A DNA stretch of 64,000 nucleotides, taken from an uncultured Spirochaetota bacterium. GTDB lineage: Bacteria; Spirochaetota; Spirochaetia; SZUA-6; CAVTHK01. Location of the stretch: the NCBI GenBank assembly GCA_963734495.1, contig CAVTHK010000011.1, positions 416,001 through 480,000 of the forward strand. The letters run 5' to 3'. Positions 1 to 64,000 of the stretch are shown in pieces (position 1 is the stretch's first letter; each line of letters starts with the position of its first letter). Below the pieces are notes generated by a model. It was not told the DNA's origin. It did no database searches and saw nothing but the letters and a program-made list of their open reading frames with translations. The position numbers were made by a program, and so were the translations under genes.

Positions 1-91
1 CGGGATCGCGGCGCCAGAAGGCGCGGTAGCGCGCGCACTTGGCAGGGTCGTTGCCAAAGGGGTGCTTCGAGGCTGCGGCGCGGCCCGGCAT
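1..91 (-). CDS. N-terminal fragment of a gene running off the window edge (possibly URO-D/methyltransferase-like)
   Basis: ATG at 91, just downstream of the 99..962 stop. It reads MPGRAAASKHPFGNDPAKCARYRAFWRRDP and stays open to the edge. 'RYRAFWRR' resembles 'LHRRFWRM' at the start of the 55875..56912 protein. Confidence 0.4.
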   Translation of the reverse strand, partial: MPGRAAASKHPFGNDPAKCARYRAFWRRDP

Positions 92-98
92 GGCGCGC

Positions 99-962
99 CT
101 ACCGCGTGAGGCCGATCTGGCCGCTCACCTCGACGGGCACCGTGGCGCTCTTCAGCAGCGGCAGCGTCGTCCCCACGGCAAGCGTCGCCGATAACGAATA
201 GGCCAGCGGGGCGCGCCCCAGGAGCGTGTCGCGCACCGTGCGGCCGATCGACGCGAACTCGAGGTTCACCGGGATGTCGATGCGGCCGCTCTGCTTTGCC
301 GCGATCTGGGCCGCGCGCCGCGAGGTGCCCGTGGCCCACCGCTGGCCGCTCACGGAGAAGCGGTAGTCGAGCGAGGCGAGGGAGAGGCCGAAGCCGTTAG
401 GATTGGCGAGCTCCACGCCGAGAACGATGTTCGCGCCCTGCAGCGTCAGTCCTTCGAGCCGCACCGACGCCAGCCTCACGCGGGGGACATGCACGACGGG
501 CAGCGTGCCGTTGTGCGCCGCGGTGACCTTCAACTTGCCCAGTACCGGCAGATCGAAGGCGAGGCCGACGGTGATCTGGTACGGCGTTTCGTCCTTGTCG
601 GCGAGAGCGCGCACGGCGGCAAAGAGCTCGGTGTAGCGGAAGCTCATGGGCACGGGGATCACGGAGGAGCCTCCGGCGCGCAGTCCGACCTTCTTGTCGA
701 CGGTGCCCTTGACCAGCTCGGAGCCTTCGATGACGAGGCTGTAGTCGAAGCCCGCGAGCTCGATGCCCACGGGGTTGGGGTTGGTGATCTTGAGGTCGAG
801 ACGCAGGTCAGCGGTCTCGAATGAGAGGCGCTCGATCACGAAGGCCGCTACTTCCACCGTCGGCTTGCGGATCGCCGACGAGAGGTCGAACGAGGCGCAG
901 GCGGTGAGGGCGGCTGCGACCAGGATCGCTGCGGCGATTCGGACGAGAGAGCGGATGTTCAC
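99..962 (-). CDS. LEA_2/WHy tandem-domain lipoprotein
   Basis: GGAGG RBS before GTG, lipobox LTA-C, and two copies of the WHy motif (ITNPNPVGIELAGFDY; LANPNGFGLSLASLDY). Confidence 0.85.
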   Translation of the reverse strand: MNIRSLVRIAAAILVAAALTACASFDLSSAIRKPTVEVAAFVIERLSFETADLRLDLKITNPNPVGIELAGFDYSLVIEGSELVKGTVDKKVGLRAGGSSVIPVPMSFRYTELFAAVRALADKDETPYQITVGLAFDLPVLGKLKVTAAHNGTLPVVHVPRVRLASVRLEGLTLQGANIVLGVELANPNGFGLSLASLDYRFSVSGQRWATGTSRRAAQIAAKQSGRIDIPVNLEFASIGRTVRDTLLGRAPLAYSLSATLAVGTTLPLLKSATVPVEVSGQIGLTR

Positions 963-1244
963 GGCTTGCCTCCAAGGATCGTTCTCACGCTGGTGCGCTC
1001 ACCTGGACCGGAGCCTGAGCGTGATTCGGGTTGATCTCGAGCGTGCGCGTCCAGGCGTCGCGCGCCTCCGCCTCTGCAGTTTGCAGCAAGCGGCGCCCAA
1101 ATCCCCGGCTACCTGCCTGTAACCGTACATTTTCGGACCACGGCGCACAAGGCAGCGATTGAACAGCCTACCCTTCGTTACCACGCCGAAAACCTTACCG
1201 CCAGACTCGGGTTCCGTCGGCGCAGACGCCTCCTCCCGCCTCTC

Positions 1245-1270
1245 TGAAGGGCTGTCGGTCGGGCCGATAA
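1245..1270 (+). promoter_or_regulatory. Putative sigma-28 (FliA-type) promoter upstream of the giant gene
   Basis: Exact GCCGATAA at 1263-1270, with a degenerate TGAAG upstream at 1245. Confidence 0.35.
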
Positions 1271-1391
1271 TGAATAGGGCAGATCTCGCGCGTGCTCGCG
1301 TGCGGGCCGAGCAGTCTTCGGAGCGTGCGTCCGCGCGAAGCGCTGCGCAGGCGCTTGCCAGTGTCGACGAGCCTCGGACTTCGGCAGTTGC

Positions 1392-4300
1392 GTGGGGTAC
1401 CATTTGCTGCTAAGGGGGGATGCCAAAGACGCCATCCGCTCAAGACAGCGATCGGAGAGGCTCGCACATCGGGCACTGTCGCGTCGAGGAGCCGGGTCTT
1501 GCGGTGGTGATCGCGTCTGCATCCGCGGAATGGAGACACGGCAGGCCACTCAAGGCAGACATTCCCCGTCCGTGCAGGCCGTGCGTCGCATGCCGCGCAA
1601 CCTGCGGCTCAGCCGTATGCGTGATGGAGCCGGTTGCCGGTCCGCGCCAGCTCTCCCCTTGCCGCTTCTCATATGTCCTGCTGTTCCGGCGCCGTGTCAC
1701 ACCCCAGGAGCCACTGCGCTAGCAGGCGCGAGACGAACGGCGGCATCGCGCTCAGACAGGTTCTCGCGCCTCCGATCTTCCCTCACGCTGCTCCTTTTTC
1801 TGGCAACCTCGGTTCCCTCCGTCATGGCGCAGTCCTGGTACGATTCCGCATGGACAAGCAGGCAGAAGATAACGATCAACAGCAATGGGGCGGCCTATGG
1901 TCTGTCCGCAAGCCTGACCAGGTTCCCTTTCCTGCTCAAGATCACCGACGGCGGCAACGATCTGTTCGTCAGGGCCCAGGCGGGCGGGAACGACATTCTC
2001 TTCACGGCAGAGGATGGCACCACCAGGATCCCCCACGAGATCGAGAACTTCAGCAACGGGGGCACCAAGGACCTGACCGCCTGGGTCCAGCTGCCGACTT
2101 TCCGATACGACGCGGTCACCGTGATCTACATGTACTACGGCAACGCGAGTGTGGGGAGCCAGCAGCAGAAACGGGAGGTCTGGGACGCGACGTTCGGGAC
2201 GGTTTACCACCTCAAGGAAACCGGCACCGCCGGCAACTACGAAGACAGCACGCGCAACGCGAACGCCGGGCTGGGAGGGACGATCACCACCAACCAGGCG
2301 CCGACGAGGAGCACGGACAGCATTGCGGGATACAGCCAGGACCTCGACGGAACGGACGACTTTGTCAAAGTACCGGGCCTCATGGGCCAACCCGTAAACG
2401 CCACTGTCAGCGCATGGGTGAACCTCGATGCGCCAAGCAGTGCTCTCGGATCCACCGTCTTCTCCATCGGCGACAGCCTGGTTCTCAGCCTGGACCACGC
2501 GACACCAACGGGTCACGTGGTCGGCTTTTTCTATGACGGAGCGGCCTGGCGAGTGACTGACACGACCGTGACTGTTGCGGGGACAGGCTGGCACCATGTG
2601 GCCTACCGGCTGGACGACGCGGCGCACGGGTCGTACGTGTACATCGATGGCGTCCAGCAGGGCGCGGCGAACTACGCGGGAAGCCCGACGTACACCCTGG
2701 GGTCTGACACCTATATCGGAAAGCACGGCAACGGCTCGGCGGGAGTTGAGTTCAACGGGCGCATCGACGAGCTGAGGTTCTCCGGCGCGTCCCGGTCACC
2801 GGACTGGATCAAGACAGAGTACCAGACCCAGGCGGCCTCGGCGCAGGGGGCGCCTGCAAGCCCGGACACCGTGGACAACACCAGGTTCATCAAGCAGAAG
2901 GAGCGGCAGCTTCCCTATTTCCAGTACAAGCGTGCGCTGACGATCAACGCCGGCATGGTGCTGGGGACCCACACGGATTTTCCGGTCCTGGTCCACGTGA
3001 CTCTGAATCCTGCGCACGTGATGAACGCCAACGGCTACGACACCATGTTCACCGATGACAACGGCGTGCCTCTCTCGCACGAGATCGAGTCCTACAACAG
3101 CGGCACCGGCGAGCTGTGGGCGTGGGTGAAGGTGCCGACGCTGCAGAGCTCCGCAGATACGGTTCTCTATCTCTACTACGGAAACGGGAACCTCGTCTCG
3201 CCTCCGTCGGCGATGGCGGTCTGGAACAGCAGCTACGGGATGGTTCAGCATCTGAACAAGGATCCTTCCGGGTCGCAGACAGACAGCACCGCGAATGGGA
3301 ACAACGGCACCAGCAACGGCATGACTGCGGGCAACCTGGTGGATGCCATGATAGGAAAAGGCGTTCAGTTCGATGGGAGCCACTACATAACCGTGCCGAG
3401 CAGCGCGAGTCTGAATGCAACGGCCGCGCTTACCCTGTCCGCATGGGTCAAGCTTACCGACTCGACCAACGACCAGAAGATCCTTGGGAAGACCAACAGT
3501 CCCGCCCCCACCCGCGGTTATCTCATTGGGGCGCAGACCGCCGGGCTGTACCCCGAAACCTGGGACAGCCTGGGTACCCACAGGACCTTCAACTCCGGTA
3601 CGATCACGTCCGGCCAGTGGACCTATCTGACGCTCACGTCGACCGCCAACGGCAATATGATCGGCTACGTCAATGGCGTCCAGGTGAACAGCATCTCGGC
3701 CGGCACCAACAACCTGGGCACCAGCGCCGGTGCTTTGGTCATGGGCGCCGCTCCCTGGGATCCGACCCAGCTCCGTGCGACCGGAACCCTGGACGAAACG
3801 CGTGTTTCAACAAGCGTCCGCTCCGCCAACTGGATCGCCACCGAGTACAACAACCAGAGCGACACGACGATAGGGGCCGGCAAGTTCATCAAGAGCGTCG
3901 GGGCGGAGACGACGGCGTATCCCTCGTGGTGGAATGCGAGCTGGAATTACCGCAAGACCTTGACTCTGAATGCAGACAAGGTGGGAACGAACAACATACC
4001 CAAGGACAACAGCGACCTGGCAAACATGCCGGTGCTCCTGAGCTTCACGGATGCGGAGATCGGGTCGGCCGCGCAGTGGAGCGGAAACGACATCGCCTTC
4101 ACGATCAACGGACAGAAGCTCGATCATGAGCTGGTGAGCTTCGACAGGAGCTCGGGCAAGATGATCGCGTGGGTGAAGATCCCAGCGATCTCCTCGTGGA
4201 TGGACACGAGGGTGGACGTGTATTATGGGAACCCCGCCGCCTCGAACCAGCAGAATGTCGCGGGGACATGGAGCAACGGGTTCTCCGGCGTCTGGCACCT

Positions 4301-7300
4301 GGAGGAGGCCGGCGGAGGGGTCACTTCCGTCTACCGGGACAGCTCTCCGGCGGGCAACGACGGCACCAGCGGCACGTTTACCGTTACCGGCACGCCGACG
4401 GCCGGGCCGGCGAAGATCGCCGGCGGACAATCCTTTGACGGCATCGCCAACACCATCACCACCTCCTGGACGATCGCAAATCCCCAGGAGTTCACCCTCT
4501 CCGCGTGGGTAAATACGAGCTCGACCACGGGAAACAAGATCATCGGCTTCGAGAATGCCCAGACCGGAACGGGAACTACGATCTTTGACCGGTCCCTGTG
4601 GATCGGGACGGACGGAAGGGCCTACTTCGGCTGTTACAGCGGCACTACGGACATCGCGGCGTCGGCCTTAACCTACAACAACGGCGCCTGGCACTACCTG
4701 GTAGGTGTACGCAACGACACGACGGACACGCTCACCCTGTACGCGGACGGAGCGCAGGTGGGCACGAAGGCGAATGCGAGTGCGGAGGTGAGGACGCAGT
4801 GGTGGCGAATCGGGAGCTACAAGAACGTGGGCTGGACGAACGGGGCTGATGGGTACTTCCCGGGCACCCTTGACGAGGTACGCATATCCTACGCGGCGCG
4901 GAGCGCAGACTGGGTCAAAGCTGAATACGTCAACCAGAACGCACCGGGGAGCAACATCACCATCGATCCGCCTCCCACCCTGTGGACCTGGACAGGGGCT
5001 TCGGGAGCCCCCTGGTCGGTCAACGGGAACTGGGATCAGGGCATTTATCCGAACGACAACACGCGACAGGTCCTCGTTGGGGGGACGGGTGGTCCGCAGC
5101 TCGGGGAGAACATCGCGATCAAACGCCTGACGATCGAGGCGGCGCACAGCGTCGATCTCAACGGGTACACGCTGTCGATCGATGACGCGAACGGCCTGGA
5201 AAACCAGGGCACGGTGTATTTTAGCGGCAGAACGGGAGTGAGCAGCGACGCGATCTCGCGGATGGACACCACGTCGGGGACGGTCGTGTATCGGACGACT
5301 GCCGCGTCGATTCGGGACTTCGGGGCGGTCGATTACTACAATCTCACTGTCGACGGGATCACGGCGGACCTGGTCTCCGACATCACGGTGGCGGGAAATC
5401 TGGCCCTTGCGAACAACGCCACGCTGAACCTGAACGGTCACACACTGACGGTCCTGGGGGACTCGACCGGAACGGGGACAGTGGCCGCGGGCAGCGGGAC
5501 GCTGGTGGTGAAAGGTAATCTGACGGTCAGCGCTTTGTCGTCCACGACCGGAAACATCCAGATTGCCCGCATTTTCAACCCCGGCGCCTTCACGGCGGGG
5601 ACGGGCACCGTGGAATTCATCGACCCTGCGTGGAACGGGGAGATTCTGGGCAGCCGGACCTTCAACAATCTGAGGATCGTCACGCCGGGCAAGACCGTGC
5701 TTTTCCAGAACGGCACGACACAGATAGTGGCGGACTTTACGGTCACCGGCACGATCGGCTCGCAGGTGAGCCTGCGGAGCACCACGGACGCAAGCCAGTG
5801 GACCATCACGCCGACCACCAAGTCCGTGAGCTACGGGTACGTAAAGGACAGCATCGCGAGCTCCGTGATCAGCGCGAACAACAGCACCGACGGTGGGAAC
5901 AACAACGTCAACTGGCAATTCAACTCGGCCGGCCAGCTCCACCACTTTGCCATCTCCGCGATCGCCAGCCCCCAGATTGCCGGGGCGCCGTTCTCGGTCA
6001 CGATCACGGCGCAGGACATATTGAACGCGACGGTGGCGGGATTCACGGGCACGGTGACGATCAGTGACCGCACGGGAACTGTGACACCCCTGGTGAGCGG
6101 GAGCTTCGCGGGCGGGGTGCGGACCGAGACGGTGATCATCGGAGCCGCGGCGACGAACGTCACGATTGTGGTCAACAACGGGACAATTGCGGGCCAGAGC
6201 GCGAGCTTCGACGTGCAGGCGTATACGCCGTTCGTCGGTCTCATCGGCCACTGGAGGTTCGACGATGGCTCTGGAACGACGGCGATCGATTCGTCCGTGA
6301 GCTCCAACCCCGGGACGCTGGTAAACGGTCCGACGTGGACGGCCGGACGCGTCGGGGGCGCCGTGAGCTTCGATGGGACCGACGATTACGTGACCGTGGC
6401 AAATGAGGCCACATACGACGTCACGGGCAACCTGACTGTGGCGGCATGGATCAAGGTCGATACGTTCACGAAACAGTGGCAGTCGATCGTGACCAAGGGC
6501 GACAGCGCGTGGAGGCTGCTTCGCAACAACCTGACCGACGCCCTGTGTTTTGCCGGGACCGGACTGACAGCCGACACCGTGTATGGAACGAGGAATGTCA
6601 ACGACGGTCAGTGGCACCATGCGGTCGGAGTGTACGACGGCACCAGGCTGTCCCTGTACGTCGACGGCACTCTGGACGCGTCGGCCGCGTCGACGGGCGC
6701 GATCGGCACGAACAACTACAATGTGTTCATCGGGGAGAACGCTCAGGCGACGGGACGGCAGTTCGACGGGCTGATCGACGATGTGCGCGTCTACAACCGG
6801 GCCCTGAGCGCCACTGACGTCTCCGCTCTCTACTACGACCCGACCTCCGTCGTCACCATCACCGCTCGTCAGACGGAAGACGCTGACGGAGACGGCCGCA
6901 TCGATCGCATCAAGGTCACCGCCAGCGAGGCTCTCAACGACGCTTTTGCCGGCTTGACGGTCACGGTGTCGGGCTACACGCTCTCCCTGCCGACCAGCTA
7001 TGACACCGGCGGCACTGCCAACGATGCGGTGTTCTATGTTCTCATCAACGAGGGCGGAAGCCCCGACTCGGGGGCGACGCCTGCGGTGCGGATCACGGGC
7101 AACAGCAGCCTCAAGAACCTATCGGGCACGAGATGGGTTGCCCCGGATCCTGCAGCCGTGCCTGCGACCGATCTTGCGGCACCCGTTCTGAGCAGCGTAA
7201 GCCGCGCCGACGGCGGCAACAACGGTGCGGGCGCCGGGGATACCATCACTCTCGTCTATAGCGAGGCGCTGTCCGCTGCCTCGATCAGCGCGGCCCTGGT

Positions 7301-10300
7301 GGGAGCGAACGCCAACAACGCCCTGGCCGCGGGGAGCGGGAACATCACTGGCGCTTTGGCCGACATCATCGCAGAGTCAGGCAGCTTTGCCACACCGACG
7401 ACCGCGACCGCGAGTGCAACCACCCTGACCTTGAGCGCCGACGGTCGTACCGTGACCGTTACGCTGGGCGGGACCGTTGTCGACGGCGTGTTCCCCGCGG
7501 GCGTGTTTACCCCCGTCGCCACCTACGGCGATACGCACGGCAACGCCGCGAACACCGCGGCCACACAGACTGCCACGGGGACGTGGGACGGGACCGCGCC
7601 GCAGCTCGTGAGTGTCACCCTGGCCGACGCAGGCAACGCGGGGGCGGGAATCGGCGACACGATCACCCTGATCTACAACGAGGCTTTGTCTGCAGCTTCG
7701 ATTTCTGCCGCCCTGGTCGGGGCCAACACCAACAACGCCCTGGCCGCAGGCAGCGGGAACATCACCGGCGCTCTGGCTGACATAGTCGCGGAGCTGGGCA
7801 GTTTCGCCACCCCTGCGACCGCGACCGCAAGTGCAACCACCCTGGCGCTGAGTGCCGACGGGCGGACGGTGACCATCACGCTCGGTGGCACTGTGGCCGA
7901 CGGCGTGTTCCCCAGTGGCGTCTTTACGCCGGCAGGGACCTACACCGACCGCTATGGTGCCAACACCATCAACACAACAGTCACGCGGACTGCCGGCGGG
8001 AGCTGGGACGCGACTGCACCTCAGTTGGTGAGCGTCGCTCTGGCTGACGCGGGGAACGCAGGCGCAGGGGTCGGCGACACTGTCACGCTGGTCTACAACG
8101 AAGCGCTGTCCGCCGCTTCGATTTCTGCTGCGCTGGTCGGGGCCAACACCAACAACGCGCTGGCCGCGGGCAGTGGGAACATCACCGGCGCTCTGGCCGA
8201 CATCATCGGGGAGATGGGCGGATTCGCCACCCCTGCGACCGCGACCGCGAGTGCAGCCACGTTGACCTTGAGCGCCGACGGGCTGACGGTGACCATCACC
8301 CTGGGCGGCACGGTGGCTGACGGCGTGTTTCCTGCCGGCGCCTTTACCCCTGCGGGGTCCTATACCGACCGTTATGGTGCCAACGTCGTCAACACCAGCG
8401 TCACCCAGACTGCCACTGGGAGTTGGGACGCGACCGCGCCGCAGCTCGTGAGTGTCACTCTGGCCGATGCGGGCAACGCAGGGGCCGGGGTCGGCGACAC
8501 GGTCACCCTGATCTACGACGAGGCGCTTTCCGCCTCATCCATAAGCGCGGTGCTGGTGGGTGCCAACACTAACAACGCCCTGGCTGCGGGAAGCGGGAAC
8601 ATTACCGGCGCTTTGGCCGACATCATCGCAGAGTTCGGCAGCTTCGCCACACCGACGACCGCGACCGCGAGCGCAGGCGCCCTGACACTGAGCGCCGACG
8701 GGCGGACGGTGACCATCACCCTGGGCGGAACGGTGACTGACGGCGTGTTCCCTGCCGGCGTGTTCACGCCGGCGGCGAGCTACACGGATGCGCACGCGAA
8801 CAGCGTCGATGTCGCGGTGACCCAGACCGCCAGTGGGAGCTGGGACGCGACAGCGCCGCAGATAGTGAGTGTGAACCTTGCCGATGCAGGCAACGCAGGC
8901 GCGGGGATCGGCGACACCATCACGCTGGTCTACAACGAAGCGCTGTCGGCAGCTTCGATCAGCGCGGCGCTGGTCGGGGCCAACACCAACAACGCGCTGG
9001 CCGCGGGCAGCGGGAACGTCACGGGCGCCTTTGCCGACATCATTGCGGAGCTGGGCAGCTTTGCCACACCGACGACGGCGACCGCGACTGCAACCACCCT
9101 GACGCTGAGTGCCGACGGGCGGGCGGTGACGATCACGCTCGGCGGGACTGTGGCCGATGGTGTCTTCCCTGCCGGCGTGTTCACGCCGGCGGCGAGCTAC
9201 ACGGACGCGCACGCAAACAGCGTCGATGTCGCGGTGACCCGGACCGCTGGCGGGAGTTGGGATGCGACGGCGCCGCAGTTGGTGAGCGTAACCCTGGCTG
9301 ACGCAGGCAACGCGGGGGCGGGAGTCGGCGACACCATCACGATGGTCTACAACGAGGCGCTTTCCGCCTCATCCATAAGCGCGGCGCTGGTGGGTGCCAA
9401 CACCAACAACGCGCTGGCCGCGGGCAGCGGGAACGTCACGGGCGCCCTGGCCGACATCATCGCGGAGCTGGGCAGCTTTGCCACACCGACGACGGCGACC
9501 GCGAGCTGCAACCACCCTGACCGCTGAGTGCCGACGGGTTGACGGTGACCATCACCCTGGGCGGAACGGTGACTGACGGCGTGTTCCCCGGTGGCGTCTT
9601 CACCCCCGCGGGGACCTACACCGACCGCTTCGGCGGCAACGTGGTAAACACCAGCGTCACCCAAGCTGCCGGCGGGAGTTGGGACGCGACGGCGCCGCAG
9701 TTGGTGAGCGTAGCCCTGGCTGACGCAGGCAACGCGGGGGCGGGAGTCGGCGACACGATCACGCTTGGTCTACAACGAGGCGCTTTCCGCCTCATCCGTA
9801 AGCGCGGCGCTGGTCGGGGCCAACACCAACAACGCGCTGGCCGCGGGCAGCGGGAACGTCACGGGCGCCCTGGCGGACATCATCGCGGAGCTGGGCGGCT
9901 TTGCCACCCCGACGACAGCGACTGCCAGCTCAACCACACTGACCGTGAGCGCCGACGAGTTGACGGTGACCATCACCCTGGGCGGGACGGTGACTGACGG
10001 CGTGTTCCCTGCCGGCGTCTTCACGCCGACGGCGACCTACACCGACCGCTTCGGCGGCAACACGATCAACACCGCGGTGACGCAGACGGCCGCGGGGAGC
10101 TGGGATGCGACGGCGCCTCAGTTAGTGAGTGTCACCCTTGCCGATGCGGGCAACGCAGGGGCGGCGACGGGCGACACTATCACGCTTGTCTACAACGAGG
10201 CGCTGTCGGCCGCTTCGATTTCTGCGGCGCTGGTGGGCGCCAACACGAACAACGCGCTGGCAGCGGGCAGCGGCAACATCACCGGCGCCCTGGCCGACAT

Positions 10301-13300
10301 CATCGCGGAGCTGGGCAGCTTCGCCACGCCAACGACCGCCACCGCGAGTGCAGCGACCCTGGCGCTGAGCGCAGATGGTCGTACCGTCACCCTCACCCTG
10401 GGCGGCACCGTGGCTGACGGAGTGTTCCCAGGCGGACTCTTTACTCCGGCTGCCACCTACGGCGACACGCACGGCAACACAGTGAACACCGCGGTCACCC
10501 AGACTGCGACCGGGACCTGGGACGCGACGGCGCCGCAGTTGGTGAGCGTCACTCTGGGTGACGCAGCAAACGCGGGGGCCGGGGCTGGCGACACTATCGG
10601 GCTGGTCTACAACGAGGCACTGTCGGCCGCTTCGATTTCTGCTGCCCTGGTTGGGGCCAACACCAACAACGCGCTGGCCGCGGGCAGCGGCAACATCACC
10701 GGCGCCCTGGCGGATATCGTCGCGGAACTGGGCGGCTTCGCCACCCCGACGACCGCGACTGCCAGTGCAACCGCGCTGGCCCTGAGCGCTGACGGCCGCA
10801 CGGTCACCATCACGCTGGGTGGGACGGTGGCTGACGGCGCGTTCCCTGGCGGGCTCTTCACTCCTGCTGCCGCCTACAGCGACACCCACGGCAACACGGT
10901 CAACACCGCGGTCACTCAGACTGCCACCGGCACGTGGGACGCGACGGCGCCGCAGCTCGTGAGCGTCACGCTTGCCGATGCCGGCAACGCAGGCGCGGGT
11001 GTCGGCGATACGATCACGCTGGTCTACAACGAAGCGCTGTCGGCCTCCTCCATCAGCGCCGCTCTTGTGGGTGCCAACATCAACAACGCGCTGGGTGCGG
11101 GCAGCGGCAACATCACTGGCGCTCTGGCGGACGTGATCGCGGAGCTGGGCGGCTTCGCCATCCCGACCGCAGCGACCGCGAGTGTCACCACCCTGACGCT
11201 GAGTGCCGATGGGCGTACGGCAACGATCGCCCTGGGTGGGACGGTGGCTGACGGCGTGTTCCCGGGCGGCGTCTTTACGCCGGCGGCGACCTACACCGAC
11301 CGCTTTGGCGGCAACACGATTAACACAACGGTGACGCCGACTGCGACCGGGAGCTGGGATGCGACCGCACCGCAGTTGGTGAGCGTCACTCTAGGTGACG
11401 CAGGAAACGCCGGGGCGGGGGTTGGCGACACGATCACGCTGGTCTACAACGAGGCGCTTTCCGCCTCCTCGATCAGCTCTGCTCTGGTGGGCTCGAACAC
11501 AAATAACGCGCTGGCCGCGGGTAGCGGCAACGTCACGGGCGCCCTGGCCAACGTTATCGCCGAGTTGGGCAACTTCGCCACGCCGGCGAGCGCCACCGCG
11601 TCCGCAACCACCCTGACGCTGAGCGCTGACGGCCGCACGGTCACTATCACCCTGGGCGGTACCGTCGTCGACGGGACGTTCCCCGCGGGTGTGTTTACCC
11701 TTGTCGCCACTTACAGCGACCCGCACGGCAACACAGTGACCACCGCGGTAACTCAGACTGCCACCGGAACCTGGGACGGTACGGCGCCGCAGCTTGTGAG
11801 TGTCACTCTGGCCGACGCAGGGAACGCAGGGGCAGGGGTCGGCGACACCATCGCACTTGTCTACGACGAAGCGCTGTCAGCCTCCTCGATCAGCACGGCT
11901 CTTGTGGGCGGCAACACCAACAACGCGCTGGCCACCGGCAGCGGGAACATCACCGGCGCGCTGGCCGACATCGTCGCGGAGCTGGGCAGCTTCGCCACGC
12001 CGACGACGGCGACCGCGAGCGCAACCACGCTGACCCTGAGCGCCGACGGCCGCACGGTGACCGTCACGCTCGGCGGCACCCTGGCCGACGGCGTGTTCCC
12101 TGCCGGAGTCTTTACGCCGGCGGCAAGCTACACCGACGCGCACGGCAACGTCGTCAACACCGCGGTCACGCAGACCGCCACCGGGACGTGGGATGGCACG
12201 GCGCCGCAGCTGGTGAGCGTCACGCTCGCCGATGCAGGCAACGCAGGGGCTGGGGCCGGCGACACCATCACGCTGGTCTACAACGAGGCTCTTTCTGCCG
12301 CTTCGATCTCTGCCGCCCTGATTGGGGCTAGCGTCAACAACGCGCTGGCTGCGGGCAGCGGGAACATCACCGGCACCTTGGCCAACGTCACCGGGGAGCT
12401 GGGCAGCTTCGCGACGCCGACCACGGCGACCGCGAGTGCAACCACCCTGACGCTGAGCGCCGACGGTCGCACCGTCACCCTCACTCTGGGCGGCACAGTG
12501 GCCGATGGCGTGTTCCCCGCCGGCGTGTTTACCCCTGTCGCCACCTACACCGACACGCACGGCAACATCGTGAGCACTGCGATTACTCAGACTGCCACCG
12601 GGACTTGGGACGGCACGGCACCGCAGCTCGTGAGCGTCACGCTTGCCGATGCGGGCAACGCGGGCGCAGGCGCGGGCGACACGATCACGCTGCTCTACAA
12701 CGAAGCGCTGTCTGCCTCCTCGATTAGCGCCGCTCTGATGGGCGGCAACACCAACAACGCCTTGGCAGCAGGCAGCGGCAACATCACCGGCGCGCTTGCC
12801 GACATCATCGCAGAGCTGGGGAGCTTCGCCACCCCGACTACGGCGACTGCCAGTGCGACCACCCTGACGCTGAGCGCCGACGGTCGTACGGTCACCCTCA
12901 CTCTCGGCGGCACAGTGGTCGACGGCGTGTTCCCCGCCGGCGTGGTTACCCCGACGGCAAGCTACGCCGACGCGCACGGCGAACGGCATCAACACGGCGG
13001 TGACGCAGACTGCCACCGGGAGCTGGGACGCGACCGCGCCGCAGCTTGTCAGCGTCACCCTGGCCGACGCAGGAAACGCGGGAGCGGGCGTCGGCGACAC
13101 CATCACGCTGGTCTACAACGAGGCGTTGTCTGCCTCCTCGATCAGCGCGGCCCTCGTGGGGGCCAACGCCAACAACGCGCTGGCTGCGGGCAGCGGCAAC
13201 ATCACCGGCGCCCTGGCGGACATTATCGCGGAGCTCGGCAGCTTCGCCACACCCACGACGGCGACCGCCACCGCCACGACGCTGAGCCTGAGCGCCGACG

Positions 13301-16085
13301 GCCGGACGGTGACCATCACGCTCGGCGGCGACCGTCGTCGACGGCACGTTCCCCGCCGGCGTGTTTACCCCTGTCGCCACCTACGCCGACGCGCACGGCA
13401 ACATCGTGAGCACTGCGGTGACGCAGACTGCCACCGGGAGTTGGGACGGCACGGCGCCGCAGCTCGTGAGCGTCACGCTTGCCGATGCGGGCAACGCAGG
13501 CGCGGGTGTCGGCGACACGATCACGCTGGTCTACAACGAAGCGCTGTCTGCCGCCTCGATCAGCGCAGCTCTTGTGGGTGCTAACACCAATAACGCCCTG
13601 GCTGCGGGCAGCGGCAACATCACCGGCGCCCTGGCCGACATCATCGCGGAGCTGGGCAGCTTCGCCACGCCCACGACCGCGACGGCCAGCGGCGACGACC
13701 CTGACCCTGAGCGGCGACGGTCGCACGGTGACCGTCACGCTCGGCGGCACCATGGCGACGGTGTCTTCCCTGCCGGCCTGTTCACACCGACGGCCAGCTA
13801 CGCTGACGCGCACGGCAACGCCATCAACACAGCCGCGACGCAGACTGCCACCGGCACGTGGGACGCGACGGCGCCGCAGCTCGTGAGCGTCACCCTGGCC
13901 GACGCGGGCAACGCCGGGGCTGGGGTCGGCGATACGATCACGCTGGTCTACAACGAGGCGCTGTCGGCCTCCTCGATCAGTGCCGCTCTGGTGGGCGCCA
14001 ACACGAACAACGCTCTGGCTGCGGGCAGCGGCAACATCACCGGCGCTCTGGCGGACATCATCGCCGAGCTGGGCAGCTTCGCCACGCCCACGACCGCGAC
14101 CGCAAGCGCCGCCACCCTGACCCTGAGCGCCGATGGCCGCACGGTCACGATCACGCTCGGCGGCACCGTGGCTGACGGCGTGTTCCCCGCCGGCGTCTTT
14201 ACGACGACGGCGAGCTACACCGATGCGCACGGGAACGTTATCAACACCGCGGTGACGCAGACGGCCACGGGCACGTGGGACGGGACCGCGCCGCGGCTGG
14301 TGAGTGTGACGCTGACTGATGTGGGCAACGCAGGGGCGGCGCCCGGGGACACGATCACGCTGGTCTACGACAAGGCGTTGTCCGCGTCCTCGATCAGCGC
14401 GGCGCTCGTTGGGGCGGACACCAACAACGCCCTGGCTGCAGGCAGCGGCAACGTCACCGGCGCGCTTGCCGACATCATCGCCGAGCTCGGCAGCTTCGCC
14501 ACCCCGACCACGGCTACAGCGACTGCGACCGTTCTGACGCTGAGCGCCGACGGGCGCACAGTGACCATCACCCTCGGCGGCACCGTGATCGACGGCACAT
14601 TCCCCTCGGGAGTGTTCACCCCGGCCGCCACCTACACCGACACCCACGGCAACACCGTGAACACCGCGGTGACGCAGACGGCAACCGGCGACTGGGGCGT
14701 CCGCCCGATGATCAGCTCCCTGACGACGGCCGACGTCGACGGCGACGGCTGGATCGATCGCCTCGTCGTGACCTTCAACCGCAACGTCAATCCGGCCACA
14801 ATAGTGTCGGCGCGGTTCTCCACCGATGTCGGCTCGGTCGCCGGTGTCACCAACGACGCGCCCGACGACCCGGCTGCGATCTGGGTAAACCTCGTCGACG
14901 GCGTGCTCGACACGGGTCGGACGCCTCGGCTCAGCATCGCAACCGACGGCATTCGCGACACCTTTGGCGTCCCCAACGGCGCGATCTCTCTCCATTTGTC
15001 GGTGGACAACGCCCGGCCGGTCATCCTGTACACGCTGGCCGTCGCGGGCCAGAGCAGGATTGCGGTGCATTTCTCGGAGGCGGTGAGCCACACGCTCGCG
15101 GCCGATTTCACGTACAGCGGCGCGCCGAGCGTTTCGAGCGTGCCCACGAACGGAACGCCTTCCTACATGATCGTTCTCACCGGCGCGATCCCGGAAAGCG
15201 ACATCACCGGCGCCGTGCCTGCTGACGATCACGATCAACGCGATGGTCGTCGATGCGGTCGCCCTCTCGGTGGATGCCGGCGGGCCGCAGCCACAGGGTC
15301 TCGGACCTCGGGCTCGGCATCATCGCCCCGGTCTGGGCCAGGTCCTCGCAAGGTTCCGGAGAGACGCTGACGATCTTTGACGGCACCCGGGGCGTCATGG
15401 CGGGCGACATATCGCTGCAGGCGACCGTGCGCACGGTGCCCCCTGCGGCTTCGCCCACGTACGCAGGCGCTGCCGTGACCACGGCTTATCCGACTGTTGA
15501 CCTTCTGTACGACGTCGACGCGGCTGCGGCCTACGTGTCGAACGGCCTGTGGCTGCCGGCGGCGGTCCCGGGCCTGGTGCCTGCCGCGAACCCCGCCGCG
15601 CGGACACTGTCGCAGGCATCGTCGCTGAACGCGCTGCGAGATTACCTGATCCCCAGCACCGACCCGGAAGTCCGCGCGGGATCCGAAATCCAGTTCTTCT
15701 TCGGGGTGGGCGGCCTGGTGCATGCGAGAGTCGCCAATCCCGTGGACCCCAACTCCATCGGGCCATGGAGGTTGCCGCTCGAGGCACTCCGCACGAGCAG
15801 CGAGGCAAGGTCACCATCGCCAACAACGTCGTCAATCCGACTGCGGGCGAGACGACGCGGCTGACGGTCGCGCTCGAAGAACGGGGGAGCCTCTCGGTGA
15901 CAGTGTTCGACCTCAAGGGAGACATCGTGCAGGTGCTCTTCCGCGGGACCGCGGAGCGCGGCGAGCACGTGTTCGGCTGGGACGGCCGCAACCGGGGTGG
16001 CCGTGATGTCGCCCGCGGGATCTACTTCATCAAAGTCGTCGCTCCCGGAGTCGAGGAGATCCGCAAGGTCCTGATCGTGAAGTGA
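1392..16085 (+). CDS. Giant secreted/surface adhesin-like protein: 3x DUF2341-LamG, LamG, 18x 139/140-aa Ig-like repeats, C-terminal FlgD-Ig domain (reconstructed across frameshifts; true start uncertain, between about 1392 and 1750)
   Basis: ORFs 1392-9527, 9539-, 9765-, 13000-, 13361-, 15253- and 15549-16085 join through single-base indels at about 9506, 9521, 9765, 12981, 13330, 13691/13755, 15220-15285 and 15790. Signal-like LTLLLFLATSVPSVMA-QSW. DUF2341 motifs (W..RQKITIN, DILFT..DG, HEIE, AWV, YMYYGN). LamG motifs (WHHVA, G.IDE.R.S). C-terminus VFDLKG..V..L...WDGRN..G..VARGIYFIKV...IRKVLIVK. Confidence 0.85.
7170..14695 (+). repeat. 18 tandem intragenic repeats of 417/420 bp (139/140 aa)
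   Basis: The 'VYNEALS' anchor recurs at 7256, 7673, 8093, 8513, 8930, 9347, 9770, 10190, 10607, 11024, 11444, 11861, 12278, 12695, 13113, 13531, 13948 and 14365. Confidence 0.97.
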
Positions 16086-16202
16086 CCCCCGGGCCGGTGG
16101 ACCCTGCCAGGCGACTCGCGCAGACTCGCGAACGCGGGTTTGCAGCCGGCCCGGGCCGATGCTACGCTTGAGACACCGCTCGAGACAGCGAGGAGGTCAC
16201 TG

Positions 16203-17204
16203 GTGTCGCATCAACCCGTCCCCAAGCTCGCCGGCATCAGCCCCTCGTCCTGGGAGCACCCCGCCGACAAGGCGGCGTTGAGCGTCCTCAGGCAGACCGG
16301 AGGCCTCGGCGACATCATCAAGATGATCGTCGGGGGCACCACGGAGAAGTCGATCCGCCTCCTGCACATCGCGTCCTCGGTCAAGGTGGGCCCCAATCAG
16401 TTCCCGAGGATCAAGGGGCTCCTCGACAAGGCCGCGGAAGTGCTGGACTCGCCCTCCGTTCCCGACGTTTTTGTCGTGAACGATCCGCGCTTCAACGCAG
16501 GCGTTGCCGGCGTCAAGGAGCCCTTCATCGTGGTCCACTCAGGCCTCCTCGCCTCACTCGACGACGACGAGCTCTACTGCGCTCTCGCGCACGAGCTGGC
16601 GCACATCCTGTCGGGGCACAGCGTCTACAAGACGGTCCTCTGGGTCCTGCTCCGGATTTCACTCAGCGCCATCCCGATCGCCGGCCTTCTCATCAAGCCT
16701 CTGGTCCTCGCCCTGCGCGAGTGGGACCGCAAGAGCGAGCTGACTGCCGACCGCGCGGCGCTGCTCGCGTCGCAGAGCGAGCAGCCGAACTACAACCTGC
16801 TCATGAAGGCGGCAGGTGGAAGCGACCTCTCGCAGATGAACGCCAACGACTTCTTTCAGCAGGCCTGGGAATACGAAAACCAGAAAGGCCTCCTGGACGG
16901 CATCTTCAAGATCCTCAACACAGCCTGGGAGAGTCACCCTTTCGCCGTCGTGAGACTGCAGGAGCTGCGGTCCTGGGCGGCATCGGGCGCATACCAGTCC
17001 ATCCTCGGCGGCGATTACGTCAGGCGCGACTCCGAGAAGCGCGACGCCTCCCAGGACGCGAGCGAGGCCTATCAGCACTACAAGACCACCGTCGAACAGA
17101 GCGACGATCCCGTGATCAAGGCGGTCCGAGGGGTCGGCAGCGCTCTCGGCGAGGCGACGAAGGGCGTGCGTGACGCCATCAAGGAGATCTTCAAGAATCC
17201 GTGA
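16203..17204 (+). CDS. M48-family (HtpX/Ste24-like) zinc metallopeptidase
   Basis: AHELAH (HExxH), RKSELTADR and ESHPFAVVRL motifs. AGGAGG RBS before GTG 16203. TTGCAG-17-TACGCT promoter-like element upstream. Confidence 0.88.
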   Translation: MSHQPVPKLAGISPSSWEHPADKAALSVLRQTGGLGDIIKMIVGGTTEKSIRLLHIASSVKVGPNQFPRIKGLLDKAAEVLDSPSVPDVFVVNDPRFNAGVAGVKEPFIVVHSGLLASLDDDELYCALAHELAHILSGHSVYKTVLWVLLRISLSAIPIAGLLIKPLVLALREWDRKSELTADRAALLASQSEQPNYNLLMKAAGGSDLSQMNANDFFQQAWEYENQKGLLDGIFKILNTAWESHPFAVVRLQELRSWAASGAYQSILGGDYVRRDSEKRDASQDASEAYQHYKTTVEQSDDPVIKAVRGVGSALGEATKGVRDAIKEIFKNP

Positions 17205-17295
17205 GGACGGTGATCGACGGCCGCATCGCGCGCTTTTCGTTCGCCGGGAATTCAAGGTGAAGGCGGCCGCCGTGCGACTCTCTCGATGCGCAGCG

Positions 17296-17769
17296 TCAGC
17301 GCGGCAGCCAGAAATTGCCCGAGACGGCGAGCAGCGCCTGCATGGCGATCGTGTGACCGTAGTATTCGCTCTGAGGGTTCGCGGGATTGAAACAGCCCGG
17401 ATTGCGCGGATTCGTTTCGGGGTTCACCGCGATCGCTTCCCACAGCCTGTCGAGCCAGGCCTGATGGGCGGGATCGATCATCGTGCTTACAGCAAAGGGC
17501 GCGGCGAAGCAGAGCTCGTCGCGCAGAACCGGATCCGCGATCCGCTTCCCGTTGCGGGTGCCGACGTAGTAGCCCTGGCCGCTCACGCAGCGATAGCCGG
17601 GCGTTCCCGGGCGCCTGCGCACGTTCATGCCTGAGTCCCGTTTGAGCCACTCGTTCGTCCGGTCCAGCATCGGTTTGAGGCTCGAATCGCCGAACATCAC
17701 ATAGTCGAGCGAGAGACGCCACGGCGTCCTGCTGCGCGGGAAATCGCCGCGCGCTCCCGCGGGGCTCAT
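17296..17769 (-). pseudogene. C-terminal fragment of a GH8-like glycoside hydrolase (chitosanase/glucanase type)
   Basis: RTPWRLSLDY, FAAPFAVSTMIDPAHQAWLDRLW and EYYGHTIAMQALLAVSGNFWLP resemble the GH8 C-terminal helices. The catalytic N-terminal part is absent, with only about 45 bp to the upstream gene. Confidence 0.55.
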
Positions 17770-17814
17770 GTCTGGGCTTCTGTCGCCTCGCGGCGTCGAT
17801 CGGTGTCCATCGGC

Positions 17815-18255
17815 TCACGCGCCGACGACCACCTCAGCCTCGAGCGTGACCTGCGTGTTCATGGATCGCGAGATCAGGCACAGCTGCTCGGCCCGCTCCA
17901 GGATGCGCTTCGCGCGATCGGCCGCGGACGCGTCGGTGATGACCAGGCGGGGGCTGATGACGATCTTCGTGACCCGATACCCCTGCTCGGTCTTCTCCAG
18001 CAGCCCCTGGGCCCTGGAGCTGTACTCGCGAAACGCGAGCTTGGAGTTCGCGGCGATGGCGAGAAAGGTGGTCATCAGACATGCCTCCGCGGCTGCCACG
18101 AAGAGGTGCTCCGGCGACCAGAAGCCCGGGTGGCCTCCCGGAAACCCGGGAGGGGTGGCGACATCCAGCTGTGGAAGGCCTTCGGCGGACAGTGTTCCGC
18201 GCCGCTCAGAAACCCAGCGCAGGCTGGTGCTGTACGTGTGGCTCTCTTCGGCCAT
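17815..18255 (-). CDS. OsmC/Ohr family peroxiredoxin-like protein
   Basis: WSPEHLFVAAAEACLMTTF and AEQLCLISRSM give the two conserved Cys. GAGGAG RBS before ATG 18255. Confidence 0.88.
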   Translation of the reverse strand: MAEESHTYSTSLRWVSERRGTLSAEGLPQLDVATPPGFPGGHPGFWSPEHLFVAAAEACLMTTFLAIAANSKLAFREYSSRAQGLLEKTEQGYRVTKIVISPRLVITDASAADRAKRILERAEQLCLISRSMNTQVTLEAEVVVGA

Positions 18256-18477
18256 CGCTTTCTCCTCGGCGACGCGGCCCGCGCCGCCACGTTCGGATCG
18301 CGACAGTGTGCCCCGGGAGCGACCTCCGTGTGAAGAGACGGGTGCCGGCGGCTGGCCCGGGCAGCCGGGTGCGACGGGCGGAGCCGGCGCTCTGCGTGGT
18401 GCGGTGCCGTGCGTTTGCCGCGGGACGGGCAGGCGATGTAGAGTTATAGTAGCCCCAGGGGGAAGCACGGAGGGGCC

Positions 18478-18585
18478 ATGCCGCAGATCGCGGCCGCGGT
18501 CGTCGGCCTGCTCAAGCTGATCGTGCTCTCGGGAGAGCTTCCCGTGGCGGACGACCTGCCGCCCCCTGGCGCTCTGATCCTGTAG
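18478..18585 (+). CDS. Putative 35-aa small protein
   Basis: GGAGG RBS, then ATG: MPQIAAAVVGLLKLIVLSGELPVADDLPPPGALIL*. A TATAGT -10-like box lies at 18445. Confidence 0.35.
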   Translation: MPQIAAAVVGLLKLIVLSGELPVADDLPPPGALIL

Positions 18586-18611
18586 AGAGCGGTGCGGTCG
18601 TCGGAGTCAAC

Positions 18612-18989
18612 GTGGTAAGGATTGTCATCAGTATCGTCCTGCTCATCGCTCTCTGCGTGCTCGTCGTGCTCAACCTCGAATACAGGACCTCGATCAACCT
18701 CTTCTGGGTCCGCTTCGACCAGGTGTCCGTCGTGGCGATCGCCCTGGTGAGCTTCGTGTTCGGCGTGCTGTACTCGTTCTTTCTCTACGCGACGCGCTAC
18801 TTCGTCGGCCTGAGACGCAACTCGCTGCTCGCCCGGAGCCAGGACCTCGCGCAGCGCGAGCAGGAGGCCGTCGCGAGGGAAAAGGAAGCAGCGAGGCAGG
18901 TCGCACAGGGTTCGGATGCGGCCCCTGCGACGGAAGGCGCAGGACAGGACGCCGCCCCGCGCAAACGGAGACGCCTCTCGCGCCGCTAA
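18612..18989 (+). CDS. LapA-like (DUF1049) small two-TM membrane protein
   Basis: Two hydrophobic segments separated by NLEYRTSINLFW, followed by a charged coiled-coil tail. GGAG RBS. Confidence 0.65.
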   Translation: MVRIVISIVLLIALCVLVVLNLEYRTSINLFWVRFDQVSVVAIALVSFVFGVLYSFFLYATRYFVGLRRNSLLARSQDLAQREQEAVAREKEAARQVAQGSDAAPATEGAGQDAAPRKRRRLSRR

Positions 18990-19001
18990 GGCGCCGGCAG
19001 C

Positions 19002-19790
19002 TCAGGGCACGCTGTTCCCGACGGGCGCGAGAGGCTGCTCCCTGAAAGCGGCGACGAACGACACGATCGAGGCGACGGCCCGCTCGATGATGGCGCGCCC
19101 CTTCTCCGCGGTGGCGCCGGTGGGATCGCCCCAGCCTCCCAGGTCGCAGAAATCAGAGAAATCAGGATAAGTGAAGAAGGGCCCCCCGGCGAGCGCCGTG
19201 TAGGCGCCGTGGAATTGCAGCGCTTCCCGGGGCGCGCTCCATTCCGCACGGGCGACGTCCACCAGGTCGGGTCTCAGCGCCATGATGACGCTCGCGATGA
19301 CTTCGCCGCCGTGCCCGGTGGGGTGGGCCGTCGGGCCGGCGATCCCCTTGGAAGCGGCAAACGCGGCCTGCCACCACATCGCCTGGGCCACGGGGACGCC
19401 GCGGGCGCGCAGGGTCCGGCCGCACGCGTCGATCGCGCGCATGTTCATCATGTGGGTGTTGAGGAACAGCAGCCGGCGCACGCCGTCGCGCACGAGCGAG
19501 GATGCAACGTCCAGGTAGAGAGCTTTCAGAGTATCCGGGTCGATCGTGATCGTGCCGGGCCAGAACCGCAGCTCCAGCGCGTCGCCCACGGGGATGACCG
19601 GCGCGACGAGGCATCCCGTGGTCTCCCCGAGCCTTCGCGAAATCGCGTCCGCTACGAACGAATCGCATCCGAGCGGGCCGTACGTCCCCAGCACTTCCGT
19701 CGATCCCACAGGGATGATCGCTGTGTCCGTTTCGGCGAGGGCGGCTTGGAACTCGCGGCTCGTCATCTCGCTCATCACCACCCGCTTCAT
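19002..19790 (-). CDS. Creatininase/creatinine amidohydrolase family protein
   Basis: EMTSREF, AIIPVGSTE..G..GPLGCD, LFLNTH..N, GHGGE...S, GGWGDPTGATAEKG. ATGA overlap with the upstream gene's stop. Confidence 0.85.
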   Translation of the reverse strand: MKRVVMSEMTSREFQAALAETDTAIIPVGSTEVLGTYGPLGCDSFVADAISRRLGETTGCLVAPVIPVGDALELRFWPGTITIDPDTLKALYLDVASSLVRDGVRRLLFLNTHMMNMRAIDACGRTLRARGVPVAQAMWWQAAFAASKGIAGPTAHPTGHGGEVIASVIMALRPDLVDVARAEWSAPREALQFHGAYTALAGGPFFTYPDFSDFCDLGGWGDPTGATAEKGRAIIERAVASIVSFVAAFREQPLAPVGNSVP

Positions 19791-20840
19791 GGGGTCTCCG
19801 CGGAAACGGCGACCGGTTTGCCGGTCGCGGCGGACTGCTCGATCGCGAGCGCGATCGCCATGGAGTTGCATGCGTCGAGAACATCCGAGAGCACGGGGGA
19901 GCCGCCCAGGATGGCGTCCACCAGGTTGTCGATCTCCTCGCGGAACGGGTGATGCGTCACCGCCCCGGAGTTGATGGTCGGGGTGGCAATCGTGACAAAG
20001 TCGTTCTGCTCGGGGAACAGCAGCTTCGAATAGATGCGATTGTCCCGGATCGCGCCCCGGGTCCCGAGGAGGTCGATATTCATCTGGTAGGGGAAGGCGA
20101 CCCCGTCGAGCGACGCCGAGAGCTTGCCGACGGTCCCGTCGGCGAACTTGCACCGCGGCCACCAGCGTCGTCGGGTAGTCGAAGTCCTCCCGGGTGCCGC
20201 ACCGATAGGCGCTCACCTCGGCGACCTCGGCCCGCTTGAGGTGGCGTGCGAGGTCGGCCGCGTGGCAGCCGCCGGTGATCATCGCGCCCCCGGCGAACTC
20301 GCGGCGGCGGATCCACTCGTAGCTGGCGAAGGTCGGCTTGATGCCGTGCCAGTAGTCGACCTCCGTGTAGTAGATGTCGCCGATCGCCTTCTGATCCAGC
20401 ACCGCCCGCAGGTTCCTGACCATCGGGTGCCAGCGCGAGACGAAGCTCACCACGGACCGCGTCGTCGCGGCCCGCGCCGCGGCGCGGAGGTCCGCGAGCT
20501 CCTCCCACGTGATGGCAGGCGGTTTCTCGAGGATGAGGTGCTTGCCCGCCCCGAAGGCGGCGATCGCCTCGCGCGCATGGAGGTGGTTGGGCATGCAGAT
20601 CGACACGATGTCGACAGACCCGTCGTCGAGCATGTCTTCGTAGCGGTCATAGATCTTCGGGGCGGGCCCGCTCTGCGGCGCCATCGCGCGGGCCAGCGCC
20701 TCCGATCGCTCCCGCCGCCGGCTCGCCACCGCGGCGAGGCGCAGGTGCGGGTTGGCCGCAATCGCCTTGGCGTGCTCGTAGGCGACCTGTCCGGCGCCCC
20801 TGATTCCGACGCCGAGCACCCGTTCGCTGTTGCCTGCCAT
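19787..20840 (-). CDS. Gfo/Idh/MocA family NAD(P)-dependent oxidoreductase (frameshift at about 20151)
   Basis: VGIRGAGQVA, ICMPNHLH, GKHLILEKP, GGAMITGGCH. The C-terminus continues in frame 19787..20083. Confidence 0.88.
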
Positions 20841-20846
20841 CTCTCG

Positions 20847-21611
20847 TTACACCATTTCCAGGAGGTTGTAGATTTCCAGGCTGTACCGCCCGAACTCCGG
20901 CGAAGTGCGGACCTCGAGCGTCCGCGGCCGCGGGAGGTCGATGTCGAGCGCCTTGATCATCCGGGACGGCCGCGCGGAGAGCACGACCACCCGGTCGGAG
21001 AGGAACACGGCTTCGCCGATCCCGTGGGTCACGAAGAGCACGGTCTTGCGCGCCTCCTGCCAGATGCGCAGCAGCTCCAGGTTCATGCGCTCGCGGGTCA
21101 AAGCGTCGAGCGCGCCGAACGGCTCGTCCATCAGCAGCAGCTTCGGGTCGTGGATCAGCGCGCGCGCGATGGAGACCCGCTGCTGCATCCCGCCCGAGAG
21201 CTCCTTGGGGTAGCTCTTCTCGAAGCCCTTGAGGCCGACAAGCTCGAGCAGGTCCATTGCCTTGCGCTCGAGCGCGGCCCGATCCATCTTCAGGATCTCG
21301 ATAGGCAGCAGGACGTTGTCGAGGACCTTGCGCCAGTGCAGGAGCAGAGACTTCTGGAACACGAACCCCACCTCGCGGCCCGGGTCGAACTGCTCGCGGT
21401 CGACCTGGATCTCGCCGGCGCTCTGCTCGAGGAGTCCCGCGACGATCTTGAGCAGAGTGGTCTTGCCGCAGCCCGAGGGGCCGACGAGGCTCACGAACTC
21501 GCCGGGGAAGACGTCGAAGGTCACGCTGCCCAGCGCCTCGAGCTCCCCGTCCCGGGTGCGAAAGGTCTTCTTGAGACCGCGGATCGAAAGAAGCGGTTTC
21601 CTGTCGGCCAC
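20847..21611 (-). CDS. ABC transporter ATP-binding protein (TauB/SsuB/NitT type)
   Basis: GPSGCGKTT, LSGGMQQR, LLMDEPFGALD, FVTH. Confidence 0.95.
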   Translation of the reverse strand: MADRKPLLSIRGLKKTFRTRDGELEALGSVTFDVFPGEFVSLVGPSGCGKTTLLKIVAGLLEQSAGEIQVDREQFDPGREVGFVFQKSLLLHWRKVLDNVLLPIEILKMDRAALERKAMDLLELVGLKGFEKSYPKELSGGMQQRVSIARALIHDPKLLLMDEPFGALDALTRERMNLELLRIWQEARKTVLFVTHGIGEAVFLSDRVVVLSARPSRMIKALDIDLPRPRTLEVRTSPEFGRYSLEIYNLLEMV

Positions 21612-21697
21612 GAGGTCTCCTCGGCTTGAGCCTGCGGAGGGAGCAGCTGCCGCGCGGCGTCGCGAGGACGCGCGCCGCGCGGCAGCCTTCCTTCATT

Positions 21698-22723
21698 CTA
21701 CCAGTTGTACTTGTACATCGGCTTGGGCAGGAGGTCCGCCGTGTACATGTCCTCCGGCGCGAACGGGATGGCCACGCCCTGGTAGGTTCTGACCAGGTCG
21801 ATGGTCTCCTTGAGCCGCGCGGGGTCGATGTATCCGATGCCGTTGTTCCGGTAGCGGTCGGTCTTGAAGAAGTCCATGACCACCTTGAGGTTCGCGAGGT
21901 AGTCCGCCTCGTTGATGGGGTGGTGCTTGGCGAGGATCGAGATCGCCTCCTCGGGATTCTTGAGCGTGTAGTCCCATCCGCGGTAGGCCGCCTTGAGGAA
22001 CTTGCGGACGAGCTCGGGGTTGTTCTTGATGACGTCGTCGCGCGCGATCAGGGAGTGAGCATAGGCGTTGAACCCGTAGTCAGCCCAGAGGAAGACCCCG
22101 AGCTGGGCCGGCGGGATCGCCTTTTCCATGAAGGGCTTGCCGGTGTACAGCTCGAACACGACGTCGGCGTTCCTGGAAGCCAGCGCCGCCACCTTGGCCG
22201 AGGGCGCGATGTTGACGAACTTGACCGAAGCAGGATCGACGCCGATGAGCTTGGCGAACGCGGGCCACATCACCTTGTGTCCGTCCGCGGCCGGAACGGC
22301 AACGGTCTTGCCGGCGATGTCCTGCGGCTTCGTGATCCCGGAGTCCTTCCAGAAGTACATGGCGTTGGGGTGCTTGTCGAAGAGGATCCCGACGATCCTG
22401 ACCTTGGCCCCCTCGGCCCGCATCTTGATCGGGACGGGCGCGTCGGAAATGCCGATCTCGGCCTTTCCGCTCTCGAGGGCCTGCACCGTGTACCCCGAGC
22501 CCTGGCCGAGGATGACGTTGACCTCGAGCCCCTCTTCGGCGAACCACCCCTTGTCCATCGCGACGTAGTACGGAGCGTGGTCGCCGGTGATCTGCCAGTT
22601 CAGCTGGAAATTGACCTTCTGCATCTGCTTCGGGGCCGAAGTCTCGCTCTGCGACGAAGCCCATCCGGCGGCAGCGGCCAGCGCCAGGACTGCAGCCACC
22701 ATCAACACTCTTCTGCCTTTCAT
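21698..22723 (-). CDS. ABC substrate-binding protein, NMT1/THI5-like
   Basis: Signal peptide, then FQLNW...DHAPYYVAMDKGWFAEEGLEV. AGGAGG RBS before ATG 22723. Confidence 0.88.
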   Translation of the reverse strand: MKGRRVLMVAAVLALAAAAGWASSQSETSAPKQMQKVNFQLNWQITGDHAPYYVAMDKGWFAEEGLEVNVILGQGSGYTVQALESGKAEIGISDAPVPIKMRAEGAKVRIVGILFDKHPNAMYFWKDSGITKPQDIAGKTVAVPAADGHKVMWPAFAKLIGVDPASVKFVNIAPSAKVAALASRNADVVFELYTGKPFMEKAIPPAQLGVFLWADYGFNAYAHSLIARDDVIKNNPELVRKFLKAAYRGWDYTLKNPEEAISILAKHHPINEADYLANLKVVMDFFKTDRYRNNGIGYIDPARLKETIDLVRTYQGVAIPFAPEDMYTADLLPKPMYKYNW

Positions 22724-22772
22724 GAGGCACCTCCTTGCCAAGCTGTACGCGGACCAACGGTCCGATGTCGGG

Positions 22773-23561
22773 TCACAATCGGGTCTGCTCTTGCTCGTGC
22801 CAGGGCATCGCGGCCCGCTCGACGAGCGCGACCACGCCGAACAACGCCACCCCCAGCACGGAGACCACGATCAGGGCGGCAAAGATCGGCGGCGTGTCCA
22901 TCGTGAACTGCGAGTTGACGATGATGTAGCCGAGCCCGCGGTCCGAGGCCACGAACTCCCCCACGATCGCTCCCACCACCACCATCGTGGAACAGATCCT
23001 GAGGCCGGAAAAGATGTACGGCAGCGAGTTGGGGAGGCGTATCTTGACGAAGACCTGCCACTTGCTCGCGTGCAGGTAGCGGACGAGGTCGATCAGGTCT
23101 TCGTCGATATCGGAGAGCCCGGTAGCGGCGTTGATGACGACGGGAGAAAAGGACACGAGGAACGCGATCAGGATGTTCGTGGCGAGCCCGTAGCCGAACC
23201 ACAGGAGAATGATGGGCGCCACGGCGACGATCGGCAGCGAGTTCACGAACAGGAAGAACGGCATGATGAGGTCGCGCAGCCACCGCGACCAGGAGATCGC
23301 GACGGCAAGCGCGACGCCGGCGACGGCCGTGACGGCAAAGCTGATGACCACCTCCGAGACGGTCGTGCCGATCTGGAGCTTCCAGTTGTAGAAGGCGCCG
23401 GGCTGCCGGACAAAGAGGTGAGCGAGCGCAGAGACCGGCGACGGCAGGACGAACTCCGGGATCGCGAACACCATGACCGCCGCCTGCCACAGCGCAAAGA
23501 GCGCCGCGACAACCAGCAGCGTAGAGGAGTTGTTCCTGAAAGCGGTCCAGATTCTGCGCAC
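22773..23561 (-). CDS. ABC permease (SsuC/TauC type)
   Basis: FVLPSP, P..AVAP..LLWFGYG, KIRLPNSLPYIFSGL, VGEFVASDRGLGY. GTG start after GAGGG. Confidence 0.92.
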   Translation of the reverse strand: MRRIWTAFRNNSSTLLVVAALFALWQAAVMVFAIPEFVLPSPVSALAHLFVRQPGAFYNWKLQIGTTVSEVVISFAVTAVAGVALAVAISWSRWLRDLIMPFFLFVNSLPIVAVAPIILLWFGYGLATNILIAFLVSFSPVVINAATGLSDIDEDLIDLVRYLHASKWQVFVKIRLPNSLPYIFSGLRICSTMVVVGAIVGEFVASDRGLGYIIVNSQFTMDTPPIFAALIVVSVLGVALFGVVALVERAAMPWHEQEQTRL

Positions 23562-23571
23562 AGCCGTCCCT

Positions 23572-24354
23572 CTAGGAGACCGGTGCATCCGTCTGCCACG
23601 GCATCGCGACCTTCGAGAGCGCCGAGACCCCGCCGAACAGGGCCAGGCCGAAGACGGAGATGAGGATCAGGCTGGCGAACATGGGAGGCGTGTCGATCAT
23701 CGCCTGCGAATCCTTGAGCAGGTACCCGAGCCCCTTGTCCGAAGCGACGAACTCGCCGACGATCGTGCCGACGACGCAGAGGGTCGAGCTGATCTTGAAT
23801 CCGGAAAAGATGTACGGAAGCGAGTTGGGGATGCGGATCTTGAGGAACACCTGCGCCTTGCCGGCGTGGAGGTAGCGGACGAGGTCGAGGAGGTCCTGGT
23901 CGACGGCGTTCAGGCCGGCCGTCGTGTTGATGATCACGGGAAAGAACGCGATCAGCACCGCGATGACGATGTTGGGAACCAGGCCGTATCCCAGCCAGAT
24001 CAGGAACAGCGGGGCAAAGGCGATCTTGGGCAGCGAGTTCAGAAGCGCGAGCACCGGCGTGATGATCCTGCGCATCGTCGCCGACCACGTGATGAGCAGC
24101 GCCACCAGCACCCCGCAGACCGCGGTCACGCAGAAGCTGATGAGGACGGCCGAGACGGTAGCTCCCGCGTGCTCGAGCCAGTGGTAGCGGGGCGCGACCG
24201 CCGGATCGACGAGCGCCGCAAAGGTCTTCTGCGGCGACGGGATGATGAAGGGCTTGACGCCGAACACGCTGACGAGCATCTGCCAGACGAGCAGGAACGC
24301 GGCCAGCGCAATGAGCTTCGCGATGTGCTTTCGGGCGAACGCCGGCGCCTTCAC
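23572..24354 (-). CDS. ABC permease (SsuC/TauC type), paralog of the adjacent permease
   Basis: PKIAFAPLFLIWLGYG, KIRIPNSLPYIFSG, VGEFVASDKGLGY. Confidence 0.92.
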   Translation of the reverse strand: MKAPAFARKHIAKLIALAAFLLVWQMLVSVFGVKPFIIPSPQKTFAALVDPAVAPRYHWLEHAGATVSAVLISFCVTAVCGVLVALLITWSATMRRIITPVLALLNSLPKIAFAPLFLIWLGYGLVPNIVIAVLIAFFPVIINTTAGLNAVDQDLLDLVRYLHAGKAQVFLKIRIPNSLPYIFSGFKISSTLCVVGTIVGEFVASDKGLGYLLKDSQAMIDTPPMFASLILISVFGLALFGGVSALSKVAMPWQTDAPVS

Positions 24355-24360
24355 CCGCTC

Positions 24361-24389
24361 AGACTAGAAGCATGCGGGCCATTTGTCAA
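24361..24389 (-). promoter_or_regulatory. Sigma-70 promoter of the NMT1-ABC operon (leaderless geometry)
   Basis: TTGACA(24389-24384)-17-TAGTCT(24366-24361), then 6 nt to GTG. Confidence 0.7.
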
Positions 24390-24409
24390 CCAAGACCGCC
24401 GCGAGCGGC

Positions 24410-25804
24410 TCAAACGGCGCCGTATGCCGGCGCGGGGAGGACGCGCTCGATCTCGTCGACCCGATACCCGAAGCCTGGCCCGCCGATGGTGCCGAGGTCG
24501 ATGCGCCCGTCGCGCCTGCGGTAGAGCCCGGGGTGCACGCGGGCTTCCGGGCCGGAGGCCCCTGGACAGAACTGCATCGAGTTGGTTTCGATACCCATGA
24601 TGGTCCCCGCGTGAGCGGCGAGCAGCGCGTGCGTGATCTGCGCGAGCATCGGGTTGGTGAGGTCCTGCACCATCAGCGTCATGCCGTGCGCCCTGGCCCA
24701 GCAGAGGCTGAGCAGGGCGCCGGTCTGCGTCTTGCACGTCTTGAGCGCCACGCCCGTCCACCCGAGACTGCGGCCGAGCCGGACGAGCCGCCAGTCGTGC
24801 GCGCTTTCGTCCATGAACAGGGGCTTGCGGGCCGACACCGCGTGGACATCCAGCCCCTCGGCCTCGAGGTCGTAGCCAAAGGGCTGCTCGACGTACAGGA
24901 GCATCTGGTGGACCAGGGGCTGCTCGGCCAGCAGGCGATCGAGGATCCGGCACACGTAACCGGGCTCGCTCACCGTGCAGTTGAAGTCCGCGGTGAGCCA
25001 CACGACACCCAGCTCCCTGCCGATTGCGGCCACGCGGATCAGACGCTCGAAGTCCCAGCCCTCGTCATTCCCGCGCAGCTTGACCTTGAGGCACATGAGG
25101 CCGTCCCTGCGGATCCAGTCGGCAAGCAGCACCGGGTAGCCGTCGTCGGGCTCCTGGCCCGTGAGGTCCTGCGGACTCAACGGGTCCGTTCCCCCGACCA
25201 GGTGCCACGCCGTCAGACTGCGCGCGGCAGGCACGAGGAAGGTCTTCGGGTACAGGCCACCAAAGGATACGCTCGATCCGTCGAGCGGCTCGAGATAGGC
25301 CGAGAGGTCGCGGTCCATGTAGCGCTCGTTGTAGGTCTCGTAAGCGGGCACGGAATGCAGCACGCCGAACGCGTCGTGCAGGGCTATGTCGAAAGGCGAC
25401 GCGCAGACCAGGGCCGCGAGCCGCGGGACGGGCGCCTCACGCGCCGCGTTGAACGCCGCCAGCACCCGCGGGAGCTCGTGCTCGAGGAACGCGTGGCCCA
25501 CCGCGATCGGGTCCCCGGCGTGCTCGAACCGCTCCCACGCCCGCGCCACGGCGACCGCGAAGTCCCGCAGCGCGAGGTCGCGCAGCTCGTGCGGCAGCGT
25601 GCCGGGCCAGGTCCACTGGACGCCGAGCGGCGTTTCGCCCCATCCCACGGCGCTTCGCCCAGTCGCGTCCTCGACCCGCATTGCCACCCGGGCGACCGTG
25701 ACGGCCGTGGCGATCTCGCGCCCGAACTTGAGCGGCACCCTGTTCTTCACGGGAAGAAAGGTGAGGCTCACCCCGGTGCAGCGGACGTCGGTGTCTCGAG
25801 CCAC
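24410..25804 (-). CDS. Enolase-superfamily (mandelate racemase/MLE-like) enzyme
   Basis: GAGGAG RBS and GTG 25804. PLKFG, CLKVKLRG (KxK), TADFNC, YVEQP, MDESAH and ALKTCK supply the catalytic and metal ligands. Confidence 0.8.
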   Translation of the reverse strand: MARDTDVRCTGVSLTFLPVKNRVPLKFGREIATAVTVARVAMRVEDATGRSAVGWGETPLGVQWTWPGTLPHELRDLALRDFAVAVARAWERFEHAGDPIAVGHAFLEHELPRVLAAFNAAREAPVPRLAALVCASPFDIALHDAFGVLHSVPAYETYNERYMDRDLSAYLEPLDGSSVSFGGLYPKTFLVPAARSLTAWHLVGGTDPLSPQDLTGQEPDDGYPVLLADWIRRDGLMCLKVKLRGNDEGWDFERLIRVAAIGRELGVVWLTADFNCTVSEPGYVCRILDRLLAEQPLVHQMLLYVEQPFGYDLEAEGLDVHAVSARKPLFMDESAHDWRLVRLGRSLGWTGVALKTCKTQTGALLSLCWARAHGMTLMVQDLTNPMLAQITHALLAAHAGTIMGIETNSMQFCPGASGPEARVHPGLYRRRDGRIDLGTIGGPGFGYRVDEIERVLPAPAYGAV

Positions 25805-25815
25805 GAGAGAGCTCC

Positions 25816-27822
25816 TCAGCGCGGGCTGCGCAGCACCGCGATCTCGTAGGGCGGCAGGACGAGCTCGCCGGTTTTGCCGCCGCGCGGCGCCACTACCGGC
25901 TGCCAGCCTGGAGGGATCGCGACGCGAGCCTCGGCTGCGGTGTGGTTGAGCACGAACGTGTAGTCGCCGTCGTCGCCGGGTCTGAGCGCCACCTCCACGC
26001 CGTCGGGCGTCTCGCCCAGACCGCGCACCCCCGCTGCCGCGGTGAGCGCCGCCATCAAGTCGGCATTCATCATCGGACCGAGCTCCGTCGCCACGTAGAC
26101 GGCGCTTCCTTTGCCGTAGCGGTGGCGCGTGACCGCGGGAGTCTCTCTGTAGTAGTCGTCGGTGTAGACCGCGAGCGCCTCGGCGCCCTTGAGCTCGACG
26201 ATGTCGGCCCACTTCGATACCGCCTCGCTGGTCGCGGGGAACCCCCCGGCGCACCACCGTGCGCCCTGCGCCACGCTGCGCAGGCAGTCGTAGTCCGGGA
26301 TCTCGATGCCGAGCATCTTTGCGAAGGGACCGGGCAGCATCTCGGCCAGCGCCTTGTTGTCCCAGTCCTTGACGCCGGAACGGAGGCTCAGCACCAGGTG
26401 GCCGCCCGCGCGGACCCAGGCGTCAAGCCGCGCCGCGAGCTCCGGCCGCGTGAGAAAGAGCATCGGCGCGACGACCAGCTTGTAGCCGTCGAGCTCGGTC
26501 TCAGGGCTCACGAAGTCCACCGGTATGTTGGCGCGGTGCAGCGCCTTGTAGAAGCCGCGGATGTGCTCGCGGTACTTCAGCTCCGGGTGGTGGGGCTGAA
26601 TCTGGTTGGCCCACGACTGGTCGTAGGAAAAGAGGATCGCCGCATCCGCGCGAGGTGCCTTCCCTTTGATCCTGTCGAGGATGGGCGAGAGCTCGACCGA
26701 GGTCCGCCTGACCTCGTCGTAGCGTCGGCCCGGCTTGCCGCTGTGCGGCAGGATCCCGTGCCAGTACTCCTCGGTGCCGAAGAGGCAGGTTCGCCAGCGG
26801 AAGTACACGACCGTGTCGGCGCCGCGCGCGATCGACTGCGCGGCCCAGAGCCGGAGCTGGCCCGGCCGCGGCGTCGGCCCGACGAGGTCCCAGCCCGCGG
26901 GGCCGGCCTGCTGCTCCATGATCCAGAACGTGCGCCGCTTGAGGCCGCGCACGAAGTCGAGCTTGATCGCGAGGTCGGCCGGGTCGGGGAGCGCGCCTGC
27001 CTCGGTCCAGAAGCCGATCGGGTACTGGTCGTGCGAGACGAAGTCCAGCCCTTTTGCGAGCTCGAAGTAGTCGGGCTTGTCGAAGAGGCCCATGAAGTTG
27101 TGCGTGACAAAGTGCTTCGGGCAGACCTCGCGCAGGATCGCGACCTGCAGGCTCTGGAACCCGACGACGAGGTCGGAGGTGAAGCGCCTCCAGTCGAGGC
27201 GCAGCGACGGGTTGTGCGAGTTGGGGGTCGGACGGGGCGCGGGAATCTGCGCGAACGAAGAGTAGGTCTGGCTCCAGAAGGCGGTGCCCCACGCCTCGTT
27301 GAGGCGATCGATCGTGCCGTACTTGCGCTCGAGCCAGGCGTGGAAGCCGGCACGGCAGGTGTCGCACGTGCAGACGTTGAGGTGGCTGTTGCCGAGCTCG
27401 TTGTCGATCTGCCAGCCGATCACGCGCGGGTCGTCCTTGTAGTGCTCGGCCATCGCGCGCACGACCGCGGCGACGCGGGCGCGATAGTCCGGGTTCGACT
27501 GGCAGTCGTGGTGCCGGCCGCCGAAGCCGAGGCGCGTGCCGTCCTCGCGCACGGGCAGCGCTTCGGGATACCGCTCGACGAGCCACGCCGGCGGCGCTGC
27601 CGACGGCGTGCCGAGCACGGCCTTGAGACCGGCGCGGCCCAGCACCTCCAGCGCGTCGTCGAGCCAGCCGAAGTCGAAGCGGTCCTGCGCGGGCTCCAGG
27701 CGCGACCAGGCGAACTCGGCGAGGCGCACGACCTCGAGGCCGGCCTCCGCCATCAGGCGCGCGTCGGTCTCCCACCGCTCCCTCGGCCAGTGCTCAGGGT
27801 AGTAGTCGGCGCCGAATCGCAT
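25816..27822 (-). CDS. GH42 beta-galactosidase
   Basis: FGADYYPEHW, AEFAWSRLEP, GWQIDNE, WIMEQQAG, YFRWR...GTEEYWHG, plus a trimerisation domain. Confidence 0.93.
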   Translation of the reverse strand: MRFGADYYPEHWPRERWETDARLMAEAGLEVVRLAEFAWSRLEPAQDRFDFGWLDDALEVLGRAGLKAVLGTPSAAPPAWLVERYPEALPVREDGTRLGFGGRHHDCQSNPDYRARVAAVVRAMAEHYKDDPRVIGWQIDNELGNSHLNVCTCDTCRAGFHAWLERKYGTIDRLNEAWGTAFWSQTYSSFAQIPAPRPTPNSHNPSLRLDWRRFTSDLVVGFQSLQVAILREVCPKHFVTHNFMGLFDKPDYFELAKGLDFVSHDQYPIGFWTEAGALPDPADLAIKLDFVRGLKRRTFWIMEQQAGPAGWDLVGPTPRPGQLRLWAAQSIARGADTVVYFRWRTCLFGTEEYWHGILPHSGKPGRRYDEVRRTSVELSPILDRIKGKAPRADAAILFSYDQSWANQIQPHHPELKYREHIRGFYKALHRANIPVDFVSPETELDGYKLVVAPMLFLTRPELAARLDAWVRAGGHLVLSLRSGVKDWDNKALAEMLPGPFAKMLGIEIPDYDCLRSVAQGARWCAGGFPATSEAVSKWADIVELKGAEALAVYTDDYYRETPAVTRHRYGKGSAVYVATELGPMMNADLMAALTAAAGVRGLGETPDGVEVALRPGDDGDYTFVLNHTAAEARVAIPPGWQPVVAPRGGKTGELVLPPYEIAVLRSPR

Positions 27823-27938
27823 GGGACCCTCCTCTTTGCGGGACGGGGGCCAGCATACAGGGCGGCGCCGCAGCGGGCAAGGCGCGTTCGCTTGCGCGTT
27901 CGCTTGCGCGCGGCACAGCGAGCGGATAGCCTCTGTGC

Positions 27939-28981
27939 ATGACGCGGGACGAGCTGCGCGTGCTCCCGAAGGTCGAGCTTCACCGCCATCTCGACGGGAG
28001 CGTCCGCTTCGAAACTCTCGTCGAGCTCGCCCACGCCCATGGCCTCGACTTCGGGTTGGCCACGCAAGAGGACCTGTGGTCGCTTGCGAAGATCACCTCC
28101 CCCATGCGGGGCCTGGAAGAGGTGCTGCAGGGGTTCGAGGTCACGCGAAGGGCGCTCTGCTCCTACGACGCCGTGAGGCGCGTGGCCTTCGAGAACGTCG
28201 AGGACTGCTGGCGCGACGGGGTCGTGCTTGCGGAGCTGCGCTTCGCCCCCGCCTTTATCGCCGAAGGCAAGGATCTCGCCCTGGACGGCATCGTCGAAGC
28301 GGTGCTCGCGGGCGTCGCCGACGCGGCCGATCGCTATCCCATCCGCGTCGGGCTGATCGGCATCGTCGCGCGCAACCACGACCTCGCGGTGAGCAGGCGG
28401 GCGACCGAGGCGCTGGTCGCGGCCCGCCGGTCGCGCCTGCGCGGCTCGCGACGCCTCTGCGGCTTCGACCTGGCGGCACAGGAGCGGGGGATCGCGCCCG
28501 AGCCGTTCGCGGAGCTGGTCGAGCGGGCGCGCGAGGCGGGTTTCGGCATTACGGTCCATACCGGCGAGGACACCTCGGCGGACCACATGCGCCGGGCGCT
28601 CGCTCTCTACAGGCCGGACCGGATCGGCCACGGGATCCGCGCGTGGGGCGACGATGCGCTCGTGCGCGAGCTCGCGGAGCGGGGGATCCCGCTGGAAATC
28701 TCGCCGACTTCGAACTGGATCACCCGGTCGGTTCCGACGCTCGAGGAGCACCCGCTGCCGCGCCTGTACCGGTCGGGCGTGAGCGTGTCCATCAACTCCG
28801 ACGATCCCCACCTCTTCGGCATCGATCTCGTCCACGAGTACGAGCTGTGCGAGCGGCTGTACGGGCTGTCGACCGGAGACTTCCTCTCGATCAACCGCGC
28901 TGCCGCGCGCGCCTCTTTCTCGACGATACCAGCCGGCGCTGGGCGCTGGAGCGGCTCGAGGCGGCGGGAGGCGGGCCATGA
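27939..28981 (+). CDS. add: Adenosine deaminase (frameshift at about 28918 near the C-terminus)
   Basis: LPKVELHRHLDGS, ELRFAP, TVHTGE, RIGHG, LEISPTSN, SINSDDP. The reframed end ASFLDD...GGGP* overlaps the rbsK ATG. Confidence 0.88.
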
Positions 28982-29905
28982 GCGTGACGGTGGCGTCGGT
29001 CGGGAGCCTGGTCGTCGACCTCGCGATCATGACTCCGCGCGTCCCCCTGGTCGGCGAGAACCTCGTCGCCCGCGGCTTTCGGATGGGGCCCGGCGGTAAG
29101 GGCGCAAACGCCGCCGCCGCGATGGCGCGCCTCGGCGCGCGCGTGGCTCTCGTCGGAGCGGTCGGCGACGACTCAGCTCGGCCGCATGGAGCTGGAGGCG
29201 CTCGCGCGCGAAGGCGTGCTGATCGACGGCGTCCGCGTCGTGGCGGGGAGCGAGACCGGCGTCGCGGTCATCATGGTCGACGACCGCAAGGAGAACACGA
29301 TCCTCGTGTCGCTCGGCGCCAACGACGCGCTTTCGCCGGACAGTGCACTCGAGGCGCTCGAACCGCTGTGGCCGGGCCTGGACGCCCTGCTCGTCGACTT
29401 CGAGGTGCCTCAGGCCGTCGTCGCCTCGGTCATAGATGAAGGCAGCCGGCGGCGGGTCCCCGTCGTCGTCGACGCCGGGCCGCCCCGGCGGTGGGGGCCC
29501 GAGACGTGGGGCCGTGCCGCTGTCGTGTCGCCTAACCGCGAGGAGGCGGCCGCGATCGCGGGCCGCGATCTCCCGAGCGACGACGCGGTGCGCGCAGCCG
29601 CTCGGGAGATGCTTCGGGCCGGCCCGGGCGCCGTCGTGGTCAAGATGGGCGCGGCGGGGGCGCTCGTCTGCACGCGCGCGAGCGTAGCGGCGGTCCCCGC
29701 GTTCCCGGTGACGCCGGTGGACACGACGGGCGCAGGGGACGCGTTCACCGCGGCGATGACGGTGGCCATAGCCGAGGGCGCCGACCTGGAGACCGCGGCC
29801 CGGCGCGGCTGCGCTGCCGGCGCGCTCGCCGTGACCCGCTTCGGCACGATGCCCGCCATGCCCACGCTGCAGGAGCTGGAGAGTTTTCTCGCGGCGCGGT
29901 CTTGA
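28978..29905 (+). CDS. rbsK: Ribokinase (PfkB family; frameshift at about 29175)
   Basis: VGSLVVDL, GPGGKGANAA, VGAVGDD, SPNREEA, VDTTGAGDAF. Confidence 0.85.
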
Positions 29906-29971
29906 GGCCCGAGTCAGGCTCTTGCCGTCGCCCCGCCGTGGTGCTAGGGTGTGAGCATCGGAGGACGAACC

Positions 29972-31762
29972 ATGTCGCCCGCAATGCCCCGCCCCGAGTA
30001 CCCGCGGCCCCAGTTCGAGCGCGCGGCCTGGCTCTGCCTGAACGGCCCATGGGAGGCGGCGTTCGACGACGCGGGCGCCGGGCTCCCCGATCCGGCGCGG
30101 GCTTCGTTCGACCGCACGATCATCGTGCCGTTCGCCTACCAGTCGCGCCTCTCGGGGATCGGCGACCGCGCGGTTCACCCCGTGGTCTGGTATCGCCGCG
30201 TCTTCTCTCTGCCGGGGGAGTGGAAGGGCTCGCGCCTCCTCCTGCACTTCGGCGCTGCCGACTACCACGCCGACGCGTGGCTGAACGGACGGCACCTCGG
30301 CTCGCACGACGGGGGCTTCACACCGTTCGCCTTCGAGGTGACGCGGTCGGCGCGGCCGGGCGAGAATGTCCTCGTGGTGCGCTGCGAGGACCTGCCGAGC
30401 GACGAGCAGCCGTTCGGAAAGCAGGACCGCGAGAGCCACCAGGCTTACCGCTTTGCCGCGACCACGGGGATCTGGCAGACGGTGTGGCTGGAGCCGGTCG
30501 CCGACGCTTACCTGCAGAGCTGCCGCATCGAGCCGGACCTGCGCGGCCCGGGCTTCCGCCTGACTCCGCAGGTCGACGGCGAGACGCCAGGCTTGCGGCT
30601 CGAGGTGCGGATCCTGTTCCGTGGGCGGGAGACCGGCCGCGCGGAGCTGGACCCGCAGGGCGTGCGCGACCTGGTGCGCCTGACCGAGAGCCACCCGTGG
30701 TCGGACGCGCAGCCGGATCTTTACGACCTCGAGCTGTCTCTCAGGAGAGGCGGCCGGGAGATCGATCGCGTGCGCTCCTACGCCGGGCTGCGCGAGGTGA
30801 GCGTCGAGGGACGCCGCGTGCTGCTGAACGGCGAGCCCGTCTACCAGCGGCAGGTGCTCGACCAGGGCTACTGGCCCGACGGCGTCTACACGGCGGCGAC
30901 CGACGAGGCGCTGCGCGCCGACGTCGAGTGGACGAAGCGCCTGGGCTTCAACGGCGTGCGCAAGCACCAGAAGATCGAGGATCCGCGCTGGCTCTCCTGG
31001 TGCGACCGGCTCGGGCTGCTGGTCTGGCACGAGATGCCGGCCTTCGGCATAGACACTCCGCTCAGCCGGGAGCGCCTCCGCGGCGAGTGGCGCGAAGCGG
31101 TCCGCCGCGACCTCAACCACCCGTCGATCGTCGCGTGGGTCCCCTTTAACGAATCAATGGGCATCCGCGACCTTCCGACGAGCCGGAGCACCCAGGATTT
31201 CGTAGCCGCGGTAGTCGCCGACACCCGGGCGCTCGACCGCACGCGGCCGGTGGTGGACAATTCAGGCTGGGAGCACGTTGACACCGACATCGCGGACAGC
31301 CACCACTACGACCCTGCCGGCTCTATCTTTCTCGAGTCGTGGCGCAGGTTCCACGAAGGATCCGGCCCGGAGCGCGGCACGTTCCTCCGCTCGTGGGACG
31401 GGTCGCACCGGGGCCGCGAGTGGTACGGGCCGCAGTACCCGCGCCGCCTCTTCGTGCCGGGGCGCGAGTACGCGGGCCAGCCGATCGCCATCAGCGAATG
31501 GGGCGGATTCTTTCTCAAGGGAAAGGGCGAAGTCGCCCCGATCCTGAGGAAGCGGCGCGGCGTCGAGGCGGACGCAGAAGCCTTCTTCGCCCGCTACGAG
31601 GACATGATCGTGGCGTTCGACTCGCTGCCTGACCTGGCGGGCGACTGCTGGACGCAGCTCACCGACATCGAGGACGAGCCCAACGGGCTTCTGACCGAAG
31701 ACCGCACGCCCAAGGTCGACGCGGGGCGGATCGCGGCGATCAACCGCCGTCGCTGGAAATGA
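29972..31762 (+). CDS. GH2 family glycoside hydrolase
   Basis: PRPEYPRPQF, LHFGAADY, GIWQTVWLE, LDQGYWPDG, RKHQKIE, NHPSIVAWVPFNE, ISEWGG. GGAGG RBS. Confidence 0.92.
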   Translation: MSPAMPRPEYPRPQFERAAWLCLNGPWEAAFDDAGAGLPDPARASFDRTIIVPFAYQSRLSGIGDRAVHPVVWYRRVFSLPGEWKGSRLLLHFGAADYHADAWLNGRHLGSHDGGFTPFAFEVTRSARPGENVLVVRCEDLPSDEQPFGKQDRESHQAYRFAATTGIWQTVWLEPVADAYLQSCRIEPDLRGPGFRLTPQVDGETPGLRLEVRILFRGRETGRAELDPQGVRDLVRLTESHPWSDAQPDLYDLELSLRRGGREIDRVRSYAGLREVSVEGRRVLLNGEPVYQRQVLDQGYWPDGVYTAATDEALRADVEWTKRLGFNGVRKHQKIEDPRWLSWCDRLGLLVWHEMPAFGIDTPLSRERLRGEWREAVRRDLNHPSIVAWVPFNESMGIRDLPTSRSTQDFVAAVVADTRALDRTRPVVDNSGWEHVDTDIADSHHYDPAGSIFLESWRRFHEGSGPERGTFLRSWDGSHRGREWYGPQYPRRLFVPGREYAGQPIAISEWGGFFLKGKGEVAPILRKRRGVEADAEAFFARYEDMIVAFDSLPDLAGDCWTQLTDIEDEPNGLLTEDRTPKVDAGRIAAINRRRWK

Positions 31763-31846
31763 CCGCGCGCCGCGATCTTTCGTGATCCTGAGTCGATCCT
31801 GAGCCGGCCCCGGCGATGAGATATGCTATCGGGAAAGGAGCCGCGG

Positions 31847-32230
31847 ATGAGATTGACGTGGGTGTTCCCGATGCTGCTTGCCGCCTTTCCCCTGTGCGCA
31901 GAGCCGTTCTCGCAGAGCCAGCGGGATCTGGGCCCGGTCGTCATGAGGGAGCTCTCGATCGGGGAGCGAAAGCTCGTCTTCCGGGTGGACTCGGGCGGCT
32001 GCACGGACGCGGCGAGCTTCAAGGTCGACGTGAAGAAAGAAGAAGGCCTTTCCGGCGGGATGCCGCACTACCGGCTGACCGTCCGCAGGGTGCGGGCCGA
32101 CGAATGCAAGGCGATGCTGTGGGACGGCGTCGTGATCGAGCTCGATCTCGAAAAGGACGTGGGGCTCAAGGGAAGCTTCACCATCAGCGTGGAGAACCCC
32201 GTGGCTCTCAAGTCCAGGGTCACGACGTGA
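31847..32230 (+). CDS. Hypothetical secreted protein with a Cys pair
   Basis: AAGGAG RBS, signal peptide, SGGCT and ADECKA, GC-type codon usage. Confidence 0.7.
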   Translation: MRLTWVFPMLLAAFPLCAEPFSQSQRDLGPVVMRELSIGERKLVFRVDSGGCTDAASFKVDVKKEEGLSGGMPHYRLTVRRVRADECKAMLWDGVVIELDLEKDVGLKGSFTISVENPVALKSRVTT

Positions 32231-32814
32231 GCGCGATCTCATGGCGGACCGGGCTCCTCGTTCTCTGTGTCCTCTTCGCTGCCGCTGCCACCGCGCGGGC
32301 CGATGACCGCGTCGACCTCGCCAAAGCGCTCCTCGCGGCCACGGTCAGGGCGATCGACCTGGAGGTCGAGGGGTACAGGACGAGGCTGCGGGCCGCCGAG
32401 ACCGGGACGGGTCCGAGGGACAACGTCGAGCGATTCAAGCAGAGAATCGCGGCGCTCGAGGCCGAGCGCGAGAAGCTCGGCCGCATGAAGCCGGAGGAGT
32501 ACCCCGAGCCGGTCCGGCAGCAGGCGGACCCGGCCTCCGTCCTCGAGCTGACGGCCGGATTCGGGCCCGTCCTTCCGCCCGTGCTGAGGGACGTCACGGT
32601 CACGGTCGACCAGCCCTGCGCCGACGGCACGCTGCTCTCGGTCGCGGGCACGAGCAGGTCCGGCCCCTTCTACCACCTGGCGGGGATCAAGGGCGGCGAC
32701 TACGCCGCCTTGAAGCGGGGAAAGCAGTACCGCCTGACGCTCTGCCTGGTCTACAGGCGGGAGTACTTCGGGCTCATCGGCGACTACTACGTCTACGTCG
32801 CCGAAGCAAAGTGA
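32227..32814 (+). CDS. Hypothetical secreted protein (coiled coil plus beta domain)
   Basis: GTGA overlap with the previous stop. Signal peptide GLLVLCVLFAAAATARA-DD. Confidence 0.7.
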   Translation: MSAISWRTGLLVLCVLFAAAATARADDRVDLAKALLAATVRAIDLEVEGYRTRLRAAETGTGPRDNVERFKQRIAALEAEREKLGRMKPEEYPEPVRQQADPASVLELTAGFGPVLPPVLRDVTVTVDQPCADGTLLSVAGTSRSGPFYHLAGIKGGDYAALKRGKQYRLTLCLVYRREYFGLIGDYYVYVAEAK

Positions 32815-33294
32815 AGACAAGGCTCGAGGCGGTTCCCGCCGGCCTGTTCTCCTCGAAGTTCGAGGTGCTCGAAGACGGCGCGCCGATCGGGCGGATCGTG
32901 AGCAAGGCCTTGATCCGCGAGAGAGGAACCCTCGAGACGGGCGGCCTGACCTTTTCGGCGGTTCGCGGGCGCGGGCTCCGCACGAGCTACACGCTGACAT
33001 CGGCAGCCGGGGAGCCCGTCGCCGGCGCGGAAAGAGCAAGGGCTGCTGCGCGAGGCCTATCGCGTCAGCTTCGCGGGCGCGGAGGTGCTCCTCACGAAGA
33101 AGGCCCTGGCCATGAGAGACACCTACGTCATGTCCGATGCGTCGGGTGAGATCGGGCGCATCGTGCGGACGAACGTTCTGTCCCGCCGGCTCCTGTTCGA
33201 GGCGGCGACGGGCGTGCCGCGGGAAATCTGTCTCTTCCTGATCTGGATCGCGCTCATGGTCCAGCGGAGGACCGGCGCGAGCTCGTCCTCCTAG
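32811..33294 (+). CDS. Hypothetical protein, possibly LURP-one/tubby-like beta barrel (frameshift at about 33040)
   Basis: GTGA overlap. Repeated beta units (FSSKFEVLEDGAPIGRIV; DTYVMSDASGEIGRIV) and a hydrophobic C-terminal helix. Confidence 0.5.
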
Positions 33295-34416
33295 CGCCGC
33301 AGCCCGACGCTTGGTCCGGGAGTCAGGCTGGTGCGGCCATCGCGGCCGTCGGCCGCCAGCGCGCGCACGAGGTCCAGCGTCTCCTGGTCGAGCCCCAGTT
33401 GCCGGCGGTACAGCAGCCACTCCACGCCCCAGATGTAGATGCGGTCGATCCCGGCATCGACCGCGCTCTTCCAGGAGGCGGCGAGCTGCGCGGCGCTCAT
33501 GGTCCGCGCCAGCTCCGCCGGGCTCGTCGCCCGCACCGTTGCCGGATCGACGGGCCACGGCTCAGCCTGCAGCTCGCCCACCCAGAGGCGGCGGCCCCGG
33601 CGGGAAGTGAGCCAGTTCTGGTAGCGGAGGGACAGGGGGGCGAACATGCCGAAACGCGTGAGGTCGACGTAGCCCGTGAAGAACGTGCTGCGGAAGTAGA
33701 GACGCCAGTAGATCGAAACCGCAACGATGTCGGGGTCGAACCGGAGCGTCTTCTGCAGCTGCGCGGCCATCCACGGAACGTCGGTGTAGGTGACGACGAT
33801 CGGGTGACGTGGGTCGAGCAGGCGGACGAGCCTGATCTCCTCGGGCAGGTGGCGCGTCACGTCGCGGCTCTCTTCGCCGAACCTCCAACCCGCAAAGGCA
33901 GCCAGCGGCTCGTTCTCGACCTGCCACGCCTCGAGCGCCGGGTGGCCCCGGTACCGGCTCACGACGGCGGAGATGAACCGCGTGAGAGCCAGCCGGAACC
34001 CGCTCGTCCGCAGCAGAGGCGGCCCAGGGCGGAGCATGGTACTCGGGAAACCGCGGAACTTTGTGGCCGACGGCCAGCAGGACCCGGGCCCCGCCTTCCG
34101 CGGCCGCCTCCATCTGCCAATCGAGGCTTTCCCATCGGAAGGCTCCGGGCTCCGGCTCGACCTCGTCCCAGTAAACGGGAAGGCGAAGGGCCTTGATCCC
34201 CAGGTCCTCCATGGTGTCGGCGAGGGCCTCGCGGGGGTCCAGTCCCAGCTCCGCGGCGTATTGCGCGGAAAAGCTCGCACCGCACAGGACAGGCTGTCCG
34301 CCGCGGGGCTTCGGGACAAAGGCCTGCAGGATAAAGGGGCGGCCGAACGTGAGCGCCGCGACCGCCAGCGCCAGGACGAACGGCACGACCCGGCGGGTCA
34401 CCAAGACTTTCTGCAT
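33291..34416 (-). CDS. Membrane-anchored clan GH-A TIM-barrel glycoside hydrolase-like protein (frameshift at about 34001)
   Basis: GASFSAQYA..LGLD, RLPVYWDEVEP, G.KVPRFPEYH.P.W, WQVENEP (acid/base), VGELQAEPW (nucleophile), WGVEW. Confidence 0.75.
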
Positions 34417-34588
34417 TGCGTCACCCCAAGTTTAGGCCGCGCCGCGGCGCGATGCCAGCACGGGCGCGAGTGGCCCATATCCAGGGACGGGCAGGGCTTC
34501 CGCGGCGGGGTGCCGCGGGGTGAGGCCCGGGACGCGCCCCGCGGTGGTATGTTGATTGGGACGTCAGCCCGCGGACGGAGTCTCGATC

Positions 34589-35458
34589 CTGATAGTCCAT
34601 CTCGTCGACGGGACATATGAGCTGTTTCGCTGCTTCTACGGCCTCCGCCGCTCTCCGCAGCCCGACGACGGCTACGGCGCAGTCCGCCTGGTGCTGCACG
34701 CGCTGCTGCAGATGGTGGAGGGCGGGGCGACGCACGTCGGCGTGGCGACCGATCACGTCATCGAGTCGTTCCGCAACGCGCTGTGGCCGGGATACAAGAC
34801 GGGCGCGGGCGTAGATCCGGCGCTGCTCGCCCAGTTCCATCCCCTGGAAGAGGCGCTGTCCGCGTTCGGCTTCGTGGTGTGGCCGATGGTCGAGCTCGAG
34901 GCGGATGACGCACTGGCCTCGGCGGCCGCCGCGGCTGCACCCGATGCGGCCGTCGAGAAGGTCTGCATCTGGACGCCGGACAAGGACCTGGCGCAGTGCG
35001 TGGTTGCCGATCGCGTCGTGCAGGTGGACCGGCGCTCGGGCCGCATCCGAGACGCCGAGGCCGTGCGGGAGAAGTTCGGCGTGCCGCCGGGATCGATTCC
35101 CGATTACCTGGCCTTGGTGGGCGACAGCGCCGACGGCTATCCCGGCATCCCCGGATGGGGAGCGAAGTCCGCGGCTGCGCTGTTCTCGCGCTACTCGCAC
35201 CTCGCCGATGTGCCTGTTGCGGACCCCGGATGGCGGCCCGCCATCGCCAACGGCGCGCGCCTGGCGCGCTCGCTGCGCGAGGGGTGGGACCGCGCCCGGC
35301 TCTTTCGCGACCTGGCAACGCTGCGGACGGACGCGCCGGTCTTCGGCTCCGTAGACGAGCTGGCCTGGAAGGGGCCGCAGCCTCAGGCGGAGGGGCTCTC
35401 CGGGCGCATCGCGGCGACCACGCTCCTCGAGCGCGCGAGACGGCTGCGAGCCGGCTGA
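34589..35458 (+). CDS. Stand-alone 5'-3' exonuclease / flap endonuclease (PolA N-terminal-like)
   Basis: VHLVDGTYELFR, FRNALWPGYK, EADDALAS, TPDKDLAQ, DYLALVGDSADGYPGIPGWGAKSA. The start may be CTG 34589 or TTG 34556. Confidence 0.9.
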   Translation: MIVHLVDGTYELFRCFYGLRRSPQPDDGYGAVRLVLHALLQMVEGGATHVGVATDHVIESFRNALWPGYKTGAGVDPALLAQFHPLEEALSAFGFVVWPMVELEADDALASAAAAAAPDAAVEKVCIWTPDKDLAQCVVADRVVQVDRRSGRIRDAEAVREKFGVPPGSIPDYLALVGDSADGYPGIPGWGAKSAAALFSRYSHLADVPVADPGWRPAIANGARLARSLREGWDRARLFRDLATLRTDAPVFGSVDELAWKGPQPQAEGLSGRIAATTLLERARRLRAG

Positions 35459-35465
35459 CGTCGAG

Positions 35466-35492
35466 TGTCGATTCCCCCCGCCCTCGTTCGTC
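35466..35492 (+). promoter_or_regulatory. ECF42-type promoter motif upstream of the YciI/DGPF gene
   Basis: TGTCGA(35466-35471)-17-CGTC(35489-35492). Confidence 0.55.
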
Positions 35493-35550
35493 GTACCGAT
35501 AGAGGAGCGGCGGGGCCGCGCGCGCCACCGAGAACGCAAGGAGAGCCAAG

Positions 35551-35961
35551 ATGCGTTTCATGATACTGGTCAAGGCGACCAGGGACAGCGAGAAGGGAGT
35601 CATGCCAGGCGAGGAGGTCTTTGCCGCCATGGCGAGTTACCACGAGGAGCTGGCCAGGGCCGGAGCGCTGCTCGACGCCTCTGGGCTGCAGCCGAGCTCG
35701 AAAGGCTGGCGCGTTCGCTACACCGGCGGCAAGGCCTCGGTGGTCGACGGCCCCTTTGCGGAGAGCAAGGAGCTCGTGGCCGGCTACACCATCATCCAGG
35801 TCAAGTCGCGGGAAGAGGCGCTGGAGTGGACGAGGCGTTTCCCGAATCCCGGCATGAAGGACGGTGAGATCGAGGTCAGGCAGCTCTTCGACCTGGAGGA
35901 CCTTGGTCCGGGGGAATCGATCGAGCGCTTCCGCAGGTTAGGAGTCGCCGGATCCAGGTAG
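35551..35961 (+). CDS. YciI/DGPF-domain protein
   Basis: MRFMILVKA, GLQPSSKG.RV, VVDGPFAESKELVAGY, EIEVRQLF. AAGGAG RBS. Confidence 0.92.
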   Translation: MRFMILVKATRDSEKGVMPGEEVFAAMASYHEELARAGALLDASGLQPSSKGWRVRYTGGKASVVDGPFAESKELVAGYTIIQVKSREEALEWTRRFPNPGMKDGEIEVRQLFDLEDLGPGESIERFRRLGVAGSR

Positions 35962-36068
35962 CCCGCGCGTCCGGCGCGTCGGCAGCGGGCCGCGGCCGTC
36001 CTCGGCCTCGACGACACGGTCGACACCGTGGCCCGGCAGCCCCGCGGCAAACCGCGTCCCTCGCCGCC

Positions 36069-36422
36069 TCAGATCGCGTGCAAGCCCACGGCCTGGGCGC
36101 AGGTCCTGAACCGCGCGTCCGCGGTCAGGACGACCAGCGGTTCCGGATCGAGCTCCGCCCAGAGGATTGCCGTGGAGAGGTGAAGGGCGTCGAGCGTCCC
36201 GATGATCGTTGGGAACGCCTGGGCCGCCCGGCTCTTGACCCGGGGCGTCATCTCGAACGATCCGTGATGGCTCCGTCGAGGCGATAGCGCTGGAGGACCC
36301 GGTGACACTCGATGGCCAGAAGCTCGCTTGAACCCGGCTCTCGAAATCCCGGATGCGTTCGAGCTCCCGGTCGGCCGTGAGCAGGTAGCGCAGCATTACC
36401 GACGAATCCACGTAGCATTCAT
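36069..36422 (-). CDS. vapC: PIN-domain (VapC-like) toxin, frame-disrupted
   Basis: Reframed MNAYVDSSVMLRYLL... followed by ...FPTIIGTLDALHLSTA...VLTAD. ATGA overlap with the antitoxin. At least two indels. Confidence 0.75.
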
Positions 36423-36663
36423 CGCTCGCGACGCTCCGCCGTAAGGACGGCGAGGGGATCGACCTCTACAGAGATGCCCGGTTTGCGGAGCTCGAGCGCG
36501 CGCGTCGGAGCCTGCGGTACCAGCGGAGCGTTCGATTCCTCGTAAGGGATCACCTGGGCGATCGGTATTCGCGATCCAGGATGACGATCCGCCCGCCCTG
36601 GCGTACGGCAAGAAGCACCTGGCTGATGTGAGCCTTGAACTTGGAAATATTCATGGTCTTCAT
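36419..36663 (-). CDS. Phd/YefM family antitoxin (one frameshift at about 36570)
   Basis: MKTMNISKFKAHISQVLLAVRQGGRIVILDR joins ..IPIAQVIP...DPLAVLTAERRER*. Confidence 0.78.
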
Positions 36664-36698
36664 GAGACCCCAATAGGTCTTGTCGAGACCTGTGTCAA
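36655..36698 (-). promoter_or_regulatory. TA promoter with two palindromic operators
   Basis: GGTCTT-N3-GAGACC at 36655-36669 and 36676-36690 (21-bp period). TTGACA at 36698-36693. Confidence 0.7.
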
Positions 36699-36730
36699 CC
36701 GCGGCCCCGCGATGCACCGCGATGCGCGCC

Positions 36731-37756
36731 TCACGTCCGCCTGAACGTTCTGTGCGCGATCTCGACGACGCCGCCGGGGAGGAACTGGGCCGCGAGCTGG
36801 CGGACTCCCCGCCTGCGGTCCTCGTCGCCGCGCTCGCGGCCGAACACGAGGCGGCAGTACGCGGCCACGTCCTGCACGATCCGCTCGTAGCGATAGTAGG
36901 CGACGGCGGCGGCGTCGATCGAAATCTCGCCGTACCCCCGGTAGAACCAGGCCTCCTCGTCCGGCCTGTTCCAGACCCCGCCGACGCCCCCGCCGACGAA
37001 CATCAGGTCCCGCTCCCTGGGAGCGAACAGCAGATCGTCCCAGTCGACGACGAAGAGCCCGCCGCCGTCCGCCACGAGGACGTTGCCCGCGTGGACGTCG
37101 GTGTGGCAGAGCACGAACGCGGGCGCGGCGCGCCGCAGCCCGGCCGCCAGGCGCTCCGCCCGGTCGACCATCAGGCCGATCTCGCCGCGCCGGGACTCGA
37201 GGAGCGCGGCAAGCTCGCCGGCGGCCGGATCGGAGCCCGCGGGGTCCGCCGGGCGCGCGAGGGCCTCCCGCACCTCCTCGCGCGCCTCCGGCGACCAGGC
37301 CTCGCGCGGGATCGCCTCGCGCATGTTATGCGGCAGCGGCTCGTCGTGCAGCCGCCGGAGGAACGCGCCCAGCGCCGTCCAGCGGCGCTCGTCCAGCTCC
37401 GCGGCGAACCCGCTGCGGCCTTCGACAAAGGGATACAGGATCATGCTGAAGGCGTCCGCGGCCGGCCCCGCCTCGAGCGGGGCGCTGAGCCCGCCGTCGA
37501 GGGTGGGCAGCGGCGCGATGACGTGCTCGACGCCGCGGTCCGCGAGCAGCCGCGGCAGCGCCACGCTCGCCTGCTTGAAGGGGCCGCGCCGCAGCTTGAG
37601 GAACCACAAGGCGCCGCCCGCGCCCCACACGCGGAAGACGGCGGTTCCGACGTCGGAGCCGAGGGGCAGGAAGCGCAGCCGCGTCGCGGCCACGCCGTAC
37701 GCGTCGCGCAGGGAGGAGAGGATCGCGTGATCCGGTATGTCGGGCGGCTCCAGCAT
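36731..37756 (-). CDS. Aminoglycoside phosphotransferase family kinase (APH(9)/spectinomycin phosphotransferase-like)
   Basis: MLEPPDI, FLPLGSD, WFLKLRRG, LYPFVEG, LCHTDVHAGN (Brenner motif), VDWDD...APRERDLMF. Confidence 0.8.
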   Translation of the reverse strand: MLEPPDIPDHAILSSLRDAYGVAATRLRFLPLGSDVGTAVFRVWGAGGALWFLKLRRGPFKQASVALPRLLADRGVEHVIAPLPTLDGGLSAPLEAGPAADAFSMILYPFVEGRSGFAAELDERRWTALGAFLRRLHDEPLPHNMREAIPREAWSPEAREEVREALARPADPAGSDPAAGELAALLESRRGEIGLMVDRAERLAAGLRRAAPAFVLCHTDVHAGNVLVADGGGLFVVDWDDLLFAPRERDLMFVGGGVGGVWNRPDEEAWFYRGYGEISIDAAAVAYYRYERIVQDVAAYCRLVFGRERGDEDRRRGVRQLAAQFLPGGVVEIAHRTFRRT

Positions 37757-37819
37757 CGCGCCCAACATAGCGCGCGGGCGGCTGCGCGCCAAGGCGGCGC
37801 GCGCGCAACGCAGTGCGAC

Positions 37820-38372
37820 CTACTTGTCCTGCGCTCGGGGATACGGCGGCTCGCGGACCAGGCGCTCCAGCACGTCGACCCACGTCTGGTCCACCGTGTA
37901 AACGTCGTGCGAGCCCGCGAGCCGGACGTAGGAGGCGCCGCCGTCCGGCGTCCGATCGCCGACTTCCGCTTTGACGGAGCTCCCGTTCGCGAGGGTGAGG
38001 TCGATCCTGACCGCAGGCGCGCCGAACCCGTAGACCGCAAGCTGCTCGTCGCTCGCATCGGCGGCTATGGACCGGTTCGCTCCCGGACCGCTCAGGATGA
38101 GGGGGACGCCGCCGCCCCAGCGCTGCATGTCGACTTTCGGTCCGGCGGGCTCGTCGAAGTACCAGTACTGGTCATCGTGCCTGACCCACGCGGCGGCTCT
38201 TGCCGTCCGATGGAAGGCTGATGGCGATGCGCCTGAGCTCGTCCATCTCCACGGACCAGAGGAATGCCCGCGGCTTTTCCGGCGGCGCGACGTCGGGCCT
38301 GCGGGTCGCGACGTACCCGATCGCCAGGGCTGCGAGAATCGCCGCCATGACGGCGATGGCGCGGAGTCTCAT
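37820..38372 (-). CDS. DUF4340-domain protein (frameshift at about 38195)
   Basis: N-terminal TM anchor, L..YGFGAP, VGDRTPDGGASYVR..GS.DVYTVD. Lies downstream of the GldG-like gene. Confidence 0.72.
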
Positions 38373-38380
38373 CGGGCCGT

Positions 38381-39907
38381 CTACCTTCGACGCCACCAGA
38401 CGAGGCCTCCTGCCGCGAGGACGAGGAGCGGGAGAAGCCCCACGCTCGACAGATGCAGGAACCTCGCCTGCTCCGGGCTCAGCAGCAGCCTGCGGGTGTC
38501 GAGCACTTTGCGGTCGACGGAGATGATCTCCTGCCCGGCGGCGAGCCAGTTGACCGCGGTGAGAAAGAGCGCGCCGTTGTTGCCGTTGCTGAAGTTCGTG
38601 TTCGAAGCGAAGTCCGAGTCGCCGATTGCCACCAGGCGCGTCCCGGTCTCCGCGTTCTGGCCCGCGGCGCCCGCGGGAGCCGTGGAGAGAAGGGCGCCGA
38701 TCGCCAGGGGACCCTTCCTGTCGACTCGCGGGTCGAACGCCGGCTCGCCCCCGCCGGGGCCCTTCTCGAGCCACGCATCGGGGCTCGTCCAGACCAGCGC
38801 GCTCAGCGTGACGTCGCTCGGGGCCTTTCCGTCGGGGATCACGGCGGTAGCGCCGGGGAAGTAGGTTTCCGACAGCCCGAAGCTGTTTCTCGTTCTCGGC
38901 ACGAGCAGAGTGTCCCGGCTCGGCTCGACGTAGGATTTGGGGTCGACCAGGGTCCCGTCCTCGATGTCGATCCACCAGTCGGCGAGGAGCTGCCGGATCC
39001 CCGCCGGCGGGTTCGGATCGAGGAGCACCAGGACCCGCCCGTCGTTCCTGATCCAGGTCCGGATCAGCTCGAGCTCGCCGCTCGCGGGCGACTGCCTCGG
39101 CCCTGCAATGACGAGCACGGCGGCGTCCCCGGGCACGCGGGGCTGAGCCGCGAGATCGAGCACATCGACCTGGAAGAGGTTGTCCCTCAGCCCGCTCGCG
39201 GCCGCGCTGTAGTCCCGCAGCACGCTGGCCTCGCCGTGGCCGGTGAGGAAGTACACCTTCTTCTGTCTCGTTCCGGTCACTTCGAGGATCGCGCTGGTAA
39301 AGGCATGCTCCGCCCCGGCCGCGATTTCGGGTCCAAGGATCTGCCGCTGTCCCTCGCCGCTGCGGAACACGACGGCCCCGTACGCGGCGCCCGCCCTGTC
39401 CACGCCGTAGCGCCTCGCCTGGTCGGGCCGCAGGTCGGGGTCGATCTCCTTGAGCGTCAGCCGGTCGGTGTGGTTCTTGTACTCGGCCAGCAGGCTGCGC
39501 GTGTAGCTGCTGATCTCCGCGGGCACGCCGGGCGAAAAGAAGGTCACCACTTCGACCGGCTTGTCCAGCCGGGCGAGCACGTCCTTCGTCTGGGACGTCA
39601 GCGTGAACTGCGCGAGACCGGTCAGATCGAAACGGTGATAGTTGCCCATGCTGATCGCGTTCGCGAGCACGACGATTCCGGCAAACAGCGAAACCATCAC
39701 GGTCGCGCCGATGCCGAGCCTGCCCCGCCGGCTCGCCAGCGCGCTTCTGATCCGTCTGAAGTCTGCGACGGCCGCGGCCGCGATCAGCGCCGCGCCCAGG
39801 GCCATGATGGCCCACGCGAACGCGCGGATGCCCGGCAGGATGAACATGAGCACCCAGCCGAAGAGCAGGGATGCCAATCCGAGCAGCGCAACCGTCGCCG
39901 TCTGCAT
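38381..39907 (-). CDS. GldG-family (GIFT domain) ABC auxiliary component
   Basis: RFDLTG...FTLTSQT..VL..LDKPV, IDPD, KVYFLTGHGE, LVIAGP, RLVAIGDSDF..N...NGALFLTAVNWL, C-terminal TM plus WWRRR. Confidence 0.88.
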   Translation of the reverse strand: MQTATVALLGLASLLFGWVLMFILPGIRAFAWAIMALGAALIAAAAVADFRRIRSALASRRGRLGIGATVMVSLFAGIVVLANAISMGNYHRFDLTGLAQFTLTSQTKDVLARLDKPVEVVTFFSPGVPAEISSYTRSLLAEYKNHTDRLTLKEIDPDLRPDQARRYGVDRAGAAYGAVVFRSGEGQRQILGPEIAAGAEHAFTSAILEVTGTRQKKVYFLTGHGEASVLRDYSAAASGLRDNLFQVDVLDLAAQPRVPGDAAVLVIAGPRQSPASGELELIRTWIRNDGRVLVLLDPNPPAGIRQLLADWWIDIEDGTLVDPKSYVEPSRDTLLVPRTRNSFGLSETYFPGATAVIPDGKAPSDVTLSALVWTSPDAWLEKGPGGGEPAFDPRVDRKGPLAIGALLSTAPAGAAGQNAETGTRLVAIGDSDFASNTNFSNGNNGALFLTAVNWLAAGQEIISVDRKVLDTRRLLLSPEQARFLHLSSVGLLPLLVLAAGGLVWWRRR

Positions 39908-39908
39908 C

Positions 39909-40625
39909 TCAGCGCCACCTGTCCGCTTCGACCGATCTCACGGCGAGGAAGAGGAACACCGCGGTCGTGCTGAGATAGGTGACGACCGACCGGGTGTCGA
40001 TCACGCCCCTCACGAAGTCGGGGAAATGGCCGGACAGCGAAACGTAGGACAGCAACTCTCCAAGGGCACCGGGCGCCGAATCCGCGAGGGCTCCGAGGAA
40101 CCACAGGGCGAAGAGGATCCCGCCGGCGACCACCCCGGCCGCGATCTGGTTCGACGTGAGCGACGACGCGAACAGGCCGACTGCCAGCGCGGCGCTGCCC
40201 AGGAGGAGCAGGCCCACGTAGCTCGTAAAGATGGGTCCGAGGTCCGGGTCGCCGAGCACGAACAGGAGGACGGGGTAGTAGAGAGTCAGCAGCAGCATGC
40301 TCGCGAGCAGGGCCAGGCTGCCGAGGAACTTGCCGATCACGATCTCGACGTCTCTCACCGGGACGGTGAGCAGCAGCTCCCAGGTCCCGAGCTTCCGCTC
40401 CTCTGCGATCAGGCGCATGGTGAGCGCGGCGGCGAAGAGCAGGATCAGGAACTGAGCCGCGTCCAGGAACCCTCTGATGCTGGTGTCGGCGTAGTTCGTG
40501 CCTGCAAGGTAGGAGGCGAAAAAGGTGCCGCTGAGCCCCAGGAACACCGCCGTGACGACGTATGCGACCGGCGAGGCGAGATAGGACCTGAACTCCTTGC
40601 GGGAAATGATGCTTATGTTCTTCAA
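39909..40625 (-). CDS. GldF-like ABC-2 permease
   Basis: KEFRSYLASPVAYVV, TMRLIAEERKLGTWELLLT.P, IVIGKFLG, SSLTSNQI, HF.DF.RGVID. Confidence 0.9.
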   Translation of the reverse strand: MKNISIISRKEFRSYLASPVAYVVTAVFLGLSGTFFASYLAGTNYADTSIRGFLDAAQFLILLFAAALTMRLIAEERKLGTWELLLTVPVRDVEIVIGKFLGSLALLASMLLLTLYYPVLLFVLGDPDLGPIFTSYVGLLLLGSAALAVGLFASSLTSNQIAAGVVAGGILFALWFLGALADSAPGALGELLSYVSLSGHFPDFVRGVIDTRSVVTYLSTTAVFLFLAVRSVEADRWR

Positions 40626-41576
40626 GCGCCGCCCCCGGCCGCGTTACTTTCGGGCGCGCCGCCTTGGGTCGTCAGCTCGAGGAAGACTTCCTCGAGGCTC
40701 ATCTCGACAGCCTCCATGGTCAGGAGCGTCCAGCCGCTGCTCACGATGGTTTGCGTGATCTCGGCCCGGGGCTCGCGGTCGGAGGGGAAGTCCACGACGT
40801 GATAGGGCTCTTTCGAACCTCACCGCCTGCACGCCGTCGATCTCCCGCAGGCGGCGGGTCACCTCCTCGTCGGGGCCCTGCACGCGCAGGCGGATGCGGC
40901 TTCCGCCCTTGAGGAGCGCCGTGAGGTTCTCGATCCGGTCCTGGGCCACGATCCGCCCCTGGTGGATGATGATCACGCGTTCGCAGATCATGCTCACTTC
41001 GGGCAGGATGTGGGTGGAAAGCAGGATCGTGTGCTCCTTTCCCAGCTCCCGGATGAGATCCCTGGTCTGCGCCACCTGGATGGGGTCGATGCCGACCGTC
41101 GGCTCGTCCAGGATCAGGACCTGCGGCTCGTGGATGATCGCCTGCGCCAGCCCGACCCGCTGCCTGAACCCTTTGGACAGCTTGCCCAGGATGACGTCGA
41201 TGTACTCCTCGAGGCGACAGGTCTCCACGACGCTCTCGATCCGCGCCTTCGCCTTCCGCGCGTCGAGCCCCCTGAGCCTGCCGACGTACTCCAGGTAGGC
41301 GCGCGTGGTCATGTCGGTGTAGAGCGGCACGATCTCCGGCATGTAGCCGATGAGCCGCCGGCCCTCCAGGGACCGGGTCGTCATGTCGTGCTCGGCTATC
41401 CGCACGTCGCCGCTCGTCGGCATCAGGTAGCCGGTGACGATGCGCATGGTCGTCGTCTTGCCCGCCCCGTTGGGGCCGAGGAACCCGACGATCTCGCCCT
41501 TCTCGACGGTGAACGTGATGTCGTCGACCGCCCGGCGCTTGCCGTAGTTCTTGACGAGGTTCGCGATCCGTATCAC
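40622..41576 (-). CDS. GldA-like ABC ATP-binding protein (frameshift at about 40812)
   Basis: GPNGAGKTT, LSKGFRQRVGLAQA, LDEPT.GIDP.Q, STHILPEV. Reframed C-terminus MSLEEVFLELT. Confidence 0.9.
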
Positions 41577-41592
41577 CGTCGGCTCCCCGGGC

Positions 41593-42522
41593 TCACTTCT
41601 TCGACCTCTGCACCTGCCACTTCACCCACGCATCGGTCTCGGAGTCGTAGCCACCGTGGAAACCGTGGAACTCCACCTTCTCGTACTGGTACTCGCCTCT
41701 GACCCAGTCGTTGAGGGCGGAGGCCTTGAGCTTCTCCAGCGAGTCGCTCTCGATCTGCCTGCTGGCCCTTTCGGCGACAAAGATGACCACCGTCTGGTCG
41801 CCGAGGGCCAGGGGATCGCTCGCTTCGCCCGGCTTGAGGTCGTCGAACGCGGCCTTGGCCAGCTCAGGCGTGAGCGCTCCTCGAGGGAACCACCCGACGT
41901 CGCCGCCGTTCTCCCTCAGCTTCGGGTCCGACGCCAGCTCTCGAGCCAGAGCCTGAAAGGTCTCTCCCGACCGCAGCCGCTCCTTGACCCTGTTCGCGTC
42001 CGCGGGCTCCTTGACCGGGATCATGTAGAGGTGGACCTGCTCGCCGACGGTCGGAACCCTGCGCGACAGGTATTCGGTCATGCGCAGGGTCATCACGTTC
42101 GTCTTCGCCAGGTCGCGGAACTCCGCGTCGGAGAGCCTGGTCTCGTTCAGTTTCTGGCGAAACCACTCCTTGAAGTCGCTGTCCGTGATGCGGTCGCTGC
42201 TGCCGCGGGCCAGGTCTCTGAGGAAGCGATCGACATCCTGGTCGGTCACTTCGATGTTGTAGGGCGGCGCGGGCGCCACCTGCCTGATGATCAGCTCGCT
42301 CACCAGGGCCTGGAGCACTTCGAGCGGCTCCCTGCCCGACATGCTCACCCGCTTGAGGAAATAGCGCATCGCGACCGAGCGGTCGCCGACCACGAGGACG
42401 GTCGTCCGAAACGGCGCCACCTGGTCGAGATAGATGCCGATGCCGGCCGCCGCCGCGACGACGGCAGCGACCGCCGCGGCGATCGCGAACGTCCTGCCCT
42501 TCGGCACGCGCGCGCCTTCCAT
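41593..42522 (-). CDS. Membrane-anchored parvulin/rotamase PPIase (PrsA/SurA-like foldase)
   Basis: N-terminal TM, then GETFQALARELASD, NGGDVGWFPRG, AAFDDLKPGEASDP. Confidence 0.82.
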   Translation of the reverse strand: MEGARVPKGRTFAIAAAVAAVVAAAAGIGIYLDQVAPFRTTVLVVGDRSVAMRYFLKRVSMSGREPLEVLQALVSELIIRQVAPAPPYNIEVTDQDVDRFLRDLARGSSDRITDSDFKEWFRQKLNETRLSDAEFRDLAKTNVMTLRMTEYLSRRVPTVGEQVHLYMIPVKEPADANRVKERLRSGETFQALARELASDPKLRENGGDVGWFPRGALTPELAKAAFDDLKPGEASDPLALGDQTVVIFVAERASRQIESDSLEKLKASALNDWVRGEYQYEKVEFHGFHGGYDSETDAWVKWQVQRSKK

Positions 42523-42548
42523 CCTACCGTTCCTCGCTCTTGGGCATG

Positions 42549-43524
42549 CTACACACGGTGGCAGGCTGCCCAGTGGCTCCCGCCGACGTTCCTGAGCTTC
42601 GGCACCTCGGCCTTGCAGACGTCGATGGCCTGGTAGCACCTCGGGTGGAAGGGACATCCGGGGGGCGGATTGATCGGGCTCGGCACGTCGCCGGCCAGGA
42701 TGATCCTCTGCCTGCTGCGGTCCGCCACGGGATCCGGGATCGGCACCGCCGAAAGCAGCGATATCGTGTACGGGTGAAGCGGATGGGCGTACAGCTCGTC
42801 GCTGTCGGTGATCTCGACGATCTTGCCGAGATACATCACCGCCACGCGGTCGCTGATGTTGCGCACCACCGCCAGATCGTGGGCGATAAAGAGGTAGGTC
42901 AGGTCCAGCTCTTCGCGCAGCTTCATCAGCAGCGAGATGATCTGCGCCTGGATCGAGACGTCCAGCGCGGAGACCGCCTCGTCGCACACGATGAACTTGG
43001 GCCTGACCGCCAGCGCCCGCGCGATCCCGATGCGCTGCCGCTGGCCGCCGCTGAACTCGTGAGGGTAGCGGTCGGCCATGTAGGGCTCCAGCTCCACCAT
43101 CGACAGCAGCTCCGCGACCTGCCTGCGGTACTCGGCGCCGGACGCCATCTGGTGGGCCAGCAGCGGCTCGCCGATGATGTCCCCCGCCGTCATCCGCGGG
43201 TCGAGCGAGGCGAACGGATCCTGGAAGATCGGCTGCATGTGCCGCCGCATCTTCCTCAGGCTCTCGCCCTTCATCCGCACCAGGTCCTGCCCTTCGAAGA
43301 AGACCTTGCCCGAAGTCACCTTGTAGAGCTGCAGGATGCAGTGCCCGGTCGTGGTCTTGCCGCACCCGCTTTCCCCCACCAGGCCGAGGGTCTCGCCCTT
43401 GCGGATGCCGAAGCTGACGTCGTCGACCGCCTTGACGTCGGCGACCTGCTTGCCGAGCACGCCCGGCGGTCACCGGAAAGTACATCACGAGGTTCTGGAC
43501 TTCGATCAGGTTCTCGTTCTGCAT
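42549..43524 (-). CDS. oppF: Oligopeptide/dipeptide ABC ATPase (frameshift at about 43462)
   Basis: [48 protein letters not shown]. Confidence 0.9.
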
Positions 43525-43550
43525 CGGCGCGGGTCCCGCTTTCGGCGCTC

Positions 43551-44546
43551 CTATCTCTTGAGCTTGCTTGCGTCATAGAAGCAGGCCCGGTAGTGATTGT
43601 CGCCCACCTGCTCCAGCGGGGGCTTCTCCATGCGGCACCTGTCCATGGCGTAGTCGCAGCGCGGGGCAAACGGGCAGCCCTTCGGCAGCCGTGCCATGTT
43701 CGGCGGCAGCCCCTTGATGACCCGCAGGCTCTGCCTGCCGGGGGCTGTCCAGCCGCGGCACCGACGCGAGCAGTCCCAGCGTGTAGGGGTGCTTCGGCTC
43801 GGCGTAGATCGCCTCCGTGGGCCCGGTCTCGACCAGGCTTCCGGCGTACATCACGTTCACCCGGTCGACGTACCGCGCCACGACCCCCAGGTTGTGCGTG
43901 ATGATGATCACCGCGGCGCCGAACTCCGACCTCAGGTTGGCTATGATCTCCAGCAGCTGCGCCTGCACCGTCACGTCCAGCGACGTCGTCGGCTCGTCGG
44001 CAACCAGCAGCTCGGGATCGCAGCTCAGCGCCATCGCGATCATGATCCGCTGCTGCATCCCGCCGCTGAACTGGTGCGGGTAGTCCCTGACCCTCCGCTC
44101 GGGGTCCGGTATGCCGACCAGCTTCAGCAGCCTGCACGCTCTCGGCGCGAGCCGCCGCCTTGTCCAGGCCGCGGTGCAGCTCCAGCGACTCGGAGATCTG
44201 CCGGCCGACCGTCAGCACCGGGTTCAGCGAGGTCGTCGGCTCCTGGAACACCATGGCGATCTTGTTGCCCCTGATGTCGCGCATCCTCTCTTCGCTGACC
44301 TTCAGCAGGTCTTCGCCCTTGAAGAGGATCTCGCCGCCCACGATGATCGCCGGGAGGATAGGGGATGAGGCGCAGCAGCGACATGGCGCTCACGCTCTTG
44401 CCGCAGGCGCTCTCGCCCACGATCCCGACGCATTCGCCCTTGTTGACGTGATACGAGAGGCCGTCGACCGCTTTGACGACTCCCTCGCCGGTGTAGAAGT
44501 AGGTCTTGAGGTCCTTGACTTCCAGCAGAATCTCGTTCGTGGACAT
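43551..44546 (-). CDS. oppD: Oligopeptide/dipeptide ABC ATPase (frameshifts at about 44350, 44140 and 43735)
   Basis: [63 protein letters not shown]. Confidence 0.88.
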
Positions 44547-44571
44547 ACAGACCAAGGCCTCGACAGCGTCT

Positions 44572-44600
44572 TTTGTAGCCCGGCTTCCGGCGGTTGTCAA
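44572..44600 (-). promoter_or_regulatory. Internal sigma-70-like promoter upstream of oppD
   Basis: TTGACA(44600-44595)-17-TACAAA(44577-44572). Confidence 0.5.
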
Positions 44601-44635
44601 CAAAGACCACCCCGCTCGGGCGATCGAGCTCTCTG

Positions 44636-46246
44636 CTACAAACCCGCAGACAGCTCGATCAGCGTCACGCTGTGAGCCTCCGCTTCGAAGCGAACGGCGA
44701 CCGTGCCGTCGCCCCCGGCCCGGGCCTGCACCGGCGGCTCCGCATGGAGCCCGGCCGCCCGCCGCAGGCGGTCGAGCTGGGCCGCATCCGGGCGCTGGGG
44801 CTCTCCCATCTCCACCCACGCCCGATACGAGTTCCCGCGCCTGCGATCGACGACCCAGCGCCTGACCGTGTACTGTCCGCCCGGCTCGAGCCCGGACACG
44901 GTCAACGACACCCCGGTGATCGACTGCACGTCCCAGTCGTCGTGATGGCTCACGAGGAAGACCTGGACGGCGCCCGTGCCGTCCTTCGCCGCGATGCCCG
45001 AAATGTCCGCGGGGGTGTCGACGCCGTCCATGCCGCTGCGTGCCAGGGGATCGCGGCTGCGGTCGCTCTCGAGCCGGAGGCGGCTGCCTCCGAGCCGCGC
45101 GAGCATGCGGAACACGCTGAGGACCGGCTTGTCGATGCCGTTGGTGCTCAGCGTGCGCAACCCCTCGAAGTATTCGCGGTCCTCGAACTCGAAGGCCCAC
45201 GTGAGCATGCCGTCGACGCGCTGCTGCGGGCGCACCATCTCGATCATCTTGCAGACCGTGCTGCCCACGTAGCTCGCGTAGTACTCGGTGTTGCGGAAGC
45301 CCAGGTTCGGGTTGTCGTGCCGGCCCCCGGCCGCCCAGCCGTCCGGGTCGCACTCCGACAGATTGACCTCCTTGCCTGCCAGCTCCGGGACCCGGGAGAG
45401 CACGTCGAGCCCCCTGGCCGTGTTGGTCAGGAGGTGACCTATGGTGGGACACTCCTTGGGAGCATCATTCCGCGTGCTGTATCTGCCGCCTTTGACGTGG
45501 AAGCTCACGTAGTCCAGCCTGGTCCCCTTTGCTCCCGTGACCGCATTCGTCCCGCGGACGCAGTGCTTCAGGAACGCTTCGAGGAACTCGCTCGAGCCCG
45601 GGTTGAGGGGCCTCGTGGTGGCCGGCCCGCCGAGGTAAGCGCCCGGGAGGACCGAGTGCAGCCCGGCCTCGGTGTAGTCGTAGAGCCGGCAGAACTCCTC
45701 GACCGTCCCCTGCCAGTACATGCCGTCCGGCTCGTTCCACAGCTCCCAGTACCACGGGCGCAGCTCGCGCGCGCCGTAGCGCTCGAGGCAGTGCCGTGCG
45801 AGCGCCTCGATGAGTCCGCGCCACTTGCCGTAGTCCCTGGGCGGGTAGCCCCACCCCGCGTCGCGGGTCGCCTCGTAGGGCACCTCGGGCGGGGCGGTGC
45901 TCAGGTCCTTCGGCATGAAGCCGATCTCCACGAAGGGGATGCACCCCGCCTCCACGATGGCGTCGAAGATCCTGTCGATGATCTTCCAGTCGTAGACCGG
46001 GTTGCCGCGCGCGTCTTGAGTGTAGACGTTGCTGGAGCCGAACTTGGGCCGCCCGGTCCCATCGCCCGAACAGAGGATGAAATGACACCGAATCCAGTAC
46101 GGCGCGTCGGACAGGGCCCCCAGCTTGCCGAGCAGCTCACGGCCGCGCGGCGTGTACGTGTAGTTCGGCTCGTCGTAGCCGACGTAGCGCCAGATCCGCC
46201 GCAGGGGCTCGCGCTGCGCGGCGTCCACTCTGACCCGTGCTTCCAC
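44636..46246 (-). CDS. GH39 family glycoside hydrolase (beta-xylosidase/iduronidase-like)
   Basis: YVGYDEPNYTY, YDWKIIDRIFD, EIGFMP, WELWNEPD, LGGPAT, LSECDP, LTWAFEFE. GAGGAG RBS. Confidence 0.88.
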   Translation of the reverse strand: MEARVRVDAAQREPLRRIWRYVGYDEPNYTYTPRGRELLGKLGALSDAPYWIRCHFILCSGDGTGRPKFGSSNVYTQDARGNPVYDWKIIDRIFDAIVEAGCIPFVEIGFMPKDLSTAPPEVPYEATRDAGWGYPPRDYGKWRGLIEALARHCLERYGARELRPWYWELWNEPDGMYWQGTVEEFCRLYDYTEAGLHSVLPGAYLGGPATTRPLNPGSSEFLEAFLKHCVRGTNAVTGAKGTRLDYVSFHVKGGRYSTRNDAPKECPTIGHLLTNTARGLDVLSRVPELAGKEVNLSECDPDGWAAGGRHDNPNLGFRNTEYYASYVGSTVCKMIEMVRPQQRVDGMLTWAFEFEDREYFEGLRTLSTNGIDKPVLSVFRMLARLGGSRLRLESDRSRDPLARSGMDGVDTPADISGIAAKDGTGAVQVFLVSHHDDWDVQSITGVSLTVSGLEPGGQYTVRRWVVDRRRGNSYRAWVEMGEPQRPDAAQLDRLRRAAGLHAEPPVQARAGGDGTVAVRFEAEAHSVTLIELSAGL

Positions 46247-46327
46247 CAGGTTGTCTCCTCGCTGATTGCCGCGGCCGGGTTTTCGCCGGGCTCCGCCGTC
46301 CCGCTCGAAGGCTCGAGTCCGCCGGGC

Positions 46328-47278
46328 TCAACTCCCCGAGCTCACATGCTCGGGCGACACATCCTTCAATTTCTTCGCCTTGACCCCGAAACGCCCGGCG
46401 CCGCCGCGCAGCCTCGGGTCCAGGAGGTCCCGTATGGCGTCTCCGAACATGTTGACCCCGTACACCACCAGGGCCAGCGCGATCCCCGGCCACAGGACCA
46501 TCCACGGCGCCCGGAACATGTAGGTGCGCCCGATGCCGCTGAGCATGCCGCCCCAGCTGGGGGTCGGCGCGGGGATCCCGAAGCCGAGGAAACTCAGGCT
46601 GGCTTCGGCGAGGATCACGTTCGGCACCCTCGTGGTGAACAGGACGATCGTCGGCGCCATGATGTTCGGCAGCACGTGGCGCAGCAGGACTCTGCGCGTG
46701 GAGCAGCCCGCGGCCACCGACGCACGCACGTACACGTTCTCCTTGATGCCGATCACGGCGCCCCTGATGATCCGCGAGCCGACGATCCCCCACCACAGCC
46801 CCAGGTTGAGGATCAGCGTGAACATGCCCGGTCCCGTGATCGAGATGATCATCATGAGAACGATGATCATGGGCAGGGACATCCAGCCGTCCACGAACCT
46901 CTGGACGACCGTGTCGAAGGTGCCGCCGGCGTAGCCGCTCAGGATGCCGATGGCGACCGAGACGATCGTGGCGAGCGTCGAGGCGGCCAGCCCCACGATC
47001 ACGGAGATGCGGGCCCCGTAGATGACGCGGCTGAGCAGGTCCCGCCCCAGGTTGTCGGTGCCCAGCAGGTACCTGGCCGACGGCGCGGCGAGGGCCTCCG
47101 AGGTATGAGTTTCGTTCATGCCGTACGGGGCGAGTGCGCCCGCGAAGATGCCGGTGAGCAGCAGGATCAGGGTGATGATCGCTCCCACCGTGCCGAGGGG
47201 CTTCTCCTTGACCAACCTCTTCGTAAACTCGACGACCCAGGGTTGTCTCCTGTCGGCCGCCGCCGCGCTGTTGCCCAT
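46328..47278 (-). CDS. oppC: Peptide-type ABC permease
   Basis: LLGTDNLGRDLLSRVIYGARIS, RHVLPN, EASLSFLGFG, PSWGGML. Confidence 0.92.
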   Translation of the reverse strand: MGNSAAAADRRQPWVVEFTKRLVKEKPLGTVGAIITLILLLTGIFAGALAPYGMNETHTSEALAAPSARYLLGTDNLGRDLLSRVIYGARISVIVGLAASTLATIVSVAIGILSGYAGGTFDTVVQRFVDGWMSLPMIIVLMMIISITGPGMFTLILNLGLWWGIVGSRIIRGAVIGIKENVYVRASVAAGCSTRRVLLRHVLPNIMAPTIVLFTTRVPNVILAEASLSFLGFGIPAPTPSWGGMLSGIGRTYMFRAPWMVLWPGIALALVVYGVNMFGDAIRDLLDPRLRGGAGRFGVKAKKLKDVSPEHVSSGS

Positions 47279-47291
47279 TCCCGCTTCCCCT

Positions 47292-48245
47292 CTATTTGTA
47301 GTGAATCCTGGGATCCAGGAGACCGTAGGCGACGTCGACAAGCAGGTTCGAGAACACCGTAAACCAGCCCAGCACGAGCATGACCCCGCTCACGATCGTG
47401 TAGTCTCTGATCAGTACGGCGTCCAGCACGAGCCTGCCCATCCCCGGAAGGCTGAAGATCTGCTCGATGATCACCGATCCGCCGACGAGGACCGGCAGCT
47501 GGATGCCGATCAGGGTGATCACCGGGATGAGCGCGTTCTTCACGGCGTGCCTGCGGACGACGACCCCTTCCCGCAGCCCCTTGGCCCAGGCTGTCCGCAC
47601 GTAGTCCTGCCTGAGCACCTCCAGCATCATCGTCCGCGTCAGTCTCATGGTGAGCCCCGACGTCGACATCCCGAGGACGAGGGCCGGCAGCAGGAACATT
47701 TCGAGATTGCCGACCGGGTCGTCGGCGAACCTGATCAGGCTGATGGGCGGCGACCAGCCCCACCAGATGGAGGGAAATACGATGACCATCGTGCCCAGCC
47801 AGAAGCCCGGCACCGCGATGCAGAAGATCGCGAAGCTTCGGGCGATGTAGTCGCCCCAGGTGTCCTGACGCACCGCCGAATAGACGCCGATGGGCAGCGC
47901 GATCACCTGGGCTATGATCAGGCCGAGGATTCCGAGCTCGGCCGTCACCGGCCACCGGGCCGCGATGAGCTCCGTCACCGGGATGTCCTTCCAAAGCGAC
48001 TTTCCGAGGTCGCCGTGCAGCAGGACGGCGCCGATCCAGCGCGCGAACTGCACCGGTATCGAAACGTCGAGCCCGAGGGCCTTCGCAATGGCTGCCCTGT
48101 CCATCTGCTCGATACCCCAGGCCGCGGCGGCCATGGCGTCCAGGATGCTCCCCGGGATGAGGCGTATCAGAACGAAGATGATGATGCTGACGATCAGCAT
48201 GGTGGGTATCGCCAGCAGCAGCCTTCTGATGACGTAGGAGCGCAT
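47292..48245 (-). CDS. oppB: Peptide-type ABC permease
   Basis: YVIRRLLLAIPT, LGLD, GDLGKSL, DYVRTAWAKGL, RHAVKNALIP, IEQIFSLPGMG. Confidence 0.93.
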   Translation of the reverse strand: MRSYVIRRLLLAIPTMLIVSIIIFVLIRLIPGSILDAMAAAAWGIEQMDRAAIAKALGLDVSIPVQFARWIGAVLLHGDLGKSLWKDIPVTELIAARWPVTAELGILGLIIAQVIALPIGVYSAVRQDTWGDYIARSFAIFCIAVPGFWLGTMVIVFPSIWWGWSPPISLIRFADDPVGNLEMFLLPALVLGMSTSGLTMRLTRTMMLEVLRQDYVRTAWAKGLREGVVVRRHAVKNALIPVITLIGIQLPVLVGGSVIIEQIFSLPGMGRLVLDAVLIRDYTIVSGVMLVLGWFTVFSNLLVDVAYGLLDPRIHYK

Positions 48246-48321
48246 GATCTGTTTCCGCCTCTTCGGATCGTCGCCTCATTCAGGGCGTCGCCGTCCGGGT
48301 TTTGCCGGGAACGCGGGCACC

Positions 48322-48357
48322 AAAAGCGGAGGGGCGGAGCACTCGTCTCCGCCCCTC
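48322..48357 (-). terminator. Intrinsic terminator or stabilising hairpin after the SBP gene
   Basis: 11-bp perfect stem GAGGGGCGGAG/CTCCGCCCCTC, with a TTTT run shortly after it on the minus strand. Confidence 0.7.
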
Positions 48358-48467
48358 GTCGTTTCATCGGCCGAAATCGTCCCTCTTGTCTATCGGCCTG
48401 TCGGACTTGCACAGGCCGGCAAGCCGCGCCGCTGCCTCCTGTCTGGCCGCGGAGGACCGCGGCCGCT

Positions 48468-50217
48468 CTAGAACCCCATCGACTTCTTGAGCTTCTGGTC
48501 GATCCAGATGCGGGACTGCATGGCCACGAAGTTGTAGTAGGCGCTCTCGACCTCGCCGTAGTAGTTCTTGACCCACGGCCAGTACGCCGTCTGGTTGTAG
48601 GGGTTCGGGAACGGGAGGTACGGGACGTCGTCCAGCCAGTGCAGCGAGATGTCCGTGAGCAGCGCGGCCCGCTTGTTCGCGTCCCTCTCCGCCTTGGCCT
48701 TGGCAAACCCATCGGAGAAGTACTTGTCGATCGTAACGGGCCGGGTTCTTGAAGCTCGTGATCAGCCCGACGCGGTCGAGGCACACCCACGGGGAGGCGG
48801 TCGACATCGTCATGATCACCGACCCGTGGTAGTCGGCGGGCCGCTCCTTGGTGCCGCGCCCGCTGACCAGGCCGCCGAGGACCGTGCCCTCGACCGGCAT
48901 CAGCTCGAGATCGACGTTGAGCCGCTTCTGCCACTGGTCCTTGAGCAGCTCGATCGCCGCCTTGCTCTTTTCGTCCGTGGCGTACATCTGCATCTTGAAG
49001 CCGTTGGGGTAGCCGGCATCGGCCAGCATCTTCTTCGCCTTGGCCGGGTCGTTCGAGTACAGCTCCTTGATGTTGTCAGGGAGCTTGTCCCCCGGGACCC
49101 AGTAGGGGGTCAGCGCGTTCAGCGGCTCGGCGTAGATGTCGGCCTCTCCGTAGACGGTCTTGGCCACGGCCGGCCAGTCGGTGCCGATCATCATGGCGCG
49201 GCGGACGTTCTTGTTGTCAAAGGGCGGCTCCGTCATCTTGAGCGACGCGAAGTCGGTCTGTCCGGCCAGGTACTTGGACAGCTTGAGGTCCGGCGAGGTC
49301 TTCTTGAGCGTGTCCGCGTACTCGAGCGGGACGTTGATCACCCAGTCGATCTTGCCCGTGCGAAGGGCCGCGATGTTGGTCGACATGTCGGGGATGATCG
49401 GAATGACCAGCTTGTCCACGAACGGCAGCTTGTACTCCTTGCCGTTGATGACCGCGGTGCCCCAGTAGTTGGGGTTCCTGTCGTAGACCGCCTGGGACCC
49501 GTCGACATAGTTCGTCAGGATGAACGGCCCCGTGCCAACGGCGTTTCTCCAGTCCGCCGGACCCGCCTTGGCGACCTCGGGCGGGTAGATGGCTTCGACG
49601 ATGCCGCGGTAGCCGAGATGGAACGCCCAGTCCGCATAGAAGCTGTTGAGCTCGATGACCAGCGTATACTTGTCTTTGGCCTCGACAGACTTGACGTAGT
49701 TGAACTCGACGTTGCCTTGCTCCCTGAACCGCTTCCACGTGCGGTTCATGCTGAAGGCGACGTCATCGGCGGTGAGCTCCCTCGCGTCCATCACGCCCTT
49801 GCGCCCGGTCCACATGACGCCGTGGCGGATGTGGTAGACGAGCGTCAGCGGTCCGCTCCACTCCCAGCTCTCGGCCAGGGCGCCCTTGAGGTACTGCTCG
49901 GGGACGAGCTCCCACGCGGTGAACGCGTACTCCTTGCTCCCCCTCGGACCGTACTTGTCGATGTCTCCGATCAGCAGCGTCTCCGCGTAGGGGCTGGTCC
50001 ACGTGTGCGCGGATATTCCCTTGGCGAGGTCGCTGGTATCCCAGGTGTTTGTTCCGTTGCCGTTCCACCAGATCTTCTGGGTGAGCGTGCCGCCGTACTG
50101 CGGCTCTCCCGTCGCCGCGGCCGCCGGAGTCTCCTTCTCCGGCTTGCCCTCCGAAAACACTGTGGCCGCCACCAGTGCGCACACCGATAGCGCCAGGACG
50201 AAGGCCTTCTTTCCCAT
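48468..50217 (-). CDS. Family-5 ABC substrate-binding protein (frameshift at about 48728)
   Basis: GEPQYGGTLT, LAESWEW, RELTADDVAFS, GTGPFIL, AKKMLADAGYPNGF. Reframed end WPWVKNYYGE...IWIDQKLKKSMGF*. GGAGGAG RBS. Confidence 0.9.
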
Positions 50218-50249
50218 AGTCACTCCTCCGGTCCAGACTTCAGATCAAA

Positions 50250-50278
50250 ATCCTAAGTCCGGAACCGCCATCCGTCAA
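50250..50278 (-). promoter_or_regulatory. Sigma-70 promoter of the SBP-opp operon
   Basis: TTGACG(50278-50273)-17-TAGGAT(50255-50250), with imperfect inverted repeats (CTAAGTCC / GGACTAAG) around it. Confidence 0.65.
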
Positions 50279-50593
50279 GGACTAAGTTTGAAGGCAGGCG
50301 CGGCGGCCCGGGCGAGCACGCGGCGCGGGAGGCGCGTGCCCGGGCGCGCCGCAGGCGGCTCGCGGCGCTGTTTCCCGGCCGCGGACCGTCCCGACGAGAG
50401 TTGATTGACACCGGAGGGGCGGCCCCAATACTGTGCGAGCGCGCCCGCGCCGGCGCGAGATGTCGCGCAGGTGTGCAAGACGGCTATTCGACAACGATAC
50501 GAGGCTTCATGCAGCCGATGAACCCGTGGACCGGTGAGCGCTCGACCACGCGGCGCGGCCTGCTCTCCGCCGCCGCGCGCGGCGGAGGCGCCG

Positions 50594-51538
50594 ATGCGTG
50601 AAGCGCCGGCCGCCGCCGCGTCGCGTGCGCGCATCGACGCCGTCGGGTCGCTCGCGATGCTGGCGACCGCGGCCAACTTTGTCGCGGTTCCGCTCATCGT
50701 CCGGTCCATCACGGGCTACGTCGACACCTGGGTCCAGAACGCCCTCCGGTACGGCGTGGCCTTCGTCGTGTGGGCGCCCTTTCTCCTCGTGCGCGTCGCG
50801 CAGGGGCGCGTGGAGCGGAAAATCTGGCTCAAGGCTCTCGTGCCGACGGTGCTCAACCTGCTGCAGCAAGTCCTGTTCACGACCAGCCTCTACTACCTCG
50901 AGCCGGGCATCATGAGCCTGCTCTCGAAGACGTCGCTCCTCTGGATCATGATCTTCGCCATGGTCATCTTTCCGGACGAGCGCAGCCTCCTCCGCGACAG
51001 GTTCTTCCGGGCGGGCGTCCCCCTCTGCGTGGCCGGCGCGGTGGGTGTGATGGTCCTGGACCGGAGCTTTTCGACGGGCGGCACCGCAACGGGGATCGTC
51101 CTCACGCTCGCGTGCGCCCTGAGCTGGGGCGCCTACACGGTGTCGGCGCGGTATTTCCTCAGGGAGCTCGACTCCCGCACCGCGTTCGCGGTCGTGGCCG
51201 TCTACACCACGGCGGCGCTCGTCGGGCTCGCGCTCCTGTTCGGCGACCCCATGCGGGGCCTGCGGATGCCGGCAGCGGGCTGGGCGGGCGTCATCGTCAC
51301 GGGCTTTCTCGGAATCGCCGTCGGCCACGTGCTCTACTTCGTGGCCATCAAGAGGATCGGTACCACCATCTCGGCGCTCTTCCTTCTGATCACGCCGCTC
51401 GGCGTCTACGCGGTCTCGACCTTCACGCTGGGCGAAACGATGAGCCTGGCGCAGTGGCTCTCCGGCCTGCTGCTGCTCGGAGGAGCCGCGCTGGTGCTCT
51501 GGTCGCAGAAGAGCTTCGGGCCAAACCGCGCCGGCTGA
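50594..51538 (+). CDS. DMT/EamA family transporter
   Basis: About 10 TM segments in two EamA halves (ALSWGAYTV, LYFVAIKRIG, LGETMS). GGAGG RBS. Confidence 0.88.
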   Translation: MREAPAAAASRARIDAVGSLAMLATAANFVAVPLIVRSITGYVDTWVQNALRYGVAFVVWAPFLLVRVAQGRVERKIWLKALVPTVLNLLQQVLFTTSLYYLEPGIMSLLSKTSLLWIMIFAMVIFPDERSLLRDRFFRAGVPLCVAGAVGVMVLDRSFSTGGTATGIVLTLACALSWGAYTVSARYFLRELDSRTAFAVVAVYTTAALVGLALLFGDPMRGLRMPAAGWAGVIVTGFLGIAVGHVLYFVAIKRIGTTISALFLLITPLGVYAVSTFTLGETMSLAQWLSGLLLLGGAALVLWSQKSFGPNRAG

Positions 51539-51607
51539 GCCGTGGCCGCGGCGGCGCCGGCGGCAATATCTTGTGTACACGTGCCGCTCGAGCGGGCAGG
51601 AGGGGGC

Positions 51608-52372
51608 GTGTACACGACCGACATGTATGAAGGGATGCTCGCCGAGACCGTGGCCCTCCGCGGGGCGCGCGGCGATGCCGTCAACGCGTACTTCGCCCGG
51701 CCCCTGGGGCCGGGGCCATTTCCGGGGATGGTGCTGATCCATCACGCGCCCGGGTGGGACGAGTGGTACCGCGAGGCCACCCGCAGGTTCGCCCACTACG
51801 GCTACCTGTCGATCTCACCGGACCTCTACGGCCGCGTGGGGCACGGCACGCCGGAAGACGTGGCGGCGCAGGTGCGCGCGGCCGGCGGAGTGCCTGACGA
51901 CGACGCCGTCGGCGACGTCGAGGCGGGCATGCGGTACCTGCGGCTGCAGCCGTACTGCAGCGGCAAGGTCGGCGTCTTCGGCACGTGCTCCGGCGGCCGG
52001 CACGCCGTGCTGGCCGCGTCGCGGGTCAAAGGCTTCGATGCCTGCGTGGACTGCTGGGGCGGGCGCGTGGTGATGACCGCCGCCGACCTCACGCCCAGGC
52101 AGCCGGTGGCGCCGATCGAGTACACGAAAGACCTCTCGTGTCCGCTGCTCGGCCTCTTCGGGCAGGAGGACAAGGGCCCTACCCCCGAGCAGGTGGCCCT
52201 CCACGAGCAGGAGCTCAAGAAGCACGGCAAGAGCTACGAGTTCCACATGTACCCGAACGCGGGCCACGGGTTCTTCTACTACAACAGGCCGGCCTACAGG
52301 CAGGAGCAGGCCGTCGACGGCTGGAACAAGATCTTCGCGTTTCTCGAAAAGTACCTGGGCGCGCCGGCGTAG
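51608..52372 (+). CDS. Dienelactone hydrolase family protein
   Basis: YFARP, PDLY, GTCSGG nucleophile, LLGLFGQED, YPNAGHGF. Confidence 0.9.
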   Translation: MYTTDMYEGMLAETVALRGARGDAVNAYFARPLGPGPFPGMVLIHHAPGWDEWYREATRRFAHYGYLSISPDLYGRVGHGTPEDVAAQVRAAGGVPDDDAVGDVEAGMRYLRLQPYCSGKVGVFGTCSGGRHAVLAASRVKGFDACVDCWGGRVVMTAADLTPRQPVAPIEYTKDLSCPLLGLFGQEDKGPTPEQVALHEQELKKHGKSYEFHMYPNAGHGFFYYNRPAYRQEQAVDGWNKIFAFLEKYLGAPA

Positions 52373-52410
52373 CCGGCATAGGCGTTTTGAATCGTGCAAG
52401 GAGTCTCGTG

Positions 52411-52764
52411 ATGTGTACCATGATCGCGCAACAGGTCCCGGTCTACGGCAGCGGAAAGGCCGCCGCGGGCTGGTTCGACGTGCGGCAGGCTGACGTGTCC
52501 TACGACCACCCCTTTCACCTGGGGAGCGAGCACGCGCTGAACCTCGACTTCGTCAACGAAGCCCTGGGCCCCGGCGCGCGCGTCGCCGTCGAGCTCACCG
52601 CCGAGTCGGCGAGGGCGCTGGCCGCCACGATCCTGGCCGTGCTCGAGCGCGCCGAGGCGGGCGGCCACGTCGCCGAGGAGCCCCACGTGCATCCCGCGGT
52701 CAACGCGGGCGCAGCGGCCACGTCGGGAACGCCACCTGCCCGGGCACGGCCACCCGCCGCGTGA
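52411..52764 (+). CDS. Small conserved protein (DUF6295-like)
   Basis: MCTMI, GSGK...GWF, VSYDHPFH...EHALNLDF, GPGARVAVEL..ESAR.L. AAGGAG RBS. Confidence 0.75.
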   Translation: MCTMIAQQVPVYGSGKAAAGWFDVRQADVSYDHPFHLGSEHALNLDFVNEALGPGARVAVELTAESARALAATILAVLERAEAGGHVAEEPHVHPAVNAGAAATSGTPPARARPPAA

Positions 52765-53666
52765 ACAGGCTCTTGCCCGCCGTGATGTAGAGCGTGCGGC
52801 CGTCGTCCCCGCCGAACGCGAGGTTGGTGAGCGTGTCCTCGTGGACCGGGATGCGGCCGAGCAATTTTCCCTCGGGCGTCATCACGTAGATCCCGGGCGG
52901 CACCTCGGCGGTCTCGTGCGGGCCGCGGGGCACCATGATCCCGGCGGCCACGTAGAGGTTGCCCTCGACGTCGAGGCGCATGCCGTCGCCGCCGCGGCCG
53001 GGCGCGAAGTCGAAGACCAGCGCGCTGATGGCCCGGGTTGCCGTCCGCGTCGAGGTCGAAGCGCCAGACCTTGCGGTTGCCGCCGACGACGGGGCAGCTG
53101 TCGATCACATAGAGGGCCTTCGAATCCTGCGTCACCGCGATGCCGTTCGGTCTCTGTATGTCCGGCTGGGAGATGACCCGACGGACCGCGCCGTCGAGAT
53201 CGATCCGGTAGACGCCTTCTTCTTTCATCTCCATGGTCGAGCGGTCGGAGTAGAGGGGGTCGGTAAAGTAGACGCGGCCCCGACCGTCGACGCAGATGTC
53301 GTTGGGCGCGTTGTAGCGCTTTCCCTCGTAGCGCTCGGTGATCACCTCGAAGGCGCCGGTCGCGAGGTCCGTCCTCGTCACGCGCCTGCCGCCGCCGGGG
53401 CCGAACTCGGCGCCCTCGCAGTGCCAGAGGCGGCCCTGGCGGTCGAAGGTCTGGCCGTTGGTGCGGCGGCTCGGCTCCCTGAAGACGGTGCACTTGCCGT
53501 CGCGGTCGAGCCTGAGGATGCGGTTGCCCATGATGTCGGAAAAGTAGACGTTGCCTTCGCCGTCCACGGCCGGCCCCTCGGTAAAGGCGAGGGTCACCGC
53601 GGTCGCGAGTGGTTCCGGCTCGGCACCGCGCGGCAGACCGAGCTTGTCGTAGCTTGCTTTGCCCAT
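52700..53666 (-). CDS. SMP-30/gluconolactonase family protein (frameshift at about 53022)
   Basis: FTEGPAVD, VYFSDI, RTNGQ, YNAPND, YFTDP, RPNGIA, GDGMRLD, TNLAFGG. Confidence 0.9.
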
Positions 53667-53707
53667 GCGGGGAGTGTAGCAGAACGAGGCGCCCGCGTGG
53701 AGCGTTC

Positions 53708-53735
53708 TTGACGCGGGCAGGCGCCGATCTATAAT
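53708..53735 (+). promoter_or_regulatory. Sigma-70 promoter for GH31
   Basis: TTGACG-16-TATAAT. Confidence 0.7.
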
Positions 53736-53797
53736 CGGCTCTTCGACGGGCGCCCGGCGGGGCAGCCTTCATTCTAGTCCTCTTCGAGGTCAAAGAC

Positions 53798-55817
53798 ATG
53801 GGTAGGTTCGACAGGCCCGCGTTCAAGGGAAACGGATGGGTGGACGGGAAGCGGATCTGCTGGGAGGGCGAGGGCGAAGTGACGTGGCTCGAGCCGTACG
53901 GCGAGAGCTCCCTGCGCTTCCGCGGCTCGAAGAGCCTCCACATCAAGGAGGACCTCGACTGGACGCTGCTGCCGCCCGGCAGAGACAGCGCGGTCGTCGA
54001 GGTGAGCGACGAGAAGGCGGTGATCCGCAACGGCAAGATCCGCGCCGACGTGTACGGCGACGGGACGGTCAACTACTTCGATCAGGCGGGCCGGCCGCTC
54101 ATCGAGGAGTACTGGATCGACCAGAGGGAGATCACGATCCCGCTGAGGCGGGCCCGCGAATACCGCGCCCTTTCCAGCGAGGCGTTCGGGATCGACCTCT
54201 ACTTCAAGGCGAGGGCCGACGAGCATTTCCACGGCATGGGGCAGGACCCCAACGACTGCTTCGACCTCAAGGGCTCGTCGATCCCGCTCGAGCAGAAGAA
54301 CACCAAGTGCACGGTGCCGTTCCTTGTTTCCAGCCTCGGCTACGGTTTTCTCTGGAACAACCCCGCCGTCGGACGCCTCGACCTCGTGGCCAACCACACG
54401 GTCTGGCACGCCGACGCGGCCAAGCAGATCGACTACATCGTCACGGCCGGCGACACTCCCGGCGAGATCATGCGCCAGTACACGGAGATCACGGGACGGG
54501 CGCCGGTGCTGCCGCAGTGGGCCGCCGGGTTCTGGCAGTGCAAGCTGCGCTACGAGACGCAGGAGGAGCTGCTGGGCGTCGCCCGCGAGTACAAGCGCCG
54601 CGGCATCCCCGTGTCCGTGATCGTCTGCGACTACTTCCACTGGACGGCGCAGGGCGAATGGAAGTTCGACCCGACGCGGTGGCCGGACCCCAAGGCCATG
54701 GTCGACGAGCTGAGCAGCATGGGCATGCGCCTCATGGTCTCGATCTGGCCGACCGTCGACACCCGCAGCGAGAACTACCTCGCACATGCGCGACAAGAAC
54801 TACCTCGTGCGCGCGGAGCGCGGCACCTCGCTCTTCAAGATCGCCCACGGCGCCTGCACGTTCTACGACGCGACGCACCCGGGCGCACGGAAGTTCGTGT
54901 GGGAGAAGGTGAAGAAGAACTACTACGACCACGGCATCCGGATGTTCTGGCTCGACGAGTCCGAGCCGAGCTTCACGCCCTACGACTACGACAACGTGCG
55001 CTATTACCTCGGCAACGGCTCCGAGGTCTCGAACATCTATCCCTTCTACTATGCCCAGACCTTTCACGACGGCATGAAGGCGGCGGGCGAACAGGAGGTC
55101 GTCAACCTCCTGCGCTGCGCCTGGCTCGGGTCCCAGAGGCACAGCATCGTCGTGTGGTCGGGCGACATCGCTTCCACCTTCGACAGCCTGCGCAAGCAGC
55201 TCAAGGCGGGGCTCAACTTCTCCTTCAGCGGCGTGCCGTGGTGGACGACGGACATCGGCGGCTTTTTCAACGGCGACCCGCAGGACCCTGCGTTCAGAGA
55301 GCTGCTGGTGCGCTGGTTCGCCTTTGGCGTGTTCTGCCCGATCTTCAGGCTCCACGGGTTCAGGCTGCCTTACGTGGACGTGAATCGCTACGACCCGACC
55401 TCCTACAACCGCTCCGGCGGGCCCAACGAGGTGTGGAGCTACGGCGAGGAGAACACCCGGATCCTTGCGGACCTCATCGCGCTGCGCGGGAGGCTCGTGC
55501 CCTACATCATGGCCCAGATGCGCAAGGCGTCGGCCGACGGCACCCCCGTCATGCGTCCGCTGCTCTACGACTTTCCGAAGGACGAGACGGCGTCCCCGGT
55601 GTGGGACGAGTACATGTTCGGGCCGGACATCCTCGTCGCCCCGATCATCGAGGCGGGTCAGCGGAAGAGAAAGGTGTACCTGCCGCGGGGAGCCGCCTGG
55701 CTCGACCCGTACGCGAACAAGACGCACAAAGGCGGAGCGACCGTCGAAGTGGACGCACCGATGGAGAGGATCCCGGTCTTCCTCAAGGACGGCGCCAGGC
55801 TGCCCATACTGAAGTAG
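53798..55817 (+). CDS. GH31 alpha-xylosidase/glucosidase-like enzyme (frameshift at about 54785)
   Basis: GFWQCKLRY, VIVCDYFHW, FWLDESEP, VWSGDI, WTTDIGGF, FRLHG, YMFGPDILVAP. Confidence 0.92.
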
Positions 55818-55874
55818 TTGCCCGGCACCGCGGTCGAGATCTCTCGCTCGCCGCCCGTCACGCGGCTGCCGGCC

Positions 55875-56912
55875 CTATCGCTGCCCGGGAATAACGCGCT
55901 CGAGGTCGAGGGCCACGCCGGCCGGGGGGAGCGACGTCCGCACCAGGTCGATCTCCTCGTCGGTGGCAGGGCCGGTCACGATGAGAGGCTTGCGACCCTG
56001 GATGCGCTTGAGGGCCGGCAGGATCTCCGAGAGCAGGGGACCTCCCGGAAAGTCGATGCTCACCTGGATCGCGTCCAGCTCGGGAGCCGAGAGCAGGGCG
56101 TCGATGACGTGCAGGCATCCGGAGTGGACGTGGATCACCACGAAGTCGAACTCGTGAAAGACCCTGGAGTCACAGGGGAGGAAGAAGTCCTCGTAAAGCC
56201 GCGGCGACAGGAGAACCGCGTTGTCGAGCTGGGTGCGGATCGCACGGCCGGGAGCCCAGAGCCCGAAGGTCACGTCCCCCTCGAGAAACGGCGGGGCGAG
56301 GGCGAGGTGCCGGCGCGCCAGCGCCAGGAAGGTGTCGGTGCAGACCTCGAGGAGCTCGCGGGCAAGCGCGGCATCGTCGTAGAAGGCAGTGGCCATCGCC
56401 TCGTGGCCCATCGCCGCGGCCATGATGTCCAGCGGTCCCCGCATGAGCGGCTGGATCACGGGAAGCCGGCCGCGCGCCCGCCCGGCCAGGATCGCGGTGC
56501 CTTGGCCAAACCTGCTCAGCCAGGGGTCGTCCCCCGCAGGCTCGCCGCGGCGGCAGCGCTCCACGGTCTCGGCGTGCCCGTGGAGGAATCGCTCGGCCCA
56601 GGCGCCTCCCCTCTCCATGCGGACGGGACAGCCGAAGAGCGCCTCGGTCCAGCAGACGCCAGGGAGCTGGAAGCCGTTGAAGAAGAGGCCGTCCAGGAGG
56701 GATGTCGGCTCGTCTGCGAGCACGGCGTCGAAGGTCAGGCGTTCGGGGTCGATGGCGTCACCCTCCGCGAGCGAGGGCAGGGTTCGTCCGGAGTTGCCGC
56801 CGAATCCAAGGGGTCGGTGCGGCCGCACGCGAACGATCGGTTGTTCCCCCTGCTGCATCCGCCAGAATCGCCGGTGCAGGTCGACGACCGCCTCCAGTTC
56901 GCCTTGTCCCAT
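55875..56912 (-). CDS. URO-D/MtaA-CmuA-like TIM-barrel (putative corrinoid methyltransferase) protein
   Basis: WTEALFGC, MRGPLDIMAA..G, QLDNAVLLSP..YEDFFLP.D, VIHVHS, IQVSID. Confidence 0.65.
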   Translation of the reverse strand: MGQGELEAVVDLHRRFWRMQQGEQPIVRVRPHRPLGFGGNSGRTLPSLAEGDAIDPERLTFDAVLADEPTSLLDGLFFNGFQLPGVCWTEALFGCPVRMERGGAWAERFLHGHAETVERCRRGEPAGDDPWLSRFGQGTAILAGRARGRLPVIQPLMRGPLDIMAAAMGHEAMATAFYDDAALARELLEVCTDTFLALARRHLALAPPFLEGDVTFGLWAPGRAIRTQLDNAVLLSPRLYEDFFLPCDSRVFHEFDFVVIHVHSGCLHVIDALLSAPELDAIQVSIDFPGGPLLSEILPALKRIQGRKPLIVTGPATDEEIDLVRTSLPPAGVALDLERVIPGQR

Positions 56913-57034
56913 GCGGTACAGACTTGCTCTCGGGTTCACCTGCGTCAAGCGCCAGCGGGGGGATGCCCCTGTGCGCCTTTCCGCATGCCCCTGGCGGGCG
57001 CGTGGACCCGCCAGGACGGGCGTGTCCGCCGGCA

Positions 57035-58243
57035 TCAGGCTGTGCGCATCGCCGAGGACTGCTCCCGCCGGTTCATCGCGGCGAACAGCGCGGCAAAGAC
57101 CGCCGTCACGACGAGAATCCACGCGGCGCCGATGCGGAAGACGGCCTGGATGCCGAGCAGGTCGCTGAGGACGCCGACGATGGGCGAGCCGACCGCGATC
57201 GGCAGCGTGAACCCGACGACGGACTTGAACGCCTGGCCGGTCGCCCTGAGCTCCGCGGGCATCCGGTCGTTGATGTAGACGGCGAGGCAATAGTCGAGCA
57301 CGACGAAGTTGGTGGCATGCAGGACCTGGCTGGCGAGGAGCACGACGGGGTTCGTCACGAATCCCCATATCAGGAACCGCAGTCCCATCATGATGCCGGC
57401 GGCGGTGACGGTGCGCCGGATGCCGAACCGCCGGACGATTCTGCCGCTCAGCGCCAGAAAGGGGATCTCGCCGACCGTCGATATCGCCACGGCCAGCGCC
57501 CCGGCGCTGTCGTTTCCCGTCAGGTCCCGCAGGTAGATGGTGAAGCTGTTGTAGTAGTGGTACATCGCCATCATGAGCAGGCAGGCGAACACCACGAGCA
57601 GGATGAGCTCCGGGTTGCCGTACAGGGCCTTGTACGAGACCCGCGCCGTCTTCGAGCGGTGACCGGTCACCGTGGGAAGAAAGAAGGCGGCCGCCAGCCC
57701 GGCCAGCAGAGTCACGGCGCTGAGCAGGAAAGCCGCGGTGAACCCCCACCTCGCCAGGACCGGCCCCAGCGCGATGTAGTAGGCGGTGTACCCGATCGTC
57801 CCCGCCATCCGCACGGGTCCGAACTCGCGGCCGCGGCTCTTCAAGTCCTCCAGGGCGATGGTGTTCGCCATGTTGCCCACAGGCCCCTGAAACACCTTGA
57901 TGAGAACCAGGAAGAGCGCGACCCAGGCGGCGCCGCGGCGAAGTGGGAGCAGGGCGATGACGACAGTGTTCGCCGCGAGCAGAACGGCGAGCAGATAGTT
58001 CTTGACGCGGACCCGGTCGCCCAGCACCCCCCAGACGGGCTGAACCAGCAGCGCCACTACCGGCGTCCACCCGAGGACGAAGCCGATGCCGGTCTTGCTG
58101 AAGCCTGCGGAGTCCAGGTAGCGGGCGAGGAACGGGCCGAACAGGGCGTTGGAGAGGAACATGAAAAAGAACAGCAGCAGGTGCGGGCGATAGTCTCCCC
58201 ACGCGGATCCGGGACTCTCGAGGTGCGCCGGGTCTGTTTTCAT
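57035..58243 (-). CDS. MFS transporter (LacY/nucleoside-permease-like)
   Basis: About 12 TM segments. QPVWGVLGDR, FGPVRMAGTIGY, EIPF, ELRATGQ. Confidence 0.88.
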   Translation of the reverse strand: MKTDPAHLESPGSAWGDYRPHLLLFFFMFLSNALFGPFLARYLDSAGFSKTGIGFVLGWTPVVALLVQPVWGVLGDRVRVKNYLLAVLLAANTVVIALLPLRRGAAWVALFLVLIKVFQGPVGNMANTIALEDLKSRGREFGPVRMAGTIGYTAYYIALGPVLARWGFTAAFLLSAVTLLAGLAAAFFLPTVTGHRSKTARVSYKALYGNPELILLVVFACLLMMAMYHYYNSFTIYLRDLTGNDSAGALAVAISTVGEIPFLALSGRIVRRFGIRRTVTAAGIMMGLRFLIWGFVTNPVVLLASQVLHATNFVVLDYCLAVYINDRMPAELRATGQAFKSVVGFTLPIAVGSPIVGVLSDLLGIQAVFRIGAAWILVVTAVFAALFAAMNRREQSSAMRTA

Positions 58244-58380
58244 CGGCAGCACATGATCGAGAAGCGAGGCGCGGGCTGTCAATAGCCGGCGCCCGCCGCG
58301 GCTGTACGCGTTGGTCGCGTCCGAGGTAGCCTGCGTCGCGGGGGGCACGCCTTCGCGGTGCGTGCCGGGTAGGAGGAAGG

Positions 58381-59799
58381 ATGGACAAGCCGTTCCTGGG
58401 AGTGCAGCTCGGATCGCACAGCGTCTACGACGAAGGCGCCGAGCACTGCCTCGACACCCTTGAGAGGACAGCGGGCGTCAACGCCGTCTTTGTCTACGCC
58501 CAGACCTATCACGGCGGTTTCGCGCGCGGTCGCAAGCTGAGCGCCCTCGCCCACGACCACGGCGTGGAGCCGAAGGACCCGGCGCCGCGCGAGATGACGC
58601 GCCTGTGGTTCACGCCGCACGAGCAGTACTACGCGGGCACGCCCGTGCGCTACGACGCGATGGCCGAGCACGGCGAGCTCGCCGGCCGCGACATCTTTGC
58701 GGAGCTCGCCGAGCCCTGCCGCAAGCGCGGCATCGGGCTCTACGCCCGTATCCTCGAGGGCTTCGGCAGAGACCTCGTGCAGCTCGTGCCCAACTGGCAG
58801 CAGTTGCTCACGGTCGACATCTACGGCCGCATCACGCAGCTGCCCTGCTTCAACAATCCCGGCTACAAGGCCTGGTGGCTCGCCACGGTCGAGGACCTGT
58901 TCAAGAGCTATCCCCTCGACGGATACAAGTGGGGCTCGGAGCGCAGCGGCCCGCTCTCGAACGTTCTGTTCGGCGCACACCGTGGCGGCGTGGCGCCGAC
59001 CTGCTTCTGCGAGCACTGCCTCGCCGAGGCGCGGGCCAGGGGCATCGACGCCGAGCGCGCGCGCCGCGGGCTGCGCGAGCTCTACGAGATGGCAAGCGGG
59101 CTTGCAGCCGGCGGCGCCGCGCCGACTGATGGGATTCTCATCGTGCTGCTGCGCCTTCTTCTCAAGTACCCCGAGATCCTGGCGTGGGAGACCATGTTCC
59201 ACGAGTCCCGCGAGGCGGTGGCCCGACTGCAGTACGGCGCGATCAAGCAGATCAGGCCGCAAGCCCAGGTGGGCTGGCACATCTACCACCACGTGTCGTG
59301 GGACCCGTTCTACCGCGCGGAGATGGATTACGCCGAGATCGCCGACTATTCGGACTGGATCAAGCCCGTGGTCTACCACGACGTCGCGGGCCCGCGCATC
59401 AGGCGCCATGTCCGCGACGTCCACGCGCGCTTCGGCCGCGAGCTGTCCGAGGAGCAGATCCTGGGCTCTCTCTACGCGGCGATGGGCTACGACGCCGGGC
59501 GCGAGCCCGGGCTCTCGGAGCTTGAGACGAGGGGGCTCTCACCCGAGTATGTCTACCGCGAAACAAAGCGGTGCGTCGACGCCGTGGCCGGCCGCGCAGC
59601 CGTGTATGCGGGAGTCGGCTTCGACATCCCGTGGATGGAGGAGCATTTCCCGAGCGCGCCCGAGACGGTCTATCAGGCGACGGTGCGGGCCTTCGAGGCG
59701 GGAGCCCGCGGCCTGGTGATCTCGCGCGAGTACGACGAGATGCGCCTTGAGAACCTCGAGGCGGTCGGCCGCGCGGTCAAGGATACCTGGAAGGCATAG
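58381..59799 (+). CDS. Uncharacterised glycoside-hydrolase-like TIM-barrel protein
   Basis: AGGAGG RBS. PCFNNPGY, SYPLDGYKWGSERSGPL, CFCEHC, WIKPVVY, ISREYDEM. Confidence 0.65.
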   Translation: MDKPFLGVQLGSHSVYDEGAEHCLDTLERTAGVNAVFVYAQTYHGGFARGRKLSALAHDHGVEPKDPAPREMTRLWFTPHEQYYAGTPVRYDAMAEHGELAGRDIFAELAEPCRKRGIGLYARILEGFGRDLVQLVPNWQQLLTVDIYGRITQLPCFNNPGYKAWWLATVEDLFKSYPLDGYKWGSERSGPLSNVLFGAHRGGVAPTCFCEHCLAEARARGIDAERARRGLRELYEMASGLAAGGAAPTDGILIVLLRLLLKYPEILAWETMFHESREAVARLQYGAIKQIRPQAQVGWHIYHHVSWDPFYRAEMDYAEIADYSDWIKPVVYHDVAGPRIRRHVRDVHARFGRELSEEQILGSLYAAMGYDAGREPGLSELETRGLSPEYVYRETKRCVDAVAGRAAVYAGVGFDIPWMEEHFPSAPETVYQATVRAFEAGARGLVISREYDEMRLENLEAVGRAVKDTWKA

Positions 59800-59847
59800 A
59801 GGGCTGGCGCGGACGCGTGTCGCGGGGACCGCGCGCGCCGTGTTGGA

Positions 59848-61194
59848 CTACAAGCTGACCCCCATCTCAGACAGTGTGGCCCGCACCTTGTCGACATCGA
59901 TGTCGCGCAGCTTGACCCCCGTCGCCGCCGACAACGCGGCTGCGACGCCGGCGCCCTGCCCGATCGAGATCATGTTGCCCATGCTCTTGCCGCCGTAGTG
60001 CCCGAGCATCGTCGCCGAGCTGCAGCGCCCCGCCACGAGCAGGCCGTCGACGTCCCGGGGCAGCAGCGAGCGGTAGGGGAACTGGGCGCCCTGCTTGATG
60101 GCGATGTAGGGCCGCTGCTTTCCGACCGGGTCGCTTCCGCCGTACTTGCTCGCGATCGCGTCCTTGAACAGGCTTCCCTGCATGACGTCCTTGTCGCTGA
60201 AGAGGTACTCGCCGACGAGCCTGCGCGTGTCGCGCGCCATCGCGAACCCGCCGGTCCTCATGAGGTGGACATCCTCCATGCCGGGTATCCGCTTTTCGCG
60301 CGCGAACGCGATGAACCCGAGCGCCTGGTCGATCGCCATCTTCTCCACGAGCGTGAGCGTCGCGCTGTGGGACGCATCCAGGGCCAGATCGAGCGATGTG
60401 CCGCTGTTGACGGAAACGACGCCCGGAATCGTGGTCTTGTTGAAGCCGATCCAGTCCGGCAGCGTGTACCCCTTTTCGCGGTACTCGCGCAGCAGCTCGT
60501 TGAACCCGTGGAACTGATGGCGGTCGAGCTCGAGATCTCCGGCGAGCCATGCGTAGAACCGCTCGGTGTCGACGTTGCAGACCGCCCACCCCACGGTCAT
60601 CGGCGGGCGCCACCCCGTCGTCTCGTCGCCGTCGGTTGCCATCTTGCAGCCGGCGAGCGCCGCCACGTCGCCGTCGCCCGTGGCATCGATGATGACTTTG
60701 CCGCGGTACGTGACGGGCCCTTCCTTTGCCCCCACGACGACGCCCGTCACCCGGGTCTTCTCTTTCACGACGTCGATCACGGGGCTGTAGAGCTGGTAAT
60801 CGACCGCGTGCCGCTCGAAGAGGTCGAACAGGACCTTCTTGAGGTACTCCGGGTGGACGTTCAGGTTGCCTCCGCTGCCGGGGACGTTCGGCTCGCGCCG
60901 GCCCGGCCTGGATGCGTCGGGCCCCCAGAGGCGCAGCGCGTCGACGAGCACGCGGTGCACACCGCCCCGGTCGGTCTCGCTGTTGTCCTTGAAAAGGAAG
61001 TTGATCTCCATCCACAGCGCCGCCGTTGCAGTGCCGCCGAACTGGCTCCGAGCTTCCAGTATCAGCGTCTTTGCGCCGTTCATCGCCGCAGCGAGCGCGG
61101 CGCCGATGCCCGCCGGCCCGCCGCCGGCGACGATGACGTCGTAGGTTGTCTGCGGCTTCGCGCAGCGTGCGTAGAGTCCGGTTGCTGGTTGCAT
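59848..61194 (-). CDS. FAD-dependent oxidoreductase (FAD_oxidored family)
   Basis: DVIVAGGGPAGIGAA, IDATGDGDVA, RDTRRLVGEY, PYRSLLP..VDGLLVAGRC, GQGAGVAAA. Confidence 0.88.
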   Translation of the reverse strand: MQPATGLYARCAKPQTTYDVIVAGGGPAGIGAALAAAMNGAKTLILEARSQFGGTATAALWMEINFLFKDNSETDRGGVHRVLVDALRLWGPDASRPGRREPNVPGSGGNLNVHPEYLKKVLFDLFERHAVDYQLYSPVIDVVKEKTRVTGVVVGAKEGPVTYRGKVIIDATGDGDVAALAGCKMATDGDETTGWRPPMTVGWAVCNVDTERFYAWLAGDLELDRHQFHGFNELLREYREKGYTLPDWIGFNKTTIPGVVSVNSGTSLDLALDASHSATLTLVEKMAIDQALGFIAFAREKRIPGMEDVHLMRTGGFAMARDTRRLVGEYLFSDKDVMQGSLFKDAIASKYGGSDPVGKQRPYIAIKQGAQFPYRSLLPRDVDGLLVAGRCSSATMLGHYGGKSMGNMISIGQGAGVAAALSAATGVKLRDIDVDKVRATLSEMGVSL

Positions 61195-61207
61195 GAAAAC
61201 CTCTGCG

Positions 61208-61242
61208 AAAAAGGACACGAGGGCGGTCGAGCCCTCGTGTCC
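61208..61242 (-). terminator. Intrinsic terminator after the sugar SBP gene
   Basis: 12-bp perfect stem GGACACGAGGGC/GCCCTCGTGTCC followed by TTTTT on the minus strand. Confidence 0.8.
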
Positions 61243-61260
61243 GGGATTGCGGCCGCTCTC

Positions 61261-62763
61261 TTACTTCGCGCCCTTGGCGTAGGCTTCGGCAAACTCCACG
61301 GCGATCTTGTCGCCGCCGCTGTCGCGCCAGCGCTTGACCTCCGCTTTGAAGCCGTTCTCGTCGATCTTCCCCATGATGAACTTGATGCCGGCATCGGCGA
61401 TGATCTGCTCGATGTTGGCCTTTTCGACGAGGGTCGCGGACAGCAGGCCCAGCGACTGGTTGGGGACCGCGTACTTGAGCGTCTCGGTGTCGAGCCGGGC
61501 GGCCAGCTCGTGTACGGGCGACAGCTTTCCGGGCATGGCGTTGTCGTCGGGCCACACCGGCGCGAGCGTGTAGCGATAGGGGAACCGTATAGTAGTGTCG
61601 AAGTCGGCGAGCTTTTCCGGGATGGGGACGGCCACGCCGTTCTCCACCTTGTAGTGCACGCCTTCGAGGCCGTAGGTAAAGAGGTTGGAGATCGTCTTGC
61701 CGCCGAGGGTGTCGAAGAAGGCGAGCATCTTTTTCATCTCGTCCTCCTTCTTGTAGCGCGTCTTGGTGAGGAGCATGACCCCGTTGTGGCCGCTCTCCGC
61801 GATCGTGCGGATCTTTCCGTCCGGCCCGGCTACGAGGCTGAAGGCCCAGGTTTCGGCGTTGGGAAAGTTCTTCTTGACCGAGGTGGCGCTCACGGGCACC
61901 TGCTGCGAGCTGTCGCGGATCATGGCGGCCTTGCCTTCGTTGTACATGCCGTAGATGTGCTTGTTGCGGTCCAGGATCGCGAAGTCAGGGTGGATGATCC
62001 CCTCGTCGTAGAGACGCTTGATGAACTTGAGGCCGTCCAGATACTCGGGCGTGGTCGCGTCGCGCACGAACTTGCCGTCCCTGACCTCCCAGGTGTTGGG
62101 CGCCCCGGCGATAAAGGTGAAGTGGTTGATGACGCTCTTCTCCATGACGAGGCCGTAGACGTCCTTCTTGCCGGTCCCGCTCAGGTTGGCGTTGGTGAGC
62201 GTCCTCGCGACGGTGTAGAACTCATCGAGGTTCTTCGGCTCCTTGAGCCCGAGCTTGTCGAACCAGTCCTTGCGGTAGATGAACGTGCGGCGCACCAGGG
62301 CGCGGATCTTGGGCAGCCCGTAGATCTTGCCTTCGATCTTGATGTTGTTGTAGATGATGGGGTTGACCCTGGCCAGGTTCGGGTAGCTCGGGATCGACGG
62401 CCCGATGTCCCAGAACATGCCGCCCCGCGCCGCGTTCAGAACCGGCGCCTTGAGCACGTCGGGGACGCCGACTGAAAGGACATCCGGGAGATCCCCCGAA
62501 GCGAGGAGGGTCGGGAACGCCTCGGCATAGGCCGTGCCCGTGAAGCCCTTGATGTCCAGCTTTGTGTTGGTCTCCTTTTCCAGGATCTTCTGGATGTCGT
62601 TGCCCGGCTGAGGGAACTCGACGCCGTCGTGCCACAGGAAGATCTTGATCGGGAACGGCTGTGATCCCGCCGACCTGGACTCCTCCTTGCCGCCCTCGGC
62701 AAAGACCGCCAGCCCCAGAACGAGGCCCAGGGCCAGCATCGCAGCGAACACTCGATTGCTCAT
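61261..62763 (-). CDS. Carbohydrate ABC substrate-binding protein (LplA-like)
   Basis: Signal peptide ending VFA-EGGKE, LASGDLPD, YRKDWFDKLGL..P, YGLEGVHY, FIMGKID. Confidence 0.9.
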   Translation of the reverse strand: MSNRVFAAMLALGLVLGLAVFAEGGKEESRSAGSQPFPIKIFLWHDGVEFPQPGNDIQKILEKETNTKLDIKGFTGTAYAEAFPTLLASGDLPDVLSVGVPDVLKAPVLNAARGGMFWDIGPSIPSYPNLARVNPIIYNNIKIEGKIYGLPKIRALVRRTFIYRKDWFDKLGLKEPKNLDEFYTVARTLTNANLSGTGKKDVYGLVMEKSVINHFTFIAGAPNTWEVRDGKFVRDATTPEYLDGLKFIKRLYDEGIIHPDFAILDRNKHIYGMYNEGKAAMIRDSSQQVPVSATSVKKNFPNAETWAFSLVAGPDGKIRTIAESGHNGVMLLTKTRYKKEDEMKKMLAFFDTLGGKTISNLFTYGLEGVHYKVENGVAVPIPEKLADFDTTIRFPYRYTLAPVWPDDNAMPGKLSPVHELAARLDTETLKYAVPNQSLGLLSATLVEKANIEQIIADAGIKFIMGKIDENGFKAEVKRWRDSGGDKIAVEFAEAYAKGAK

Positions 62764-62869
62764 GATGATCGTATCTCCTTCTCGCGTGATTGTGATCCGC
62801 GGTCATGGTCCAGGCGATTCTCTCCCACCTCCTTGGCGGCGGCTCCTGCGCCGCCGGCGCATGTGTTGA

Positions 62870-63730
62870 TCACCCCTTGATCGAGCCCAGCAGGATCCCC
62901 TTGGTAAAGTGGCGTTGAAGGAAGGGGTATACCAGGAGAATCGGGACCGTGGACACCACGATCACGGCCGAACGGATCGCGTCGGAGGTGAACGTCATGT
63001 TCACGTCCGACGACAGTGTCGAGTCGCCGATTCCCGTGGTGACGAAGATGACCTGCCTCAGGAGCACCTGGATCGGCCACTTGTCGGGTTCCTGGATGTA
63101 GATGATCGCCGCGAACCAGGTGTTCCACCTCGCGACTGCATAGAAGAGCCCGAAGGCAGCCATCGCCGGCATCGAGAGCGGCAGGATGATCCGGAACAGG
63201 ATGATGAGCTCGTGGCACCCGTCGATGACCGCCGACTCCTTGAGCTCGTCGGGGATGGCCATGAAGAAGTTCCTCAGGACGATGAGGTTGAAGGAGTTGA
63301 TGGCAGTGGGGATGATCAGGGACCACAGCGTGTTCATGAGGCCGGTGCCCCTCACGACGAAGTAGGTCGGTATGATGCCGCCGCCGAACATCATCGTGAA
63401 GACCACCATGAACATGAAGGCATTCCGCCCGACGAGGTCCCTGCACGCGAGCGCGTAGGCCATGAACGACGTGAGCAGCAGGCTGACGGCGGTGCCCACG
63501 ATCGTCACGTAGACCGAAACCATCAAGCTTCGCGGAAGAGTCACGGCCGAGAAGATGTAGCGGTAGGCCGCCATTCCGAACTTGAGCTGCATCAGGTCAT
63601 TGGATCGCGAGAAAGACATGGCGAGGACGTACAGAATCGGGAGCAGCGTGAGCATCGCGTACCCGAACAGAACCACATGGATCAGCGCGTCCTCGGCGAC
63701 GCCCGCGAGCGACCTGTCCCGGACCATCAA
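62870..63730 (-). CDS. Carbohydrate ABC permease (LplC-like)
   Basis: FTMMFGGGIIPTY, RNFF..IPDELKESA.IDG, LFYAV.RWN.WF, YPFLQRHF.KG..LGSIKG. Confidence 0.93.
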   Translation of the reverse strand: MMVRDRSLAGVAEDALIHVVLFGYAMLTLLPILYVLAMSFSRSNDLMQLKFGMAAYRYIFSAVTLPRSLMVSVYVTIVGTAVSLLLTSFMAYALACRDLVGRNAFMFMVVFTMMFGGGIIPTYFVVRGTGLMNTLWSLIIPTAINSFNLIVLRNFFMAIPDELKESAVIDGCHELIILFRIILPLSMPAMAAFGLFYAVARWNTWFAAIIYIQEPDKWPIQVLLRQVIFVTTGIGDSTLSSDVNMTFTSDAIRSAVIVVSTVPILLVYPFLQRHFTKGILLGSIKG

Positions 63731-63851
63731 GCCTCCCTCCGCTTCTCCGGACAGCTACGGCGGCCTGTCGGGCTTCCGCGCCCGGGTCTGATCGGCCGCA
63801 CCGGCCGGTCGCGACGCCAGGCGCGCACGCCCGGCACAGGGTGCGCCCTCT

Positions 63852-64000
63852 CTAGAACACCCCTTCTTCGCCGACCCTCTTGGCGAGCGCGTTGGACATG
63901 TAGACCAGCGCGAGCCCGATGACGGCCTTGAACAGGCCGACAGCGGTGCTGTAACTGAACTGCGCCTGCCTGATGCCGACTTCGTAGACGTACGTGTCGA
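63852..64000 (-). CDS. C-terminal end of a carbohydrate ABC permease (LplB-like), truncated by the window edge
   Basis: DTYVYEVGIRQAQFSYSTAVGLFKAVIGLALVYMSNALAKRVGEEGVF*. Confidence 0.85.
   Translation of the reverse strand, partial: DTYVYEVGIRQAQFSYSTAVGLFKAVIGLALVYMSNALAKRVGEEGVF

Follow-up and report, generated by a model that had tools for sequence, protein, structure and literature searches.

Our analyses support a single + strand gene, running from position 1617 or 1659 to 16085 of the window (the whole stretch of 64,000 nucleotides analysed), whose product is probably a secreted surface protein, some 4,800 amino acids long, of an uncultured Spirochaetota bacterium. Ten single-base indels interrupt its coding sequence. 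They most likely stem from consensus errors in the assembly, and a full-length protein is therefore probably made in the living cell.

The gene lies hidden in + strand open reading frame (ORF) pieces that continue one into the next (1392-9527, 9521-9997, 9714-13409, 12874-13584, 13313-15370, 15226-15864 and 15501-16085). Breaks within its repeat array were placed by DNA alignment of the 18 repeat units, each against the other 17, and those outside the array by three-frame reading together with alignment to the intact tail of a homolog from a Spirochaetota metagenome-assembled genome (MAG), locus L001. All ten indels, eight insertion-like and two deletion-like, fall between 9508 and ~15790 and divide the gene into 11 in-frame pieces. 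In the array, the repeat alignment revealed three extra bases relative to the other units at 9508, 9523 and 9765, the original frame being regained after the third, and farther on extra bases at 12981, 13330 and 13692 and a missing base at 13756. Three further frame changes, at ~15217, ~15278 and ~15790, lie outside the array in the tail region (15086-15797, + strand). The net change is +6 bases, and the last piece is therefore again in the frame of position 1392. The pieces adjoin exactly where one repeat unit differs by a single base from the remaining 17, and no other stop codon occurs in the ~4,800 codons. An earlier sequence-only reading had proposed that at least seven fragments join into one frame on removal of single-base indels; the joining into one frame was borne out, but the breaks number ten rather than about six, and the pieces 11. 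Its insertions at about 9506, 9521 and 9765 can be accepted as real because the alignment of repeat units shows the extra bases, and its claim of one gene instead of several agrees with the exact junctions, the lack of other stops and the uninterrupted L001 ortholog.

The first ORF piece opens with GTG 1392, which is probably not the true start since the GC3 frame signal is missing over 1201-1801. In-frame candidates are ATG 1617 and TTG 1659, while the public gene call starts at ATG 1824 and cuts off the signal peptide. Between either candidate and position 1829 (1617-1829, + strand), a putative Sec-type signal peptide was read by eye from the sequence at ~1731-1829, ending in ...RRTAASRSDRFSRLRSSLTLLLFLATSVPSVMA directly before QSWY. 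In the related proteins P0002, P0003, P0004 and L001 a hydrophobic leader, also judged by eye, stops just before QSWY or QDWY, and on these grounds the giant protein appears to carry a Sec-type leader.

The head qualifies as that of a DUF2341/LamG giant protein, with three DUF2341 (32.6-38.2 bits; Pfam PF10102, gathering cutoff 23.4 bits) and four Laminin_G_3 domains (68.9-116.6 bits; PF13385, cutoff 27.6 bits) in alternating pairs. All features lie on the + strand. The first pair (1986-2810) comprises DUF2341 at 1986-2183 and LamG at 2346-2810 (32.6 and 68.9 bits), the second (3033-3839) DUF2341 at 3033-3221 and LamG at 3372-3839 (38.2 and 74.5 bits), and the third (4083-4916) DUF2341 at 4083-4271 and LamG at 4458-4916 (32.6 and 71.2 bits). 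There follows a beta-rich segment, rich in W, G and N, and then an Ig-like stretch (4971-6230); this region is conserved in P0002-P0004 and L001, has no Pfam match, and gave an uninformative best score of 0.79 in the ESM Atlas. The fourth LamG (6372-6824) matches Laminin_G_3 over its full length (1-151 of 151; 116.6 bits). Next comes a first DxDGDG domain (TEDADGDGRIDRIKV...; 6846-7190), which shares 43% identity with the DxDxDG domain in the tail of L001, and a second one follows the stalk at 14708-15085. Neither matched a Pfam family; in the L001 protein, a single domain aligns with both. Domains of this type also stand ahead of the stalk domain in P0124, P0125, P0129 and P0130. The domain order of the sequence-only reading was recovered with Pfam for the three DUF2341+LamG pairs, the fourth LamG and the C-terminal FlgD_ig.

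The stalk (7176-14701, + strand) consists of 18 tandem units of 139-140 amino acids (417-420 nt), as delimited by TRF, motif spacing and DNA alignment. TRF reported a 417-nt unit repeated 17.9 times over 7206-14696 with 80% match, and anchoring on the motif TAPQLVSV separated 18 units spaced 417-422 nt apart, the same number that had been counted previously. Mean column identity is 89% among the 13 in-frame units, and the differences between units lie mostly at the third codon position (0.12, 0.09 and 0.40 for positions 1, 2 and 3). An AF2 model built on a 29-sequence alignment (pLDDT 96.9, pTM 0.90) confidently predicts a beta-sandwich. No stalk piece reached the cutoff of any Pfam family, including Ig-like models such as Big_12, no PDB entry matched the unit by sequence (best E 0.24), and the stalk profile matched 32 of 1.84 billion representative proteins. 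Foldseek returned nothing at E <= 0.001, its best PDB fold being the S-layer protein SbsC (4uic), a weak likeness (E 0.012, TMq 0.44, 12% identity). As modelled, the stalk is thus an array of 18 predicted beta-sandwich domains from a rare family that carries no annotation.

The second DxDGDG domain, located by tblastn against the L001 protein, opens a conserved C-terminal module of ~460 amino acids, which continues through the tail and closes with a 95-residue FlgD-Ig/T9SS-type-A-like domain (15798-16085, + strand) ending ...IRKVLIVK and a stop codon. The module is common to many other large Spirochaetia proteins, at least 12 matches being homologous over nearly the whole 460-residue tail. Pfam FlgD_ig matches the last 95 residues at 40.5 bits (cutoff 27), in agreement with the FlgD-Ig tail read from the sequence, and the PDB FlgD structure 7eh9 matches at E 1.8e-5. 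Identity as a FlgD flagellar hook-capping protein, which would have an N-terminal FlgD domain besides the Ig-like one in about 140-230 residues, was rejected: the Ig-like part alone matches, and the FlgD equivalogs of NCBIfam reach only 18-34 bits where 230-383 are required. The last 95 residues recur in 54 other proteins with identities of 31-75% (48-75% in 51 of the proteins), and the nine matches with a named organism all come from Spirochaetales, Spirochaetia or Alkalispirochaeta MAGs.

It is conceivable, if doubtful, that this domain really serves as a type IX secretion signal and that these spirochaetes possess a type IX-like pathway of export and attachment. TIGR04183, the T9SS type A sorting domain, scores above its curated cutoff, although marginally (27.7 bits against 23); the domain is strictly C-terminal in all 54 homologs (within 10 residues of the end in 54, within one in 52) and bears a conserved end motif. 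Two matching proteins, P0167 and P0184, are labelled 'T9SS type A sorting domain-containing protein [Spirochaetales bacterium]', and the nearest clusters in the ESM Atlas consist of secretion-system C-terminal sorting domains (score 0.92, 175 shared features), although the Atlas neighbours as a whole mix the FlgD_ig and T9SS sorting-domain families. Against this, the domain groups with FlgD Ig both in Pfam and in the sequence search of the PDB; Pfam Por_Secre_tail (PF18962) gave no match at E <= 0.01, and none of the solved T9SS C-terminal domains in the PDB matched by sequence. Excerpts from the literature describe the pathway as limited to Bacteroidota or the FCB group, and neither the window nor the regions flanking L001, L003 and L004 showed any type IX secretion gene (SprA/Sov, PorV, PorU or GldKLMN). 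A broader proposal, which we likewise regard as improbable, is that in a Spirochaetia lineage the ~460-residue module with its type IX-like sorting end is the common export-and-anchor base of a family of giant surface proteins, in which closely related bacteria swap unrelated Ig-like stalk cassettes (the unannotated 139-residue domain here, Big_12 in L001) but retain the head and the base. If this holds, a cargo system resembling type IX would exist beyond the Bacteroidota/FCB group.

Concerning function, the giant protein would cross the inner membrane by Sec, and the conserved C-terminal module may be the part recognised for passage through the outer membrane, or for attachment there. Ig-like domains typically span about 4-5 nm, and at ~4-5 nm per domain the stalk would act as a spacer of roughly 70-90 nm. 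At its far end the four concanavalin-like LamG domains, going by the name of their superfamily, may recognise glycans, whether on particles, on polymers or on other cells. Both the adhesin function and the glycan binding are presumptive. Many glycoside hydrolases (GH42, GH2, GH39, GH31) and sugar ABC transporters are encoded in the window, and a glycan-binding head would suit a sugar-degrading lifestyle.

The same wealth of sugar-degrading and sugar-uptake genes, however, together with the likeness of the stalk domain to SbsC, the only fold likeness obtained, and the Pfam title of the LamG superfamily ('Concanavalin A-like lectin/glucanases'), would also fit an intact protein that is no adhesin, namely an S-layer-type structural protein of the envelope or sheath, or a scaffold capturing polysaccharides for the glycoside hydrolases of the cell. 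We judge this to be quite unlikely: the SbsC match is weak, Pfam found no SLH or other wall-anchor domain, no glycoside hydrolase is a conserved neighbour over four loci, and the layout of a single long head, stalk and base is that of fibrillar adhesins and not of lattice-forming S-layers.

Assembly error is the likeliest cause of the breaks, rather than decay, because ordinary genes of the window carry similar +1 breaks and the L001 counterpart is uninterrupted. We scanned 44 other candidate ORFs of the window, and 39 fragments were scanned for Pfam domains continuing in another frame. At least five ordinary metabolic or transport genes proved to have a Pfam domain running on in another frame (GFO_IDH_MocA_C, PfkB, ABC_tran, SGL and Glyco_hydro_31); their six breaks are all +1, as are 8 of the 10 in the giant gene. 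Broken frames occur in other sequences too: in a related Spirochaetota locus, L004, the head is split over three ORF pieces, and P0123, a fragment from another source with the stalk described here, likewise contains out-of-frame stretches. The alternative, that the frameshifts are real and mark a recently inactivated pseudogene, able to produce only the first ~2,700 residues (the head and five stalk units, lacking the anchor), draws on the density of the indels, ten being found in the final 6.3 kb of the gene, none in its first 8.1 kb and, from Pfam splits, at least six in the ~48 kb of the remaining window, and on their position outside homopolymers; yet it is very unlikely, given the same type of break in ordinary genes, the lack of nonsense codons or larger lesions, the intact L001 ortholog, an insertion bias atypical of bacterial gene decay, which usually shows no strong bias of this kind, and a third-position excess equal in units downstream (0.11, 0.085 and 0.39 for positions 1, 2 and 3) and upstream (0.135, 0.075 and 0.38) of the first break. 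Poor polishing of the 18-copy repeat could explain this density of indels, but three breaks sit outside the array; indels adjoin columns variable between units no more often than expected by chance, as 60% of columns vary.

The best-matching loci, at 79%, 63% and 59% identity, are all from Spirochaetota or Spirochaetia MAGs, in line with the probable spirochaete origin suggested previously. The closest, L001 (P0121), is one uninterrupted stop-to-stop ORF of 3,791 codons, and a search for the same head and tail on a different stalk, as had been recommended, finds its answer there. Its head is 79.7% identical over 1,712 amino acids, its terminal domain 57% identical, and the DxDxDG domain and tail are shared. 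In contrast, its stalk is made up of ~13-14 units of 104-105 residues belonging to Pfam Big_12 (191 bits), instead of 18 units of 139-140 residues from an unannotated family, its single DxDxDG domain follows the stalk, and its neighbour genes are not the same. No conserved neighbour genes were found between the window and the flanks of L001, L003 and L004.

The general architecture is not unique, contrary to the impression of the sequence-only reading, which did not recognise it as described, because proteins from Fibrobacterota MAGs and other sources likewise join DUF2341/LamG arrays to a FlgD_ig domain at the C-terminus. P0049 (3,859 residues, 'Fibrobacteria bacterium' MAG), P0091 (3,633, 'Fibrobacteres bacterium' MAG), P0035 (3,627) and P0210 (4,815) are of similar size and contain 4-5 DUF2341 and 5-6 Laminin_G_3 domains, with FlgD_ig within about 20 residues of the C-terminus; to our knowledge, none has been characterised. 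They differ in that their heads are merely 24-28% identical, P0049 and P0091 belong to another phylum, some possess a right-handed beta-helix, PA14 or GH43_C2 domain, and none is among the 32 stalk-profile matches. Excerpts of published work place DUF2341 in very large predicted surface proteins of Patescibacteria and in archaeal type IV pilus loci, with a proposed role in adhesion or host interaction (PMC11809585, PMC4858521). Our homolog matches include Patescibacteria, Thermoplasmata and Promethearchaeota, but these giants are only ~30% identical and have neither stalk nor C-terminal module in common with the present protein.

Cargo proteins of the type A T9SS class (TIGR04183), many of which are large surface adhesins or glycan-degrading enzymes, share the N-terminal Sec leader and a terminal beta-sandwich domain of ~80-95 residues, and differ in the Bacteroidota/FCB setting to which the excerpts assign them, as opposed to a spirochaete with a marginal score and no machinery genes seen in the window or flanks. 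An autotransporter or RTX adhesin was rejected, no C-terminal beta-barrel or RTX nonapeptide repeats being found on any piece with Pfam and NCBIfam, and Pfam detected no LPXTG motif on the giant protein. The protein is an unremarkable representative of an already known type of giant protein. Stalked fibrillar adhesins, such as the type I-secreted RTX adhesins and the autotransporters, carry a ligand-binding region on tandem Ig-like domains above a cell-anchored base; the giant protein would have the same working layout of binding region, Ig-like spacer and anchored base, but with the head N-terminal, the presumed anchor C-terminal and a putative Sec leader.

On the + strand of the window, whose G+C content is 62-73% (2-kb bins), an open reading frame (ORF) of 2,711 codons runs from 1392 to 9527, after which overlapping ORFs in other frames carry the same protein on. 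By Tandem Repeats Finder, a 417-nt unit is present in 17.9 copies at 7206-14696, and anchoring on the motif TAPQLVSV yields 18 units spaced 417-422 nt apart, the number counted in an earlier sequence-only reading. In a DNA alignment of these units, seven sites were found at which one unit differs by a single base from the other 17, comprising extra bases at 9508, 9523, 9765, 12981, 13330 and 13692 and a missing base at 13756 (all + strand); the first three recover the insertions which that reading had placed at about 9506, 9521 and 9765. Comparison with the intact tail of the ortholog in a Spirochaetota MAG (L001) adds three + strand frame changes outside the array, at ~15217, ~15278 and ~15790. 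Eight of the ten breaks are +1 and two are -1, and the net shift of +6 returns the final piece to the original frame, ending at the stop codon 16083-16085.

The read-through protein comprises 4,806-4,895 aa depending on the choice of start, or about 4,749 aa without its predicted leader, while the public calls for this gene are of 2,567 aa and 669 aa. GTG 1392 is unlikely to be the true start, since 1201-1801 shows no coding-frame signal. Two in-frame candidates, ATG 1617 and TTG 1659, lie 5' of a Sec-like leader ending ...SVPSVMA/QSWY (the slash marks predicted cleavage), within which the public call begins (ATG 1824). Cleavage is predicted to leave an N-terminal glutamine (A/QSWY or A/QDWY) in all five proteins compared: the window protein (at 1830), the homologs P0002-P0004 and L001. 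The first DUF2341 region opens at the string QSWYDSAW, which is also one of two patterns retrieving relatives across many phyla.

The broken look of the gene is most likely an artefact, and assembly error is, with good confidence, the source of its indels. A Pfam scan of 44 other candidate ORFs in the window, and then of 39 alternative-frame fragments, revealed five ordinary genes whose domain profile ends in one frame and resumes in another: a PfkB kinase (29.1-29.2 kb, + strand; profile 4-63, then 63-301), a Glyco_hydro_31 (GH31) gene (54.7-54.8 kb, + strand; 2-95, then 94-326), an SGL (SMP-30/gluconolactonase) gene (53.0-53.1 kb, - strand; 1-174, then 175-244), a GFO/IDH/MocA oxidoreductase (GFO_IDH_MocA_C, ~20.2 kb, - strand; 3-70, then 115-218) and an oligopeptide-type ABC ATPase (ABC_tran, 44.2-44.4 kb, - strand), the last with two breaks (2-47, then 85-137, with a third-frame stretch between). 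Each of these six breaks is +1, matching the bias of the giant gene and indicating that the contig overall carries insertion-biased indels. This shared bias argues against a real pseudogene, a reading we consider highly improbable despite the concentration of ten breaks in 6.3 kb of a gene whose first 8.1 kb is free of them (a density far above that of the rest of the window), and despite the location of the breaks outside homopolymers. If the 18-copy repeat had been poorly polished, most of this density would be accounted for, though not the three breaks outside the array. In favour of error, differences between units fall mainly at third codon positions, alike downstream (0.11, 0.085 and 0.39 over the three positions) and upstream (0.135, 0.075 and 0.38) of the first break, and no nonsense codons occur in the gene beyond those made by the shifts. 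The closest relative found, L001, which was counted toward assembly error, has an uninterrupted ORF of 3,791 codons stop-to-stop. Also counted on the side of error is fragmentation elsewhere: the head of L004 (Spirochaetota, 59% identical; span L004:9884-16884) is spread over three overlapping ORFs (9884-14059, 13827-14891 and 14608-16884), and P0123, an independent stalk-bearing fragment, has out-of-frame stretches.

Other explanations were set aside. The position of indels at unit-variable columns was dropped as a sign that reads of different units had been merged, because chance suffices to place all seven beside such a column when 249 of the 417 repeat core columns vary (156 strongly). Phase variation by slippage was ruled out, the breaks not lying in simple-sequence tracts, as were several separate genes, since the pieces have no starts of their own and each exactly continues the previous one, in keeping with the single frameshift-hidden gene first proposed. 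The case is one in which gene callers, confronted with indels of probable assembly origin, cut up a coding sequence of some 4,800 codons, and catalogues built from such contigs will consequently miss the giant protein. Elsewhere in the window, 32,200-34,600 lacks a coherent long ORF and has a GH42 fragment as its sole match (33565-34431, - strand, profile 16-85 of 376), possibly from a beta-galactosidase gene that is heavily broken or has decayed; an intact GH42 lies nearby at 25819-28092.

Pfam places DUF2341 at 1986-2183, 3033-3221 and 4083-4271, Laminin_G_3 at 2346-2810, 3372-3839, 4458-4916 and 6372-6824, and FlgD_ig in the last 95 aa (all + strand), in agreement with the three DUF2341+LamG pairs, fourth LamG and C-terminal FlgD_ig of the sequence-only reading, whose overall observation is confirmed and whose interpretation is supported. 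The segment 4971-6230 and the two DxDGDG domains (6846-7190 and 14708-15085) match no Pfam family and are kept in relatives, and the best ESM Atlas score for the beta-rich segment (0.79) was uninformative. An NCBIfam match to TafC, described in the accessible part of its source as a haloarchaeal Tat-fimbria subunit (PMC11821415), was rejected as mere LamG resemblance (78 bits vs a cutoff of 410).

The stalk is, judging from profile searches and a predicted fold, built from a real, rare and unannotated Ig-like domain. Its unit has no match in Pfam or NCBIfam and a best E of 0.24 against PDB sequences, and a profile from 13 in-frame units matched only 32 of 1.84 billion representative proteins at E <= 0.001, the window's own fragment included, with one to five copies in each. 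AlphaFold2, given a 29-sequence alignment, returned a confident model (pLDDT 96.9, pTM 0.90) of a beta-sandwich with two short helices, superseding an unusable single-sequence fold of two units (pLDDT 38.9). Foldseek retrieved nothing from the PDB for this model at E <= 0.001, the best matches being domains of the S-layer protein SbsC (E 0.012, TMq 0.44). The stalk domain directly follows a DxDxDG domain in P0125 and P0130. P0131, a G+C-rich protein of 1,822 aa, carries many distant copies (12 stretches in the large search, four at domain E <= 1e-3 in a local hmmsearch), and may represent an older branch of the family in another kind of envelope protein.

In L001, the closest relative found, a head 79.7% identical and the same tail accompany a different stalk (L001:15266-19402), of 13-14 Pfam Big_12 units of 104-105 aa with 86% matches between copies. 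The same head and tail thus occur with a different stalk in another genome, the combination that the sequence-only reading had proposed to look for, and the stalk appears from this comparison to behave as an exchangeable cassette, head and base being kept between close relatives. P0002, a partial protein from a Spirochaetia MAG (63% identical), shares the head through the fourth LamG and then continues into a long beta-helix-like region. Among proteins of 4,746-5,000 aa there was no full-length close relative (best, 31% identical). No flanking genes are shared between the window and the loci L001, L003, L004, L041 or L064 (tblastx), and Pfam scans of the sequence flanking L001, L003 and L004 turned up no shared partner or secretion genes.

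The last 95 aa match FlgD_ig (40.5 bits), FlgD chains in the PDB (E 1.8e-5) and TIGR04183, the type IX secretion type A sorting domain (27.7 bits vs a cutoff of 23; NCBIfam). A search among longer proteins yielded 54 relatives of this domain (15798-16082) with lengths of 175-1,637 aa and identities of 31-75% (48-75% in 51 of them). In none of the 54 is the domain more than 10 residues from the C-terminus, and in 52 the distance is at most one residue; most of the sequences close with ...E[I/T/Y]RKVLVVK, and all nine organism-named matches are Spirochaetales, Spirochaetia or Alkalispirochaeta MAGs. At least 12 matches align across almost the entire 460-aa tail of L001, DxDxDG domain included. 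Labels given to some of the relatives include T9SS type A sorting domain, hemagglutinin and autotransporter adhesin. The module has the look of a signal for sorting or anchoring. That spirochaetes have a genuine type IX-like pathway, to which both the TIGR04183 score and the closest language-model clusters would point (score 0.92, 'secretion system C-terminal sorting domain', with FlgD_ig and Por_Secre_tail labels mixed), is nevertheless rather unlikely: neither the window nor the flanks of L001, L003 and L004 hold type IX machinery genes, and published accounts, in their accessible parts, restrict type IX secretion to Bacteroidota or the FCB group (PMC11611037, PMC11205867, PMC10202324, PMC7906972). 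The literature covered, which excluded subscription journals, contained no report of spirochaetes with a type IX-type C-terminal domain.

With the order of the domains, the conservation of the terminal module and a confident repeat-domain fold demonstrated, a working scheme can be proposed in which the protein would be exported by Sec, its C-terminal module would be recognised for outer-membrane passage or attachment, and the 18-domain stalk would keep four lectin-like, presumably glycan-binding domains some tens of nanometres off the cell. The genes around it suggest a sugar degrader, as GH42, GH2, GH39 and GH31 genes are dense at 19,000-31,800 and 42,500-63,800, together with several sugar/oligopeptide ABC transporters, an MFS sugar symporter, and an adenosine deaminase and PfkB kinase. 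This context fits attachment to polysaccharide or other cells; a structural or substrate-capture role is the rival to adhesion. Three leads emerge: a rare, confidently folding stalk domain without family annotation, evidence for the swapping of stalks between close relatives that retain head and base, and a sorting- or anchoring-like C-terminal module seen so far in Spirochaetia alone among organism-named matches. The last would weigh most if matching export machinery were found, and current understanding stands unchanged unless the secretion question is answered.

The architecture had initially been taken as not recognisably described. No paper describing it was found outside subscription journals, but its general plan, a DUF2341/LamG array with a terminal FlgD_ig, is by sequence comparison not confined to this lineage. 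Four proteins of 3,627-4,815 aa (P0049 and P0091 from Fibrobacterota MAGs, P0035 and P0210) carry 4-5 DUF2341 and 5-6 LamG matches and, like the giant gene, a FlgD_ig close to the C-terminus (within about 20 residues), although their identity to its head is just 24-28%. The giant gene product is a further member of a class of giant surface proteins that is known but uncharacterised. In the accessible parts of the respective sources, DUF2341 is described as an appendage of unknown function on MotA-like proteins (PMC12505986), a pilus-tip adhesin role is proposed for archaeal DUF2341 (PMC4858521), and adhesion or host interaction is proposed for the giant DUF2341 proteins of Patescibacteria (PMC11809585).
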